The notes beneath the pieces are model-generated. The model saw only the letters and a list, made by a program, of their open reading frames with translations. It was not told where the DNA came from and ran no database searches. The position numbers and the translations under genes were made by a program. Shown here piece after piece: positions 1 through 64,000 of a DNA stretch of 64,000 nt. This DNA comes from Schmidtea polychroa (taxonomy: Eukaryota). Where the stretch lies: contig CM097887.1 of NCBI GenBank assembly GCA_044892525.1, positions 92,482,397 through 92,546,396 on the forward strand, given 5' to 3'. How positions within the stretch are numbered: position 1 is the stretch's first letter; the number at the start of each line of letters is the position of its first letter.

Positions 1-880
1 TATGCCTGTTTTCTTGGTCGTTGTTATTCGTTATTTTTGACGACAGGGATTGTTTTTGCCAACGACCTTTTTGTCAGAGTCCCTTTTGACAGGTCACCAA
101 TTTTAGTATAGAAAATGATGGTTTCTTGTTATCAGCATCAATTAAATGTTAAACAAATAAATAAGATATGTATTATATGAAAATTTTCGATAATTATCGA
201 AAATCTATAGATAATAAATATTTTTTATTATCTATAAATAATTTGTAGCAAAGGCTTATATTATCATTTATTTGTTTAATAATTTTATATATTTTACTTA
301 CACTGTTGAGGAATATTATTTTTGGTTTTTCTGTGAAACTTTCTTAAAAATAATTTTGTTTTAATAATAAAGTCTCCGAAAGAGTTAATTTAATGAATTG
401 TATTAATTATTTTACTTATGTTAAATCTAATAATCTGGATTCGCTGAGAACTGAATCCTTTGGTGGTTTTTCAATGAAAATAAATGAATGAATCCTTGAT
501 TTTAACTCAAATGCCAAAGAGTCTTATTGAAGAAATAGTTTCTACCGATGGAATAAAGAGTTGTTTATTTTATTTACAAATTGGAATGTGTTTCATCTGT
601 TACAGAAGATAAGTTATTGAAAAAATCTAACAATTCGTTACCTCAATTTGATAGAAATTTGAATTTAAAAGTTTATAAGGATAAAAATCTAAAGTCAAAT
701 CAAATTAAAAGAATTAATATTTCGAATATTTATTCATCCCATTCGAATCATTGGATACAAACTAACTAAATATAATTTCATAATATTTTCAAAGATTAAT
801 TGAATTTAATACCAAAAAAATTATAAATAATACAAAATTATTAAAATTTTTTTTATAAAAACAGTCAGAACGTATATTAC

Positions 881-1063
881 CCCAGTTTCCAATTCATTTC
901 GTTTATTCAACATTTGCTTTTTAAGATTTAAGTGTTCTTGATTATAATTTTTCATAGTTTCTTCATTTTGTGAATTATGGAATGACCTCAACACTTCTTT
1001 CTCAGTTTGCAATTTTTTTTCTAGTTCTAAAGTTTCTCGAAGATGTCTACTTTCTAATTTATT
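881..1063 (-). CDS. tao: TAO kinase exon (C-terminal coiled coil), last exon I can place
   Basis: AG acceptor 1064-65, GT donor 879-80, 61 codons, phase 0/0; [29 protein letters not shown] aligns to TAO LRLDEAQEAE...LQQELELLNAYQ. Confidence 0.75.
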
Positions 1064-4000
1064 CTTAAAAAAATAAATTATCAAAATACGCCGCCGTTTA
1101 GATTACAAAGAAATCTATAAATATAACATAAATATAAAATTGTTGTTTGCGTAGGGTATTTAAAAAGTTAATGTACTTATATTTGAAATAAATAATTATT
1201 AAATCAATAAATATTTAGTTGACTCAGAAAATTTACATAACATTTTAAAGAATAAAGTTGCGAACTGAAGTTAAAAGAAAATCTAATAATAATTCTAATA
1301 GTTACTTTAATTTAATATACACGAAATATTCATTAAAAAATTCAATTTCTGTTATTATTATGAAAATATAATGAAGGACTACATTGTGTGAATTGTTTCG
1401 GGACACTCAATAATCTTCCTTGCAGTGGGTACGACTCAATAAACACTTTCACTTGACTTACAACTCATGATCGTGTTAAAGCCACATACAGTTTGCCATG
1501 TGAAAATACTTGGGTCTCCGAACCGGAATTTTCGTTAATTAATTTAAAAAAATATAAATCAAATGAAATATTTTTCATTTTACAAAAAATTATATAGCTA
1601 AATTCATATTTCTTAGATATATTTAACAAAAAATCATGAACTGAATTTACTACTCATTCAGTTGAGTAGTATACAATACCAAAATAAAATTAATAATAGT
1701 GTTATACAGTCAGTCAGTGATGGACGAATATATGTATATTGTTAGTATTTTAATCCTAGGATAACTAAAATAAATAATTTCAATTAATATGTTATCTCAA
1801 AATAAATTTGTATGGGCTTTAATAAGACTTAACAAGATAACAAGTAAAATCAAATCTGAGAAGTGCAATAAACTATCAATCAAGTAGTCTTTTATATAGG
1901 ATTAAATTAAAGTTTAATTAGATTTACAAAATAATTCGGATTTTAAGTATAGTATTTAGTTTATTAGTAAAATGTTCCATAAATCTGCAATAAATATTTA
2001 ATAATATTAACTGACTCGATTAAATAAATAAAAATAATTAATTTAATAAAACAAAATGTAAAAATTAATTAAATTATTAGTGAATTGAATTTTGTCTATA
2101 AGTTCAAATAATTCATTTTAATTTGTAGCCGCCAGAGCAGGGACCATTTTACTGAATTAAGAATATATTTCGTTTCAAGTTTTCAAGTGCGTTTTGAATT
2201 TTGTACTGATTAGATTATTAGCATGTGCAATTTAGTAATAATTGTAAAAATAGATATGAATGGACCAATCTGAAACAAAATAATTCACAAAAATAATAAT
2301 AGGCATAATTCAACAACAAATTGTCTAAAGTTCCAATAGATTTTCAAAATACTAAGTAAACCTTATGATATTAAAGACCAATAAGAATTTAATACGAAAA
2401 ATTGCAAGATATATATAATCTATGTCACCAGGTAAAATTTAATTTATTTTAATAAATATTTATGAAAAAGGATTAAAAAATTATATTTACAAGAGCTGAT
2501 AAATTTCGACAAATAAACAATGTATTGAATTAATTGAATTAATCAATAATTAATCTCATTTCATTTATAGAAACACAATAATAACCAATCCAATCATATA
2601 CAAAATTGAGTACAAGAATGACCGAGATTATTTTCACCATTCATAACATATAACACTCATTGATAAAATTTTATAATAACGTGACAATTTTTTTAATTAA
2701 AAATTTATTACTTATTTTGAAAATATAGATTTATAAAAACAATAAAATCCATTTATTATTAACAAATTAAAATGTAATTGAAAAATTAATTCACAACTTT
2801 CTATCACTCGGAATGGTGACAATTCCATTTATTCAGGATATGAATAATGATTTGAAATAACTGAAATTCATTGTTTGTAGGTGAATATTTATATAAATAT
2901 ACAAGAAACAAATAAACACATCATATTTCCCAGTAAATATCTCACTTAGAAATTTATAATCAAATGTAAAATTTTCCATAATTGAAGCAATATTTGCTTT
3001 AATTGCAGCCATTCGATTAGTTAAAGCAGTATATATTTTTTAAAAATTCAAAAAACGATTAATTTATTTAATTTAAATCATATAGCAGGGGTGGGCACGC
3101 ATGAGGTCCTAGAGAGCCACATGGCTCATCAAAGAGCCGCACTTGCCCACCCCTGGTATATAGTGTAGTGAGACATGTATTATTTAAATATTGCTTATAA
3201 AAAGAATCAAACAAGGTAGAATGTAATAAGGAAATATTAAATTTTGATTCTAAATACCGCCATCGAATGACACTATAAATTTTAATTCTGTTTACACCTA
3301 TTTTGTGACACAGGTAAAAATGAACTAACCATGAAACTACAATTGCAACAAAAAATTTTTTTTTAAAAATTCAGTTGAAAAAATTTCAAAATAAAAAAAT
3401 CGAATTCAATTTTCAAATTCAATTATCAAAAATTCAATTATCAATGAGCCGCAGTTTACTCAACGAAGAGCCGCATGCGGCTCTAAGAGCCGCATTTGCC
3501 CACCGTTGTCATATAGTATTAAAATCTTTTAGTTTAATTTTCATTAATCAAAAATGGTAATAACTTGTTATTAAAAATAGAAACATTTTTCTATACAGTA
3601 TTTACCAAATAATAATATTTTAATCAAATAATATGACTTTATAAACTCTTTATAGAGTCAAATTGATTATACTACAAGTGAATTTCGATTTGTTGACACT
3701 CCTAAATCATCAGCGTCAAATATAAATCAATTACATTCGATGGTTAGACATTTTAATTTAAAACCATTTCATTCGGGAATAAATAAAAAATTAAAAAATA
3801 TATTGAGCTCTAGAGAATAAGCTAATTCATATAAAGAGTTGAGATTTATGCATGAACTCATACTTGAAAATATTATAATAAGCCTATTATAAAAACCACA
3901 TATTAACCCTCATCATGTTTTTACCCCTTTTCATGTACTCATACATGTTACAGATGCATGAAATTCGTTCGTTTGCAGTTCATGCTCTTTAAATGTGCAT

Positions 4001-7000
4001 CTATACTTTTATTATTCATAGCTCGCTCATTGTTTCTGTTTAATATCTTTACATCTTAATAGTCTTTAGTACAACTATCCCGATGATCAATAATGAAGAT
4101 ATAACGACTGGCAAGTAATCACATAATGTTATAGAAAGCCACAAGTACAAGTTCAAATTTTAAATTATGAAGCGTCTAGTTTTTATGGGTCAATAAAATA
4201 TTATTATTAAAACCGCTCGATGGTTCATCATCATGGTGTTTTAGGTGGGCGAACGGTCGTGCTGTCGAACCATCTAAATTTACTTGTACATTAATATTTA
4301 TAGAAGATATTATTTACATAAAATACCATATGTGTTTTTTATATTAAAATAATTTACCTAAACCAATTTATTATAAGATTTTATAAAATGTATTATAAAA
4401 TATGCAAAATGTTTTCTGGAAATATTTAATAATCGCTTATGCATGTATGTATCGTTTGGTTTTAAAAGTTAAATTTTATTAATATTTTTTCATATTGCTT
4501 AAGGAAATTTAACGAAACTCGATAAACTCAATTCTCTGATGATAATTATGCTTAAATTCTAGTCAAAAACCATTCCACTTTATTCACTTTAAAATACTGA
4601 CATAAAATAATGCACAATTTTATTTAATCTTTCACTGGACAAACAATTTACGGCACTAATTTCTGCAGTACATAACTAGTGGAGAAAATATTAAAAAAAT
4701 TCACAATATCGTTAAAATTTAAAATTTTAGAGGTTAAGCAACCTTTCTCCGTTTTTTTGGTTATATTTTTTAATATTTCGCGACTTCTTTAAAACCCTTT
4801 AAATGGATAAATCAACAAATTTATATAAATGTAGATTTTTTATATACGTATATACCAGATCATAATTAAAATGACAAAAATTTTGAAGAAAGGCAATTGT
4901 GAATTTAAACTATTTCAGCTATATTTGATTTACTTTGTTACCGAAAATTTTCTTTCAATAAAACTTGCAGCCAAGTTTTACAATATTCATCAATTATTTC
5001 AAACAAATAAATTTATTATTATTCACTGATAATTTTATTGATTAACATAATATATTACTAACATTAATTTCCATGTAGTTTTGTTAATGATTTTACTATG
5101 ATCAGTGCCGTACTATCGCAAGTGCAACAAGTGCAATCGCACTGGGCCCCCTATTTTTGAGGGGCCCCAAATATTAAATACATTAGAAAATCTTCTCCAA
5201 TACCATAAATTACTACGAATAGAAAGAAAAAAAAAATTTGAAAATTCAAAATTCGTTTAACTTTCAAAAAAATCTAGTTGGCAACGATTTAATTTGAAAC
5301 AAATATACCTAATAATTCAGTTGTTTTTTGCTTCAAATTGTTATCTTCTGTTTGTTTATTATATCGTCTTATTAGTGAAAAGTAATATTATTTCAAAGTT
5401 ATAAACAGAAATAAGTTTTATTTTAATTATAGGTTTAACGATTCGTTTATATATTTAATAAATTGTAATTTTCACTTTTCAAATTAAATTTGTGTTAACG
5501 AACATAGTTTGAAAACATATACATACATTCAAATTTATAGAAGAAATACATCAGGTAAACTGTTGTTTTTGTAAATTTTTTCACCTCAATTAGAAATGTC
5601 GAAAAGATGTTATGAAAGCGGCGCACAAAAAAGAGCAAAACAGGTCCGGAAATCATCAGAATTAAATAGGCTTGCTGGATCATTAGATACATTTTTTAAA
5701 CGAGGCGAAAGTTCATCAATTTCGAACACTAATTTAATTGAAATATGTAATTCAAATAGTATGTCTCAACTTGAAAACAATGTAGAAGAAAATGTAAATG
5801 AGCCACAACTTCAGAATATTGATGATAATCAGAGCGAGAATGTAGATGATGAATCAGGAACCAATTGCGTAAATATTGACGATATTTTATCTGATAATAT
5901 TTCAGAAATTAGTAATAATCCACAAATAGAGAGCAGTACTTTATCTGCTAAATTTAAATATGATATATTAGATCCTGCAACTTGGCCTGTTGAAATCGAC
6001 AACAAACTGAACATGAATCTTCAAAGGAACATCTTGAATCAGCGTATAAATGGCGAATTCTAGAATTTAATATTAAACGTAGAACAGGAATAGACCATCT
6101 CAATGAAGATGTGTTCAATAAAGAAAAACGAAGGTGGCGAATAATTTTGAAATGTATAGTAAAAGCGGTATTGTATTTAAGTGAACGAAATTTAGCTTTT
6201 AGAGGCAGCAACGAAAACCTTTTTGAACTGAATAATGGTAATTTTTTGGGAGTAATTGAATTACTTTCTGATTTTGTTCCAGAACTAAAAATGCATTTAA
6301 AATCAATAACTGAAACGGAAAAAAGAGTGACGTCATATTTTTCCGCTAAAATTCAAAACGAGATTATATTACAACTAGCTTCTAAAGTTTTACATATAAT
6401 AGTAAATAATATTAAATCATCAAAGTACTTTTCAGTTATGATAGATTCAACACCGGATTTTCGCAAAAAAGATCAGTTGTCCATCTTTATTCGGTATGTT
6501 AAAATAACGGACCAAAAGCCAAGTATTCAAGAAAGTTTCTTAAGCTTTGTAAATATATTGTCCTCAACTGGCGAAAATTTAGCAAATGTCCTTATTGAGG
6601 AATTAAGAGTATTGAGAATCAAAATTGCTGATTGCCGTGGTCAGTCGTATGACAACGCAAGCAATATGAAAGAAGAATATAAGGGAGTGAAAAGTCGAAT
6701 TTTAGAAATCAACAATAAAGCATGGTATACACCATGTGGTGGACACAACATCAATTTAGTAATGGGAGATAGTGTAAAAAACACTATTAAAAGTCAGAAT
6801 TATTTCACTACATTAAATAATATATATAAGATTTTTGCTGCATCGACAAAGCGATGGGCTATTCAAGTAAAATATTTAAAAATTAATCTGAAGGCGCCCA
6901 GCGATACTCGATGGGAATATCGCTTTAAAAGTATAAAAGCCGTGAAATACCAGATTAAAGAAATTAGTCTTGCGCTAGATGAACTTAAAAATACCTACCC

Positions 7001-10000
7001 AGATTGTAAAACTCTTGCTGCATCTTTAATAAAACAAATAAATTCTTATGAATTTATTGTATTAACAACAATTTGGTATCACTTGTTATCAAAGCTTCAC
7101 ATTTTTAGCCAATTGCTTCAGCGAAAAGATATGGCAATTAATATTGCATTACAACATACAAGTGCTATGCTGTTATCGCTTGATGATTTTAAAAACAATT
7201 TCGAAGAAATTATAAAAGAAGCCCGGGAGTCATCGGTTGCAATAAATGCAATAGCACAGTTCACTGAACGGCCTTCTCGTGATACGCAAATATTAACAAG
7301 TAGAAACAATGAATGTCTTGATAAATCACCAGAACCTAGTTTACCATTACCAAAACGGAGAGTACGTAATCTCAAAAGATTGGCTGACTACTGTTATTAT
7401 ACAGACCATAAAAATAAAGCAGATGATAAATATAACTATGTCGATGTTATTAGTACAGATGATATACCAGATAATGAAATTGAACCAATTGAATGCTGTG
7501 AAGATATTGATATATATGATCTCATTCCTGAAATTGATGATGAGTGTAACCATCTAACTATAACTGCTGAAGATAAATTTAAACACTCTTATTTTTATAA
7601 ATTAATCGATATTGTAAAAGATTCATTGCAAGAACGATTTGAATCGTATAATTCTTTAAATGAAAATTTCGGTTTTTTTTTCGATAATAAGAAGCTAAAA
7701 ACTATGAATACAAATGAATTCAATGCTAATTGTACAAATCTGGTCAAGCACTTAGAAGGCGATATTGAAGAAGTGGAATTTAAAAATGAACTTTCTATTT
7801 TAAAATATATTTTAGAAGATAATTATACTATTATGCAGAATTTTCAATTCATTTTAGAAAGGAATTTGGAAGAATTATATCCAAATGTATGTATCGTATA
7901 TCGAATAATTTTAACAATACCCATTACAGTTGCTCATTGTTAACGATCGTTTTCAAAATTAAAATTAATTGAAAATTATCTACGGTCTACTATGTCGCAG
8001 GAAAGACTTTCTGGATTAGCAATACTGTCAATTGAAAATGCAACAGCCAGAACAATTGATTACAATGACATAATTGACGAATTTGCCAGCAAAAGAGCTA
8101 GAAAAATTACTCTATAATTGCTATTATTTTTTTAAATACAATCAATAAAAAATTAATTCAAATTTAAAAAAAAATTTTTTTTAGTTTCTGCACAGGGCCC
8201 CCAAAAGTCACAGCACGGCGCTGACTATGATTTGAATTTAAATAGATTTGTCCGTTTCAATTTGCTATTTTTACATTACTAATCCCATTTACTATCTTCG
8301 ACCGTATTGGCTACTTTGAATGAAATCCACTTTTCTTTTCTCAATTCACTTAATGGCTATCTGTGGCATATCTATACTTCACCACGAAATGCCATTAATT
8401 TATTGTAAGGCCGCATTGACCACGAAACCCAATCATTCAAACGTCAAATGTCTATCTTCAGCTAGAGCAAGTTGCTTTATACTCTCTATATTAACTTAGC
8501 TGATGTTTGTATGTTTTGTATATGGACGAAAATTTTGTGAGACCTACTTTCCGCGATCGGATTGAGTTGAAATTTGGCAAGTAGATTCGTTGTCGAGAAC
8601 ACTGCATGCTATCAAAATTTCAGATCGATCCGATCAAGGAAAGTGGGTTAATTAAAAAAATTGATATGTCAAATCTAGTGTCATTTCCTTGTTTAAATAT
8701 AAATTCTTATCTATTCATTAACTTCGAATTAAAGAGATAACGTAATGATATCTAAAATATGTAAATTTGAACCTTATGTCCATATAAGTACTTAAAGTCC
8801 AAAATAGTATTATTTCAAAATAGTAATGAGATTTCAAGTTGACATTTTTCAATATAAATCAAGAGAGTGAAATATAGAGAAAGTTCATAAAATCATGTTT
8901 TTTATGGTTGATTTTTTAGCAATTCTAAACATCATGAAAGTGTTTTATTTATTTTAATATTAATTATTTAATATTAATTGATATTTAATATATATTGTTA
9001 TTTAATATTAATTGATATTTAATATTTAACACTCATGTTAATTATTATCGAATTTTAGTCACTATTTTATTTATCTTCCTTAAAATTTTAAATATCCAAC
9101 CAAACTCAACAATTAGGTTACTTATATAATTTCAAAATTTTTCAGAAAAAATATTTTTTGATTAATTAAGAATTTCTCAAAATTTTTATTTTCTAAATAA
9201 ATAAATTTTAAAATTATAAGTTCATATATGTATAAAAAATTAGTTATTACCAATTCTTGAGCTTTCATTTTTTCAAGACTGGCATCGTATTGAGCTTTAA
9301 GTTCTACTTGTTTCTGGCGTTCATTTTCTTTTAATCTGTCAATAATCTGTTGTTCAGTTTCACCATTATAGTTTTTCCGGCTGTTTTTTAATTCGTCTTC
9401 TTTCAAAATTTTAAATTGTTTTTTCTGAATGCTTAATATGTCACGACAAGCTTTTTGATTTTCTTGCTCTTTGACCTGACAAAACGGATATCGAATGAAT
9501 ATCAATCAAATGTAAAATAAATAAAAATATACATAAAACTTTTTTAAAATATTTTCTTAAATAAATCAAAGAGTTGCAAAGAAAGTACCAATTGGTAATT
9601 CACTTTCAATTATGTTATGAGGAATTCCAACATCTGGAGATTTTGTTGATATTACCGCATATCTATACTATTATAAATCTAACTATAAAAATAAGTTAGC
9701 CAAACACTGCAATGTGGAGCTTATTTTTGAACTTTCAAAATATTACCTTCTTACCCTCCCATTCTGTTCCTATATATGAAAGAAAAATTCAGGCAAAATA
9801 TGAACACAATTGAACAATATTTAGGGGTAGCTCAAGGACAGAGAAGTTTCTGATACTCTTAAGCAGCGGCCGCCCATTTATTTACGGTACTTTACTATAG
9901 TAACTGAGAACTAAGTAAATTGAGACTTTCTCAGACTCTGATAATCATACAACATTTCAATCCTATTTTTACAATATACAATTAACACAAATTCTTCATA

Positions 10001-13000
10001 GTCCAGGCATGATCAGACTTGTTTAGTATGTTTACTGTGTGGACTGGCTATTGCAGGAGTTTGACAAATGTGTTTATAAATTTAAATTGTAAACAGTTGA
10101 TAACACTACTATTAAAGTGAGCATTAAATTGCTGGTAGGCCACTGAAGTGAAGCAAGCCTTCCTGAATCTATAGCTGCTGGTAAGTTAGTTGAATGTTAT
10201 TTGAATATTGAATATTATTTTCAATGTTTAAGTGTGAATAGTAATTAAATGAAGATATAGATTAGTTAGATAAGTAAATGTGAATTTTGTAATACAATTA
10301 TTCAAATTAACATATCAATCCATGAATCCAAAGTCAATGCTATTTTTATAATATTCATTTCAGATTCATTTCTGTAAGAAAATGTCATCAGTTGCAAAAG
10401 CAACACGATCTCAAACTGAGTTGTATCTTCTTGGCGATTCCGTAACTCAGTTACGTGGCAGCAAGCTGCCATCTTTACGTATGGCTCTTGGACTCTTCCT
10501 ACATCACCATCTGGAACTGAAAGAGACAATAAGACAATCATCGGCTGTTACCATTACAGAAGTATCGAAGTTTTGGCAGAAAGCGAGGATCCCGATGAGA
10601 GGGGGCGAAAAACTGTTATTACTATAGAACTTGCAGTAGCTTTAGATAGAACTAAAGTGTCAGATCGCAAGGCTGTTTTCGTTATTGCAGAAACTGCTAA
10701 AAGCCTGGGACAGAACATCGATGAACTTGCTCTAAACAGAGACTCGATTCGACGACTTAGGGTAGAACATGGAGTTCAGAGAGCTGCCAACATAAAAGCA
10801 AAGTTCCAGGATAATGTACCACTTGTAGTTCATTGGGACGGCAAACTGATTCCTGATCTGATTGGAAAGGAGAAGGTTGATCGACTGCCGGTTTTGGTTT
10901 CTGGAAAAGGAGTATCTCAGCTACTTACAGTTGCTAAGCTTCCATCTGGAACAGACGAAGCTCAGGCTGCTGCTGTATATGAAGCCATCAAAGACTGGGG
11001 CATAGCCAAGAGTATCCGAGCTATGTGTTTTGACACTACTAGCTCAAACACTGGTCGGATTGCTGGTGCTTGTGTACTGTTAGAGCAGAAGCTTCAGAAG
11101 GAGTTGTTATCACTGGCTTGTAGGCACCACATTATGGAACTGATAATTGGGGCAGTTTTCCAGGTCTGCATGGGAGCCTCATCCTCCCCAGAAGTTGCAC
11201 TCTTCAAACGCTTTCAAGAGTTCTGGAGATTTATAGATACGGCTAAGTATGAAGCAGGCACTACAGCTGATGACGTAGCAAGTTTACTGGAGGATATAAA
11301 GCAAGACACCGTCGATTATGCCAACAAGTATCTTGAACAGAGTCAGCCGAGAGATGACTATAAAGAATTCTTGGAACTTGTAATTGTCTTCCTCGGTGCT
11401 GCTCCTCCCAGAGGTGTACGGTTCATGGCACCTGGTGCAATGCACCATGCTCGTTGGATGTCCAAGGTGATATACAGCCAAAAAATTTGGATGTTCAAGG
11501 CGCAGTTCAAGCTGACTACTGCAGAAGAGCGAGGGTTGCGTGATGTTTGTGTATTTGCAGTACGAGTGTACCTGAAAGCTTGGATATCTGCACCTCAAGC
11601 AGCAGGTGCTCCATTCAGTGACTTGCTGCTGCTGAAGTCGCTGCTCGAGTACTCATCAATACATGCAGCCATTTCAAAGGCAACATCTCGCAAGTTTGCA
11701 AATCATTTGTGGTACTTATCTGAGAAACTGGTAAGCTTGGCTTTTTTCGACAGTCGGGTCAGTTCGTCAACCAAACGACTGATGGTGAGTGCCATGCAAA
11801 ATGATGAAAACCAGGATTCTGATCATTGCAAACGTATCACAGTTGCTCTTGGTTCATTCAAAGAGAAAAACTTGGAAGATTTTGTCACAGCTAAATCAAT
11901 GATTCTGCTGCAACAGCTTGAACTGCCAGATGGATTTCTTGCAGTTGACCCAGACTTGTGGGGAGACAGAGATGATTACAAACAAGCTGCAGAAACAGTT
12001 ACATCTCAAAAAGTTGTAAATGACCATGCTGAGCGTGGAGTGGCCCTCATTCAGGAATACAGTGGATTAATCACCCGTGATGAAACACAACTTCAATTCT
12101 TGCTGCAAGTTGTCCAGGACCATCGCAAAATGTATCCTGACAGCAGGAAAAAGACTCTGTCCGCCATCTCTGGGTTTACATAATAACAGTTAATTTCAAG
12201 TTTGCTGGACATTTACAGATTGTTTGTGTCAGAAGCTAAAGAAACATTTCACTATTAATGTCTATGTGTGTAACACTGAAGTTTGCAAAAAAATAAAATA
12301 TAATCAGAATTTGTTGAATTTACAAAAATTTTATCATATTTCAGGCACTTGAGCTACCTCTAAACATAAAAATTTATTGCTTAAACTTTTTATACAGTGT
12401 TTCTATACCATAAGGAACAGATTAGGGGGGTAAGACTTTCAAAAATTATTTTTTTATTTTTTTTTATTTTTTAAGCTCCACCCTACACTACATACTGTAT
12501 CATAGGTCATACATTTCAATTATATGTAATAATTTTAGAGAAAAAAGTTTCCTGAAAAATTTACTTGCAAGATTAATTATGAATGAAATCATATATCCCA
12601 TATATTTTTATGATTATGTTCGATATCACACATTATAATCCATTTTTTATAAAGAAAATATCTTGCGGTGAAGTTACTTTCTAACAAGTTTTACTATAAT
12701 TTGACAATAATCAGTAGGGTGGGTCGAAAAATTTTTTTTTCTCCAAACATGCCTAAAAAGTTGTGCTTATGCTAGAAAATGAAATATCCCTGCAAAAGAC
12801 TGCTGTTTAAAAGGGTTTACAGGTCCCAACTTTTGTTTGTATGTATTAGTACTATCCCAGTAAAAATGCTCGCACACGTGCCATTGTAAATTCATCCTGC
12901 AAGCAGTCACACGCTTGCAGAAAGACCATTTTTGACATGCTCTATTCACAAGTCCAAGCTAACGCGTGCATGTATAGAGAGGTTAATTCACGGAAGCACC

Positions 13001-16000
13001 TTCACACAAGCACTCACAAAGACAATTTCTTCTGAACAATACTAACACACACACTACAGTCAACACATAATCCACATGGATACTACTAGTCAGTCTAAAC
13101 TCAGATAATTTAATTTGTTTCGATTGGATGTCAAGTGTTTGCTAGACCTAATTAAAAAAGTTAACTTGATGATTCACTTTTATTTTGCCAGAGCTGAGTA
13201 CAGAAGAGCAGTTATGAAGGGACAAAGAAATAAGCAATTTCGCAAAACAAGAAGTAAATCACGTCATTGTCTGTTTGGTCAAACTTGTGAACTACCCAGA
13301 AACCAATTACCTACTTGTGAAGATGTGTTTCGTGATTACTGTTACAATGAGAAATGTACGCAATTTCATACTGGCTTTAACGAACAAGCAACTCTTCTCG
13401 CAAATAAGGTGAAGGAAATTTATATGAAGGCAAGAATCCCAACTGTTGAGTTCAGTAGTATTGTGGTTCGTGTCAAGCGACTAATATCAAAAGTGCGTGA
13501 ATTAGAGAAGTATCCAGAATGCAAGAGGTCATCTGCCAAATTTCAAGATAAGTTAAGCTCGTTTTCCAAATTGTTTGACATATGTTGCTGCAAATGTTTT
13601 AATGATGGTGCTCGTGGAAGATGTCAGTGTACATGCCGATTGGCCTTGAAAATTCCTTCCTTAGAGTGGGAGTTCTGGATTGACCAACAAACTACCAGAA
13701 ACATGAAAATCGGAAATACGGACAGACAGGAAACCTCAAAATTGAAGAGAAAACAAACGAAAAGCAGCCCTACAGGAAAAGGAAAACAAATGAAAATTGA
13801 AATAATGGACACTGAAGTTAACGATCTACATCCGACCTCAAGAAGTGACAAGGAGAGTGAAGCCGCTAGTGATGAAAGTAAAGATAAGTTAGACAATTCA
13901 ACAGAAAGCTCAGAGTCAAGCGTAGAAGAATGTGATGAATTTCAAAATAGAAGACATTATCCTGAATTAAGTAAAGCTGTTGACAGATGTGGTGTGAGCA
14001 ACAGAGACACGTGTTTGCTAGTAAACGCTTTTCTGAAAGATATGGAACTGTTATCCTCTCAAACAATCATCGATCCCTCAAAATTACGGCGTCAGAGAAA
14101 GTACTGGAGGGAGAGAGAAATTGAACAGCATTCAGCAGAAGCGAAAAACTTGATTTGCCTCGGTTTCGACGGGAAACAAGATTCCACCTTACTTCATAGA
14201 AGGATCCTAAAAGAGGAGCATTATGTGATTGTCGCCTTTCCAGGGGATACATATATCGATCATGTTGTACCTCAAAGTAGTAAAGCTGTGGATATTGGCA
14301 AAGAAATCATGTCAATCATCGTTAGCACGCAGTCCTCACTGACCCTTCAAGCAATTGTGTGCGATGGAACCAATACAAACACCGGAAAAAATAATGGAAT
14401 AATCAGAAGACTCGAAAAAAGCCTAGGGCGACCTCTACAATGGCTGATATGCTTGTTGCATGCAAATGAATTGCCATTCAGGAAGTATTTTTCAGTCGTC
14501 GATGGTGGAGAAACAAAAGGTCCAAAAACGTCATGTGGTGAAATAGGAAGCGTTCTTGATTTTGATCCAAAAGACAAGCCCGTAGTAGCCTTTATGTCCC
14601 TTCCTGGAAAGGTCGTAGATATTAGTGAAAATGTCAAGAAAGAATTGAACACTGATCAATTGTATTTCCTCAGAGTATGCTTGGCAGTCCAGAAAGGGTA
14701 CCACAACAACAAGGATGTCCCTTTTCTACAAATGGCACAACCAGGAAATTTGAATCACAGTCGCTGGCTAACGAAAGCTAATAGAATTCTGCGACTATAT
14801 ATGTCCGAAACTGCTCCATCTGAACCTCTCATGCGAATAGTGAAATTTATTGTCAATTTCTATGGACCGTCATGGTTTTATATAAAGACTCACTCGTCAT
14901 GCCAAGATGGTGCAAGAAATATTTTTTATATGCTCCAACTTCTGCAGGATTTGGATCCATCAGACCAAGAAATCATCTTTCCTGTCATTCAGAACAACAA
15001 TTACTTCTCACATCCAGAAAATATACTCCTAGCTGCTGTTGGTGATGATGATGAAGAAATCAGAAAGTTTGCAACAGAAAAAATCATAACTGCAAGACAA
15101 AATTTTCTCCCTTCCGAAGTGATTCGCACTATGGACAAGAATACTGTCTTTCTTCAGTCGTCTGCTACATCATATGTTGACATGATTGACTGGACAAAAT
15201 GTAATTTGACGCCTCCCCCTCTTTTATCTCATATATTGGATCATGAATTGAAGATGAATAAGAAAATTACATTAGAACAATTTCCCTGTCATTCTCAAGC
15301 CGTTGAAAGAGCCATCAAAGATGTTTCTTCTGCCAGTTGCAAAGTGTTTGGTCACAAGTCCAGACATGGTATGGTACTACTGTGTAAAAAATCAAGGAAG
15401 GAATTGCCCAAGGTGCAAAGCAAAGCTGATTTCATGTGACTTCTTTTTATGCCCTCGCTAATACATTTCTAAACTTTTGGCTGGATGTTTTTAATAAAAA
15501 ATAATTTCGAAAGTTGATTTTTGTCTTTGAAAAGGATAATTCAAATTTGGCCCTTCCTAATCACTGACGTTGTCAGGATATATTTCAATGCGGGATGAGG
15601 ACACAGAATATACTATCTCAGCCCAAGAGAGTAAATAATATACTTATAAGCTCTTAAGAAAGCTACATCTAAATATGGACAAAGGCGCAAAACACATTCC
15701 GACACTAGCCAAATTACATTGTTTTCACACTTATGTTGAACTGCATTTTCGGAGAAAGGTTGGGAGCAGTAAATGTCCATAAATCTAAGTAAAATGGTTT
15801 GATTCGATTTTTCTATACCAAAATACAACTTTTTAACCATGTTTCCTTTCTTGAACTCAAAATTTATTAACATTCGACTCACCCTAATAATCAGTATCGA
15901 GTAGCTTATAAAAAAATTTATAAAAAAATTGATCTTTTTGATAATTTTATAATCTTTTCATGAAATTTTTTGTATTAAATAAAATATTTTTTACATTTGC

Positions 16001-18778
16001 CATAAATCGTATCGTATTCAACCTGTTAGATACAGCCATTCTATAAGATGTATTTGAATAATTTTTTATATAATTTCTTCCAAATAACTCATTTAAATTT
16101 TGACATCTCATACAAATTATTAATATTATTATTTCTGCGATAAACACAACGATTTTTGGTTATTTATTTAAAATATTGATGTCTTTGTAATAATAAAATT
16201 TTAAGACATGATTACCCCACAAAAAGTGGAGTCTGAAGTTTGGTAACATTTTAAAGTTCGCAAGATGCAATGGTAACATGCAAAATATATAATATAAGGT
16301 TGCCATGCAAAGAATATAGTACTTTTTGGTTTAATAAGGCATCTATAGAATATTCACCAATTGAACACGAAAAACGTAAACAGAATTTAGACGGTTTAAC
16401 TAATGCGCGATCGAAGCATAAAAAATCATTAACAATTGACAATTAACAAATATTTGACAAATCAATAATTGGAATATATGGTTGCAGAACTCACCACATT
16501 GAATGGTTTTAATATTCACACCATCACAAAAAGCAGTTTTATTCGAGATTTATTAACCAGACGAAACCTGCATTTAGCTAAATAGTCGGTGGATGTAATG
16601 AAATTGGTTCAAGTATTACTATGTTGCAAAAACAGCTAATAAATAAAATTAAAATACAGATTCAAAATAAAAAAGAAATTTAGCCTTACCCTTGAAGAGT
16701 GGGTAAATAAATGCAATCGACGCTACTTTAATACAAACATTAATGATTCTACTGGCGATGTTTATAACTAGGTTTAACAAGAATCTTGAGTAATTCTTCA
16801 GCAGAAACAGCAATAAATTAAAAAAATTTGATTTAAGGTTGACGGATATAATTAAGTGCACTACTGGTAGAGCGGCGTTAATGGTAAAGTTAGGTATCAT
16901 GCTGCCAGCATTAAATGTGTTATAATCAAGCTACTAATTTAGCTGTGATTGATATACTGTGTCAATTCAGTTGTTGTGACTGATGCTAATTATACTTCGA
17001 AATCAGAGAACGAATATTCTAATGAAAATTTGATCACAAGCAATGATGAGAAACCTATTGAAAGTGAAAATAAAATGCAAGACAAAATAAAATGCCATAG
17101 CCGCAAGAAACCTTAAGCGATACACTAGCAACAATTCGAAAAATTTTCAAATTGTTTAAGGAATCTCTTGTTAAAAACAATGCACTACAGAACTACGTTA
17201 GAGATGATCATGACAAGGAATTAAATCTTCTTTTACATTGTCATATGAGATTGCGTTCACTGTGCACCACGAATGGACGCTTTCTTATAATTAGGCGCTC
17301 GTATATTTAAGCCTGTAGCATTTATTAATTGCAAACAATTTGATTATCATCAAACAGCTAGTAAATGTACTTAGGCCAATTAAATTGGCTGTTGAAGCTT
17401 TGAGGCGTCAAGATGCTACCTTCCTAACTATCGAAGATGTTTAAAAGTTTTAATTTGAAACTCGAAAAAGAAAACTTTCACGTTAAGACAGAAATGTTAA
17501 CTGCTCATAAACATCGTATCATTTAACGGAGAGAAAATGACGTAAAGATAATAAACGCGTATAAAATATCAGAGGTTATTTCTAAGAATTCGAAAAATGT
17601 ATTGGATTGTTTAAAATTCAATACAACCAACTTCAACTGAAAGAGAATATATTTTACCTTTAGCTGGTAACGTGATAAGAGTATTGATATTATATGTTTT
17701 ATTAAGAGTTTAATTTTAAAAAAATAATTTTTTAAATTTCAGGTAAATTATGCCTTAAAAGTAATTACCAGCCAAGAACGTTCAATGTTAGTTGAAGTTA
17801 GTTTTATTATTATCTTCATAGATTGTAATTTCCCATTCACTATCCAGCCTTACCTATTGCATATTACGTAATTGAATTTACAACCGAAACAAATCTCTTC
17901 GTGTTACTTTGTTCTGAATAAAATGAATTAATAAAACATTTTACTTTTAAATTGATGATTGTTTTAAGAAAATTTTCCATACTATTCAGAGAAATTTTTA
18001 ATTTTAGAGGAAATCTCGCGTAGCTCGAGATACCCGAGCCCGTTTCACCACAAAGCCCGCGAACTCGAGCATCCGAAAAGCTCAAGCTTCATAAACACTA
18101 TAATAAAGTGCGGTTTTTAAATTTTTAGAAAATGTGAACAAAATGTAGCTAAAGTAAAAATTGTTCAATACGATGTCCAATAAATCCAAAATACATAAAA
18201 TAGCTTATTAGAAACTTAAAAAATCTTCAAATGAATAATTTCACAATACTTACTAACATAGAGTTCAAAGTTCGAATATTTCAGTTGATTGATTAAATTG
18301 TTATGATATTATTACAAAAACCTTAATGATGTATTTGGAAATGAAAACGTAAACAATGCAAATCTCAGCCAAATTGCTGACATCTAATAAGAAATTACAA
18401 AATTGATTTCACGCAGATGAAATGTTATACCATAAACATTATTGACATTCAACACTATTGATAATTCTATTGGTAAATAAAGTCTTAATAATAATTATTT
18501 TTAGAATTTACAGCAATGAAATCAGTAACTTCTAAATAAGTATATTACAAATATCGTAGGTTTTTCTAAATTTAAATTATAAATAACTCTTAATTGTTTC
18601 TTTAAAACAATAATTATGTAAGCATAAAATTCACAATTGCTTCTCATATTTTTAGTTGATGTTTATAATGCCTAATATTTGTCAAGGAATTCAGTGTCCT
18701 ATATCGTAATGCAAAACCATAAAAACATTTTAAGTTAGTTTACAAATCGATAAAACAGCAACATTTACAGAAGTAGTA

Positions 18779-18810
<32 letters not shown>

Positions 18811-21800
18811 GATAATATCTTAATAATATTAATAAAGACAGAAATGAACCGCGTATGAGAAAAACAGAGGAATAATTAGTGTATATAAAATAAAATTTAG
18901 AAACTAAACATACTTTCAAATATTTTGGAAAATTTTTGATTTCGACAGCTTGCCTCTTTTTAAGATATGATTCTTGTTGTTGAGCGTATTGAGTTTGGGC
19001 TTCAATTTCAATATTTTGCAATTTTTGCATTTGATCGATTCTCAAAACGTGCATACTTTCCTGATGGTTCAACTGTAAATTGACCAATTTATCATGTTGC
19101 TGCAACAATAAAGCATTTTTCTGTTCCAATTGAGATTGTTCTTGTTTCAAAGTGGAATCCATTTGTTTAAGCTAGTTAATGATCACAAAACCATTAATTC
19201 TTATTTACATGCATTATACTCACACCTGTAATATGTGGCGGTTCATTATAGCATCTCTTTTAAATCTTCTGGTTCTAGCATCACCAAGTTTCTGGAGGTT
19301 ATTAATTTCAATTTCATATTGACCGGTATTTCTATTTTCTGATTTAAAATTTTTTTTAAGAATTTTAATATCCTTCTTTGATATGGTTTCTAAATTTTTT
19401 ACAAAATTCAATTCTTTTTGACGATTTTCTTTATTATTTTTATCTAATTCTAATGAATTAGTTTTATTCAACTTGTCTAGTTCTTTGTGAAAGGTGCTTG
19501 TCGCATTTTCTAATTCTCGATTCAATGAAAGTTTTAATGTTTCCATTTCATACTAAAAAATTATTAAATATTAATTTTCAAACATTAATCAATATACCAA
19601 TGACTAAATTTATTTAAATTTTTACATTTATTTATATTATTATTGATTTCTTAAATTCAATTTAAAGAGCATTTTATAAATAAAGTATATTACTTGTAAA
19701 AACCATTAAAACAAAATAAATATATTATTGGCATAATCAATGAATCGTTAAAGTTGTAATCAATTTTTGCTGACATTAAGTTCGATTATCGGAGAATAAA
19801 ATTAAATTACTACATTCCAATTTCTTAATTTACTATTTTTCTATTTACTAAAACTTCAAATGTTTTCAATGTTCGAGAAAAATAAATTTCTAAAATATTT
19901 CAATTCAAGTCATCCAAACAGAAAATTCCGAGGATCGAACGAATTGCTTTTCACAAACACATCGACACATGTTTACAAAATAAATTAGCGAAATCAAAAG
20001 AGGATCATTGTGAAAAAACGATTTTGTTCTCAGCATATGCTCAATGTAAAGGCATATTAAAAGAATGACTGCTAAATCATCTACACAAGCACATTGAATA
20101 GAACACTATAATGCTACTTCTGATTCTGAAAAGAAACAAAAACTTGAAACCCGTTCTGTATTATAATATCTTAGTTTAGACGAACAATTGTTTGAATCTA
20201 AAGCGTAAAAAAGAGTAATAATAATAAGTGAAATAATTAATTCTAGAGAAATTTGGAATTTATAGTAAACAATGACTATGAAAGGTTACGAAATCGACCA
20301 GCTGTAAGAGTAATTTGTTTTATTCTTCGAAGTAAATAGAGACAAAATATGACAAGTGTTTTAATTAGTTCATGTTCAAGCAAGCCGTATTGGCATAGGT
20401 ATAAATATATGTTGATCCGCTCATATTTAATCATGTTAATACATCCTATATCTTATAAGAAGCACTTAAAAGTTATTTTTTCCATATAGATAACTTAATA
20501 TATGAAAATTTTAATAAGAGAAATTTTCGAACCATCTTTAAAAGACAAGACCAAGACTTTAAAAATTTTATCACAATATTCACATTGTAATTGCTTTAAA
20601 TTTGATATATTTTGCGTTTATTTTATATTTGTATTTTTTAAACAAATTAATTGCTTTGAATATATAAATATATCAATTTTTGTCAATAGCTTGCATTTTA
20701 CTTAAATAATTATACCTTACAAATTCTATCCATTACATATGAACCCGAATTTCTGCATGTAAATTTTTTAATTAATTCAGTAACTTTTTGCATTGTTATC
20801 GTTTTAGATACAGCCTGATTACATCTTTCATTTTCAAGATTTCAATTGTATTTTAAGATCCCGAAATTCAAAGTAAATCTTAAAGAAAAATTTTATAATT
20901 AGATATATGTAAAAATATTAGATTGGTGCATAAATTCATCCTGTTTTAGTATAATCTGCGATTTGCACTGTTAAAAAATAAATTTGCATTAAATATATAA
21001 TAAAATGTGATAACTTTTGCTGTTGTTCTGCGATGTGTATGGCGATGATGCCATTGATGATTCCACGTGTAGCAAGTGGTTTCGACACCTGAATCAAAGA
21101 AAATTGAAAAAACCAATGCACAACGAAATAATGATGCTAATCGAAGCTGGCCGATATATAAGACAACTCAAGAGTTGAGTGAAATTCTTGAAAGAAATCA
21201 TTCTACCATTTCTAGACGATTGCGCAAACTTGGTACATTCAACAAGGTCGATGTATTTGAAAGAGCGCTTATATGCTTGCAAAACTCTATTGAATAGGAA
21301 CCAATATAGATCCATTTTTAAAGCGTTTGGTCACAGTAGATGAAAAATAGATTTCGTATACTAATTTTGAGCTCAACTGATCTTGGTCTATGGCAGGAGA
21401 ATCTCCTTTAACTAGTGTCAAATCCAGCTTGCACCCATAAAAGGTAATGTTATGCATTTGGTGGGTCTGGAAGGGAATAATTGTGTGTGAGCTCTTATCT
21501 GAAAAAGACACCATAAATTTAGATAAATACTTCTCCAAACTAAATGAACTGAAGCTAGCTATCGAACAGAAGTGATATGTAATAGCCAACAGAAAAGGTA
21601 TTATACAATGAAAGGCTACACGTCTTTGACCACCCGGAACAAATTATCGCAACTCAATTTTGATGTTTTGGTCCATCCATCATACTCTCCCAACCTTGCG
21701 CCATTCGATTACACCTATTTATATCACTTCAAAATAGTTTAGGTGGTAAGAAACTTTGTTTCTTGAAAGAGTTGAAAAGTCACTTAAATCACTTTTTCAT

Positions 21801-23819
21801 CCAGAAACCACAGAGCTTTTATGGATTATGCAACTACCGGAGAGATGGAGAAAGGTGATAGAACTGAATAGAAAATACTTTACTGATTAAATGTGATTTT
21901 TAATATATAAATTTTTAGTTTCATTTTCTAAAAAACAGGACGAATTTATGCACCAATATATTTCATCCAAAAAACAAGAGAAAAACGAGAAAACGAAACT
22001 TCGAAAGTGAAATAGAATTTTTTAAAGCCTTTAAAACTTAAAAAATTATCATACAAGATTAATTTACATGAAATAAAATAAAATAAATTTTTTCTAAAAA
22101 TTTGAAACAATATTAATTAAATCGTGCAAAAGCAATGTATAATTTTGACAAAAATAAGTAACTACATATTTCAGGTGTATAAAAAATAGTTGTAAGTTTC
22201 AGGAAATTTCAAAAGAAACATTTGTTTTCAAATGCTTTACAACCAAATTGACTTCAATAATTCAGAGAATTTGAATAATGAAATAAAAAAAACTATATTT
22301 AGCTCAAATAACAATGTAAATAATTTCATGTTTAATTTATTTAAAAGATTTATAAATAAAATTAAAAGTTATTACCAATATTAAAATATAGAATTTTTAC
22401 AAAAAATTATCCTCAAACTTAAGAACATTCGAATCAACATGTCACTGGTATTTTTGCAAATATATTTAATAAAATTGTTTTAATAAATATCTTGAATTGA
22501 TAGGTGACTTAAATTACAGAAAGAGGGTAAAAATTCTATTCTTATCATAATAAACAAAATAATATATCATAATATTTGGGGAAAGCGATATTGAAAAAAA
22601 TATTGGAGTCAGAATATATTATTGCCTAAAAGTCGTATGATTTCATTTAAAAGTATAAAGTGATCATTTCTTGGTAGCAGAATTAATTATATGTTAAACA
22701 AGTAAATGATACTAAAAGCCATTTGTTGCGAAGTGTATATTTAATAAAATGAAAGATACACTTCGCTGCAAAAGGCTTATGTTATCATTTATTTACATAC
22801 TATTTTCATTTAATTTTAACTTACAATTAATGTTATCCATTATTATTCATATTAAAAGAAACATGACCAATTCTTTCTAACAATTCTTCAATCTAATCTT
22901 GTAAAAGCTATTAAACAATACAGCTTATATACTATAAACTATAAATGCTGAAAAATACGCGACCCCCAAACATCCAATTCTGTTTACATGCGCACTTTTT
23001 TATAGGCTTTTGATTTAAGAAGCTCTAGAAAAAAATTCTATTCCTTTAATGAAATTTGTTTCAATTTAACATAATACAAATTTTAAAATTTCATTTTCAT
23101 TTATATTCTAAGAAATAAATTTTCTGTTATAATTCAAATATTTTTAAGAAGGCCGTACAAAATGTAACATAATTCACCTATATTATAAAAAACAAAAGCT
23201 CTCTTTAGATATAAATATTTAAATTTTAGATAATTAAAATTTCCTTTCCAAAATTTATTATTGGGCTGCCGTTATTTATTCCCAAATAATTCATTTAACC
23301 ACTGCAAACAACAGGAACTTTTTTTACTTGTATGCAGCAACTATAAACGAAGAAAAAATTATAACATAATCAACTTATAAGTATATAAGTTAGACAACAA
23401 TATACTTATAAATATAGTATATACAAAACTGATTAAAAAAAATCTAAATTGTGAGCGATCCTAGGTGACTAATCCTTTAGAACAATTTTCTCTTGAAAAC
23501 TTGCTTTTAAAATCGATAAAGACAATGTGAAAAATTTAAGATAATTATTAGAGTTATTTCAATAGGACAAACTTCAATAACTTCAACAAGATTTTGCCAA
23601 AAGGATTTTAACGTGGTTTTTTTAATTCATGTTCTCCACGATAAATTTCTGTTAAATGTAATTTTTGAATCTTCCAGCAACATTGTACTGTTCGAAGAGG
23701 ATATTTCTTATTCTTAGCTTTTTGCCATTACAGTGCGTAATGACAAAATTTTGACAGTTAATTATAATAACGGTTTTTACAAACTTGAGAAGTTAAAAGT
23801 TATAACTTAAAATGAAGTG

Positions 23820-23902
<83 letters not shown>

Positions 23903-26900
23903 CAAAAATTAAGAAATGTTATTCTGACTTATCGAGTTTATTATACATAACAGCCATACAAACTTCATTATAAATGTATATGTTTATTATTCATAATATC
24001 AAATACTTATTTAATCTCAAATTATCCAATTAAGAAATTTAATTTTATCAATCATCTGATTTAAATGTCATATAACTTTCTTTAAATCCAACAAACAAAA
24101 TGTTTGTAAACTGTCAATGTCATAATTACAATTGTCAATATATCAATGATAGATGAAATATAAAAAAATAGAAAGAAATGAATGCCATAATTGAAAACAA
24201 GTACTTGATGAAGGTGATAACTATAAATTACCTTGTGTTTTTCTTCAAGCTGTTGAATGGATCTTTTGTGTTGATTACGAATTCGTTTAAATCCATTCAT
24301 TTGTTCACGCCACACTTCATTGATGTCCGATTGGTTTTTAAATTTATCTTCATAGCTTTCTGATGATGTTGATGATCGATGAAGCGGTATTTTTAAGGAA
24401 ATTATGTGAAGATTTTCAACTGATTTAACATCAATGCTTTGCAATTGCTTAATTATTTTTGAGACTTTGTTTTCATTACCTGCATTTCTGCTGATATCAC
24501 CTGTTATAATAACGTAAATAATACGAAATTTAAAGAAATTTAAAATAAAAAAATGGAAACCAAAATTTCATTACCAATACAATATTTTCAGTAGGACTAA
24601 ATAAATAACTTAAAAACACGTGCGATGAAACTTTTTTAAATTGAATTAACGACTTATTAAATAAAAGTTCGGCACTATATAAATTGTAATTAAATTATAC
24701 ATTCAATCGATCAATATTTTGCTTCATTAAAAAATTGCAGTATCCTCTAAATGCTAAAAGTTATACCAATGCTCATAAACTTTCAATACTGATAAAGATC
24801 TTTAATGTAACACTTGCTAGTGTAACAATGTTGAGACAATGGAAAAGTGAGATTTGGAGATCGATTGCAACTGATAACAAATTGGCAAGAACATCTGGTG
24901 GTGGTTGCAAATTAATTATTGAAGAGCTTGAAAACGAAATATTTGAATTATTCTCCAACAGGAGAACGAATCATTTAGTTGTAAAAAGAAAGAATGTGAA
25001 GGATTTTACTGATAAGTTTAATTTTTACTATCATAATATTTTTATGGTTAACTAATTTTACTTTTTCATAAAGAATACTTATATTGTGAAAATGCCCGTG
25101 ATATAAAGCTTGGCAGCAAATTTATTGAAGAAACTTCGGAAAGAATAAAAACATACTCTTGATTATAATAAGGAAAACACAGAATTAGATAATATTAATT
25201 TTCCACTATATTGTACTTTAAATTAAATAATAATTAGAAAATGAACTAGCATAGTTAATGATTTTCCCTAATGGTATTTTTAGGCAATATTTACTTCTAT
25301 TTAAACGAGCATTAATTATATAAATGGGCATTAATTTTTTTTAAATGAGAATTAAAGAAATTTAGCAATTATAATATTGAATTTGGATTTCTCTAATTAT
25401 AAGGCTTTCGGAGAATTTTAAACAATTCTTTTAACATGTTTTTCTTTATCATTTTAACACTAACAAATTAAAATTTTATCTAATTTAATTTTGAATTAAG
25501 TTGAACACAATAAACCAATTATACGAATTAAGATTTAATATTAAATTTTTTAAATAATTTCCAAATTTTCAAATAATGAAAGTCAATTTCAGTCTAAAAT
25601 TCAAGAATTTTGTTCAATTCAACTATTCAATATATATTGTTCAACATGTAGAAGTTTCACTGTAGATTTAAAATGAAAAATTAGAATTTGATTAATAAAC
25701 CGAATGATGAATTTGTAGTTATTTAAATAGAGATTTAACTTTATTATTGTCTATTATTGAATATAATAAAAGTTTATTTTAAAAAACCTAAATTCAATAT
25801 CATTTCAAGAAACCAAAAATGCGGTAGCTAATAATGAACTCATGTGATTATGTAGTTACTATTTGAGCTTTAAATTTGGAATTTCCTTTAGTGTCGGATG
25901 ATGACATTTGCTTCGTCGAAATATTGCAAAAATATATTTTAACAAATAGTATTTTCATTATTTGAACAAATTACCATGGTTAATATTATATTTTATTAAT
26001 TTAACACCTGGGAAAGTTTAATTTAAAAACTTTTGGCAATATTTTATGTATAAATTAAAATAAAATATTATAAATTACCTGATGATTTAGAATTTGGAAT
26101 GACATTGTTTCGTTCGGATAAAAGTTTAACACTATCTGACTGACTATGTGATAATTTCTGGTCTATCTTCACAGGGTTGTTATTTTTCAAGGAACTATTA
26201 GAAACATCTCCTCTGTTTTTCTTATTCTTAAATAAAAATATGTTTATGGTGTTATATCAAACATTAATACGATCATTTTCAATTAGAGGTGCAAACGGTA
26301 GGATGTAACTACCAAATTCCCTTTCAAATTGAACAAAGATATTTCATCGAAACCTTTGAGTTACAGTTTTTAGATGTATTGTTTATATACATTTTGTTAG
26401 AAGCAATAAAAATGAGATTTTCCAAATATTAACAATTTATTTACTTATTACAAAATTTATAATGCTAGTGTTTTAAGTCCGTAGTTGCCAAAATTTTCAG
26501 TTTAAGAGACCGGTAGAAAAAAATACTATTGCAATAGGCACCTGTGACAATTTAATAATTTTTTTTTATATGACCACGGGTAGGTGCCGGTCTACGGACT
26601 ACCAAATTGGGAAACTCTGTTTTACGCAATATAAAACTAAGGCATTTGCAATTTTGACATTAATCCTAATATCGAAAATAAATAGTTTTAATTGATGTCA
26701 ATATACAAATTTCACATATATAGCTATTTTTACCTAATTAATCAGAATTTGAACATTTATTAAGTTTTAATTTATAATGAATTTTGGAGTTCCTTACATG
26801 TACATCTTTGAATGATCAGGAAGAAACATCAGTTCTGACAAATTCGAGAATTTTTTGTGATATGTAAATCCTAAAAGGTGTTGGTGTCTTACATAACTAG

Positions 26901-28934
26901 ATTCATGTGCCTTTAACACAGACAAGTTCATTTCAAAGAAAGAATTTCCCTGTAAATTGTATCTTTGCTCATCGTTTTTATTCATAGTAACTAGATCATT
27001 TCAGAGATTATTTTAGTAATGCAGTTTTTATTAAGTAAAAATGATGCCAAAAGCCAATAACTAGCTAGAATTTATAAATTACGATATATTACCAGTGAAG
27101 ATTAAATAATGAATGAAAAATTTATGTTTAATATTTGGAGTTCAAGACAATTTCATCAAATAAAATTTCATGTCAAATAGCCACAATAAAAATTAAATGT
27201 TGTAGAATAAACGAAAAGAACTTTTAGATGCAATGGGATGCCAAAGTCATAAAATTGTTGAAAGATATAAAGTAACCAGGGTTCTTTGCAATTATAGTGG
27301 ATGAGACTTCTGATGGTGGCGACAAAGAATGGATGTTAAAATTTATAACAGTCAAATCATTTTCCTTAGGAAAAGATGAAGCGTAAATATCAAGATGGTA
27401 GAGGTGACTTCGGGCAAAATTTCAACAAAATATTCTGGACTCAGTTTTGTTTCCAGGCGAATCAATCGCCGAATTTTTCTTGAAAATCGATCCATGGCAT
27501 GAATAAGAGACTGGACTACTTTTTCCACACATTATTTCTAATAAGGAAACTAGGCACAGCTTTGGTAACAACGAATATGGCAACTTTTTCCTACAAAACA
27601 CTCAACCATGTAATAGTGGTGAATTATGATTCCTTGAGTATTTGTCTTGATCACAAAAACATATTATCCATTTATCTCGGCGCAGAAAAATAATCAGCAA
27701 TTGTTCAAAACGAAATCAATGAATATGATTGAATATAGGACAAACTTTGACAATCAATGCAGTATAAACTTTTCTAACTTTAATACTCTGAATTGAATTA
27801 TAATTGTTTGTTATGAATCTTTCTAAATTACTGGTTCTACTGTGATATTCGAAATATCGTTCAGTGCATTATTGTTTTGAACGTCGTAGGTTGTTGACTA
27901 TGGAAGACAAGTAACTTACATTTCAGATATTATCGATGATATACCATGACACTTGATTTTAGTGGATTGCATCACTGATTCTCGGGAAATATAACCATCA
28001 GAATTTCATATTAAAAATTGGAGTCGTGCTAAGGGGACTAGTTACACTTATCATGAATAGGTTAGTGAAACAATATAAATTGTAAGAAAAGCTTCTGTAA
28101 ATCTAAATTTCTGCAAGTTGTAACTAAAAAATTGTAACTTCTATATTTTTGTTAATATTTTGGAACATGTAAATATCTTACAAGTAAAGATTAATTATTT
28201 ATATTTGGAAGAATCCCATGAATTTCTACGTAAAAATGATTTCCTTCGTACCAAAATCCTGTTTGCCATAGTGAATAATTAAAAATGGAAATTTAATAAA
28301 AAAATTCAAAATTAATCCCTCAAAACTGATGTCATATTTAATAAACTTGAGATTTTAGTTTAACAAAATATATGGAAATTTGAGACAATAATGATAATAA
28401 TCAGGAGCGGCTCAAGAAATTTTGTCCAAGCCTAGCGCCCTAGGCGAATTTTTATGAAGCGCCTACCTTAAAGAATGCCAACTGAAACATTATGTTTTAA
28501 TAATTTAAATTTCTTAATTCAACGAGTAGGTATTTCATAATAAATTTTTTATTCAGTGAAATAAAAAATTTGTCCATTTCAAAATATAATAATATATGCA
28601 GTTTCAAAATACATAAATAATAGTACAAAATAATATAGGAGTGACAATTGTGAAAGAGAAAAATTAAAGATATCATAATAACTTTCATTCTTGCCCTCAT
28701 TTTAGCAACAAAAAAAAATTAGCGCTACCGATTCACACAACGTTTTCTCGCCAGTAAAATTTAGTATTTACTAAACCGCTAAGCTTATCTGAATATTAGA
28801 TAGATGCAATTTGTTAGTAAATAATTGTTTTTATATATTCGAGAAATAATTTAGAAATATTTTTGAGCCCTAGACGGCCGCCTAATTCGCCTATATGGTA
28901 GAGCCGTCCCTGATAATAATAAAAAATTATAACA

Positions 28935-28994
<60 letters not shown>

Positions 28995-31900
28995 TTAAGA
29001 ATCTATTTATTTGTTAATATTGAATCAATAATTAAATTAATATTAGATTAAGAAATATATAGATTAAATATTAAAGAAATTAATATATACTCCTTCCGTT
29101 TCAAAAAATTGTCCGATTTAAAAAGATAATCAATCTATAATATGTATCACATATAAAATATAATGATATAACGTAAAACAAACAATTATTATTATTATGA
29201 AATTTTAAAATGTTTGGAACGTTCTGACAAATCTGACGAAATATACGACTAGACATTCTTTTCATATGTTTTAATTATATCTATTACCACTTTCACTTTC
29301 AAGATGCCCAATATATGAGTGTTGTAATGACAAAAAAAAACATTCATTTTAATTTAATCATATCCTTCAAACACGCTATTTACACAAAATTTTAATGTAT
29401 CAATGTTTGAGTTTTAGTATTTTATAATGATGACATGGTAGAAAAAGTCCTCAAATCTAGTACATCAAAATCTAAACTATTTGGTAGCTGAAAGCATTCT
29501 TCACCAGAACTATCAATATCCCTTTGAAGTGTTTTGGAAGGTGCATTATAGTATTGTATTAAAATTTGTTGGACTATCGGAATCACCTTATTGCAAATTA
29601 AGTCTTTGTACTTTTCACTATTTAATTTAAATTTTTTTGTGACAAGTGACCCACTTTGGCGGTTATCAGGTGATCTCAGTGCTGGTACTTACATCTTTGT
29701 TTGTCCAAAGATGAAATACTGCTTCCATTATCACTTGAATAAAACATTTGCTTCAAATATTTCTCGCGAGTCCCCTATCTAATATGGCAGCAAGTAAATG
29801 TTTTGATTGATACTCGATATAAAGAACGATTTCTCATCTAAATGGATTTCATTATAGAAATCTTTAAAAATCAAAGAATCGCTTTTAATTTTTTCTAATA
29901 CAAGACAAATCCGTTCCTTTTTGTTAGTCATCGTCAAAAATAGCTTAACCAAATTAGTCGTTCTTCTTTCAATATTCAACTTAGCGTACCAACATATATT
30001 TCAGTCTTCTCTGAAAATGTCCTCGTGTTTTTTGTTTTATTTATGGAAACATTACCAATCTTTTAGTTTAATATACCGATGTTTATAGATTTTTTTGCTG
30101 AATTTCCAGGTTGGCGAGATTTAACAGATTTTATTTTTTCAGACATGTCGTCTGTTCCAAATGTGTGATATGGTTTTTTAGGAAACTTCAAATTGTTCTG
30201 AAGTCTGCTTCCCATTACCATTCTTACTTATTGCAAAGTATTGCCTTTCCTGTTGTATCTGTAATCACTCGACGTGCAGCGACAAGTTCTGTACCTGTAA
30301 CTTTACTAGATATTTCATTTTGAAAACATGAAGCATTATCTTCGATCTTTTTTTTCTGGTATTTTGTTAAGGATTTAAAATATTAAAACTTTAATACAGA
30401 GAAAAATAAAACCAAGAAAAATTACACTATGATAGAATATGTGATGAATGATTTTACGGTGGGTTTTAAGTTTATTTGTCTATATAGTTTAATTGGTTAT
30501 TTTGTCAAGCTTAATAAATTATTTTTTGGCAAATCAGACAGATTTTTTTGGAACGGAGGGAGTAGATTTTAAGGTTAAATATTCTAATAAAACTTACAAC
30601 GGGTATTTCAATGGAACTCAAATTTTCAAATAAATCCATAGATATATTCGATGTGTCAGAACTTTTAGAAGAATGTTTGGAAATAAATTCATCTTCATTA
30701 AAAGATGGTGATCGACCCTAATAGTGACAAAATATAGAATTAAATAATAGTAAATAATAATGTAAATTATACCGTTTCAAAGAGACTTTCATTATCTGTA
30801 TTTGACTGAAGAAGTATTTTTTTCATTTTATCAGATTTGTCTGATTTCTCTCTAGCTGCTACTGCATTTCTGGCATTTTTAATCATTTTAGCTAATGTAA
30901 ATGGGGGACGTTTTATGGTACAAAATTTTGACTTAAGAGCATTTTCTGCAGAAGGTCGACTACCTGGAGATTTTTTTAAAAAGGCAACTACTAAATAAAC
31001 GAATTCATTTGACCACAAAGAAGGATTTAAAAGGCATGGAGAATCATTGGAAGCTATATGATACATTGCTGCCATAGGGTTCAGTGTTTTGAAATGCGGA
31101 GGTTCCATTTCAGCTGAAACAAATTTACAATTTATTTGATTAAATTATTTATTTTACAAGTAAGATTTCTGGTTTAATAATATTACTAAAATATTGGATG
31201 AAATGAAAGTATTCAATTCAATTACTTAATTTTTGAAGAATAGAAAAATTAAATTTTCATCCCTGAAAGGTTTATTCGGTACATTTGTTTATGATCAACC
31301 ACTATGATAAACTATATTTCGAAATTTTTACCTTATTTTGTTTGAAAATTATTATTTTTCTCAATTTAACTACAAACTAAATTTTTAATAGCCAATTGGC
31401 ACCACAACATTCGATATTGATGATACAAATATAAAGGTACTATATGATATGTAACCAATAAATTTTATTGAATAAAACATTAAATTATTAATTTTTCTTA
31501 AGTATATTTTACAAAAATACTTCAAATTGTCACCGAGTGATTAGTTTTACAAAGTTTGTACAGGTAAAATTAACCAAATTAACATGTTAACTGCAACGTT
31601 AGTTGCGTGTGACTAATGCTTGTCTTACCAATGAAACCTTGGTGGTGATCTATAAGTGAAAATATGATTAAAGCAGGATTAAAGGAACGATTAAAAAAAA
31701 AGAATTTAATTTTGACCCCAGGGAGAAACAAAGACACAACAGTGTCATAAAGATTATATATCTAACAAAAAAGTTAACAAAAAACATTTAATATAAAAAT
31801 GAAGTATAAATTTTTACATATATTAATTATTTAGAAACGCAAAAAAATTTCCAAGTCTTGAATTAGACAAATAATTGTGTTCAAATTCACGTAATAAATT

Positions 31901-34900
31901 ACTTGTGGTTAAAATATTTTTGTTAGCTCAGGTTTTTTAGAAACTTCTATGTTTTTAATAGCTTTCATTGTATACTGACTAGTTTTATAAATAAACTTTA
32001 AAAAATCATTGTATATAAGTGGTTTTGTTTTTTAGATTTTCACTAATTACGTCATAAAAGAATAACCATAAATGTGCAACTATTCGACTGGAATTACGTC
32101 ATTGTTGTTGAATTAATGAAATTTTCAAAAATAGTTTGGTGTATATGACAAATAGATTGAAATATAATTTAGATTTTATAAATATTATTAATTTTTATGG
32201 TAATTTTATATCAAAATATTTCTAACCGTGATTTTCGATGTTTTTAGATTAGTTCTAAAATTATGAACAAATTCAAAGAGGGTCAAATATTTTAACATAC
32301 TAACACGTTTATTTAATTAAATAAATAAATAAATAATGAAAAATAAGTAAGTCAACAATAATATAAATGAATACGAATATCTTACCCATTTCAATGCAAG
32401 TAATACCCAATGACCAAATATCGACTTTGAAGTCATATAATCCACTTTCCATAGCCATAATGACTTCTGGTGCAATCCAAAAAGGAGTACCAACAAACGT
32501 ATTAGCAGGATTTACAAAACTACTTGATCCAAAATCACCCAATTTTACTAACCCCGATTCTGTAAGTAATATATTGCTGGCTTTTATGTCTCTATGGATG
32601 AAATTTTTCTTGTGTAAATAATTCAGCGCTTTCAATACTTCCACAACCACACATCCTATTTCATCTTCTTGAAGTGGTTTCTTAAAAACTATAAAAAGAC
32701 AAATCAAAGCATGGAAAAGTGAAAAAGATGACCATGTTTAAATTGAATTTTTATTATTTATATTAAGCATATATCAAAATCTTCATAAATTTTCAAAATA
32801 TTTTGACATGAAAAAACTAAATTGAACTCAAATGATTGTGTTACGTGGTATAAAATTACTAATGACACATTAAAAGAATCAAATTTTCCGGAAGTTAAAT
32901 TTAACACATTGACTGTCGACTTGATATAGAAAGTCGTTGATGGACTTTGGTGGTCAATGTGTTAAAAACTAGCATTTTAAAAACGGTATATTTTCTAAAT
33001 TTAAATTTTATTTTGTAAATTTACTCATTAATATTCATTTGCAATCATAATTGCATACAAACTGTTCATATTGTAACTGGTTCATTCAGATGTTAAAAAC
33101 GTCGACTAAAAAAAACCACCACTATCAGCGACGGCGAATCAACAAAACACGATCAAATTTGATAAATGAGATGATCAAAAAAGCATTTAGTTACCCAACT
33201 ATTAATTATTCTAAAATCACAACAATCTATCGGAAGCACTTTCAATAATATAAAAAGTAAACAAACTTAATAATACAATAAATTTTAGGAGACAGAATAT
33301 TGGACTAATTTGAAATATTAGTCTAAAAAAAATTTAATTTTAGATTTTGTTGAAGTATTTCACGAACTTTGAATGTAGTTGTAAAAAGTTGAATTGTAAA
33401 TAATTGCAGCAAATTCACAATTATACATTGAAATTTTGAACAACATTGTCAATTTGAATAAAACGATTTATCAACAATGACGTACCAAACAAAGAATAGA
33501 AAAAAGACATCGGAGTCTTCTTCTCTTTCAGGATTATCAATTTTTTCAGACAATGTCACACACTAAAACAATTTTCAAAATTAGAAGACATGCTCTCTAT
33601 GCCAGTATTTCTCAGATTTTCTTTCAAGGTATTCTCGTATTCGATACGAGTAGATGAAAAAATTAATTATCAAACTTTATGAAACGCGATATCTATAGTT
33701 TTTGTAGTAGCAATGGTTTTAAAAATGGATAATTTATAATTATTTAACATAATTAAATGCGTTTCTATATATTTTTTATAGACCGGAGATATTCTTTCGC
33801 GAACTTGAACCCCAGTTAAGAAACACTAGTCTGTCATAAATGATAAATTCTGTCAAAGAATAAACTGATGCTCTCAATAATAAATCACAAAATTATGTCT
33901 ATTATCTTAATAAACCTAATGTTATTTAATAATATAAATTAATACATTCCTAAGTCAATTTATAATATATATAGTTTTTCATACCTAATAAATAAAACTA
34001 GAATTGTAAAACTGTTCAATAGAAAAATCATCATTATATAATTAAATTGTTATAATTAAGCTGCAAAACATTACCAAATTAGAAAAATTAAAATTAATTT
34101 GTCTGTAAACTACTTGTTGGTCTAATATATAATAAAGCAAAAATAGCTTTTTCTTGATTTTCTCAGAAATAATGAATATTTACAAGAAATTCAATGCATG
34201 AAAGTGGTGAGAAAATTTTATAAAATGTTGCGTTTTTAGGAAATTATTGAAACATAATCAGGGCACATCCAGACAGCAAAATGCTACTTATGAAAGTGTA
34301 ATTTAGATAGAGAAGTCTTCGTGTATTATTTATTGTATATTTAAATTGTCATTTTAACATCTAATAAAAAAATTAAAATATCATTTATGTAATATTATGG
34401 TCTATATCAATAATGCTCAACCTTCTTTTTCTTCGGGCCACATAGATATATTTGTTAAGTTACGCGGGCCGCAACACTATACTGGTATGACGAAAAAAAT
34501 CATGAGACCCATCCATTTTTTAGGAAACATTTTTGAGATTTTAAAAATTTTAAACTAAAACAGAATAATAACTACCAAGAAACCATCATATCAGTGTATA
34601 TCAAAGATTACCAGTAAGTATGTTGTTTACAGAAATAAGATTCTAAAAAATAACAACGAAATACAAGTTTTTTTTCAAATATTAGGCTCCGATTCCAAGA
34701 ATTACACGATAACCATAAAACAAATTTCTCGAAACGAATCTCAAGATAAACGAAATTTAGAATGCCAGATTTCTTTTTATGTAAATCATGTTCCTTGATA
34801 ATAAATGTGTTAAGGGTCGCACATAAAAGCTTTGCAGGCTACAGGTTGAGTATGGTCGATCTATATGCATATACTAAATTCTACATATTTATATTTTATA

Positions 34901-37900
34901 AACCTATAAAACTTATATAAATAATAATAATGAATTTCCTTTTCAAGGTGCATCTTTTTCTGTGTTCCGTAGACGAATATTCTCGTTATATTAATTTTCA
35001 TTTTTTGTTAAATGTTTTTTTTCCTTTATCTTTATTCTTTCAGGCAATAGAAAACAGCAATGTTAAAAATTTTGTTAAATAGAAAATAACATTCTAAAAG
35101 AATGTAGATAAACTAAATTGTAAGCAATAGAATAAGCAATATTTTTAAATGTTTATTTTTAGCTGTTTTGATCATTTGCTAAAGTTTCTAACATACCTCG
35201 ATATATGAATTTTACAGTAATTTATATACTTTATCATTTTACTATTGTTTAATTAAAAACATTCAGATTTTAAAAATATCTATTTCATTGGTCCTTTTTA
35301 CGTTTATTAGTATTTTCATTTTCAATGAATTTATCTGAAATGTCTTGTATTTATTGTAGGATAAATCATAATTTTTTTATAATTATTTTTTAAAGAGGGC
35401 TATATTTCAGTTATCATTTTTCGTTATTTAATAAAAGTTGCACCAAGGGCTTATTATAACATTCATTAATTTTTATCCTTAATTAACGCTTCGGTGTATA
35501 TCAAAGATTACCAGCAAGTATGTTAACAGAAATAAGATTCTAAACAATGAAATACAAGGTTTTTCAAGTATTAGGCTCCGATTTCAAAAATTACGTGATG
35601 ACCATAAAACACAAATTTCTTATAAAAATCAATACTTTTTGCTTATATTTAAGATTTTCAAACATTTTAAATTAATTTTAAGTGTATCTCGTAAACAAAA
35701 AGGTTGAAAACCTCTTATGTACATTATATAAATAACTTAGCTTTCGAAAAATAAAAAAAAAATTGAATTTTATTAATTAATTTTTTTATTCAACTTCTAA
35801 ACGTTATTTTTTCGTTAATAAATCGTTCATAAACAGATCAAATATTGAATGCTGATTGAGTATGTTTATTATTTAAACAATTCTGATTATGAATCGTACA
35901 TTGTAATATAAATAAAAATATACAAATCATTTACTGGAATGTACTTATATTGCCAATTCGAGTTGCACAGCACTTATTAAACATTGCATTCTTCAATTAC
36001 AATGTAATTAATAACAAAAATTTACAGTGAAAAGTATTTTTTAATAATTTTATTTTAAGCTGATAATTATAAGAAAAAATGTTTACTATAGGTTATTATT
36101 TTGCAATGTATTGTTTATAAATTAAAAATAAATCTCAGGTGTTTCATATCCTAGTGAAAAATATCACAGTAAAATTTCAATTAAACTAATTTTCAAAAAA
36201 ATTTTAAGTGTATTATTGATTATTATTTGAATCTAGAAAAGGTTTTGTTCCTACAAATTTATCGGATTTCTAACCCAATCAGGACGAATTTAAACTACTC
36301 TTAGTGGTTTGAATATTTAGGCTTTACAAATTATTTCACTGCACTGATTCTCACCACTTTCTGCATTTTTAGTAAACACATTTAGTTATCATTTCATACA
36401 AAATTCAGAGCCTGAATTTTCCATTCTTTATTCAAATGTGAATTTCTGTAAATAAATAATCTAGTGATTCCGAAAGTTTGAGTTTTACTTGCTTTAAAAC
36501 GGAAAATAATTAGGTGGCCCAAAAGTTGCTTTACTTAAAAAAATGATTTTAACATAATCATGTTTCAACAAAAAAGTTATATTTTAAATAAATGAAATTC
36601 ATCATATAAATCATCAATTTATTAGAAATGAATGTTTGAAATGGTTTTTTTTATGCCCAAAACACAATTTTTATACTGTGACAATGCATTATTATTTTAA
36701 AATTCTAAAGTTTGTTTAAAATTCTTAAAGACATTATTTCTGCTAACTATTTCCAAAATTCCGAAAATACATAACGTTAAATCAATTGTACCCATTCTTC
36801 TAAAATATGCATCTAATGTGGTATTGAGAATTTCCCATATATTCTTGTATCTAAATGATTTCGTTGAAATTAATCAAATATTCTAATTCCAGTCATCCTT
36901 GTCCGAAAATAATTTTCCTGGTTAACAGTTTTATCAAAACACACAAGACGAAACCGTTTAATGATTAGATTCTTTCACTGCACTGTAATATCAGAACCAC
37001 TAATTTGGATTTATTCTACCAGTTTAGGATTTTGTATACCTGTAGTAAACACAGTTGTGTTTATTTTCATTTTTATTCAATTTGAGCTTTATCAGTACAA
37101 AGAACTTAAAATTTGAAAATCGTCATTTACATAAATAACATTCATTAAAGTAACAAATGCAAAATTTATTTCGTTAATACATATCATCATTATTGAGTAT
37201 GAGTACCAAGTGAGTTTCTCAAATTTAGTTTTTTATAATCTTTTGCAAAATTATTATTAAAATCGCCAATATCACTTGAAAAGTTCTGTGATTTCCTTGG
37301 TAATTTGTTCAAAAATTCTTTAAAATTTTGAAAGCTTTCTATGCTTCTTCCGATTATTGGCTTTCGCAAACGTAGTGCACTCATCAATTCCTATTATTGA
37401 TAAATTTTTCCATTCCACAAATAATTGAAAAAGTTTTGGAAATGATTTGAAAAATGTTCAATCTCTTTTTCTGATAATAACCGATTTTCGATTACACAAA
37501 TTCTTTATTTTAAAGTTAATGGGCATGACTGTCATAAGTTCTTCATTAAAAATGAAAATATCTTTATAAAAGAGTATTGAGGTACAGTTGAGGTACTCTT
37601 GCGACCATTTTGCATATAAAGCCAGATAATTCAATAAATTTATAATGTTTAAAAACTACGATTCGTAAAATACTGTCATTATTTTGATTTAGTTTACAAT
37701 AAAAAATATATATATTTACTATCAAATTTCATATTAGTAATAAAAAGGCAAATAAATAATAAAATATTTCATTCGCATAATTTGATTGAAGAATAGAGAT
37801 AGATTATAAAATAATCCTCACACAAACAACATGATTATATGAATATATAGCATAATTTGCAATCATTATCAAAACTGAATAAAATTAATCTGAGAATTTC

Positions 37901-39411
37901 AAACGGAGTATTTTATAATCATAACAATTTACAAGCATAAAAAAACAGTTCTTTAATAAATGGCAGCATCACTATCCGGCTGCGGTCGGGGTTTTAACCT
38001 TGTTATACATAATAGTGTATTCGTTGTAAAAATAACTGTAAAATAATATTTAGAATACTATATTATGAATATGACAATTTACTAACAAAAAGGATGAAAA
38101 TTTTATTATTTTCCTAATAACCAAAAAATATATTATATGTCCTGTGCAATGCATCGTTTAAACTGTAAATCCTACAATTTACCCGGACGCTATATATTTA
38201 TACTAAAAGAAGAATTCGCAAACCTGTTCGGCATGCGTAGCGTTTTAATATCGAATTTTAAATAATTTAGAAATAAAAAAATGTTTTGCCATCTAGTTTA
38301 GTTTGTATAAGAGGAAAATGTGGCAAACAAACATAACTGATTTCTAACAATTAGTATTTCAATTATAATTAAATTCATTTTTTGATAAAAGCAAAAATTT
38401 TTTTATTCGTATATTTGAATTATGTCATGGTAAACATTAGTTTGAGATAAAAACAGATTTTCACCAAATAAAGTAAAAGGAATTAAAGGAATACTTTAAT
38501 GTCATAAATCTGGATTGAATAACATTGCAATTCCATATTATTCGTAACACACAATATCATCTATTTTAATGGTTATTTATAAAGGTGTTCCAGGTTTATG
38601 AAAAGAATACTACAACTCTCATGAAAATATGATAGGGAAAATACATTAATTTCACTTTATATTTAAAGATTTTTCAGTCTTTCGATATCAGCTTATTAGT
38701 GGAGAACTTGCAATGAAACAAATGAATCCTCATATAATTGATGACAAGGTTTGCGATTTTAACCAACTACTATAAAATAACACAGTAAGACTTTTAACCT
38801 TAAGTTATTTAACCTTCTGTCTGTTAATGGAGCTCAATTTGATTCAAGAGCTATTAAAATGCAAAATAATAATTAAGAAAACCAAATGGTAAGCATAATC
38901 TTTCTAGAAATGACTTCTATTCTGTTTTTAACTTATTAAAACTATCTATTCATGGGAGTTATATCAGCTACAAAAATGCACTAGTACAAAATGTATACGG
39001 AAAACTAATGTGGTCTATATATTGGAGTGAGAATTCATTTATGTCTTTCCAGCTTACAAACAACATTTCCAACTATTGAATGAACATTGTGAAAGAAATT
39101 ACTGAAATTCAAAATGAAGAGCATCGGGAAAAAACAACTATTCGACTATGTTTCAGGCTCCTTGCTTTTCATCATTCATATTTTATTTAAAAGAAGCTAA
39201 CTAATTAATTTTATTTAATCGTACAATTTTTAATTAAATACTTTGAATTTATCATACACATTTATTTTGGGCTAAATTGTACCGCGCTTATTAATTATGA
39301 TATGAAAATCGACCACATGCCAAAGGTTAAAATGCAATTATGTGAATCTAAGGATATACGCCCATTCACGAATTACACGGTATTTTTTTACACGATTTCG
39401 CTTTTACACAG

Positions 39412-39466
<55 letters not shown>

Positions 39467-42400
39467 AATTTTATTATTAAACATCTTAATAACTGCCTCG
39501 TACAATTTGGCTAAATATCTATAATAGCTGCCTTTTTGTGTTTATTTTGTAAATTAAATTTCTATAATTTCTTTAATAACTCTAGGTACGTAGTAAATTA
39601 TAAAGTAGTTTATTAATTAAATTAAAATATTTTATAGAAAGAATATTTTATTTTATGAAAGAAACTCAAAAAAAACAAAAAGGAACAGTTATATCTTTAG
39701 AAACTAAAATTGATATTTTGGATCGCCTTAGAAAGATCCACAGAGGTTGTAAGATCATATGATATAAATTAAGCTACAATAGGAGGAATAAAAAAAGATT
39801 GAAAATACCATTAGGCAAATTGTTTTGACTGAACCAGACACCAGGAAAAAAACAACATCATAGATAAGAGATATTGCTATAGAAAGTATGGAGAAGGCAT
39901 TAATGATATGGATTGAAGGTAATTTAATACATGAATTATTAGCTTTACATTTTGTGATCAATTAGATTTTTTTAAAGTTTGTATTTGATATTACTAATTT
40001 ATTATTTATATATTATGTTAAAATTAATGAATTATTAAAAATCAACCGTCAAATAAAGAATTTTATCTAATTTTTTCGGTTTACACGGTTTTTGCGGAAA
40101 CAATTTACGGTTTAAATCCGAGGATGGTGGATAAGGAAAGGCAAATTGATAAAGTAGATAAAATTGTAGAAAAAATGGATACATATTTTCAATCTATTGG
40201 TTTATTTTGAGAAATTCGTGCAGGTATACGTTCAGTTGGTGCTCATAGTTGGTTGTTTCAAGGAATTTATGCCATATGGTAAATATGAATAAAGTACGAT
40301 ATAACTGAAACTGAAATATACTTAAGACGTAATAATATGGATGGTTAATCGTGTTAAAATAGTCAACTTAAATGAAGAATATTTGGAAAACTTTGTAAAC
40401 AAATGAAAGCTCAGGCCTTAAATCTACAATAATAGTTTTCAAAAGATGATGACTTACTACTGTGAATTAAAATAAATATTAATATTTATTAATTAAAATT
40501 TTATTTAAAAGACTTTTAAGAGGATCTGGAAAATGTATACAACGATCTCTATTGAATGATCGATTGATAACTTGATTGAAAGTAGTATCTTGGTTTTCTC
40601 ATTGTTCTATAATCGAGTAATTCTCCCCTAGTGTCCATATGCAGGGCTTTTATTTGGTCTTATTCAACTTATTTTGACGCCAACGTTACTTAAACACTAG
40701 TGATTGTTATTTGTAGTCCTAAATAGTGGTGAGGAAAAATTTCGATTATTATGTAACAATTTAGGCCCAACATGTCTTATATTAATAACCTTTAATGTTA
40801 TTCTCTTATGTTTTTTTGTTTTTCTTAAACCCCAAAGGACTATCACATTTAGACCTAAAAAATAGACGCCCTATTCTTGTCTTAGAACTTACCAATGACA
40901 GAATCAAGGTTTCTTGAATACAAGGGATGGTTTTTGCCATAATTGGAAATGTCCAAAGCATTATTTTTGACTACGGCCAGTAAAAGTCTATCAAGTTTGA
41001 AATATTTGTTTTTCAAAAAAGGAATGCATAAATTATGAACAATTAATGTTCATTATTTCAAAATGTTCAAAAAAACACGTAAGGTAGAGGTGATAATACT
41101 TTGTCCTTTACAAAAAAAAAGAAAGCATTTACGGAATTAATTTAAATTCTTTCTTTTAATTCCCTTCCTCAACAGAAATTTCTTTCCTAATTTTCTTAAT
41201 AAAGTGTAGTCGATTTTATTCAATTGTAACTTGTATTCCAATCGACTTTTGTTTTTTCTGATATATGACAAATTAATTATTTCACAGTGCTACAAAAGAC
41301 TTTCTACAAGAGGATTTCTATGTAACAATGCAAACTTGACGCAGTTAGAACAATAAATTAACCAAAGAGCGTTCTTGATAAAGTATTGACGCATTAAAAT
41401 TGACGTATTAAAATTGACGTTTATATGGGCGGTATTAGAAATATGAACCTTAAACCAACTGTTAAATATATTAACCAATATCAGCTTATAATTTGTGGAA
41501 ATATATCATTAGAAAAACATAACCATACTTTTTCTTCGGTATTATGCATAATTTGCTCGTTTCATTAATAATACTGGAGGCTATTTAAGATTTATATTGG
41601 GAGATTGAGCATCATAACATTAGTATAACTCTCCAATTTCATTCACGAAAAGTTTTAGACTGTGTTGAATTGACTAATGATACTTGGGAACACTTGACGA
41701 GATTAGGGAGGGTATCCAAAGTACGTAGTACAAAGGTCCATAACAAACACAATATGAGAAATTAAACAAATTTAGAAGCAGTTTTATGGCAACCAGATTT
41801 TCTAGTTTTTTTACAAATCGTTAAAACGAGTATGGAGAATAATAATTAACTCTTTAAAAAGATTATAAATTTGTGACAAACAAGAACTAATGATTTCTTT
41901 TTAAAGATTGAAATCTAAATGACAGAGTAACTTAAAAATGTACAATTTTCAAATTCAATAAATATTTACTACTAATAAACAGGATGTAATAATTTCAAAT
42001 CACATTAAATCATTTACAATAAGTTTATTAGGCAATTATCGAATAAATTTGATAGAAAAAAATTAAATGAAGTTTAAAAATTAAAATTCTTAATATATTC
42101 TGATATTTTTATAGTAATCAATAATTTATTTATAACCTCAATAATAAGTTCATGAAAATTAAAAGTAAATAACTAATAAAATAATTAAATTGAAATTAAA
42201 TTTAGTAAAAGCTAATAATTTACCTTCAATTATATCAGATACAGAACCCAAACAATAATCCATCACAATCTAAAATAGCAATGATTTTGGTTGAAAACGT
42301 GAAATAGTTTACTAATGGATTGTTTCCTTTTAAATAATATCCTTTAAATGATATACAGTTTTCATGATTTAACTGTTTCAATAAACATATTTCCCTTTTT

Positions 42401-42648
42401 ATATCTTTCCAATGATCCTTTTGAGATTTTGAATCGACTTTAATCTCTTTAATTGCTATTGTTTCTTTAGTTTTAATATTTTGAGCCTAGATTTATGTTA
42501 TGTTGATAAACTTTTCAAAAAATGTTGATAAAATTTACATAATATACAGCTCCAAAACTTCCACAACCAATCTGTTTAAGATTTGTGAATATTGTTGAAG
42601 GGTCATCTTTGCACAAAAGCTGATCAAACTCATCCATATTATTAATTT
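881..42648 (-). CDS. tao: TAO (thousand-and-one amino acid) STE20-family Ser/Thr kinase gene, at least 12 exons; 3' end and any upstream exon unresolved
   Basis: Exons joined by hand, all GT-AG and phase-consistent: 42648-42539, 42486-42313, 42269-42224, 32688-32386, 31113-30773, 30717-30598, 26226-26079, 24500-24232, 19552-19226, 19171-18914, 9475-9251, 1063-881. Kinase motifs [47 protein letters not shown]-specific [35 protein letters not shown] and coiled-coil [14 protein letters not shown]. Confidence 0.93.
3086..3508. mobile_element. Non-autonomous hAT (Buster-type) MITE
   Basis: Left TIR CAGGGGTGGGCA; right ends at 3155 (TGCCCACCCCTG) and 3508 (TGCCCACCGTTG); 8-bp TSD tcatatag at 3078-85 and 3509-16; GAGCCGCA subterminal repeats. 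Confidence 0.75.
5103..8223 (+). mobile_element. hAT DNA transposon (ZMYM1-like/DUF4371 transposase type), 3.1 kb
   Basis: Perfect 8-bp TSD actatgat (5095-5102 / 8224-8231); TIR cagtgccgtact vs cagcgccgtgct; GGGCCCC subterminal motifs. Confidence 0.92.
5596..8117 (+). pseudogene. hAT transposase, disrupted (frame break near 6060-6110, TAA at 7941-43)
   Basis: Motifs [41 protein letters not shown]; after the premature stop [31 protein letters not shown] (hAT dimerisation domain) ends at 8117. Confidence 0.9.
8500..8650. repeat. Possible non-autonomous Helitron/HINE-like fragment
   Basis: tttgtatgtttgtatatggacg...gatcggattgagttgaaatttggc...aaatttcagatcgatccgatc resembles DINE-1/HINE core sequences; termini not found. 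Confidence 0.3.
9251..9475 (-). CDS. tao: TAO kinase exon (coiled coil)
   Basis: AG 9476-77, GT 9249-50, 75 codons; [10 protein letters not shown]...[24 protein letters not shown] matches TAO IQTRQYKALR...[24 protein letters not shown]. Confidence 0.85.
9713..12485 (+). mobile_element. hATm-group DNA transposon, deletion derivative
   Basis: Right end reverse-complements to TAGGGTGGAGCTT (hATm-type terminus); left end tgtggagctt is damaged; long imperfect subterminal inverted repeat (cttaccc...ctgttcct); degenerate TSD cactgcaa/cactacat; 5'UTR intron gtaagt ~10180 to tttcag ~10364. Confidence 0.82.
10382..12183 (+). pseudogene. hATm transposase with frameshift/internal deletion near 10600
   Basis: ORF 10382-10627 (LRGSKLPS...FWQKARIP) then 10573-12183 with [42 protein letters not shown]. 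Confidence 0.88.
12715..15886 (+). mobile_element. Full-length, apparently autonomous hATm transposon (3172 bp)
   Basis: TIR TAGGGTGGGTCGAA / TTCGACTCACCCTA (13 of 14 match); perfect 8-bp TSD ataatcag (12707-14 / 15887-94). Confidence 0.94.
13214..15439 (+). CDS. hATm transposase, uninterrupted, 741 aa from ATG 13214
   Basis: Cys-rich FDICCCKC...CTC; CLGFDGKQD; [10 protein letters not shown]; [14 protein letters not shown]; NHSRWLT; [16 protein letters not shown]. The listed TTG start at 13115 is probably intron/UTR. Confidence 0.9.
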   Translation: MKGQRNKQFRKTRSKSRHCLFGQTCELPRNQLPTCEDVFRDYCYNEKCTQFHTGFNEQATLLANKVKEIYMKARIPTVEFSSIVVRVKRLISKVRELEKYPECKRSSAKFQDKLSSFSKLFDICCCKCFNDGARGRCQCTCRLALKIPSLEWEFWIDQQTTRNMKIGNTDRQETSKLKRKQTKSSPTGKGKQMKIEIMDTEVNDLHPTSRSDKESEAASDESKDKLDNSTESSESSVEECDEFQNRRHYPELSKAVDRCGVSNRDTCLLVNAFLKDMELLSSQTIIDPSKLRRQRKYWREREIEQHSAEAKNLICLGFDGKQDSTLLHRRILKEEHYVIVAFPGDTYIDHVVPQSSKAVDIGKEIMSIIVSTQSSLTLQAIVCDGTNTNTGKNNGIIRRLEKSLGRPLQWLICLLHANELPFRKYFSVVDGGETKGPKTSCGEIGSVLDFDPKDKPVVAFMSLPGKVVDISENVKKELNTDQLYFLRVCLAVQKGYHNNKDVPFLQMAQPGNLNHSRWLTKANRILRLYMSETAPSEPLMRIVKFIVNFYGPSWFYIKTHSSCQDGARNIFYMLQLLQDLDPSDQEIIFPVIQNNNYFSHPENILLAAVGDDDEEIRKFATEKIITARQNFLPSEVIRTMDKNTVFLQSSATSYVDMIDWTKCNLTPPPLLSHILDHELKMNKKITLEQFPCHSQAVERAIKDVSSASCKVFGHKSRHGMVLLCKKSRKELPKVQSKADFM
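16450..18100 (+). mobile_element. Decayed hAT-superfamily transposon
   Basis: Frameshifted motifs [13 protein letters not shown] (16680), [31 protein letters not shown] (17380); GC-rich subterminal region ending ...AAACACTA at 18100. Confidence 0.6.
18914..19552 (-). CDS. tao: Two TAO kinase coiled-coil exons (19552-19226, 19171-18914) separated by a 54-nt intron
   Basis: [28 protein letters not shown] aligns to TAO [28 protein letters not shown]; GT-AG ends, phase 0. Confidence 0.85.
20918..21960 (+). mobile_element. Mariner (DD34D-type) element, decayed
   Basis: TIR TTAGATTGGTGCATAAATTCATCCTG / CAGGACGAATTTATGCACCAA after TA; relic motifs [29 protein letters not shown]. Confidence 0.85.
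23820..23902. repeat. (AAT)n microsatellite; others at ~18780-18809, 28935-28994, 52598-52658, 57709-57785
   Basis: Pure TAA triplet run seen directly. Confidence 0.97.
24232..24500 (-). CDS. tao: TAO kinase exon (start of coiled coil)
   Basis: AG 24501-02, GT 24230-31; [26 protein letters not shown] matches TAO [26 protein letters not shown]. Confidence 0.88.
24800..24965 (+). pseudogene. pogo/Tigger-like CENP-B HTH fragment
   Basis: LRQWK...[21 protein letters not shown] resembles pogo-type HTH linkers; no termini found. Confidence 0.35.
26079..26226 (-). CDS. tao: TAO kinase linker exon
   Basis: Open 148-nt GT-AG exon; phase 0 in and phase 1 out match its neighbours. Confidence 0.7.
27100..27700 (+). 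pseudogene. Decayed hAT transposase fragment
   Basis: [16 protein letters not shown] (~27285) matches the hAT first catalytic Asp motif FSII.DETTD...KEQ; surrounding frames broken. Confidence 0.5.
28402..28912. mobile_element. hAT MITE, 511 bp
   Basis: TIR caggagcggctc / gagccgtccctg; 8-bp TSD ataataat on both sides; GCGCCCTAGGC subterminal motifs. Confidence 0.8.
29090..30562 (-). mobile_element. Plant-type (Stowaway-related, DD39D-like) mariner, decayed, 1473 bp
   Basis: TA TSDs; TIR CTCCTTCCGTTTCAAAAAA / TTTTTTGGAACGGAGGGAG; relic transposase [12 protein letters not shown]...IYLLP and [13 protein letters not shown]. Confidence 0.85.
30598..32688 (-). CDS. tao: TAO kinase catalytic-core exons (32688-32386, 31113-30773, 30717-30598)
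   Basis: [43 protein letters not shown]; splice phases 1/1/0. Confidence 0.93.
34421..34860. mobile_element. Degenerate hAT (Buster-type) MITE
   Basis: Ends ...TGCTCAACCT / AGGTTGAGTA...; GGGCCAC and GGGCCGCA subterminal motifs; no clean TSD. Confidence 0.45.
34590..35620. repeat. Diverged ~140-bp direct duplication (34590-34740 and 35490-35620)
   Basis: gtgtatatcaaagattaccag...gaaataagattct...tattaggctccgatt...accataaaac present twice. Confidence 0.75.
36500..37100 (-). mobile_element. Highly decayed Tc1/mariner-like remnant
   Basis: TAGGTGGCCCAAAAG terminus-like sequence at 36510; minus-strand relics KTVNQENY and NIWEILN. Confidence 0.3.
39417..39463. repeat. (TA)n microsatellite (another at ~43650-43680)
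   Basis: Direct TA run. Confidence 0.95.
39660..39920 (+). pseudogene. Tigger/pogo transposase N-terminal HTH fragment
   Basis: [19 protein letters not shown] and [13 protein letters not shown]; TTACACGG repeats at ~39375 and ~40080 resemble Tigger subterminal motifs. Confidence 0.6.
40600..41000 (-). pseudogene. Decayed Ty3-type reverse transcriptase relic
   Basis: Fragmentary ETLDSVIG, PFGL-like and LSNVGVK..LNKTK...HMDT-like motifs with many indels. Confidence 0.35.
42224..42648 (-). CDS. tao: TAO kinase N-lobe exons (ATG at 42637; introns of 52 and 43 nt)
   Basis: [33 protein letters not shown] / [14 protein letters not shown]...[12 protein letters not shown] / [15 protein letters not shown]. 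Confidence 0.92.
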
Positions 42649-43476
42649 CTAAAACTTTAGTCATTAAATTTTATCATTCTATCATTAATTTTTATTAAAA
42701 AATTAAACCCCGATTCTTTAAGATTTATATCTTGTTAATTCAAATGATTTATTTAATTGACTTAAACAAAATGTTAGTTTATCAAAAATATATTTCAGTT
42801 ATAACTTATATTTAATTATCAAAACTATGAATTTATCAATTAAAATTGTTCTAATGTTTTATGTTGATAAAACTTATTTGTTTCTTTAATATATTGTAAA
42901 TATCAAATGAAAATTAAAAATATTTGATTTTGTAAAATAATTAAAATTTATACGACTAATTAATGACTAAACAAGTGTAAGAACTAATTAACTATTAAGA
43001 AAAAAATTAGAACTCTAAACTCAAACAAAACTCTCAACTCAGTAAATAACGAAACTAACTACTCAAAACTAAACAACTCCGAAACCAAGCGCCCAGGAAC
43101 TCTATAATTTAAATTAAGAATCTGATATAACTGTTCTATATGATGCTCGGTATATTGGCTAAGTTGGCTTAGCAACCAGTTACTCCATCTTCAGTAAGAA
43201 AGAAGGTTCCAGTGAAGACCTCTCCAGGAAAACATGAAAGGAATTGAATTGGACGAATAAAGGTTGCATGGATGGCAGGCTAATCATAGAAATCTAGATA
43301 TCAAGTATTTAGGCGGCGAAATCAACGACGATAGTGAACGATTAAACTTTAATATCGAGTTAATTTGATTTTTCTAAAAATAGTGAAATGTTTTAGTGGA
43401 TTTTATTAGTCTATTTAGAATTTTGAATATGTTAGGGAATAAGAAAACCTATTTAAAGTATTAATAATATCGGAAG

Positions 43477-43650
43477 CAGTGCTCGAAGTGAGGCGGGATA
43501 GCCGGGATATTATCCCGGCATTGATTATGTAGGCGGAATTGCATCCCGGCACTTCATTTCATATAATCTATAGGTTTATCCCGGTACTTATTTCATTTTA
43601 TAGGCACACAAATACTGCAATTAAGGTCACACATAGTACATCCATATATG

Positions 43651-43681
<31 letters not shown>

Positions 43682-43897
43682 TCTTTATTCTCTATTCTCT
43701 ATTCAATTAAGAATTTCCTAAGCAGCAGTAATGGATAGGTAGGTATATTCTCTTATTTATTTTAGTTAAACCAGCAAGTTGTTTGTTGAGTTATTTATAC
43801 TGCGACCCCCTCTATATATAATGTGTCTATATATAAAATTTGTTGGACACCCCCCAAAGTTTTGCAACACACATATTTTGTTCCACTTCGAGCACTG
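43477..43897. mobile_element. hAT MITE, 421 bp
   Basis: Perfect 14-bp TIR CAGTGCTCGAAGTG; perfect 8-bp TSD atcggaag. Confidence 0.92.
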
Positions 43898-45179
43898 ATC
43901 GGAAGTAAGGACCAAAGAGAGGTAGGGCACTGTACCTGCTTTGGTAAGCCCTTAAATCACGAGGTGCGTCAAGGAATTACCAATCCTTGATAATTGGCTC
44001 ACCTGATGCTGACGACTACCTCGTATTTAATGGTAATCAATAGTTCTGAGATGTTGCGAAAGCAAAACAGAGCATCGAACCTAATTGTGATACCAAAGGA
44101 TAGATGGAAGTGAATATGGACAGATTTCCTTCCAATCGTAACCCACTAGATTTATCAATAATGGCATCTCATTATTAACGCATTTTATAAAAAGAAAAAG
44201 TTTAATGAATCACAATTGGAGTCATTCATTGAAGAATCCGATTAAAAAATTGAAATAAAAGATGAATATTGATGAAGAAAAAAGCAGAGTATGAAATAAC
44301 TAAATCACTTTAAGATATCAATAATTTTCTGCCAACAAATATACTTATGGGGAAGTTAAAAGATTCTTAAAGATTAATTAGAAATTTGGTAAGAGAATCC
44401 TAATAATACTGATTTCTGAAAATATATGTGTTTTTACAATGATAAAAATTCTATCTAAAAATTCATGAAACCAAAGAATAAAAGATATTTAAAACAGTAT
44501 ACTCCTATCTCTCATATCATTGACTGCAAAACCATATGTTCATTTTATTTAAAATTAAACTCCAAAAAGCAGCAGTAGATGCAAAAATAAAATTTGATAA
44601 TAATGAAAACGAAGAGGATGTTGAAAGAAAAATTAGTGATATTGTTGGAATTGTATCGATATTTTTAATACTCTTTCGTCTCAAAGGGCTAACCTTAACT
44701 CATCAATGTTACCTCTCCAAGTCGAATTTTCATAAAAATTTAAGGCAAAGTATATTAAAAGAAGAAATGAATTTCCTAATATTTGGTCTTTTTTGCTTTA
44801 AATAAAGCATCGCTAATTATAAACGAGTTTGCTGTTTTTATGCCAATAGTGAAGGTGAAATGGTGGTTTAAGCATTGCACCATAGTACCCCAAGAGCAAG
44901 CTATATATTAGAAAAGGGTTATATCAAAATGACATGATTCAATGGATATTAATTTTTATGATACTGATGTTAATATTGATGAAACATTGGAAGATTAAAT
45001 CAATAGATCGTGCTTTTTGGAGTTTTGACTGTCAAAATTTGAGCCATAGTAATGATCCTGAGATTGAAATACGTCAGTTGTCAAGAAGTCAAAGTTAGGT
45101 CAATCACCACAATTTCACATTATTGAATAGTGGTATAATTAATTAAAATTTATTGACATTTTTGAAGTTCAGTGTAATA

Positions 45180-45502
45180 CAGGGGTCGGCAACCTATAGC
45201 ACACGTTCCAGATTTGTCACGCGGTGGAGTCAATGCCATTCTATACACTACTATAAAGTGGTCTGGATAATCGCTATTGGGTAATTAAAAACTTTTAAAT
45301 TGTGTTGGAATTTTTTGTTGTTTGTTTTTCAATTAATGATTTGAAAAATAATTTTGGAATCAAATTATTTTCATAAAGAACTGTATTATTTAATGTGACA
45401 GAAATATACCATTACTTATTTGTAAAAAAAAAATAAGGTGGCACCCTGAATTAATTGGCAGTGTGACTTGGCACACCACAGCTAAAAGGTTGCCGACCCC
45501 TG
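45180..45502. mobile_element. Buster-type hAT MITE, 323 bp
   Basis: Perfect 16-bp TIR CAGGGGTCGGCAACCT; TSD gtgtaata/atgtaata (nnnTAnnn). Confidence 0.9.
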
Positions 45503-48500
45503 ATGTAATATTTTCTTTTTTGTAAAAATTGAATCAATAAATCTTTATTTTGTTGAAAATTCATTCAAACGATCAACAAGTAATGAGGAATAATCGAATG
45601 AAATTATCCATTATCCATTAAGATGTAAAATATTTACAGAGGAAGATGTTTTATTCAGTAGACCAATCATTATTATCTGTGGAAAATGTGCTTGTCTTTT
45701 ATGACAGTGTTTAGCAAAGTAGTGGTCCTTGGACCAACAAAGGTTTGTGAACCCTACATTACCTGTCCACATCGTAGGTCAAAACCCATGGGTAAAAAAC
45801 CCCAATATAAAATTTATGAAGCACGAATTTGAATAAATTTTATGACGTTTTTAAATTCATATAAATAGAAAAATAATTAATAAAATTGGCACGGGTCCCT
45901 TGTACAATGACAAGTTTTTCTAGAAGTCAGTCGAAAAATTTTGGGAGCCACTATTCTATGAGATCAACTAAATGCTTAGTTTGTTTTTAGTGGAACGTTG
46001 TTTGTATTTTAGTAGATTCAACGCTCTTATTTCTTTATAGAATGTGTTAGAAACCACAGAAATTCTAAAAGGTTTTTACATTTTGTATTTTGCTTTTCTT
46101 AAATTTGATGATTCTATTTTTGATCATCAGCCACACACCCGGTCCCTAGTTCTAAGAATGAATCAGTGGTGCTAGAGTACGATAAGTTAGATAAGGATGT
46201 TGCTTGCTACACAGTGTATAGTATAGGCCAGACTTGAATATATTGGAAGGTGACGCTATCTTTTAATACGTTGCAGTTCATTTTTTGGAACATTTTGGAT
46301 ACATTTGCGCTTGTGTCTCTTGATTGCACAAGTTTCAACAATACTGTATGGAAACATCATTTGCATTTAAAAATCAATATTACATTTGTCATTTCTGCAG
46401 GGGATGGTAAAAACCTCTTTTTCATAAAATCGAATATTTTCTTGTCATGCTTTTCGGAAAATCCCTGTTTGCCGTTCTTCCTTTTGATATTCCACCAATT
46501 TTTTTGTGTTTGTAAATTATAGCTTTGAGTATATTTTTTGGACTCTTAATAATATCACAAATTGAAGTAACTTTCACCAGTTTCCATGTTATCGATCATT
46601 CTTGTTTTGTCAAGTTTTGAAATTCGATCAAAAATTATTTTGTAAACCTTATTAGGATTCTCATCCGTTTTTAAATCACTAAATAATTCCATAAATTTTA
46701 TTTAATAAAAGATATCTCAAAAAAATTGTCTGATCTTATTTTTGTTATTTAAAAAATTTCAGATTTTCTTAAAATATTTCTTTGATAAAAATATTTTTTA
46801 TAATTGATAAATTTTCTTTCTTTTAAAAAATATTTTTCAATAAAAATATATTTAAAATTTTTACCAAATTTCTAATTAATCTTTAAGAATCTTTTTACTT
46901 CCTCATAAACCTTATTTAATAAAACCTACGATTTTGGAGTTGTGACCGAAATTTCAGTAATATCTGAAATACTGTAAAATTATATTTAAATTATATATAA
47001 AATTATAATTCATTATAATAAGATAAATCTTAAGAAATTTTTCATTTTCTCGACAACTCAAAGTATAGTTTTCGGAAATTTCATCAAAAACCTCTAATGC
47101 CATTTGATACACACTCGATAAAGGCTGTGTCGAAATATCGTGTACCTTATATGTTGTTTTGATTTTTAGTCTTACAAATAATAATATGAAAATTATTGAT
47201 TTAAAAAAGATCAACTGTGAAACCAAAAGATAAATATTGTTATTTTGAAGCGGGTATGTTCTCAAACGCTTGCAAGGTTTACATTAAATTTAAATCAAAA
47301 CTTTAACCACTGTCTCAAAGGGATAGAAAAAGGTTGTTATAGCAACAGTGTACATTTCGACAATTTCTATGATTTCCAAAGGAAAATTTTAGAGATCTCA
47401 CTCTAAAGAGCGACGAATCATAATTCAAAAATCTTTTAGCCCATATGAACAATGCCAATTTTAAATTACAATAATATACTTTTAAGTGAATTTCAAAATA
47501 AAAAATTTTGTCTATATTTAAATAACTCATTAAAGTCAAAATTTAAAAACGCTATTTTTTATAATTAGTTTTTTATTTCGTTCGTTTTGGGGCTCTAGGC
47601 GCGTGAACCTATGAGTTAATCAACACTTTATTTTCACAAAACAATTACAACTAAACCTGACATTTATGTATAAATTTTCAATGGATTTTTTTGTCAGCCA
47701 TTTGGATCATATCCATTTCATTTCTTTCTTTAACTGGTTACTATATTAATTAATTAACTTTTATTAAAATAAAATCTTTGATATTAGTCAATATAACAAT
47801 TTTTGTCAAATTTAAACAAATAAATTCTTTAATAACTATTTAAAATCAAATCGGTTGTCATTTAAATTCTAAATGCGTATTATATAAATTTTCATTATTT
47901 ATTTCTTTGTAAATTATTCAAATAAAATCTGTTCTGCCATATCTGACGTAAATTAACAATCGAAAACCATCGAATTAGCCACAGAGTGGAAGAGAGCGAG
48001 AGGGAGGGAGAGAGAGAGGGAGAAAAGAAACAATAATCCAGCTCTCAGTATTTTGATCAAAATTCAATTTCTAGCGATAAGCATGAGCTCAAGTCTCATG
48101 ACAATTCATTAATTATGATCTTGATTTTCCCAAAATATTTCCATGGAAGGTTTCCAGCGTCGTTATTATTTCCCTGTCACTTTTGAAAATACAATGTGCG
48201 ATTATGAAATTAGATTATCACTTTGAAAATATGCAGTAGTTGTGTAAATACCGCTAAAATAGTTTTCCACCGGACTTTCTATTACAAGACAATAATTAAC
48301 TTTTCCGAAAAAAACTTATCAAGAAAAACAGCGGAATATAAATTGATGAGATTTTCAGGGGAGAAAATAGATTTTTGTTCAATTTTAAAATTTGATTTTA
48401 CATTGTTTATGGATGAGGTAAAACAATTAATTATTTTTCATCATAGTCAGAAATTATGAAATTTTTTGTATTTTTACTTAATAAAAGTTTCAATGAAACC

Positions 48501-49289
48501 TTTTAAAGCTGATTAAAAAAAAATCTTTCTTAAACTGATTTGTTTTTATTTTTATATTTGCAAAATTTCTGTTTGTGCAGAGCTGTTATAAAAATTTAAA
48601 GAAAATTTCATATTTAATATAAATAAAAAATATAATTATAATTGTAAAAAATTAGAAAATTACTTGCAACGGCTCATTGTCAGAATTAGAACGTGTTATA
48701 AAGAATTCGAAACAAAAAGTATGTATTATTCAAACAACATAAATTGTTGGATAAATATTCAATATTTAATATTATTTTCATATTTTGAGCAATTCGTCAC
48801 ACTTTGCTGGAATTTGATAATAATAGATGTGATGTAATTATAATGAGATATTTGATTTCCCTAAACTTTACCCTATATTGTGTAATGCCTGCACGTGTGA
48901 TTTATTATTTTTGATTTTCTGGATCCTCAAATTATGTCACTGATTATTATTTCACAATAAGCTATTGCCGATTGTGTTGGTGTTGGCACACTGGGTACTA
49001 TAAATAGTACCACAATTTCTTAAATAAAGTTTTTGGAATTTCTCAAGTTATTCTTATTCTTTACAATAGATATCCAAATTAAATATAATTAATAATAAAT
49101 AATTAAATAAATATTCTTTTTACATATCTAGTTCAATTTTCTTCATTTCGAGATATTTAAGGTTTAAATTTTATAATATTTGGAAATTATGTTAATCTCT
49201 AACATATTTTGTTATATTGACATTTTATTTGACAAGATATTCATATTTATCTTTTTCTAGACTTCACTCATTTTGTCAAAATTGAACTT

Positions 49290-49470
49290 ATGCCACTTAC
49301 ATTTATAATAGCTCATTTCTTACGATCTCAATTCCCGTTTATAAGTTCCAATATATAACTATGATCATGTATCTTACTAATTTTATTAAGCGGCTCTTCT
49401 TATTTGTCCTCGTCTCCGTTTCCCATTTCATTATTATCTAACTTTATTTTCTTTTCTAAATTCACTTTAT
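49290..49470 (-). pseudogene. Decayed Ty3 integrase C-terminal (GPY/F) relic
   Basis: EEPLNKISKIHDHSYILELINGN parallels GPYKVIKKIHERSYLLKDQNGK of the intact element; contains stops. Confidence 0.4.
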
Positions 49471-50822
49471 TTTTCTTTCTATTCCAACTTCTTGTTTATC
49501 ATTATTACTTGTATTTGAAAATTTTCTCAATGTTAGAAACCACTTTTTGTTAATTTCCAATAAAAAACAACAAAAAATGTTAACAATTTTACAGTTTTTT
49601 TATCGTTTTTGTATATTAGAATTTTTCAAAATAATTTTGTATTAGTGGAAAAATCTTTAATATACAATATAAAAAAGGAAGCTTTCTTCTATTTTAAAAC
49701 TAGACTCTTCCATTGAACTTGTGCCGTCATCTGTCTGTCGTCACAAACCCTTGTATAAATGCTAAGTTGTAATAATAACAAAATTTTATTTTTAATTAAT
49801 TAATTTAAAACATTCACCTAAATAATTTTATTTTGTTTACTTGACATTTATATGAAAATATAAAATTTGTATCAGAAAAATATTTTTCAGATTCTATTTG
49901 AAAATTAATCCGGAAACTAAATTTTTCTCCGTTTGAAAGTTTTATGCGTGAAAAGTTTTCTGCGATTTTTCCGTAATTTTATGTCACTGGTTAGAATTAT
50001 AAAGTTATTTTGAAATAAATTTCTAAATGCAGAAGAAAAGTTAAAAGTTAAAATTTATGTTTATTTGTGCTGATACCATTCTTGATATCTGAATAATATT
50101 AAATTAAAATCTTTGTTTTAAATATCTGTATCATTTATGTTTCACCGATAGCTCGCAGGATTTTAGGAACCCTCGATCAGTGTTTTAAATTAATTGGTCC
50201 CAGTAAAGGATCGCCTCAAAAAACCTAAACAAAATTAGGTTAAAATAAGAGTCTTAAATAATTATTAATTTTCTAAATTTATTTTACCAAATTCGAATGA
50301 GTTATACAACCGAAACTTATAAAACCGAAAGAAATATATCATTTTCTTAAGGAATGTTGAAGAAGAATGTATTTACTGATTTTATTATAAGAACTTCTTT
50401 CGATTTTCACCTCTGATTTCTTTTCAATTGACATTGTATTCATTAGAAAATTGACTATGAATCAGTAAAGATATCGAGGATTTATTGATATTCACGAATT
50501 TTCGACACACCTTTTATTTAATTTTAATTTAGCTTTAATTTTTTTAATTTTAATTTTAACAAATATGTACTCAAATAATTTTAATTAAAAGTGTATTTTA
50601 TTATGATACTAGTTTACTAAGTCTTCCATGACGGTTGGATAAAATTATAAATATAGATTTTGCATGGTTTATTAACAGCAATTTGTCATGTGACGTTTTA
50701 TCGAAATTTTTAGATTGAATCGTATGAAATATCATTTCAGCTATAAAAATTATATGCGACTCGCAAAATATGATTGTTACATTTTAACAGTCAGCGCTAA
50801 TAAATTTCATTTGTGTCGAAAC

Positions 50823-51554
50823 TAGCGTTGCCAGACGTCCCGATTAATCGGGAATGTCCCGTTTTCAGAGATGTTTTCGAGTGTCCCCCAAAAAGTCTTG
50901 GCGACGTTCAAATGTCCCGATTTAGATTTATTATAAAAAAAACAAATTAAATTTATGAAATACATAATCAAATAATTTTTGAACGGAAACAAACTTAAAA
51001 ATTTGCATGAACCTGCTGAAATATGAAAAAGGTTTTAATTTTTAATATCATAGAAGTTGTGTCTGTTCGGTGTTTGTTTTATACATGCACAACTGTTTGG
51101 TTAACAGTTTGGATATTTAATTAAATTGTTTATAATTTACGTAGTAAGTATAATTTAAAATTTTGATATTATTTAAATAATTATGCCATACCTTTAACTA
51201 TAGTTTGAAAATGCCAAAAAGATCTTGTCAGTATTTGGAAAGATATACTGAAGAGTATCCATTTATAAAGAAAGGAAAAACAAACACCGAAGTATATTGT
51301 TTACATTGCAAAGTTTATATCAGCATAAGCACTTAGTATTCAATAATCTCTATTCTCCTAATTTATTATTTTAGTCATTCCATGTGATGTTAGCTTAAAT
51401 GAATTTTTATATAAAGTTAATGAAATGAATTTGAATTTTTATGTTCCTATTAAATTTAGTTTATTTTTATAAGCATAATAAATTAATATATTAATTATAA
51501 AAAAAAATGTTTTGCACTGTCCCGATTTAAGTTTTGAAAATTCTGGCAAGCCTA
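50823..51554 (+). mobile_element. Non-autonomous Blackjack-type hAT deletion derivative
   Basis: TIR TAGCGTTGCCAGA / TCTGGCAAGCCTA with TGTCCCG subterminal repeats; truncated ORF 51211-51336 MPKRSCQY...EEYPFIKK...VYCLHC; no TSD match. Confidence 0.75.
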
Positions 51555-52595
51555 AATATAGTGAATAAAGATTTTTAATAAAAAGTAAAAATTTGAAATA
51601 TTATATTCTTTCAAATATGTCAATAAAATAATTTATATTTTCCTATAAATTAGATGATGATGGCTTCATTAAATCATGACTCAAAAAATAATATATCATA
51701 ATATCAAATTTTCTGGTACATCATACAAAATGATGTCTATAGTACAAACACAGATTTTTTTTCAAAGGATATAAATATGTTAAATTTCGCAGCATTAAAT
51801 TTTTACACACAGGTAAGTTTGTGTGTTCCTATAATATATATTTATTGAATTTTTTTTTAGATTATAGATAATGTTATATTTCGCAGTTATTAATCAGGCT
51901 TCCATTTGTGCTTTAACAAACAATTACATTTTTTATGTGTAGAAAGTAATTAAATTATATTAAAATAAAATTCAAGTTATAATATTAAATTTTATTTGTT
52001 ATAATTATCTATATTTCAACCTCCTGGCACTCCTTAGCACCCTATAATTCTAAAAAAGTGAGAACGAAAAGAATAAATACATTTTTCCAAATTACAGTAT
52101 TTTAATTAAAAAAATTCAAATTAATATTTTTATTTAATTCGATTTATGATAAAAAACGGAAATGATTCATAAAAAATAATTCAAATCAAATAAATTTGTT
52201 TTTTTCAAATAAAAAGAAAAACCCATAAATATTTTTATTTCCTCCGAAATCCTGAATTAATATAGCAGATAAACCTTGTAATTTAACTTCATCACACAGA
52301 ATCCAATCAGGGACATCTATAATTAAAGTCGTCCTGAAAAGAATGGTAAAATCACGCAGAATTTGGAATGGAAAAGTAAAATATCTGAAAAATCTAAAAC
52401 CAAATAAATTAAGTTGAAATTTCAAATATTTCCATCTGTATAATTGGGTTTATTTCCCAACTCTTTTCTGTCGACGATGTTGATGATTGGAATAATTCAA
52501 TTGTCATTTTTTTATTTAATTGGATTTGTTCATTTTTATAAAGTTATTAGTAATATGTTTTGATAAATTGAAAATATAATGAACAAGCTCATTGT

Positions 52596-52658
<63 letters not shown>

Positions 52659-52948
52659 TGTTAGAAGCTATAACATTTAATTCTTCTGTCATCAAAATAA
52701 ATTACTAAGACTATTAAATCCAAAATTATATTTCATTAAATCTGATTATATAAACAAATATTCTTGGGACATTTTCTAAATTTTAATTTCAACCAAATAT
52801 CAACATACCATCGCATTCATACTTGAATTTCAATTTTATTAAAAATTATTTTATTTTAAAATTTCAATTATCATTTCAATTTTAATATCTTAAAATAATT
52901 TAAGTTTCAATTAAAATTTTACAAATTTTAATCATGAACTAATTTAAT

Positions 52949-55900
52949 TTAGTATTTTAATTTTAACTCCTCACATCCCCCTTTTTTAAAATGTTTGATC
53001 TTCTCAACATTTCTGACTACCATCTTCCCATTTTGATCTTTAAGTAAGTAGCTCCGTTCATGTATTTTCTTTATCACTTTGTACGGCCCTTCCCACCTTG
53101 CATCGTCTTTATTTCGAATTTCTTGTTTGATCAAAACCACATCTTCTATTTCAAAATCTCTCACTGTTTTGCTTATTTTTGGTTTTAGTGTTTTATCCTC
53201 TATTCTCTTTTCCATATCTTCTCTATTTATTTCTTTATTCGAGTACCATTTCATTCTGTCGATTTTCCTCCCAAATATAATCTCTGCTGGGCTTACTCCC
53301 GTTGTTTTTTGAACTGTTGCATTTAAAGTATATTCTATTTCTGGCACTATATCAGCCCAGTTTTTCCTTCCTCCTTCATTCAATGACGCGTTAATATACT
53401 CTCTGATTGTTCTGAATTGTCTTTCAATAATACCATTCGTGTTATGGTGATATGGGCTTGAGAAAATTAATTCAATGCCAGCTGCCTTTGCTAGTTCTTT
53501 TATACTTCTTGCTTCAAAGTTCTTCCCACAATCTACATGAAGTTCTTTTGGAGCTCCAAACTTTAATATCCATTTATTTAATAACGTCTCACTAATTGTT
53601 TTTTCGTCTTGCTTGTTTATGGCCGTTAATGAGATGTATTTACTATAGTGGTCAATGATTCCGCAAATATATTTCTTTTTGTTGAACGTTTCTTTCAATG
53701 GCCCACATATATCCATATATATCTTCTCGAATGGTTCTGTACTCTTTATTGTTTGAGTTTCCTCCTTTGTCTTGGTTGTTATCGTTTTCATTTTCTGACA
53801 TCTTTCGCAGTTCTCAATTACCTTTTTTACTTCCGTTGCTAAATTTTCCATGTCGCAGTTATTCTGGATATATTTCGTTACTTTCTGTGCACCTGCATGG
53901 CACAGCAATACGTGTACTTCTTTTATCATCCTCTGTCTATTATCTGACGGTATCCATATTTTACCTTGCTTAGTTAGTACCGTGTTGTTTTCCATTATGA
54001 ACTTACAATCTTTATTTTCTAACTTATTCTTTATTTCTTGGACCTCCATATTGTCATTTTGCCACTTGTTATATCCGCCTTCTGCTGTTACTGTTAATAT
54101 TCTGGTTTTAATTTTGCCGGTTTTTGGGTCTTCGTGTTCCATCATACACTGTACACATGTTCCGCATGTTTTCCTGGATAGCATATCCGCGTTTGTATGG
54201 CTTGTTCCTTTCCTGTATTCCATTTTAATATCCAGGCTGCTTAAATAGTTGATCCATGTCTGGAATTGAGCAGTTATTGGTTTCTTCGTTGTTACCATAA
54301 ACGTAATAGCTTTATGGTCCGTTCTCAGTACGAATCTCTTACCATATAAGTAATGGTTGAAATGTTTACAAAAATAGTATATTGCCAATAATTCTTTTCT
54401 GGTAATGCAGTATCCTTTTTCATGGCTGCTCATCGCATGTGAACCATATGCAATGACATGTTCATGTCCTTTTTCATCCTTTTGCGAAAGAACTGCTCCA
54501 ATAGTATCGAAGCTCGCGTCTGTGTCTAATATAAATTCTTTTCTGAAATCTGGAAATACCAATACTGGGGCGGTTATCAATGCTTCTTTCATTTCCCCGA
54601 AAGCCTTTTCACACATCTCTGTCCATCTTATTTTCTCATTGTTTTTTCCGCATATGCTTTCTAGTGCTCTTGCCTTCTTTGCATAGTCTTTTATGAACCG
54701 TCGATAATAGTTACAGATACCCAGAAAGCTCCTCAGATTCTTTACACATTTTGGCTTTTGAAATGATTGTATTGCTTCTATCTTAGTATTATCTGTTTGT
54801 ATGCCGTCTTTATTTATTATGTGTCCCAGAAACTTCACTTCTTTTCTAAATATTTGACATTTTTCGGGGTTCAATCTTAGTCCTGCTGTTGCGATCTCCC
54901 CTAGGACTTTTTCAAATATGTTATAATGGTCTTCTTCTGTCTTTGTGAATATTAGGATGTCGTCTAAATATACCATCACTCCATCTTTCCACAAATCTTT
55001 CAATACTTTCGTCATTAATTCTTGAAATGTTCCTGGTGCCGCTGCAATACCGAACGGCATCCTGTTAAAACAGAACTGTCCTTCTTTTGTTGAGAATGCT
55101 GTTTTCTCTTGAGATTCTTTATCTAACTTCACTTGGTAATAAGCATTTTCCAAGTCGATTGAGCTAAAATATCTGGATCCGTGTAGGATGTCTAAAATTT
55201 CATCTACATTTGGCATTGGAAATGCTTGTCTTTCTGTTATCTTGTTTAATTGTCTGAAGTCTAGACAAAGCCTGATGTCTTTTTTCTCTTTCTTCCATAC
55301 ACAAACTAAAGGTGTGTTCCACGGTGAATTACACTTCCTAATTATTCCGTTGTTTTCTAGATTTTTTATTGCTTCCTCAATCTTGTCTTCCAAATTTATT
55401 GGCTGACGTCTCGGTTTAATCATTATTGGCTTTCCTTTCGTGATGATCTTATGTTTTATCAGATTGGTACACCCAATGTCCCATTTATCTGCCATAAAAA
55501 CATTCTTGTTTGCCTGAAATATTTCTAACAGTCTCTTATTTCCGGTAACCTTTAAAACGTCGATGGCATGACGTAATCTTTCTTCATCTGTTATAATCCG
55601 CCCAAATCTAGCTTCTATTTCGCAAATGAAATCACTACGTTTTTCATGTTCTTCTATTATACATTTCAATTCTATACCAAATAACCTTTGTAGTTCTACT
55701 CCTCCAATAATTTCTGGTATTAAATTCTTTACTATAATGAATGTTAAATTTCTTTCAATACTGCCCATTTTAACATTGATGCTTATTTTACCCATAGTTT
55801 CTAATCTACTGTTGTTTGCACATCTTAGCGATTCCCTTGTTTCTAATATTTCGATATTTTCTAATCGATCAATTACAGATTTAGCCATCACATTAATTCG

Positions 55901-56293
55901 CGCTCCTGTATCCGATAAACAATCTACTTTCCGCCCTTGGATATCCAGTGTTGTACTCGGTCTACCTTGCATTATATTATATGTTATTACTGGACTTTTT
56001 TGTTCTTCTACTGACAAAATATTCTGTTCTCTAGTATCTTCTACAATTTCATTAATACACACGTCTCCATTTTTCTTGAGGAATTTGTAAATTTTCTCTA
56101 TAGTTCTTTCCTCGTGTTTTACTAATTCATTTACTTTACACTCCTCTTTAAATTTTTTCTGAATTTCCTTATCATTCGACTTTTTGATTTCTACACTACT
56201 ATTATTATTAATATCACGTTCAAAAACACTGCAATCTTTATCAATCATACAATCATCATACATACTTAAATTACACATACCGTTAGCATTCAT
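52949..56293 (-). CDS. Pol polyprotein (protease-RT-RNase H-integrase), open; reached by -1 frameshift from gag
   Basis: DTG protease, YLDD RT, LDTDAS RNase H, H-H-C-C and DDE integrase, GPY motif; Ty3 domain order. Confidence 0.96.
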   Translation of the reverse strand: MNANGMCNLSMYDDCMIDKDCSVFERDINNNSSVEIKKSNDKEIQKKFKEECKVNELVKHEERTIEKIYKFLKKNGDVCINEIVEDTREQNILSVEEQKSPVITYNIMQGRPSTTLDIQGRKVDCLSDTGARINVMAKSVIDRLENIEILETRESLRCANNSRLETMGKISINVKMGSIERNLTFIIVKNLIPEIIGGVELQRLFGIELKCIIEEHEKRSDFICEIEARFGRIITDEERLRHAIDVLKVTGNKRLLEIFQANKNVFMADKWDIGCTNLIKHKIITKGKPIMIKPRRQPINLEDKIEEAIKNLENNGIIRKCNSPWNTPLVCVWKKEKKDIRLCLDFRQLNKITERQAFPMPNVDEILDILHGSRYFSSIDLENAYYQVKLDKESQEKTAFSTKEGQFCFNRMPFGIAAAPGTFQELMTKVLKDLWKDGVMVYLDDILIFTKTEEDHYNIFEKVLGEIATAGLRLNPEKCQIFRKEVKFLGHIINKDGIQTDNTKIEAIQSFQKPKCVKNLRSFLGICNYYRRFIKDYAKKARALESICGKNNEKIRWTEMCEKAFGEMKEALITAPVLVFPDFRKEFILDTDASFDTIGAVLSQKDEKGHEHVIAYGSHAMSSHEKGYCITRKELLAIYYFCKHFNHYLYGKRFVLRTDHKAITFMVTTKKPITAQFQTWINYLSSLDIKMEYRKGTSHTNADMLSRKTCGTCVQCMMEHEDPKTGKIKTRILTVTAEGGYNKWQNDNMEVQEIKNKLENKDCKFIMENNTVLTKQGKIWIPSDNRQRMIKEVHVLLCHAGAQKVTKYIQNNCDMENLATEVKKVIENCERCQKMKTITTKTKEETQTIKSTEPFEKIYMDICGPLKETFNKKKYICGIIDHYSKYISLTAINKQDEKTISETLLNKWILKFGAPKELHVDCGKNFEARSIKELAKAAGIELIFSSPYHHNTNGIIERQFRTIREYINASLNEGGRKNWADIVPEIEYTLNATVQKTTGVSPAEIIFGRKIDRMKWYSNKEINREDMEKRIEDKTLKPKISKTVRDFEIEDVVLIKQEIRNKDDARWEGPYKVIKKIHERSYLLKDQNGKMVVRNVEKIKHFKKGGCEELKLKY

Positions 56294-56316
56294 TCTTTGG
56301 TTGAAATCAATATTAC

Positions 56317-57428
56317 TTAGTAAATTGCTCCGATCAATGTCCCGTTTGACGGAGCGTGCTCGTTTGGGTCATTCTCCCTGTTATACTCGTCTGGCTGGCT
56401 TGACTGTTTTGTATTCATCATCTCATCATCAGACTCGATAGCTGCAATATCTTTTCTGTTATATTGTTGATTTCCCCATTGTCTTTGATGTACGTTCCTT
56501 GATCTTCCCTTTGTTGATAGGTATTTCTTTGAATTCTTCCTCCTGACATCTTCCTTTGGTCTCGATCTCTTCCTTGATTTCGTCTTTCCATATTTGTGTA
56601 GCACTCTCTTTCTTTGTGTCCTCGTGCATTGCATCTATGACATTTGATTGTTGGGCATTCTCTTCGTATGTGACCTTCAACACCACATGCATAACATTGA
56701 AATCTTCTTTTTATATTACATTCTCTGCTACTGTGTCCCGGTTTTTGACACGTCCAGCATTCTATCACTTTAATTCTTGTCTCTGGTTTCCATTCGTTGA
56801 TTTTTCTCTTCGTGGCTCCAACTTGTACTACATCTCTATAAGTTCTTCCCCCAGTTGTAGGTCGTATTGATCTCACCGTGTTTACTTGTTCAATAACCTT
56901 GTTAACTTTTTCTATCTTCTTTATAGTTTCTTTAATTTGTTCCGCCGTTTTGAGATCTTTCATTTCGATTTCTTTCCTGACTTCTTTATCTTTTACACAA
57001 TGTGTCAATAAAAATTTCTGAATTTCTTCCTCATTCCAAGTGTGTGAGGCCAATTTTTTAGTCATTTTTGATATTTTCTCTATAAATATTTCCGCTGATT
57101 CGTTACCTTGCTCGTAGTTCAAGGCTTCTCTTAAGTCATCAATCAATGACGTTGGTCGATGAAAAGCTGCTCTTAATTTCTGTTCAACGGTTTTACCTTC
57201 TGCGGTTTCATATTCTTCAATCAAAGTCCTGTCCAGAAGTGTAATAACTAGTACCATTTGGGTCTTCACTGGTGTCTTCGTTATTTCAAAGAACCTCTGA
57301 CATTCTTTGATAAATAATTCGAGGTCATCTCCTCTGTGGAATTTTTCTGGAAGTAATCTTCCAATAAGCAGATCCGTTGGAATGGTCGCCATGTTAGAAG
57401 CTATAACATTTAATTCTTCTGTCATCAA
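56317..57428 (-). CDS. Gag with CCHC zinc knuckles; 1-nt frameshift near 56515
   Basis: CWTCQKPGHSSREC, CYACGVEGHIRREC, CHRCNARGHKEREC; the natural C-terminus continues in frame 56317-56634. Confidence 0.9.
56327..56368 (-). other. -1 programmed ribosomal frameshift signal
   Basis: C CCA AAC heptamer (56368-62) in gag frame, 6-nt spacer, stem GCTCCGTCAA/TTGA(T)CGGAGC with 8-nt loop; the pol frame opens exactly at the heptamer. Confidence 0.8.
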
Positions 57429-57707
57429 AATAAATTACTAAGACTATTAAATCCAAAATTATATTTCATTAAATCTGATTATATAAACAAATATTCTTGG
57501 GACATTTTCTAAATTTTAATTTCAACCAAATATCAACATACCATCGCATTCATACTTGAATTTCAATTTTATTAAAAATTATTTTATTTTAAAATTTCAA
57601 TTATCATTTCAATTTTAATATCTTAAAATAATTTAAGTTTCAATTAAAATTTTACAAATTTTAATCATGAACTAATTTAATTTAGTATTTTAATTTTAAC
57701 TCCTCAC

Positions 57708-57786
<79 letters not shown>

Positions 57787-58412
57787 TAGTTCAGTGACAA
57801 ATTATATAACTTTTGATATATCAAGTTTCATAATTTTTAAATAAACAAAAACGAAATAACAAAACTTTTCCCAAATGTTATTAGTTTGAGGAATAACTTG
57901 ACGATAATTATTTAATTACAATATGGTCTGTTGCCTCTGATTAACAATTACCTTGAAAATTGGTTATATTGTTTTTATTCTCAATGAGTTCTCACGGAAC
58001 CGACGTAAAATAACAGGAAATAGCTTTCATTTTACCAGGAACCTTCGTTAGTCATTATTGTTATTATTCCTCATTGAGTTTCCTTCTAATGTTTTCGCAA
58101 ACATTTTGACTATTTTAGCTTTAACAAATAAATTCTTTTATTGTCTGAAATTGCTTAATATTACAATTATTTAGACGGTCAAGTTTTTGATTATATCGGT
58201 ATCTTAGTTGAAAGACGTTGAATCTAAATATTAGAAACGAATACAATATAATTGCAAATATAAAAATTTAGTAAACGCAAGGCGACTGCAAAGTAAATTA
58301 CTCGCAAAACAATAATCATTTAGATTAACATATTCATTTAAACAAAAAACATACAATAATATTCAGTATTGATAAAGAATTATAATCATATAATAATGCG
58401 AATTTATTTTAA

Positions 58413-59223
58413 CCTTTATATGGTATTGTGGACATTTTTGTCAAAATTATTTTTTAAATGTAAATAACGCCTGAATACAAACTTAAGTTTGAAAAATTTT
58501 TCAATGTAAATTCTTCTTTTTTTTAAATTAATAATTTGCCGCTTAATTTATTTTATGGTGTCATACAGATTTCTAGGTATAAAAAAATGCACGTTGACCG
58601 TAATGTGGACAAAAATGTCTATAATGAAATTCCTGTTCAAACATGATTTGTTTTTACCTGTTTACAACAAATATATGATTTTTGATTTGACATATGTTTG
58701 CAACAAACATATGTTATTTGTTCTAAATTATTATTTTGTGGGTTTTTTTGTGCATTTATATGCTATTCGTCAAGTAACTTGTACTGACCTTTGCTGCGTC
58801 TAATTAGAATTTGTTATTTACACATTGCATTGATACGATTACGAAGTTTGAGTCTAATATATTATATTTCAACTTATTTTTCTTCAAAAAAAAATCAAAA
58901 TTATGACACATAAAAATCTAACCGATGAAGAAATTCAAGATTTAGTTTTTAGTGGTAGCGAAGCTGATCCATCTGATGATGACCATGTTTTTATTGATAG
59001 CGAGTATTCGAGTTCTGATCAGGAAAGTTTAGGCGATGTAGAGCCAAATAGTTTTTTATCGAAAGATAAGACAGTATTGTGGCATCAAAAACCTGTTAGC
59101 ACCAATTTGGGTCGCAATCGAGCAGAAAATATATTGAATATGACTCCGGGAATTACTAGGTATGCAGCTAGCCGAATCACTGATATAAACAGTGCATCCA
59201 TGATATTTTTTCCGAAAGCTATT
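58413..59223 (+). mobile_element. piggyBac 5' portion, truncated by an LTR insertion
   Basis: TTAA (58409-12) then CCTTTATATGGTATTGTGGACATTTTTGTC, with inverted GTGGACAAAAATGTC at ~58605; ORF 58903-59229 has an acidic N-terminus and W..KP....GR..AENIL..TPG.TRYA (PGBD4-like). Confidence 0.75.
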
Positions 59224-59816
59224 TATTAGCCACAGAGCTGCGGGTATTAATAGAATCCATAACAAAAACACGTTTATTATAAAAACACAAATATTATTAA
59301 AACAAATTATAACGTTAATTTGTTTGAGGAGTTTCTAAAAATAATAATTAATGTATAAGTAAGGATTTCAACATACAATCAAACATGCACAACATCATAC
59401 CATTATTTAAATACAAATTACAAAACGCCTCACACCCCCCCCCCTTTTTGAAAACCTTTAACCACTCAATATTTCTCGTGACGGAACTTCCATTTTCCAA
59501 TTTTATTTCATAACTTCGATCATGAATCTTTTTAGTAATCACACCTGGACCCATGTATCTGTTATCACCTTTATTTCGAACATTTACTTTGATCAATACG
59601 TAATCTCCAATTTGAAATTCGCGATTTGTCGCCTGATTGATTTTTTCTTCTTTCACAATCTCTGAGAACCATTCACTATAAATCTTTTTCCCAAACACCA
59701 TTTCAACTGGAGTCTTCCTAATTGTTTTTTGAAAAGTTGAATTCAACATAAACTGAACTTCGGGAAGAATATCTACCCATGATTTATGTCTTTTATCTTT
59801 GAGTGTTATCTATATT
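59224..59816 (-). mobile_element. 3' part of a second Ty3 family: integrase C-terminus, PPT and 211-bp 3' LTR (59224-59434)
   Basis: SWVDILPEVQFMLNST...TPVEMVFG...YMGPG...VFKKGGGCE; PPT AAAAAGGGGGGGGGG followed by TGTGAGG as in the intact element; coding sequence stops abruptly at 59816. Confidence 0.85.
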
Positions 59817-59927
59817 AGTAGATGGATTGGGCACCGCTGGCACAGGGCACCGCTAGCACAGTACCCCCCCCCCCCCCCCCCGTCGTCATATTTTTCAAAA
59901 ATATGCTAAGTCTAAAAGTACATTTTT

Positions 59928-60549
59928 TTAAACAAAGACATATGACTCATCCAGGTCATTGAAACAAAGACCATGACTCGTAGTATGACTCATCAAATTT
60001 CTCAAGGTCATTTAAACAAAGACCATGACTCATCCTATGACTCATCAAGGTCATTTTCAAGGTCGTATGACGCATAGTATGACTCATCAAGGGCAAAAAT
60101 TTTTTTCAGGGTCATTTAAACAAAGACCATGACTCATCAAGGGCATTTTCAAGGGCATATGACTCATACTATGACTCATATGACCTTGAAAATTTTTCCA
60201 AGGTCATATGACTCAGAGTATGACTCATCAAAAATTTCAAGGTCATTTAAACAAAGACCATGACTCATAATATGACTCATCAAGGTCATTTTCAAGGTCA
60301 TCTGCCTCATCCTATGACTCATCAAGGTCATTTTCAAGGTCATATGAGCTATAGTATGAGTCATATGACCTTGAAAAAATTTTCTCAAGGTCATATGTCT
60401 CATACCATGACTCATCAACAATTTTCAAGGTCATTTTCAAGGTTTTCTGAGTCATGGTATGACTCATCAAGGTCATTTTCAAGGTCGCATGACTCATCCA
60501 AGGTCATTCCCAAGGTCATCTGAGTCATCGCGATGAGTCATCAAGGTCA
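59928..60549. promoter_or_regulatory. Dense modular array of transcription-factor-type sites
   Basis: By eye about 20 TGA(C/G)TCA, about 16 CAAGGTCA and 5 AAACAAAGAC modules in shuffled order and both orientations. Confidence 0.7.
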
Positions 60550-60683
60550 TATTATTATTTTTAAAAAATATTATTATTTTTATTATTATTTTTAAAAATA
60601 TTATTATTTTATTTTTAATTTTTTCAAAGTTCCCGCCAACGAAAATTAATAATCGATAGCTCATTTTAAAGCTCAATCCAAGA

Positions 60684-60831
60684 NNNNNNNNNNNNNNNNN
60701 NNNNNNNNNNNNNNNNNNNNNNNNNNNNNNNNNNNNNNNNNNNNNNNNNNNNNNNNNNNNNNNNNNNNNNNNNNNNNNNNNNNNNNNNNNNNNNNNNNNN
60801 NNNNNNNNNNNNNNNNNNNNNNNNNNNNNNN
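60684..60831. other. Assembly gap (148 N)
   Basis: Run of N. Confidence 1.
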
Positions 60832-60932
60832 CTATATACTCCTAGTCTATCCGACAAAATATTTTTCCCCCTATGGGTAATGCTCACAAAGGTACTGGTC
60901 ACGCTCAACAAATCAACAAAACATACATTTAT

Positions 60933-61430
60933 TTAAACAATAAAATAATGTAAAATTAACAAAGGTAAACTAAATATTGATGTACTATTCGCAGCAATAT
61001 TGTTTGAAATTGGTAACGTAGAATTGATTTTCAGAGATTCTATTGATCCTTTGATTGTTTGAATTTCTCTTAATAATAATTCAATCTTTTTTAACAAATA
61101 ATCATGCTTCTTATCAATTATTTTCATATTCATTTTATTTTCAACAATAGAGTTATTGAAAACCTTAATATGATCAATCAATTCAAATTTTATATTTTGT
61201 ATATATTCAAATGATAGTTCATAACTGTTTTCTAAATTCTCCAATCTTTGAGATATTATTTTTCCTGGATGCTTTGACCATTTTGGTTTGTCGAGAATAT
61301 ATAAAATATCCATCAACTTGGCTGTATTCGGACAAACACATATTGATTTATTAAAAGACTCCACTGTTATTGTTGTATTGTGTGAGCACACACTCGTTAT
61401 AATAATTAGCAATATGAATATAGTTTTCAT
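60933..61430 (-). CDS. 165-aa secreted/surface protein: signal peptide, coiled coil, hydrophobic (GPI-like) tail
   Basis: MKTIFILLIIITSVCS signal; several N-x-S/T sites; heptad region; tail NIAANSTSIFSLPLLILHYFIV; AATAAA at the stop. Confidence 0.75.
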   Translation of the reverse strand: MKTIFILLIIITSVCSHNTTITVESFNKSICVCPNTAKLMDILYILDKPKWSKHPGKIISQRLENLENSYELSFEYIQNIKFELIDHIKVFNNSIVENKMNMKIIDKKHDYLLKKIELLLREIQTIKGSIESLKINSTLPISNNIAANSTSIFSLPLLILHYFIV

Positions 61431-61535
61431 GGTGTATCAAATCAAAACCTTTCTTTTACATTTATAGTCTATCAACCAATCAAAATCATCCGGTATTAGT
61501 ATAAATAAAACATCATATTTTAAATTATTGTAAAA

Positions 61536-62056
61536 ATGTCTCAATTTATGGAAAATCTTTTAAGAGAACTCGTCAACAGGAATATTATGGAAAGCCTATG
61601 TTTCCTGGTCGATCGGACCGAAAAGATTATAGAAGGTAATCACATTGATTATGAAGATGTGATCAATTCTGATTGTCTCGAAACCAAAAAATTCTATTTT
61701 AATAGAATTTTTAACTGTCTATGCGACGATCAGATGAAGTGGACCCGAATACTAGTAGGGTTCGCTTATATGAAAATAATAATCCAAAGAAGTCTATGGG
61801 ACTCAGAGCACTATTATCAGTGGTCTCAAGAAGTAATACTTTTATAATTTATATTTTATTAATATTTATTTTCTAGATAATCAAGTCAAAGTTTCAGCCA
61901 TGGATTGAAGCCAATGGCGGATGGGGAGTACTCAATCAACTCGCCAGAAATGCAAAAGAAATAGACGATCAGAAAAGAAAATTTAAAAACTATGTAAAAC
62001 TTGCAACAGGTGTTGCTATTTTGTATATTTTAACCAGATTTTTAAATAAAAATTAA
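61536..62056 (+). CDS. Bcl-2 family protein, 158 aa, two exons (61536-61832, 61877-62056)
   Basis: 44-nt GT-AG intron, phase 0; BH1-like LCDDQMKWTRILVGFAY; BH2 FQPWIEANGGWGVL; C-terminal anchor LATGVAILYILTRFLNKN*. Confidence 0.88.
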
Positions 62057-62139
62057 TATAGTTATTTTTGTTTGATTTTTAAATAAATTTTTAAATAACA
62101 TTTTAAATAAATTTACAAACACTAATTAACTAAGATTTA

Positions 62140-62549
62140 TTAATTAAGACATTCGCTGTCGTCATCTCCACATTTCATTATATTTTCAACGACATGATCA
62201 ATACAATCATTCGTAATATTATCTTTAGATTCATCTTTAGGTTCCTCTATAGGTTCCTCTATAGGTTCCTCTATAGGTTCCTCTATAGGTTCATCTATAG
62301 GTTCATAGATTTCCTCATCAATTTCTTGAGTATCGGTTTCTTGAGTTTCTTCCTCATCATCAAATCCTGTATCTTGACTCTCAACTAACCAGCCGATATT
62401 TAAGGCATTTGTAATAGATAATATGTCCTCAATTTTCACACCAGATATTTCTGCTAACTTTTCCAACAAAAAGTTGATTAAAAATTCTAAATAATAAATA
62501 ATTCGGTAATTAATTAATCATGTTAACCTTTTTCTGTAGTCATTTTCAT
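62140..62549 (-). CDS. 122-aa acidic protein with EEPI repeats, two exons (62549-62528, 62486-62140)
   Basis: The listed ORF has no ATG; a 41-nt GT-AG intron joins MKMTTEK|EFLINFLLEKL in frame; 12-bp tandem repeat ATAGAGGAACCT. Confidence 0.72.
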
Positions 62550-62675
62550 CACTTTAAAACTATATTATAATTTTGTTTATAGATTTTCTTTGTTAAATTT
62601 GCATGTCATTTGCATTTATGTTGCAATTAATAAAGAGAAAAACAAATCTGACTAATGCATTTATTAAATATAACA

Positions 62676-63086
62676 TTAAAATATTTGTGAAAGTCTAGCA
62701 GACATAATTTTCCAAATAGGAGAATATACATCATTATTATCAACTTTATATCCCTGGATTGCTATTGTTATATACCAATTTTCATTTTCTTTGAAACTGA
62801 TTTCATCAAAAGCATCATAAAATCTTGCATATCTATTGTTGAACCATGCATGTTGATTACACGATAGATTCGAATCTATCCGTTTAAAAACATCATCAAT
62901 AGTTTTGACATCAATCATTGAAAGCGTGCCGGATAAGAATTCGAATTTAGTTGGAATTAGCTTGACTGGTGCAACCAATTTCATATTGATTTCTTCTTTC
63001 AAAAAATACATTTTGTAGTTGTGGAACATTTGAACTGGTTGTACCATTTCTTTAGGTTTTTCGGTGCTTGAAATTTTCTTGGTCAT
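62676..63086 (-). CDS. 136-aa protein, possible OB-fold ssDNA-binding protein
   Basis: Clean ATG-TAA ORF with TATAAAA 35 nt upstream; beta-rich C-terminus WYITIAIQGYKV...YSPIWKI recalls viral SSB strands (by eye only). Confidence 0.6.
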   Translation of the reverse strand: MTKKISSTEKPKEMVQPVQMFHNYKMYFLKEEINMKLVAPVKLIPTKFEFLSGTLSMIDVKTIDDVFKRIDSNLSCNQHAWFNNRYARFYDAFDEISFKENENWYITIAIQGYKVDNNDVYSPIWKIMSARLSQIF

Positions 63087-63362
63087 CGTGAATAATGAAT
63101 AAATTTAAATGTTACAGGGTTTTTATACCTTTGACTCATGCCTATCAACCAATCAGATTACAGTATGTCTTTGTTTAAATTTGCATTTCATTTGCATTAA
63201 TGCTGCATTTATGTTCTATTAATGTACATATTATTAATGTTTTATTATTACTATCATTATTTCTATTATTATTATTTCTAATTCTATTATTTATATTATT
63301 ATTATTATTATTATTTCTAATTCTACTTCAAATATAAAAAAAAACTCAATACAAAAATACAT

Positions 63363-63777
63363 TTATTGATATTTATCTACAATCCGGGAGTAGTGAAACC
63401 TTCTCAGAGTTTTCACTAACTCCCATTCCACATATCGCCGATATCGATCGGCACAGCAGGAACATCCGAACATACATTGATATTCCGGCTTCATTTCTTT
63501 CACTGTTCTGTTAATCTTTATATCCCATAAGAATTGATGGAATACCTCCATAATTCTTATTTGGGTTGAGTAGAAAATGAGGTCCGGAATTATTTCTGCT
63601 TCTCGATCCTTGATGATTTCAATAATTTGAGGATAATAGTATTTGAGTGTATTGATCATTACATCTAAATATTTTTCTAAAATAATAAATAGTAAATAAT
63701 GTGAAAATAAAAATTTAAAATTTACCGTAATCGTCGATATCCTTCATGAGGTTTGCAGAGCTTGGTAATTTGTACAT
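63363..63777 (-). CDS. 121-aa hypothetical protein with CxxxCxCC motif, two exons (63777-63726, 63676-63363)
   Basis: 49-nt GT-AG intron joins MYKLPSSANLMKDIDDY|EKYLDV in frame to the listed ORF; three CCAAT boxes at 63830-63870. Confidence 0.75.
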
Positions 63778-63851
63778 GATGTTGAAAAAAATGAATTCTA
63801 AACAAAAACCGTTTGTTTAAATCAATCAATAACCAATAAGAAATTAACCAA

Positions 63852-64000
63852 TTAGAAATCGACCAATGAAATTATCTCATTTCGAACATTGTCAACAAAT
63901 TCTCTATACTCCAAATTTCTCAACCCCAACATGACAACCTTTCCACTAGCAAACACGTTGACACATATAGGGTTATATTTTAATAGTCTTAGTGCCGGAA
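63852..64000 (-). CDS. C-terminal 49+ codons of a TATA-binding-protein (TBP)-fold protein; 5' part outside the window
   Basis: (x)PALRLLKYNPICVNVFASGKVVMLGLRN aligns to the TBP repeat [29 protein letters not shown]; not in the ORF track (too short). Confidence 0.72.
   Translation of the reverse strand, partial: PALRLLKYNPICVNVFASGKVVMLGLRNLEYREFVDNVRNEIISLVDF

Follow-up and report, generated by a model that had tools for sequence, protein, structure and literature searches.

The final segment of the window (the whole 64,000-nucleotide stretch of DNA analyzed here), from position 59817 to 64000, is very probably one terminal arm of an endogenous DNA virus of the Maverick/Polinton class (adintovirus-like, "MELD") that, judged from its sequence, integrated into an older Ty3 element of an AT-rich, metazoan-looking host genome. 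As the window ends 3.2 kb past an assembly gap, it shows neither a core gene of this element nor its second inverted repeat or target-site duplication. A first-pass annotation had proposed the left arm of a Polinton/Maverick-like virus here, and this proposal is supported by homology of the TBP-like gene and the orphan gene g4, by synteny with the metagenomic locus L009, by the layout of the terminal inverted repeats (TIRs) of a second related element, L005, and by contigs, apparently of the same organism, that carry capsid and adenain genes or, in one case, join the capsid gene to a g4 paralogue.

Insertion boundary, terminus, and tandem array

The flank of the element, which is also its insertion target, is a second copy of a Ty3-type integrase, preserved as a C-terminal remnant (59348 to 59816, minus strand). 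Its translation is truncated on the upstream side, contains a single in-frame stop, and gives a weak Pfam match to SH3_Tf2-1; at the nucleotide level it shows 71 to 74% similarity to the intact Ty3 copy of the window (pol at 52949 to 56293), at an offset of 6,420 nt. This similarity reaches ~59807 and is lost by ~59820, which places the break at 59816 ± ~10 nt. The integrase reading frame is interrupted at 59816 and does not continue, and AGTAGA are the bases directly after the break. Loss of similarity and translation thus bear out the earlier claim of an integrase cut at 59816 with AGTAGA next to it.

The outermost segment of the element (59817 to 59882, plus strand; boundary ± ~10 nt) starts with AGTAGA, carries a doubled 16-nt unit, GGGCACCGCTnGCACA (59829 to 59861), and ends in a run of 18 cytosines (C18; 59864 to 59881). 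Next comes a subterminal tandem array (59883 to 60550, plus strand) composed of the modules ATGACTCAT, CAAGGTCAT, and TTTAAACAAAGAC with periods of 42, 92, and 187 nt. Sequence inspection and repeat analysis then delimit a stretch (60551 to 60683) consisting of an AT-rich 30-nt repeat (60550 to 60623) and a short unique sequence that runs to the gap. The structured terminal region claimed earlier for the bases after 59816 therefore takes concrete form in AGTAG, C18, and ~670 bp of tandem array. The same layout appears in L005, an integrated element with true TIRs of ~250 to 360 nt, each made up of AGTAG, ~30 nt, a poly-C run (11 to 12), and a tandem array; the terminus of the window resembles them in layout, without alignable sequence. 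Because the inverted repeat of L005 extends ~11 to 14 nt outside AGTAG, the exact end in the window is uncertain.

Within the array, ATGACTCAT is an AP-1-like palindrome and CAAGGTCAT resembles a nuclear receptor half-site. TGASTCA occurs 20 times and AAGGTCA 16 times in these 668 nt (59883 to 60550), versus 2 and 3 times in the other 59.8 kb, counts that are not independent events, as the array arose by duplication. The terminus may deserve its first-pass label of "enhancer-packed": the array would be a cis-element, a cluster of host transcription factor sites driving the arm genes. Alternatively, it could be cis-machinery of the element itself, binding its replication and integration proteins (sites for the integrase or terminal protein, a replication origin, or packaging signals), with only an incidental likeness to AP-1 and nuclear receptor sites, a reading that we take seriously but hold to be somewhat doubtful. 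In DNA transposons and linear DNA viruses, subterminal repeats commonly serve as binding sites for element-encoded proteins, and the ATGACTCAT palindrome would suit a dimeric protein encoded by the element. Subterminal arrays are also found throughout the lineage with differing sequence (33-nt units in L005 and L018, 32-nt units in L009). However, the array units of three relatives each carry a different recognizable motif of cellular-factor type, namely TGASTCA and AAGGTCA in the window, the E2F-like TTTSSCGC in L005 (13 of 16 occurrences), and the CCAAT-like CTGATTGG in L009, and the TGAGTCA, CCAAT, and TTTAAACAAAGAC modules reappear in the g4 promoter. The regulatory role and the machinery role can also coexist.

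The array is separated from the 3' end of the first gene, g1, by non-coding sequence with an assembly gap of Ns (60684 to 60831), which was left unfilled. No real open reading frame (ORF) in the ORF list spans it, the sole crossing ORF consisting of X residues; since g1 ends at 60933 and no coding sequence lies over the gap, the reading frame across it is not at issue. The gap sits directly behind repetitive sequence of multi-copy type, a typical failure point of scaffolders, and the element is indeed multi-copy, with several related elements in the organism, so that two copies could have been joined. Even so, a scaffold misjoin, in which the terminus (59817 to 60683) and the genes (60832 to 64000) would stem from different loci or element copies, appears quite improbable. 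An exact 11-mer, TTTAAACAAAG, is found four times in the array (59927 to 60256), once in the g4 promoter (63169), and nowhere else in the window; this shared word lends indirect support to continuity, as does the Maverick-like appearance of terminus and gene block, each recognizable independently on its own side of the gap. In addition, the TBP-like gene, g5, g4, g3, and g1 point outward to the terminus, as in L009, and the classification would stand even if two copies of one element type had been joined.

A compact block of intact genes

After the gap, 3.07 kb accommodate six genes, of which five are complete and the sixth is truncated at position 64000; genes make up 78% of this stretch, and the intergenic spacers measure 105, 83, 132, 276, and 74 bp. 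Six compact genes with short spacers had been described in the first-pass annotation, and this description holds. All five complete genes are intact from ATG to TAA and have a polyadenylation signal, and four of them show a TATA-type box at most 50 nt from the start codon, with g5 having CCAAT boxes only. GT-AG mini-introns of 44, 41, and 49 nt interrupt three of the five (g2, g3, and g5, respectively; splice models read manually from the sequence) and occur in genes of both strands. Five of the six genes are directed outward to the terminus, and the Bcl-2-like gene g2 is directed inward.

The gene g1 (60933 to 61430, minus strand; 165 amino acids [aa], intact) encodes a candidate small secreted or membrane-anchored glycoprotein, with hydrophobic segments at the N terminus (signal-like, residues 1 to 18) and the C terminus (residues 151 to 165), five N-x-S/T sites, a coiled-coil-like middle, and AATAAA at the stop codon. 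Its only Pfam matches are weak ones to coiled coils, and a copy on contig L015 is 98% identical. The protein would be displayed on the cell surface or secreted from the cell. A divergent promoter region shared with g2 (61431 to 61535) contains ATCAACCAATCA, a CCAAT box, and TATAAATA, and is identical in L015 at 99 of 105 nt.

The intact gene g2 (61536 to 62056, plus strand; 158 aa) consists of exons 61536 to 61832 and 61877 to 62056, separated by the 44-nt phase-0 intron. It is a probable divergent Bcl-2-like gene, displaying a BH1-like KWTRILVGF, a BH2-like WIEANGGW, and a predicted C-terminal hydrophobic tail anchor. Two pieces of the protein match PF00452 collinearly in the profile, at 17.1 and 11.9 bits, below the Pfam cut-off of 31.4; the Bcl-2 gene of the first-pass annotation is thus probable, with a score that falls short of the family threshold. 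Its best PDB sequence matches are to the cellular Bcl-2 A1/Bfl-1 (E 0.04 to 0.3), and a paralogue, P0103, matches PF00452 at E 8e-4. L015 pairs its near-identical g1 and promoter with a deeply diverged yet purifyingly selected Bcl-2-like gene, a comparison suggesting that this gene may behave as an exchangeable cassette.

Next to it, g3 (62140 to 62543, minus strand; exons 62528 to 62543 and 62140 to 62486, 41-nt intron) is intact and encodes an acidic protein of 120 aa, with 38 D+E among the 109 aa encoded by its large exon and EPIE repeats whose number differs between copies. Both the intron sequence and the variation in repeat number are present in L001 to L003, contigs that repeat the g5-g4-g3 locus at about 98 to 99% nucleotide identity. 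A promoter module, AAATTTGCATnTCATTTGCATT, lies upstream of g3 (62595 to 62616, plus strand), with a second copy upstream of g4 (63177 to 63198); these are its two matches in the window, and 0 of 100 shuffles reach two.

The orphan g4 (62676 to 63086, minus strand; 136 aa, intact) carries a conserved IQGYK...SPIWKI and is an accessory gene typical of the Maverick lineage, with homologues in the L009/L010 arms (193 aa, E 8e-10; 163 aa, E 3e-4), in L005 (E 4e-8), and in L018 (38% identity, E 2e-15). The exact protein is encoded on the ENA contigs L001 to L003; it has no Pfam match and no PDB match, and its AF2 model (pLDDT 35) is unusable. Its promoter (63087 to 63220, minus strand), conserved in L001 and L003, combines TATAAAAA, TGAGTCA, an inverted CCAAT (CTGATTGGTTGAT), TTTAAACAAAGAC, and the octamer-like module. 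Promoter modules are common to several arm genes and to the terminal array. The arm genes would be transcribed in the nucleus by host RNA polymerase II.

A second orphan, g5 (63363 to 63777, minus strand; exons 63726 to 63777 and 63363 to 63676, 49-nt intron; 121 aa, intact), is marked by a cysteine cluster, CMFGCSCC, and Pfam and locus searches returned no relatives outside contigs apparently of the same organism. Finally, g6 (63852 to 64000, minus strand) is the 3' end of a TBP-like gene, its last 49 codons and stop, cut by the window end. By tblastn it matches TBP-like proteins of L009 (50% identity, E 2e-11), L005 (52%, E 2e-14), L017 (67%), and six further loci, nine in all. Whereas the fragment alone scores 15.1 bits against PF00352, the full-length L009 protein scores 66 bits; together with the tblastn matches, this supports the TBP-like gene named in the first-pass annotation.

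Related elements and the core module

The TBP-like gene adjoins Maverick core genes in at least nine independent loci, and g4 does so in at least four. In L009, the order TBP, g4-like gene, 32-nt tandem array, and contig end is that of the minus strand of the window, with the same outward orientation. The core module would accordingly lie beyond 64000, with the PolB gene next by synteny with L009, and the whole element is probably under 25 kb in size. Protein-primed PolB, rve integrase, A32-like ATPase, adenain, and a capsid protein are encoded by the metagenomic elements L005, L009/L010, and L018. The PolB of L005 is a PF03175 pPolB, and the 1,250-aa protein of L009 is 47 to 51% identical and contains the motifs YGKTVEN and GDTDS. 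Pfam scores at related loci reach 45.5 bits for rve, 28.8 for A32, and 28.2 for adenain, each over its own cut-off. L005 also carries a MATH/TRAF gene beside its TBP gene.

The AF2 model of the capsid family (pLDDT 88.6, pTM 0.87) has its best Foldseek matches among the double jelly-roll (DJR) capsids of SGIV, PBCV-1, faustovirus, mavirus, and Sputnik (E 1e-17 to 1e-13, TM about 0.6 to 0.65), and in BFVD its best match is an uncharacterized Cotesia bracovirus protein (24% identity, E 8e-26), along with MELD, adintovirus, and virophage capsids. The family is thus modeled with confidence as a DJR major capsid protein. As read from these genes, the lineage core is A32-like ATPase, rve(+chromo) integrase, DJR major capsid protein, adenain, and protein-primed PolB.

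These linkages bear on the idea of an ordinary, fast-evolving host gene cluster or the cargo of a giant LTR retroelement (the planarian Burro type, already raised as an alternative in the first-pass annotation) beside a Ty3 fragment. Cellular-type promoters, introns, and polyadenylation signals in the arm genes would suit such an origin, as would the adjoining Ty3 elements and the lack of relatives of g1, g2, g3, and g5 beyond same-organism contigs. However, the TBP-like gene and g4 sit beside Maverick core genes at the loci counted above, the terminus has the layout of a Maverick TIR, the Ty3 integrase frame is interrupted at 59816, genes of either strand contain introns, and comparison of repeats in the window found no LTR pair around 59817 to 64000, all of which renders this origin highly improbable.

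An arm that is Maverick-derived but orphaned, its core deleted or rearranged and its genes perhaps domesticated by the host, is unlikely, though some observations fit it. On contig L004 the capsid gene is joined to a g4 paralogue, but this paralogue is cut to its C-terminal 64 aa and its neighbor is a truncated capsid-module gene; one break also splits the capsid gene of this contig over two frames. Of the 11 members in the window-type capsid cluster, seven fall short of full length, a ~300-bp fragment at ~40.86 to 41.15 kb of the window contains pPolB-like and ATPase-like pieces, and the arm genes are all intact under cellular-type promoters. Against a remnant speak the integrity and conserved signals of the five complete genes; contig ends may explain the short capsid genes; and full-length capsid and adenain genes are found in the same sample at similar coverage (L008 and L061, 2.5 to 3.3x; L061 and L002 share a sample). 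These low-coverage ENA contigs appear, by near-identity only, to come from the organism of the window.

A probable addition to an established class

Like Polintons/Mavericks and adintoviruses (MELD), the lineage of the window combines pPolB, rve integrase, A32/IVa2-like ATPase, adenain, and DJR capsid with inverted terminal repeats and integration into host DNA. It differs from adintoviruses in a small capsid (~407 aa) without a Pfam family, for which no relatives were found in IMG/VR. By structure as well as by sequence, the capsid family matches BFVD R9XLG5 of Cotesia sesamiae bracovirus best, though remotely; we take this entry to be a Maverick copy embedded in that bracovirus. Mavirus, PBCV-1 Vp54, SGIV, and faustovirus share the DJR fold at only 9 to 12% sequence identity, and mavirus also has rve and pPolB; these are protist viruses or giant viruses, however, and share none of the arm genes.

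Large DNA viruses offer a functional parallel, with vBcl-2 in herpes-, pox-, and asfarviruses and TBP-like proteins in giant viruses: the logic of a captured anti-apoptotic regulator plus an own TATA-binding factor is the same. In the window, by contrast, the Bcl-2-like and TBP-like genes reside in a small element with host-type introns and host Pol II signals, and no sequence relationship of their products to the vBcl-2 or TBP of large DNA viruses was found, the best Bcl-2 matches being cellular.

Nematode Mavericks are virus-like and carry non-core cargo in multiple, partly degraded genomic copies (bioRxiv 10.1101/2022.07.12.499685). The element of the window is likewise multi-copy and cargo-carrying, but their cargo is a fusogen and toxin-antidote-type genes and its cargo is TBP-like, Bcl-2-like, and orphan genes; the arm shows no envelope protein of fusogen size, g1 having only 165 aa. 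Adintoviruses have been reported with Bcl2 and IAP homologues, related MELD viruses with TBP and TRAF labels, and the Polinton/adintovirus class with accessory genes of host origin (Starrett et al., PMC8502044). The first-pass view of a gene combination unlike described Polintons therefore stands in part: Bcl2 and TBP were already known from these viruses, but the sublineage of the window, in which alone g1, g2, g3, and g5 are seen, further carries, all in this one arm, a Bcl-2-like gene together with two orphan genes and a small protein of surface type. Unlike in adintoviruses, TBP is conserved throughout the lineage, where across nine loci it is, by homology, a lineage-wide accessory gene.

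The element is thus very probably a newcomer to an established class and does not represent a novel type. Its cargo had been proposed to block apoptosis and rewire transcription; in such a scheme, the tail-anchored Bcl-2-like protein would keep the cell that is infected or expresses it alive for longer, and the miniature TBP of the element may act on TATA-type promoters, its own or those of the host.

A probable arm of a Maverick-class element at a broken Ty3 integrase

Considered on its gene content and the layout of its end, the region 59817-64000 very probably represents one end arm of a Maverick-class element inserted into the genome. It lies in AT-rich surroundings (GC of 22 to 30% over most of the window length), in which we observe the exons of a protein-kinase gene, clearest at 32309-32707 on the minus strand (Pkinase, E 9e-33) and by our own reading of the STE20/TAO type. 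Together with the Ty3 elements and the Bcl-2-type gene described below, this kinase suggests an animal as the host. The kinase exons are separated by long introns filled with transposons (hAT at 5.6-7.9 kb; a GC-richer block at 10-16 kb). The hAT-type transposase at 5596-7943 carries DUF4371 and a hAT dimerisation domain in two adjacent ORFs, and the block at 10000-16000 (35 to 42% GC versus ~25%) contains two long intact ORFs of 536 and 774 aa that have no Pfam match, and may be a newly arrived transposon of unknown type. Furthermore, a fragment of 54 aa resembling protein-primed PolB (pPolB; minus strand, E 4e-7) adjoins an ATPase-like one on the plus strand (E 0.003) at ~40858-41146, and the two are probably what is left of another Maverick-like element in a host intron. 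Rfam and tRNA scans across the whole window gave no matches.

Left of the arm, a complete Ty3-type LTR element occupies 52659-57691 on the minus strand, with an intact gag gene (56418-57428) encoding three CCHC knuckles and a pol gene (52949-56293) of 1114 aa. Over an aligned 300 nt its two LTRs are 100% identical, and its insertion is thus very recent. A second, degenerate Ty3 integrase, of which the C-terminal part with one in-frame stop is present, follows at 59348-~59816 (minus strand). Between the two Ty3 copies lies a 108-aa acidic and serine-rich ORF (58903-59229), possibly the N-terminal remnant of a transposase, for which a Pfam search was without match. Similarity of the degenerate integrase to the intact copy is gone between ~59807 and 59820, so the break that the first-pass annotation had set at 59816/59817 is correct within ~10 nt, with AGTAGA opening the new sequence. 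The sequence past the break accordingly opens with AG, but the break can be placed only to ~10 nt either way; the 6 bp preceding 59817 are TATATT.

The structured terminal region proposed to follow the break is indeed seen, in which a 16-nt unit, present in two copies, is succeeded by C18 and then by ~670 bp of tandem repeats whose periods are 42, 92, and 187 nt. The array contains 20 occurrences of TGASTCA and 16 of AAGGTCA, whereas the remaining 59.8 kb have 2 and 3; these patterns, together with CCAAT and TTTSSCGC, were used as regular expressions for what we take to be transcription-factor sites. An inverted copy of 59817-60550 was not found within the window, which holds one element end only.

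A gap (60684-60831) separates this terminus from the genes. No real reading frame crosses it, and since g1, the first gene on its right, stops at 60933 with an AATAAA on the stop codon, being "in frame" across the gap is not an issue. Indirect support for continuity of terminus and gene cluster comes from the exact 11-mer TTTAAACAAAG, which within the 64 kb is confined to the array (four copies) and the g4 promoter (one copy), and from both sides being Maverick-like independently of each other.

Right of the gap, six genes (g1 to g6) are packed within 3.07 kb that is 78% genic, with spacers of 74 to 276 bp; the compact cluster described earlier is therefore present, with five genes complete and g6 cut at the window end. 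The gene g1 (60933-61430, minus strand) encodes 165 aa with a signal-like N-terminus, five N-glycosylation sequons and a hydrophobic C-terminus, and its product would act at the cell surface. It is followed by the Bcl-2-like g2 (61536-62056, plus strand; two exons, 158 aa), and on the minus strand by g3 (62140-62543; a strongly acidic protein of 120 aa from two exons, in which an EPIE repeat varies), g4 (62676-63086; 136 aa), g5 (63363-63777; 121 aa, likewise from two exons), and the last 49 codons of the TBP-like g6 (63852-64000). A plus-strand ATG at 63931, a candidate start codon for the sixth gene, was ruled out by tblastn, which identified the minus-strand end of a TBP-like gene.

All complete genes run from ATG to TAA, with an AATAAA at -4 to +26 nt of each stop. 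A TATAWA box lies 36 to 46 nt upstream of the ATG in four of them and is absent from g5, CCAAT boxes occur in four and are absent from g3, and a 22-nt octamer-like module is common to g3 and g4 (reached in 0 of 100 shuffles). The introns (44, 41, and 49 nt) are GT-AG and restore the frame; these splice models are our own GT-AG reading, with the joined exons checked for length and frame, and the g3 intron sequence is kept in three independent contigs. Because host Pol II signals and splicing appear to be used, the arm genes would be expressed in the nucleus. The arm proteins are near-orphans in sequence databases: g1, g3, g4, and g5 returned nothing meaningful from PHROGs, Pfam or PDB sequences, and g1, g3, and g5 have no relatives beyond contigs apparently from the window's organism.

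Related elements and the lineage core

Three short contigs from ENA metagenomes (L001-L003) carry the exact g4 sequence and share the g5-g4-g3 order with the window at ~98 to 99% nucleotide identity, which suggests that they derive from the window's organism, at 2-3x coverage. Homologues of g4 are further observed in three related elements, namely L005, L018, and both arms of L009/L010. A word index of 5.8 billion proteins returned for g4 only its own cluster, and neither IMG/VR nor the JGI metagenome contigs contained a match. With an unusable AF2 model (pLDDT 35), g4 has no assigned fold. Nor is g4 the TBP-like gene of the first-pass annotation, that gene being the one at 63852-64000.

The right arm of L009 reads TBP, a g4-like gene, a 32-nt tandem array and the contig end; its genes point outward, in the minus-strand order of the window, and by this synteny a PolB gene would come next beyond 64000. 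The two ends of the L009 contig are inverted relative to each other over 60 nt. The L005 element spans ~17.4 kb of a 28-kb long-read contig, is flanked by other DNA including a hAT remnant, and ends in terminal inverted repeats (TIRs) of ~250-360 nt. Each of these consists of AGTAG, ~30 nt, a poly-C run (11 to 12) and a 33-nt tandem array, which is the layout of window 59817-60550; nucleotide alignment of the window terminus to the L005 TIR gave nothing convincing beyond this common layout. The L005 inverted repeat extends ~11-14 nt outside the shared AGTAG, and its flanks, scanned by eye only, display no obvious TSD.

The assignment to a Maverick-class arm rests on the combination of g6 and g4 homology, L009 synteny, the L005 terminus layout and contigs apparently of the same organism carrying capsid and adenain genes, and the initial proposal of a Polinton/Maverick-like arm is in this respect supported. 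LTR-element cargo of the Burro type was rejected, as the region lacks a pair of LTRs and the reading frame of the integrase is broken. An ordinary host gene cluster was likewise rejected.

On L004, a contig with a divergent g4 paralogue, this paralogue adjoins part of a gene with 92 relatives of ~407 aa. An alignment of 43 of the 92 family members was used for an AlphaFold model (pLDDT 88.6, pTM 0.87), whose best Foldseek matches are double jelly-roll (DJR) major capsid proteins from Singapore grouper iridovirus, PBCV-1 (Vp54), faustovirus, mavirus, and Sputnik (E 1e-17 to 1e-13). Among predicted viral structures, it matches, at 24% identity and E 8e-26, an uncharacterized protein of a Cotesia bracovirus, as well as the capsids of MELD viruses, adintoviruses, and virophages. 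The predicted fold thus points to a DJR major capsid in the lineage and in L008, L061, and L004, contigs apparently of the same organism. The capsid alignment found no relative in IMG/VR, and no Pfam family covers the lineage capsid. The L004 capsid gene is split over two frames by one break. L004:1-1711 is a rearranged copy, in which the g4 paralogue, cut to its C-terminal 64 aa, abuts the truncated capsid-module gene on the opposite strand.

Taken together, the genomic contexts of the capsid family display the full Maverick/Polinton gene set, although none of these genes is seen on the arm up to 64000. A pPolB (PF03175) is encoded in L005 and has a 1250-aa orthologue in L009 (47-51% identical). 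An rve integrase with a chromo-like tail is found in L009 (45.5 bits; cut-off, 32.6) and rve in 21 related loci, while an A32-like ATPase (PF04665) is found in L009 (28.8 bits; cut-off, 22.8) and is present in 13 loci. Adenain (PF00770, 28.2 bits; cut-off, 21.3) directly follows the capsid gene on L008, and adenain homologues come after it in 38 loci. The window-type contigs with capsid and adenain genes, L008 and L061, have 2.5-3.3x coverage, and the sample of L061 is also that of one g4-locus contig.

In addition, we observe related elements with capsids 65-66% identical on L009/L010 (12.6 kb, 19-20x), L011/L012 (15-16x), and L014 (10 kb, 51x), which are among the largest and deepest contigs of their assemblies, compared to 2-3x for window-type contigs. 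The assemblies of L009-L014 have neighbouring ENA accession numbers and are possibly from one study. Their high depth could be due to higher genomic copy number or to free viral DNA.

TBP-like and Bcl-2-like cargo

Alone, the 46-aa g6 fragment scores 15.1 bits on PF00352, below the 22.9 cut-off. TBP-like proteins of nine lineage loci, however, share 50-67% identity with it at their C-termini, and the full-length L009 member reaches 66.1 bits on PF00352, through which g6 can be placed by transitivity in the TBP family; the TBP-like gene claimed from the first reading is thereby recovered at 63852-64000. The L009 protein (151 aa) has one TBP repeat by Pfam, and in the first exon of the L005 TBP gene a second SGK/TG-type motif is visible by eye. 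On these comparisons, the TBP-like gene is a conserved accessory gene of the lineage. Such a miniature TBP may favour the element's own TATA-type promoters or interfere with host initiation. Next to its TBP gene, L005 encodes at 3952-4941 a 329-aa MATH/TRAF-domain protein, another accessory gene of the host-signalling type.

For g2, membership in the Bcl-2 family is probable: a C-terminal tail anchor (a hydrophobic stretch in the second exon, covering residues 42-56 of its 59 aa), visible BH1-like and BH2-like motifs and collinear matches of the two exon pieces to PF00452 (profile 12-66 and 86-100) are in its favour, but the scores of these pieces (17.1 and 11.9 bits) stay under the 31.4 Pfam cut-off. 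Among PDB sequences, g2 is matched best by cellular Bcl-2 A1/Bfl-1 (E 0.04-0.3), and the word index of 5.8 billion proteins returned for exon 1 only its own cluster. A tail-anchored Bcl-2-like protein would hold off apoptosis.

A second g1/g2 copy was identified on contig L015 (1-738, corresponding to window 61128-61850), in which g1 is 98% identical in protein and the promoter matches at 99 of 105 bases. From the start codon on, its Bcl-2-like exon has 63% protein identity, with pS of 0.70 and pN of 0.21, and this paralogue (P0103) matches PF00452 independently (E 8e-4, 20.4 bits). Such a mosaic fits an exchange between copies of an old, selectively maintained Bcl-2-like cassette; the alternative is a chimeric contig, L015 being of low coverage.

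Terminal arrays and proposed host control

Subterminal tandem arrays with 32-33-nt units and other motifs are found in the relatives, at L005:1334-1600 and 18420-18700, L009:12409-12557, and L018:1-127, the last contig starting with a perfect 33-nt array. The E2F-like TTTSSCGC occurs in both L005 TIRs (13 of the 16 occurrences in the locus), and the L009 array carries the CCAAT-like CTGATTGG. The terminal array may function as an enhancer-like cluster or may hold the element's own cis-sites for replication and integration. That the arrays of relatives carry different recognisable motifs, and that modules of the window array reappear in the g4 promoter, speaks for the enhancer reading.

Mavericks/Polintons are widespread in animal genomes, but little has been described of their accessory genes and regulation. 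What is new is an uncatalogued lineage that has a small capsid, no IMG/VR relatives and a TBP conserved across it; to this are added the arm's particular gene set, the mosaic cassette with its Bcl-2-like gene and the diversity of motifs among terminal arrays. The first-pass annotation knew this gene combination from no described Polinton, which stands for the particular gene set of this arm but not for its Bcl-2 and TBP components, as homologues of Bcl2 and IAP are already reported from adintoviruses, and MELD viruses related to these bear TBP and TRAF labels (PMC8502044). Cargo-carrying Mavericks are also known in nematodes (10.1101/2022.07.12.499685).

A further proposal, which we put forward tentatively and consider rather unlikely as a whole, is that of an animal Maverick lineage, active now or until recently, which would behave like a small DNA virus of the nucleus and control its host by a programme of its own. 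This would combine a miniature TBP common to the lineage, Bcl-2-like cassettes that block apoptosis and pass between copies by recombination, and terminal arrays of differing cellular-factor sites (resembling those of AP-1 and nuclear receptors here, those of E2F in L005, and CCAAT in L009) tuning each sublineage to a different host regulatory state. The mosaic cassette and motif-diverse arrays can be traced by sequence, expression, and distribution data alone. In genome annotation, the six arm genes should be kept apart from ordinary genes of the host. Ultimately, a TBP-like gene conserved in the lineage, with a Bcl-2-like gene added by one sublineage, supports the view of these elements as real viruses that would manage host transcription and cell death, as opposed to passive transposons.

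Follow-up and report, generated by a model that had tools for sequence, protein, structure and literature searches.

The Bcl-2 gene and the element that carries it

The window analyzed here, a stretch of 64,000 nucleotides from the A+T-rich, 781-Mb genome of the planarian Schmidtea polychroa, contains near its right end a Bcl-2-type gene that lies 1.7 kb inside a mobile element of 19,110 bp, which extends past the window to G000:C3:92561322. The features of the element within the window are the following.

59817..60683 (+), left terminal inverted repeat (TIR), starting with AGTAGA and containing an internal tandem array; it matches the right end of the element in inverted orientation at 97.5% over 868 nt
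60933..61430 (-), accessory ORF of 165 aa with a hydrophobic N terminus and a coiled-coil-like middle; syntenic in the subfamily loci L051-L053
61431..61535 (no strand), intergenic segment flanked by the 60933-61430 ORF and the Bcl-2 gene, likely a divergent promoter
61536..61832 (+), exon 1, 99 codons; helices 1-6, a degenerate BH3 position and BH1, placed by the PF00452 profile and a gap-free alignment with P0004
61737..61748 (+), BH1 core K-W-T-R, residues 68-71, with Thr for Gly and the Arg kept, as aligned to NWGR of Bcl-xL
61833..61876 (+), putative phase-0 GT-AG intron of 44 nt, 16 codons 5' of the intron site of the host gene
61877..62056 (+), exon 2, 59 codons plus the stop; BH2 at 61901-61924 (WIEANGGW) and a predicted tail anchor at about 61994-62044
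62140-62517 (acidic), 62676-63086 and 63363-63743 (all -), three accessory ORFs with homologs in sister copies
63852..64000 (-), 3' part of a TBP-like gene; a 96%-identical sister copy matches PF00352 at E 8.5e-15

The element is a Maverick/Polinton. Its termini read AGTAGA...TCTACT, and the flanks TATATT and TGTATT form a target-site duplication that agrees at five of six positions. Past the window it encodes an A32-type ATPase (Pox_A32, E 1.4e-6) and an adenain-type protease (Peptidase_C5, E 4.8e-6), both over the cut-off, and an rve integrase with a chromo domain, whose match (E 1.4e-5) is under the cut-off. An ORF of 1353 aa has the PolB motifs KxxxNxxYG and DTD together with an Endonuclease VII match, and neither of its halves gave a Pfam PolB match. 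Conserved ORFs of 360 aa and 340 aa in the expected block are two likely capsid genes, assigned by position only, with no Pfam support. All element families checked adjoin PolB or other core genes. The gene had been placed in a mobile element by the original prediction, and the 868-nt TIRs and the genes for the ATPase, integrase and protease bear this out. Burro, a giant Gypsy retrotransposon that also carries a Bcl-2 domain, is ruled out as the origin of the locus because the surrounding element is a Maverick.

The intergenic segment 61431..61535 contains a CCAAT-like motif at about 61476 and TATAAATA at 61500. Among the accessory ORFs, the one at 60933-61430 had no Pfam match over the cut-off and the one at 62676-63086 found nothing in the ESM Atlas. 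Those at 62140-62517 and 63363-63743 are without an early ATG and may have short upstream exons; the former includes a 12-nt tandem repeat, and its Cys/acidic end is loosely like the "oncoid" motifs of adintoviruses. TBP-like genes (PF00352) also occur in the Mavericks L136 (949-1410), L058 (2521-2991) and L048 (227-664), and a RING-finger ORF, possibly IAP-related, lies near the right TIR of the element described here (L032:3188-3736, +; zf-C3HC4_3, E 1.5e-9). The Maverick of the window is inserted into a Gypsy element, part of which remains at 59348-59809 (-) and whose pol and gag continue 14.9 kb past the window end; a separate Gypsy with direct repeats of 317 nt occupies 52659-57708.

Exon 1 is present in at least 150 copies, since all 150 matches scored among 2394 candidates were 97-100% identical at the amino acid level, 149 of them without an internal stop. 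For the whole gene, 40 of the 40 scored DNA matches were near 100% identical over 521 nt, which is again a lower bound. Many copies form facing inverted pairs 7-15 kb apart (e.g. L054/L055), an arrangement that suggests palindromic rearranged elements. A distant Maverick family (L058-L063, L086-L095, L110), whose PolB is 54-58% identical, has an intronless Bcl-2 gene upstream of PolB, with 48% identity to the host gene described below; one relative has kept the BH1 glycine (HWGK).

A putative 44-nt intron and the coding sequence

From the ATG at 61536 the unspliced ORF comprises 103 aa. The segment 61833-61876, which is 44 nt long, 91% A+T and in phase 0, starts with GTAATA and ends with TTTCTAG, and its removal would join the 99 codons of exon 1 to the 59 codons of exon 2 in a protein of 158 aa that ends at 62056. 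Both exons align without gaps with the S. mediterranea Bcl2-like protein P0004, exon 1 with residues 37-129 (E 3e-10, 26% identity) and exon 2 with residues 127 to 182 (E 1e-10, 29% identity). Although the donor pairs in frame with four acceptors, the one at 61876 is preferred because its junction is indel-free against P0004; the three others would delete residues.

The intron site is present in all 30 of the closest loci, one of which is the window itself (29 introns of 44 nt and one of 38 nt), and a strict scan of 115 fetched loci, including many without the gene, found it in 49. In these 49 loci and two more, the intron measures 30, 38, 39, 42, 44, 45, 46, 48, 51, 54, 60 or 63 nt, lengths that span all three frame classes, often through microsatellite expansion, and the exons are without such changes. 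Despite this free variation in length, the GT and TAG ends are fixed. Among the other element families, family C, whose protein is 31% identical, carries the intron at an unchanged codon; family B shows an acceptor there; and the Bcl-2 gene of family D is intronless and collinear with the host protein across the intron site. A search of the genome for an intronless copy of family A, the family with Thr at BH1, gave no matches.

Within family A, dN/dS was 0.05-0.18 (six of six pairs); against family C it was 0.22-0.32 in two of four pairs, the other two being saturated. When exon 2 was considered alone, an excess of changes at third positions was found in all six pairs. Judged from these codon comparisons, both exons are under purifying selection, with dN/dS of 0.05-0.32.

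This comparative evidence makes it very probable that the gene consists of two exons and that the 44-nt intron is removed. The original prediction of a hidden spliced gene, in which a 103-aa ORF is extended to 158 aa and BH2 (WIEANGGW) is gained via exon 2, accords with the constancy of the GT-AG site and with the gap-free fit of the exons to P0004. The database entries are all unspliced predictions of 103-108 aa from short contigs, but the notion that splicing does not occur, and that the 103-aa ORF is itself translated into the product or the gene is a dead passenger, is highly improbable given the codon-level constraint on exon 2 in a different frame, the fixed ends of an intron whose length is free to change, and the collinearity of intronless family D and the host protein across the site.

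Predicted Bcl-2 fold and the BH1 motif

Exon 1 matched positions 12-67 of the Pfam profile PF00452 (E 0.008) and exon 2 matched positions 86-100 (E 0.34); the matches are weak singly, yet consecutive along the profile. A sister copy read through its intron gave E 3.9e-7 and 31.0 bits, just below the cut-off of 31.4, and the intronless gene of family D scored 32.5 bits, above the cut-off. A profile built from natural pieces found Bcl-xL at E 3e-10, with KWTR aligned with NWGR.

The protein modelled was that of the sister copy L075, which is 88% identical and has a 30-nt in-frame intron that was read through, so the model includes ten intron-derived residues and an X. From an alignment of 116 rows, which makes the result partly circular because it is rich in Bcl-2 homologs, a model with pLDDT 87 and pTM 0.74 was obtained; the first 30 rows returned for it by VIA were all Bcl-2-fold proteins, the best being Bcl-xL (Z 12.5, rmsd 2.7, 120 aligned) and the next unrelated row having Z 6.2. 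From only 10 rows of the planarian clade, the model had pLDDT 58, and Bcl-2 proteins filled the first 14 VIA rows, with a best Z of 9.2. Foldseek against viral models returned no match at E<=0.001, the first seven rows being mostly viral Bcl-2 proteins, and in the ESM Atlas, Bcl-2 clusters came up at 0.91-0.93, a weak result with low recognition. The 158-aa product would almost certainly have the Bcl-2 fold, as predicted on the sister copy. The assignment to the Bcl-2 family that had been made from the sequence therefore stood in the HMM search, where the exons match consecutive parts of PF00452, and in the structure prediction for the 88%-identical sister copy, with its Z of 12.5 to Bcl-xL. 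The tail anchor claimed at the same time would correspond to the C terminus, where 17 residues of moderate hydrophobicity (Kyte-Doolittle 1.6) precede basic residues and align with the host tail; it is best described as a predicted anchor.

The BH3 position of the window copy reads L-C-F-L-V-D and departs from the L-x-x-x-G/A-D core of the Bak/Bax type. The sister families have Asn or Glu instead of its Asp, and neither they nor the window copy have the BH3 Gly. In the alignments the Bak-like GD/AD core is not conserved in the element families, unlike in the Bak-like host protein L048.

The noncanonical BH1 is indeed KWTR at residues 68-71. Over the fetched frames, some of which come from overlapping loci, KWTR was counted 47 times, CWSK 15 times, TWSR seven times and KWSR six times; rarer in the same frames were RWSR of the host (2), SWSK (1) and HWGK (1). 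The position of the BH1 glycine is occupied by Thr in family A and by Ser in families B-D. In a set of 98 other homologs, which is biased in that it was picked by similarity to the profile, this position is Gly in 69 and Ser or Thr in 15, and 29 of the 98 depart from NWGR. The canonical NWGR is found neither in the element gene (KWTR) nor in the host paralog (RWSR), and as far as these sequences go, NWGR is not strictly defining for the multi-motif Bcl-2 family.

The loss of the BH1 glycine is likely older than the capture of the gene, because the RWSR host paralog, with which the element gene groups, shares it; the host gene likely brought the change from Gly to Ser with it, and Thr would be a further step in family A. 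Mouse Boo has Ser at the BH1 glycine and an altered BH3 selectivity (PMC8998228), and it is still classed as pro-survival (PMC8998228, PMC7022251); in Trichoplax Bcl-2L4, the loss of the BH1 glycine has been taken as a sign of a nonfunctional groove (PMC8998228). Since Boo with its Ser stays pro-survival, narrowed BH3 specificity seems likelier for the element protein than loss of function. KWTR does not hold as a mark of novelty: the host paralog is also nonglycine, Ser or Thr occurs in 15 of the 98 homologs, and Boo has Ser. A change that was likely inherited from the host lineage, and for which there are precedents, is unsurprising.

Probable capture, proposed function and meaning of the gene

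A Pfam search of the genome for Bcl-2 domains gave 909 candidates, 150 of which were scored; among these were host paralogs with NWGR, NWVK, YWAK, TWEN and SWNA, together with Burro-type domains and additional families of Mavericks. Seven near-identical NWGR copies (L036-L042) lie at G000:C4:89.9-90.8 Mb as a local duplication. The host gene at G000:C1:268544056 has RWSR, is single copy (the next match being 48% identical) and is 89% identical to the bcl2-like protein ACW83059.1 of S. mediterranea. It has an intron of 2972 nt directly after the GGW of BH2 (GGW^GT) and before the tail exon. Such a post-GGW intron is a hallmark of pro-survival Bcl-2 genes (PMC8998228), and it is absent from all element genes examined. 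The gene in the window is not the ordinary single-copy host ortholog, a possibility that is ruled out by its copy number of at least 150 and by the existence of the separate, single-copy RWSR gene. The cellular Bcl2-like protein (C9WPR4/ACW83059.1) and its host counterpart resemble the element protein in the W-S/T-R BH1, BH2 and predicted tail anchor and fall into the same clade; they differ from it in length (184 aa against 158 aa), and the host gene has its 2972-nt intron after GGW and a single copy, whereas the element gene has its 44-nt intron 16 codons upstream and a high copy number.

In a tree of 33 rows, drawn from 56 after most outgroups and the long-branch and gappy rows were dropped and with a bootstrap that was not fully settled, the Maverick genes, the RWSR host gene and two environmental proteins came together on one side with support of 99/97, and a tree of 28 rows made from exon 1 only gave the same grouping (94/93). 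Both trees are unrooted. Compared with the host Bcl-2 paralogs, as had been proposed from the sequence, the element gene thus groups with the RWSR paralog. A position of the intron-bearing families as sister to the host NWGR paralog L039 was rejected (p-AU 0.003), and a sister position of Burro was not (p-AU 0.063). Monophyly of the Maverick genes had a p-AU of 0.447, and the tree is compatible with one capture as well as with two. Environmental Bcl-2 proteins from ENA, Logan and JGI (P0010, P0013/P0152, P0015, P0026) group with the RWSR/Maverick clade, and the P0013 cluster occurs on contigs of up to 13.7 kb. P0152 had no match in viral contigs (none of 6 candidate stretches) or metagenome contigs (none of 138), and the one match of P0010 among 596 stretches was a distant cellular Bcl-2 gene (L141).

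The gene probably derives from the lineage of the host RWSR paralog by way of a spliced mRNA, with the new intron gained in the ancestor of families A-C. Capture through spliced RNA is proposed because the BH2 intron of the host is missing in all element copies examined, and such a capture followed by one intron gain is likely the simplest reading. The reverse direction, in which the RWSR host gene would have been domesticated from a Maverick, could appeal to the unrooted trees, where the host gene stands among or beside Maverick families whose monophyly is not established. It is nevertheless improbable, as the host gene keeps the ancient GGW intron that is in no element copy examined, is longer at the N terminus and has a host peptidase-like gene as its head-to-head neighbor, and tblastn of the other ORFs of the element found no match in the 20 kb around it.

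The mechanism that we propose can be put together as follows. The 19.1-kb element around the gene has TIRs and ATPase, integrase, protease and PolB-like genes. The 44-nt intron of the gene would, to judge from the comparison of copies, in all likelihood be spliced out, and the product would almost surely adopt the Bcl-2 fold. Descent from the RWSR lineage via a spliced mRNA, with an intron gained 16 codons upstream in the A-C ancestor, is a good deal more tentative but still probable. The last step is one to which we incline: the protein would be anchored in the mitochondrial or ER membrane, where its groove, narrowed in specificity, would bind the BH3 helices of Bak/Bax-like host effectors, so that the carrier cell stays alive during replication or integration of the element. 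The membrane seat and the holding of BH3 helices are drawn by analogy from viral Bcl-2 proteins (PMC7022251, PMC3847314). The BH1 Trp and Arg, BH2 and the predicted tail anchor are kept under purifying selection. A pro-survival function, argued from the family, is to that extent favored, and the chain as a whole, a captured, likely spliced, tail-anchored cargo of Bcl-2 fold acting as a viral-type pro-survival protein, appears to us somewhat better than an even proposition. Planarian bcl2 is needed for survival, and RNAi of bcl2-1 lyses the animals (PMC3566077, PMC4993586). The gene of these reports may be ACW83059.1, in which case a W-S-R groove would already be known to serve survival in planarians.

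The same spliced Bcl-2-fold protein might have a mainly nonapoptotic job, dampening autophagy, innate signalling or ER calcium release. Some herpesviral and poxviral proteins of Bcl-2 fold have such roles. The replacement of the groove glycine by Thr in family A and by Ser in families B-D would fit this possibility, as would the viral Bcl-2 folds that act in autophagy or NF-kB signalling (PMC7022251). We regard it as unlikely, since BH1 Trp/Arg, BH2 and the predicted tail anchor are maintained by purifying selection, the intron of the donor lineage lies where pro-survival genes typically have theirs, and the top structural matches are pro-survival proteins, though the differences in Z among family members are small. 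Much less credence is due to a decoy or pro-death factor, which would sequester host pro-survival proteins or permeabilize membranes late in the element cycle. The groove is possibly occluded by Thr and the Asp at the BH3 position is kept in the window copy, but in the sister families this Asp has become Asn or Glu, the BH3 Gly is absent throughout, and at least 150 frame-intact copies in the host genome would fit a killing gene poorly.

Bcl-2 cargo in Polinton-type elements is already known: Bcl2 and IAP homologs have been reported for adintoviruses (Starrett et al. 2021, PMC8502044), three Bcl2 labels appear in Supplementary Fig. S2 of that work, and there, as here, Bcl2 is accessory cargo accompanied by PolB, integrase, ATPase, protease and capsid genes. 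In contrast with that report, the intron, the traceable host donor and the at least 150 near-identical copies are features of the planarian element; the text of PMC8502044 and the searched part of its supplement name no planarian element and make no mention of splicing. PMC10748475 makes no mention of Bcl or apoptosis, and no earlier description of a Bcl-2 gene in a planarian Maverick was found in the freely accessible literature searched.

The Burro giant Gypsy LTR retrotransposons of planarians have domains of apoptosis regulators, including a BCL2-like motif (PMC6431247, where BCL2 is reported for no other element), and the IAP region of Burro1 reportedly protects stem cells, a proposed mutualism (Lee et al. 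2026, as cited in PMC13465017). Burro thus resembles the present element in being a planarian mobile element with a BCL2-like domain, which in Burro is part of a retrotransposon polyprotein and here forms a gene of its own, likely spliced, within a DNA element; in the trees, the Bcl-2 of Burro is on a long separate branch (p-AU 0.063 for its sister position). In Burro-like ORFs of about 3050 aa (L057, L066 and many others), the Bcl-2 domain, already described (PMC6431247), stands just before a viral fusion glycoprotein domain. The viral pro-survival Bcl-2 proteins (A179L of ASFV, those of iridoviruses and poxviruses, and the gammaherpesvirus proteins BHRF1 and KsBcl-2) share with the element protein a compact fold, short loops and a predicted tail anchor, and mouse Boo/Diva shares a nonglycine BH1 (Ser in Boo) (PMC8998228); these viral proteins and Boo/Diva are less than about 20% identical to it, and no close relationship is shown.

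In the left TIR there are 20 TGA[CG]TCA and 13 TCAAGGTCA sites, numbers inflated by tandem amplification; the 17-kb interior has 2 and 0. TGA[CG]TCA is AP-1-like and TCAAGGTCA is NR5A/ERR-like. Arrays upstream in family C (L102:121-785; L103:620-1042) have 14 and 12 TGA[CG]TCA sites and cannot be aligned with the TIR of the window except for an A+T-rich microsatellite; a TGA[CG]TCA core shared by unalignable arrays suggests selection. It is conceivable, though rather doubtful, that Mavericks hijacked an essential host pro-survival Bcl-2, added an intron and carried the gene, under terminal arrays of AP-1-like sites, into hundreds of loci, which would make it a wound- or stress-inducible survival factor of stem cells. 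If true, planarians would have, next to the IAP of Burro1, another mutualism between host and transposon, this time with a DNA element of virus-like type.

Only rarely can the anti-apoptotic-type cargo of such an element be followed back to one particular host paralog, and here the loss of the host intron and the gain of a new one are recorded over four element families in one genome. Intact vertebrate Mavericks have been described as intronless (PMC8097293), and a conserved, putative spliceosomal intron in a planarian Maverick warns that annotation by ORFs only misses Maverick cargo. Together with Burro, two unrelated mobile elements of planarians carry Bcl-2-type domains, and RNAi in planarians makes the role of a Polinton accessory gene testable in an animal.

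Follow-up and report, generated by a model that had tools for sequence, protein, structure and literature searches.

We found that a Polinton in the genome of Schmidtea polychroa carries a real and conserved gene for a miniature TBP (mini-TBP), whose DNA face is remodelled and which co-occurs with a promoter word, YATAAACR. Judged from sequence, the protein is probably (with a probability of about 0.6) an element-encoded late-promoter factor that would work like the TBP mimics of herpesviruses. The window, i.e., the whole 64,000-nucleotide stretch analysed, lies on contig C3 (92482397-92546396) of a 781-Mb assembly; coordinates above 64000 refer to the window extended along the contig, and positions in locus L009 equal the window position minus 60000.

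The minus strand from 63998 to 63852, at the very edge of the window, translates to PALRLLKYNPICVNVFASGKVVMLG and ends at a TAA stop. The initial annotation had taken this peptide for a TBP homologue too divergent to be the host's own TBP, and had left it to the full ORF whether the frame stays open upstream and folds as a TBP saddle. The ORF and its in-window part are as follows.

63852..64000, minus strand: 3' portion of the mini-TBP ORF that lies in the window, residues 98-145 plus stop
63852-64289 (L009:3852-4289), minus strand: whole mini-TBP ORF (P0001), 145 aa, single exon

The start lies at extended coordinate 64289, and with a frame open upstream (154 codons from stop to stop) the worry about a closed frame falls away; a canonical TATATATA box stands 36 nt ahead of the start. 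The protein matched the Pfam TBP family PF00352 in two stretches at 56.2 bits (cut-off 22.9; E 3.1e-15), TBPs made up 35 of the 37 matches in a PDB sequence search (E up to 10, best E 5e-10), and P0001 matched TBP clusters in an Atlas search, confirming the homology. The proposed divergence was also borne out, as identity to the TBP-type genes of the same genome was 23-34% over partial stretches. At least six such TBP-type loci are present in the host genome, namely L013-L015, which have introns, and the paralogues L016, L018 and L019 (on C2 and C1), which are intronless and divergent with both repeats in one frame. A host TBP exon or pseudogene was considered as the source of the edge peptide and rejected on the grounds of the single exon, the Polinton context and purifying selection. 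Contigs from four runs (three guessed to be RNA) cover the gene wholly or partly, without giving start, strand or level. In the same genome, 13 clustered matches to TFIIB (PF00382; E 1.5e-8 to 1e-6) at C3:38.2-39.1 Mb and C1:23.8-24.2 Mb lie in open frames of 301-310 aa and apparently form an expanded intronless TFIIB-like family.

The element that carries the gene is a Polinton/Maverick, which spans 59817 to extended coordinate 78926 (19.1 kb). Its terminal inverted repeats are at least 868 bp long, the left one being 97.5% identical to the right end in an alignment that ends at the window's N stretch, and its ends read AGTAGA...TCTACT, flanked by TATATT and TGTATT, a 6-bp target duplication in which 1 of 6 positions differs. 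The core genes and terminal inverted repeats around the gene confirm that mini-TBP is borne by a Polinton, as the initial annotation had supposed.

59817..64000, plus strand: Polinton, in-window left part, continuing beyond the window
59817..60683, plus strand: left terminal inverted repeat, starting AGTAGA
60933..61430, minus strand: 165-aa accessory ORF, behind TATAAATG and a CCAAT box
61536..61847, plus strand: 103-aa accessory ORF, behind TATAAATA and CCAAT
62676..63086, minus strand: 136-aa accessory ORF
63120..63127, minus strand: canonical TATAAAAA box, 41 nt ahead of the 136-aa accessory ORF
63363..63659, minus strand: 98-aa Cys-cluster ORF, next to the TBP gene on its downstream side
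64356-64363: TATAAACA box ahead of the A32-like ATPase
64389-65015: A32-like ATPase, head to head with the mini-TBP gene, PF04665 above cut-off
65001-65008: TATAAACA box
65618-66760: integrase-chromodomain, CATAAACA 66 nt ahead, long in-frame ATT run in the window copy
66706-67773: putative minor capsid, GATAAACA ahead, labelled from size and place
68136-69098: putative major capsid, TATAAACA 42 nt ahead, labelled from size and place
69304-69771: adenain protease, PF00770 above cut-off
72325-76308: polymerase, 1327 aa
77410-77736: RING gene, E 5.7e-10

The integrase, of the retroviral type, matched rve at E 1.3e-5 together with a chromodomain match below cut-off. The polymerase, assigned to the family B DNA polymerases, gave no direct match to PF03175 and is 42-73% identical, stretch by stretch, to its genomic matches. 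The two conserved ORFs of capsid-like size and place gave no fitting Pfam match, and the frame of the putative major capsid stops at 320 aa in the window copy. The 98-aa Cys-cluster ORF may have an upstream exon. A homologue of the 136-aa ORF adjoins the TBP gene in 21 of 80 metagenome loci, and an Atlas search with this ORF gave no usable match. The 103-aa ORF matched Bcl-2 weakly (E 0.008, below cut-off); it and the RING gene, at opposite ends of the element, are possible cell-death modulators. A 75-aa ORF with an MGANPS start (L009:5560-5787) overlaps the integrase start, its counterpart in L060 stands behind its own box, and it could possibly encode a small myristoylated protein. Within the left terminal repeat, positions 59940-60551 hold short repeats with TGACTCA and TCAAGGTCA words, direct and inverted, which we take to be AP-1-like and nuclear-receptor-like, respectively; they are a possible host-signal enhancer for early genes.

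This Polinton is young and abundant, with very many copies in the genome. All 40 scored DNA matches were 99-100% identical (among 1252 candidates), and all 150 scored protein matches had a full frame with no stops (among 4167 candidates), the candidates not being copy numbers. Two further Polinton families of the genome carry the TBP gene at the same place, with 53% and 60% identity; when 16 loci were checked for an internal control from a different Polinton clade, they held only relatives of the window element. The copy under study appears, from the translations, to have inserted within the integrase region of a Gypsy-type retroelement, of which a C-terminal-like piece lies on the left (59348-59749) and pol and gag pieces lie on the right (L010:8887 into L011). 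This Gypsy element is itself flanked by transposase pieces (58903-59229 and L011:2947-4274), presumably piggyBac-like, which suggests three nested insertions. A second Gypsy-type element on the minus strand (52949-57425) has open frames of 335 aa and 1114 aa, which we take, by their motifs, to be gag and pol, respectively.

A word search gave 108 relatives of mini-TBP at 37-97% identity, most of 144-165 aa, and a profile search with a limit of E 1e-10 reached 790 representatives, which likely include canonical TBPs; all 93 aligned members match PF00352 at E up to 0.01. Polinton core genes lie within the contig in 37 of the 80 metagenome loci, in several gene orders, and most of the others are short contigs. 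The earlier remark that TBP is not a standard Polinton gene needs qualifying: the gene is not an oddity of one copy and is conserved in at least two Polinton subclades. In a quick tree of 44 rows, made without an outgroup, one branch (SH-aLRT 100) separated the 33 family rows from the TBPs of the host and of giant viruses, and the family splits as the ATPases do. The median dN/dS was 0.21 over 60 pairs and the 30 closest pairs gave 0.10-0.45, after pairs with fewer than 110 codons or with pS outside 0.08-0.6 were dropped. The mini-TBP family is Polinton-borne and under purifying selection. IMG/VR scans with the ATPase and the putative capsid gave no matches, and a scan with the TBP alignment returned only a giant-virus-type TBP (L025), which is full length, has a canonical DNA face and stands outside the mini-TBP family. 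Five Polinton contigs (L165-L169) lie inside bacterial MAG records and are most likely eukaryotic binning contaminants.

The structure predicted from 93 sequences (pLDDT 96.2) shows a two-repeat, saddle-shaped beta sheet, and the model superposed on human TBP with Z 13.4 and an rmsd of 2.4 over 143 residues, compared with Z 6.8 or less for other folds; its best Foldseek match had E 4e-9. The predicted fold is hence the TBP saddle that the initial annotation had in mind, and both repeats are present, while the expected set of intercalating Phe pairs is reduced to three of four and the helices of repeat 1 are missing. In the model, repeat 2 is complete and repeat 1 keeps its strands within residues 2-48 with neither helix, no helix of at least four residues occurring before residue 81; the G47-Q67 span is 20 residues vs 33-36 in three canonical rows, and two deletions in repeat 1 are visible in the alignment to a host TBP exon. 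In the register given by that alignment, the intercalating F38, F97 and F113 are kept and the first Phe is replaced by Pro23. The second subclade has longer H1 and H2 segments and the same DNA face, so that the face is the family trait and helix loss is likely derived; long and short members share both DNA face and box.

The remodelling of the DNA face was counted in 208 family proteins (of 211), a set defined by the presence of R44 or N111 from which proteins outside 120-235 aa were dropped, so that the counts at those two residues are partly circular. Pro23 is present in 189 of them, F38 in 200, F97 in 207 and F113 in 206. On the DNA face, N6 (154), R44 (200), M46 (206), S68 (176), T70 (175), R101 (167), C109 (172) and N111 (206) displace residues of the canonical hydrophobic minor-groove face, which reads N-I-V ... 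V-x-T-G in both repeats, in most members. The stirrup glutamates are kept in sequence, E93 in 194 and E95 in 206 of the 208. R101, C109 and N111 align with yeast I194, V203 and L205 in an alignment routed via host exons and, apart from 194, 203 and 205, presumed yeast numbers. In yeast, the TBPm3 changes I194F, V203T and L205V alter specificity at base pair 2 and permit TGTA (PMC1636458, as far as available). This correspondence would place repeat 2 over the 5' end of the box and repeat 1 over its 3' end. In the accessible parts of the structural literature, TBP is described with four intercalating Phe, kinks at base pairs 1-2 and 7-8, and stirrup glutamates that contact TFIIB (PMC10005294), its convex face is reported to bind Mot1 and NC2, and helix 2 is linked with TFIIA and NC2 only by a reference title (both PMC4565979). 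Divergent TBPs can change their target, as reported in the available portion of a study of the Giardia TBP, which is without three of the Phe and prefers single-stranded DNA (PMC12209930).

To this altered protein corresponds a distinct promoter word. Upstream windows from -110 to -10 of the homology-set starts were collected from the window copy, the two sister families and the 80 loci; near-duplicates were removed, windows of less than 120 nt were dropped, and so were those whose start differed from the homology start by more than 45 residues. ATAAAC was the top 6-mer, present in 64 of the 73 dereplicated windows (shuffle mean 5.9, maximum 12 in 200) and in 0 of 73 on the reverse strand. It stands ahead of the ATPase in 25 of 25 cases, the major capsid in 11 of 11, the minor capsid in 10 of 11, orf110 in 6 of 6, the integrase in 9 of 14 and the protease in 3 of 6. 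Its flanks (5' T39/C21/G3/A1; 3' A54/G9/T1) give the matrix YATAAACR; the protease of the window copy has TATAAAGT ahead. For the ATPase, 23 of 25 boxes lie 31-49 nt ahead of the start. In the window copy the ATPase box is intergenic. Across the loci, several boxes lie inside the upstream coding sequence, and second boxes are also seen in a different frame or straddling the stop. The first of the boxes at the 3' end of the ATPase keeps to one frame in 25 of 26 loci, so coding constraint may help to maintain it. In L041, two tandem minor-capsid-like genes each stand behind their own box.

The TBP genes themselves have a different kind of promoter, with YATAAACR ahead of 0 of 59, bare ATAAAC ahead of 5 and a canonical TATA ahead of 29. 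In the window copy, the three left accessory genes stand behind TATAAA(T/A) with CCAAT, confirming the TATA-like boxes which the initial annotation had seen at neighbouring promoters, while the polymerase and RING genes have neither box within 130 nt. The segment 63121-63127, then suggested as a site at which mini-TBP binding might be tested, is an ordinary TATAAAAA TATA box, accompanied by a CCAAT box 67 nt upstream of the 136-aa ORF, and is probably read by host TBP. We rejected it as the specific target, as the word that goes with the gene is instead YATAAACR, which stands upstream of the packaging and putative capsid genes beyond the window. A reversed near-box, TGTTTWA, was seen 20-80 nt ahead of 15 of the 59 TBP genes (loci L029-L088), 13 of them without TATA, and perhaps reflects autoregulation.

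The box and the gene occur together. Control loci were fetched without TBP, by polymerase (13 loci), ATPase (5) or integrase (4). Only 1 of these 22 has TBP, namely L165, which was found by its ATPase alone and has both the TBP gene and the boxes; the remaining 21 gave no TBP match and are partial contigs, so that a TBP gene could lie outside them. The ATPase box was present in 27 of 27 loci with TBP vs 1 of 21 where TBP was not found, the exception being L164, which has a box ahead of the ATPase. The raw counts were 25 with TBP and box, 1 with TBP and no box, 2 with box and no TBP, and 20 with neither; two labels were corrected by hand (in L074 the TBP is cut by the contig end, and in L101 the box lies at position -45 relative to the homology start), L159 and L160 duplicate each other, and ATPases shorter than 150 aa, including those of L024 and L098, were dropped. 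Around the ATPase stop, the box was present in 26 of 26 loci with TBP vs 0 of 20 without; the Fisher test of these counts (p 3e-12) was set aside since the rows are related. Instead of the box, three loci in which no TBP was found (L154, L167 and L168) have TATAAGA around the ATPase stop. L166-L168 share the core gene order and have ATPases 35-37% identical to that of the window element, compared with 35-39% for the second TBP-bearing subclade, and 17 of the 21 controls belong to distant clades. The near absence of the box where no TBP gene was found suggests that the protein likely switches the box-led genes on; the association needs only 2 changes on the ATPase tree, so it may reflect shared ancestry rather than function.

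Mini-TBP shares with cellular TBP the two-repeat saddle, three intercalating Phe, N4, both SGK-type turns and the E-P-E-L-F-P stirrup, but it has 145 aa rather than about 180, lacks H1 and H2 in repeat 1, has Pro in place of the first Phe, shows at least seven changed and fixed DNA-face positions, has 24% identity, and resides on a mobile element. In the available part of PMC6541308, the herpesvirus proteins ORF24, BcRF1 and UL87 (of KSHV, EBV and HCMV, respectively) are described as reading a TATT box that lies about 30 bp upstream of late genes, and they are alike in joining a viral TBP fold to a modified TATA, structural genes and host Pol II. These mimics are large proteins that contact Pol II themselves and depend on five further viral proteins (same source, as available), whereas mini-TBP is 145 aa, all saddle, much nearer to cellular TBP and paired with YATAAACR rather than TATT; its Foldseek match to BcRF1 was weak (E 0.028), and the herpesvirus mimics are a working analogue, not family. 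Giant viruses and mirusviruses also carry TBPs, according to the accessible text of PMC10132985 and PMC10675990, and the BFVD matches of the mini-TBP model include viral TBP homologues. As far as these partial sources go, the TBPs of Nucleocytoviricota and mirusviruses are likewise viral TBP-fold genes, often divergent, but they belong to far larger viruses, many with their own RNA polymerase. In the openly accessible Polinton literature searched, the only TBP lead was the legend of Fig. 5 in Starrett et al. 2021 (PMC8502044, available in part), which lists TBP among the genes of MELD viruses with adintovirus-like PolB; in the main text available, TBP and TATA occur only in that legend. The figure or the preprint supplements of that paper may name the mini-TBP family; a supplement of the paper itself gave no match. 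TATA and TBP terms are absent from PMC10748475, PMC8097293 and 10.64898/2026.06.19.733378, the only term match in the available part of PMC12220804 was an author name, and that of PMC13134418 held nothing specific.

Taken together, these results fit a model in which host TBP and Pol II would first transcribe mini-TBP and the three accessory genes from canonical TATA boxes, and YATAAACR would act as the core promoter of the packaging ATPase, the putative capsid and neighbouring core genes. Mini-TBP would bind this word in the minor groove, with repeat 1 at the 3' half, where Pro23 and Arg44/Met46/Asn6 would match the C at position 7, and repeat 2 at the other half, where the Arg101, Cys109 and Asn111 changes would match the relaxed first base. 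The E93-P-E95 stirrup would recruit host TFIIB and Pol II, and loss of the convex helices would remove surfaces used by host regulators. The element would thereby have arrived on its own at a switch from early to late genes of the kind found in beta- and gamma-herpesviruses. We give about even odds to the broader proposal that Polinton clades carry an orthogonal mini-TBP and a private YATAAACR promoter as an early-to-late programme for virion genes run on host Pol II, including its part that the TBP of the pair has been stripped of the surfaces which host regulators grip. It counts against the model that the box is missing from 5 of the 14 integrase windows and from 3 of the 6 protease windows.

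The box could instead be a weak variant of TATA that host TBP or a host paralogue reads, with mini-TBP acting otherwise, e.g., as a TFIIB decoy or a repressor of host TATA promoters, a possibility that we consider doubtful and still the most serious of the alternatives. TATAAACA is only one position off the TATA consensus, and several TBP paralogues without introns are present in the host. TATA variants bound to TBP were reportedly described by Patikoglou in 1999, and we take C(-25) of PDB 1qn3 to be position 7 of the box. By its title, that entry holds wild-type TBP crystallised on the C(-25) variant of AdMLP, so host TBP may read the box. A very well kept TFIIB stirrup would suit a decoy, but a decoy has no need of invariant new polar residues on its DNA face. 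Reading by host TBP is likewise at odds with the 21 of 64 boxes that begin with C, which is poor for canonical TBP at the first position, with a position-7 C kept across ATPases only 35-39% identical, and with the TATAAGA that close relatives without the gene (L167 and L168) have at the same place. It is less probable again that mini-TBP binds the box for replication, packaging or repression, including that of its own gene. The TGTTTWA near-boxes, the related saddle in replication initiators (4cwe, Z 6.8) and the aid that KSHV ORF24 also gives to DNA replication (PMC6541308, in the part available) are in keeping with such a role, whereas boxes on the sense strand only, at core-promoter spacing ahead of 23 of 25 ATPase starts, and the kept TFIIB stirrup argue for transcription.

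Two further explanations would separate the box from the gene or the gene from any function. The Forkhead consensus is RYAAAYA, which ATAAACA fits, and several boxes lie within upstream coding sequence; we nevertheless regard it as very improbable that the word has nothing to do with the TBP gene and is a Forkhead site of the host or an artefact of coding sequence or poly(A). GTAAACA occurs in only 2 of 73 windows, ATAAACG in 10 and AATAAAC in 3, and with the word absent from the reverse strand a Forkhead site is unlikely; the intergenic ATPase box of the window copy and the second boxes in other frames or across the stop speak against a coding artefact. It is scarcely credible that the gene is a functionless fragment captured from host TBP and now in decay. 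Compared with the TBP core it is short by about 35 residues, and it misses two helices and one Phe, but the median dN/dS, the confidence of the model throughout, the separation from host TBPs in the quick tree and the retention of the gene in several gene orders all run counter to decay, which the selection and conservation data largely refute. The reading of mini-TBP as a late-promoter factor is thus the one we prefer, and the suggestion of the initial annotation that the element may supply its own basal factor is in line with it.

How the capsid genes of Polintons are controlled, and whether these elements have a viral phase, is a standing question, and Polinton particles have not been observed, as stated in the accessible part of PMC8097293. 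With a defined factor and an 8-bp box, capsid control becomes directly testable, and the box can be used as a marker for annotating the small core genes of TBP-bearing Polintons. If the proposed role is true, elements of 15-20 kb would have an early-to-late programme for virion genes, and the viral TBP plus altered TATA would have a second independent origin, in an element far smaller than herpesviruses. Mini-TBP is also a natural experiment on what TBP can spare of its saddle and on the residues that determine its DNA word.
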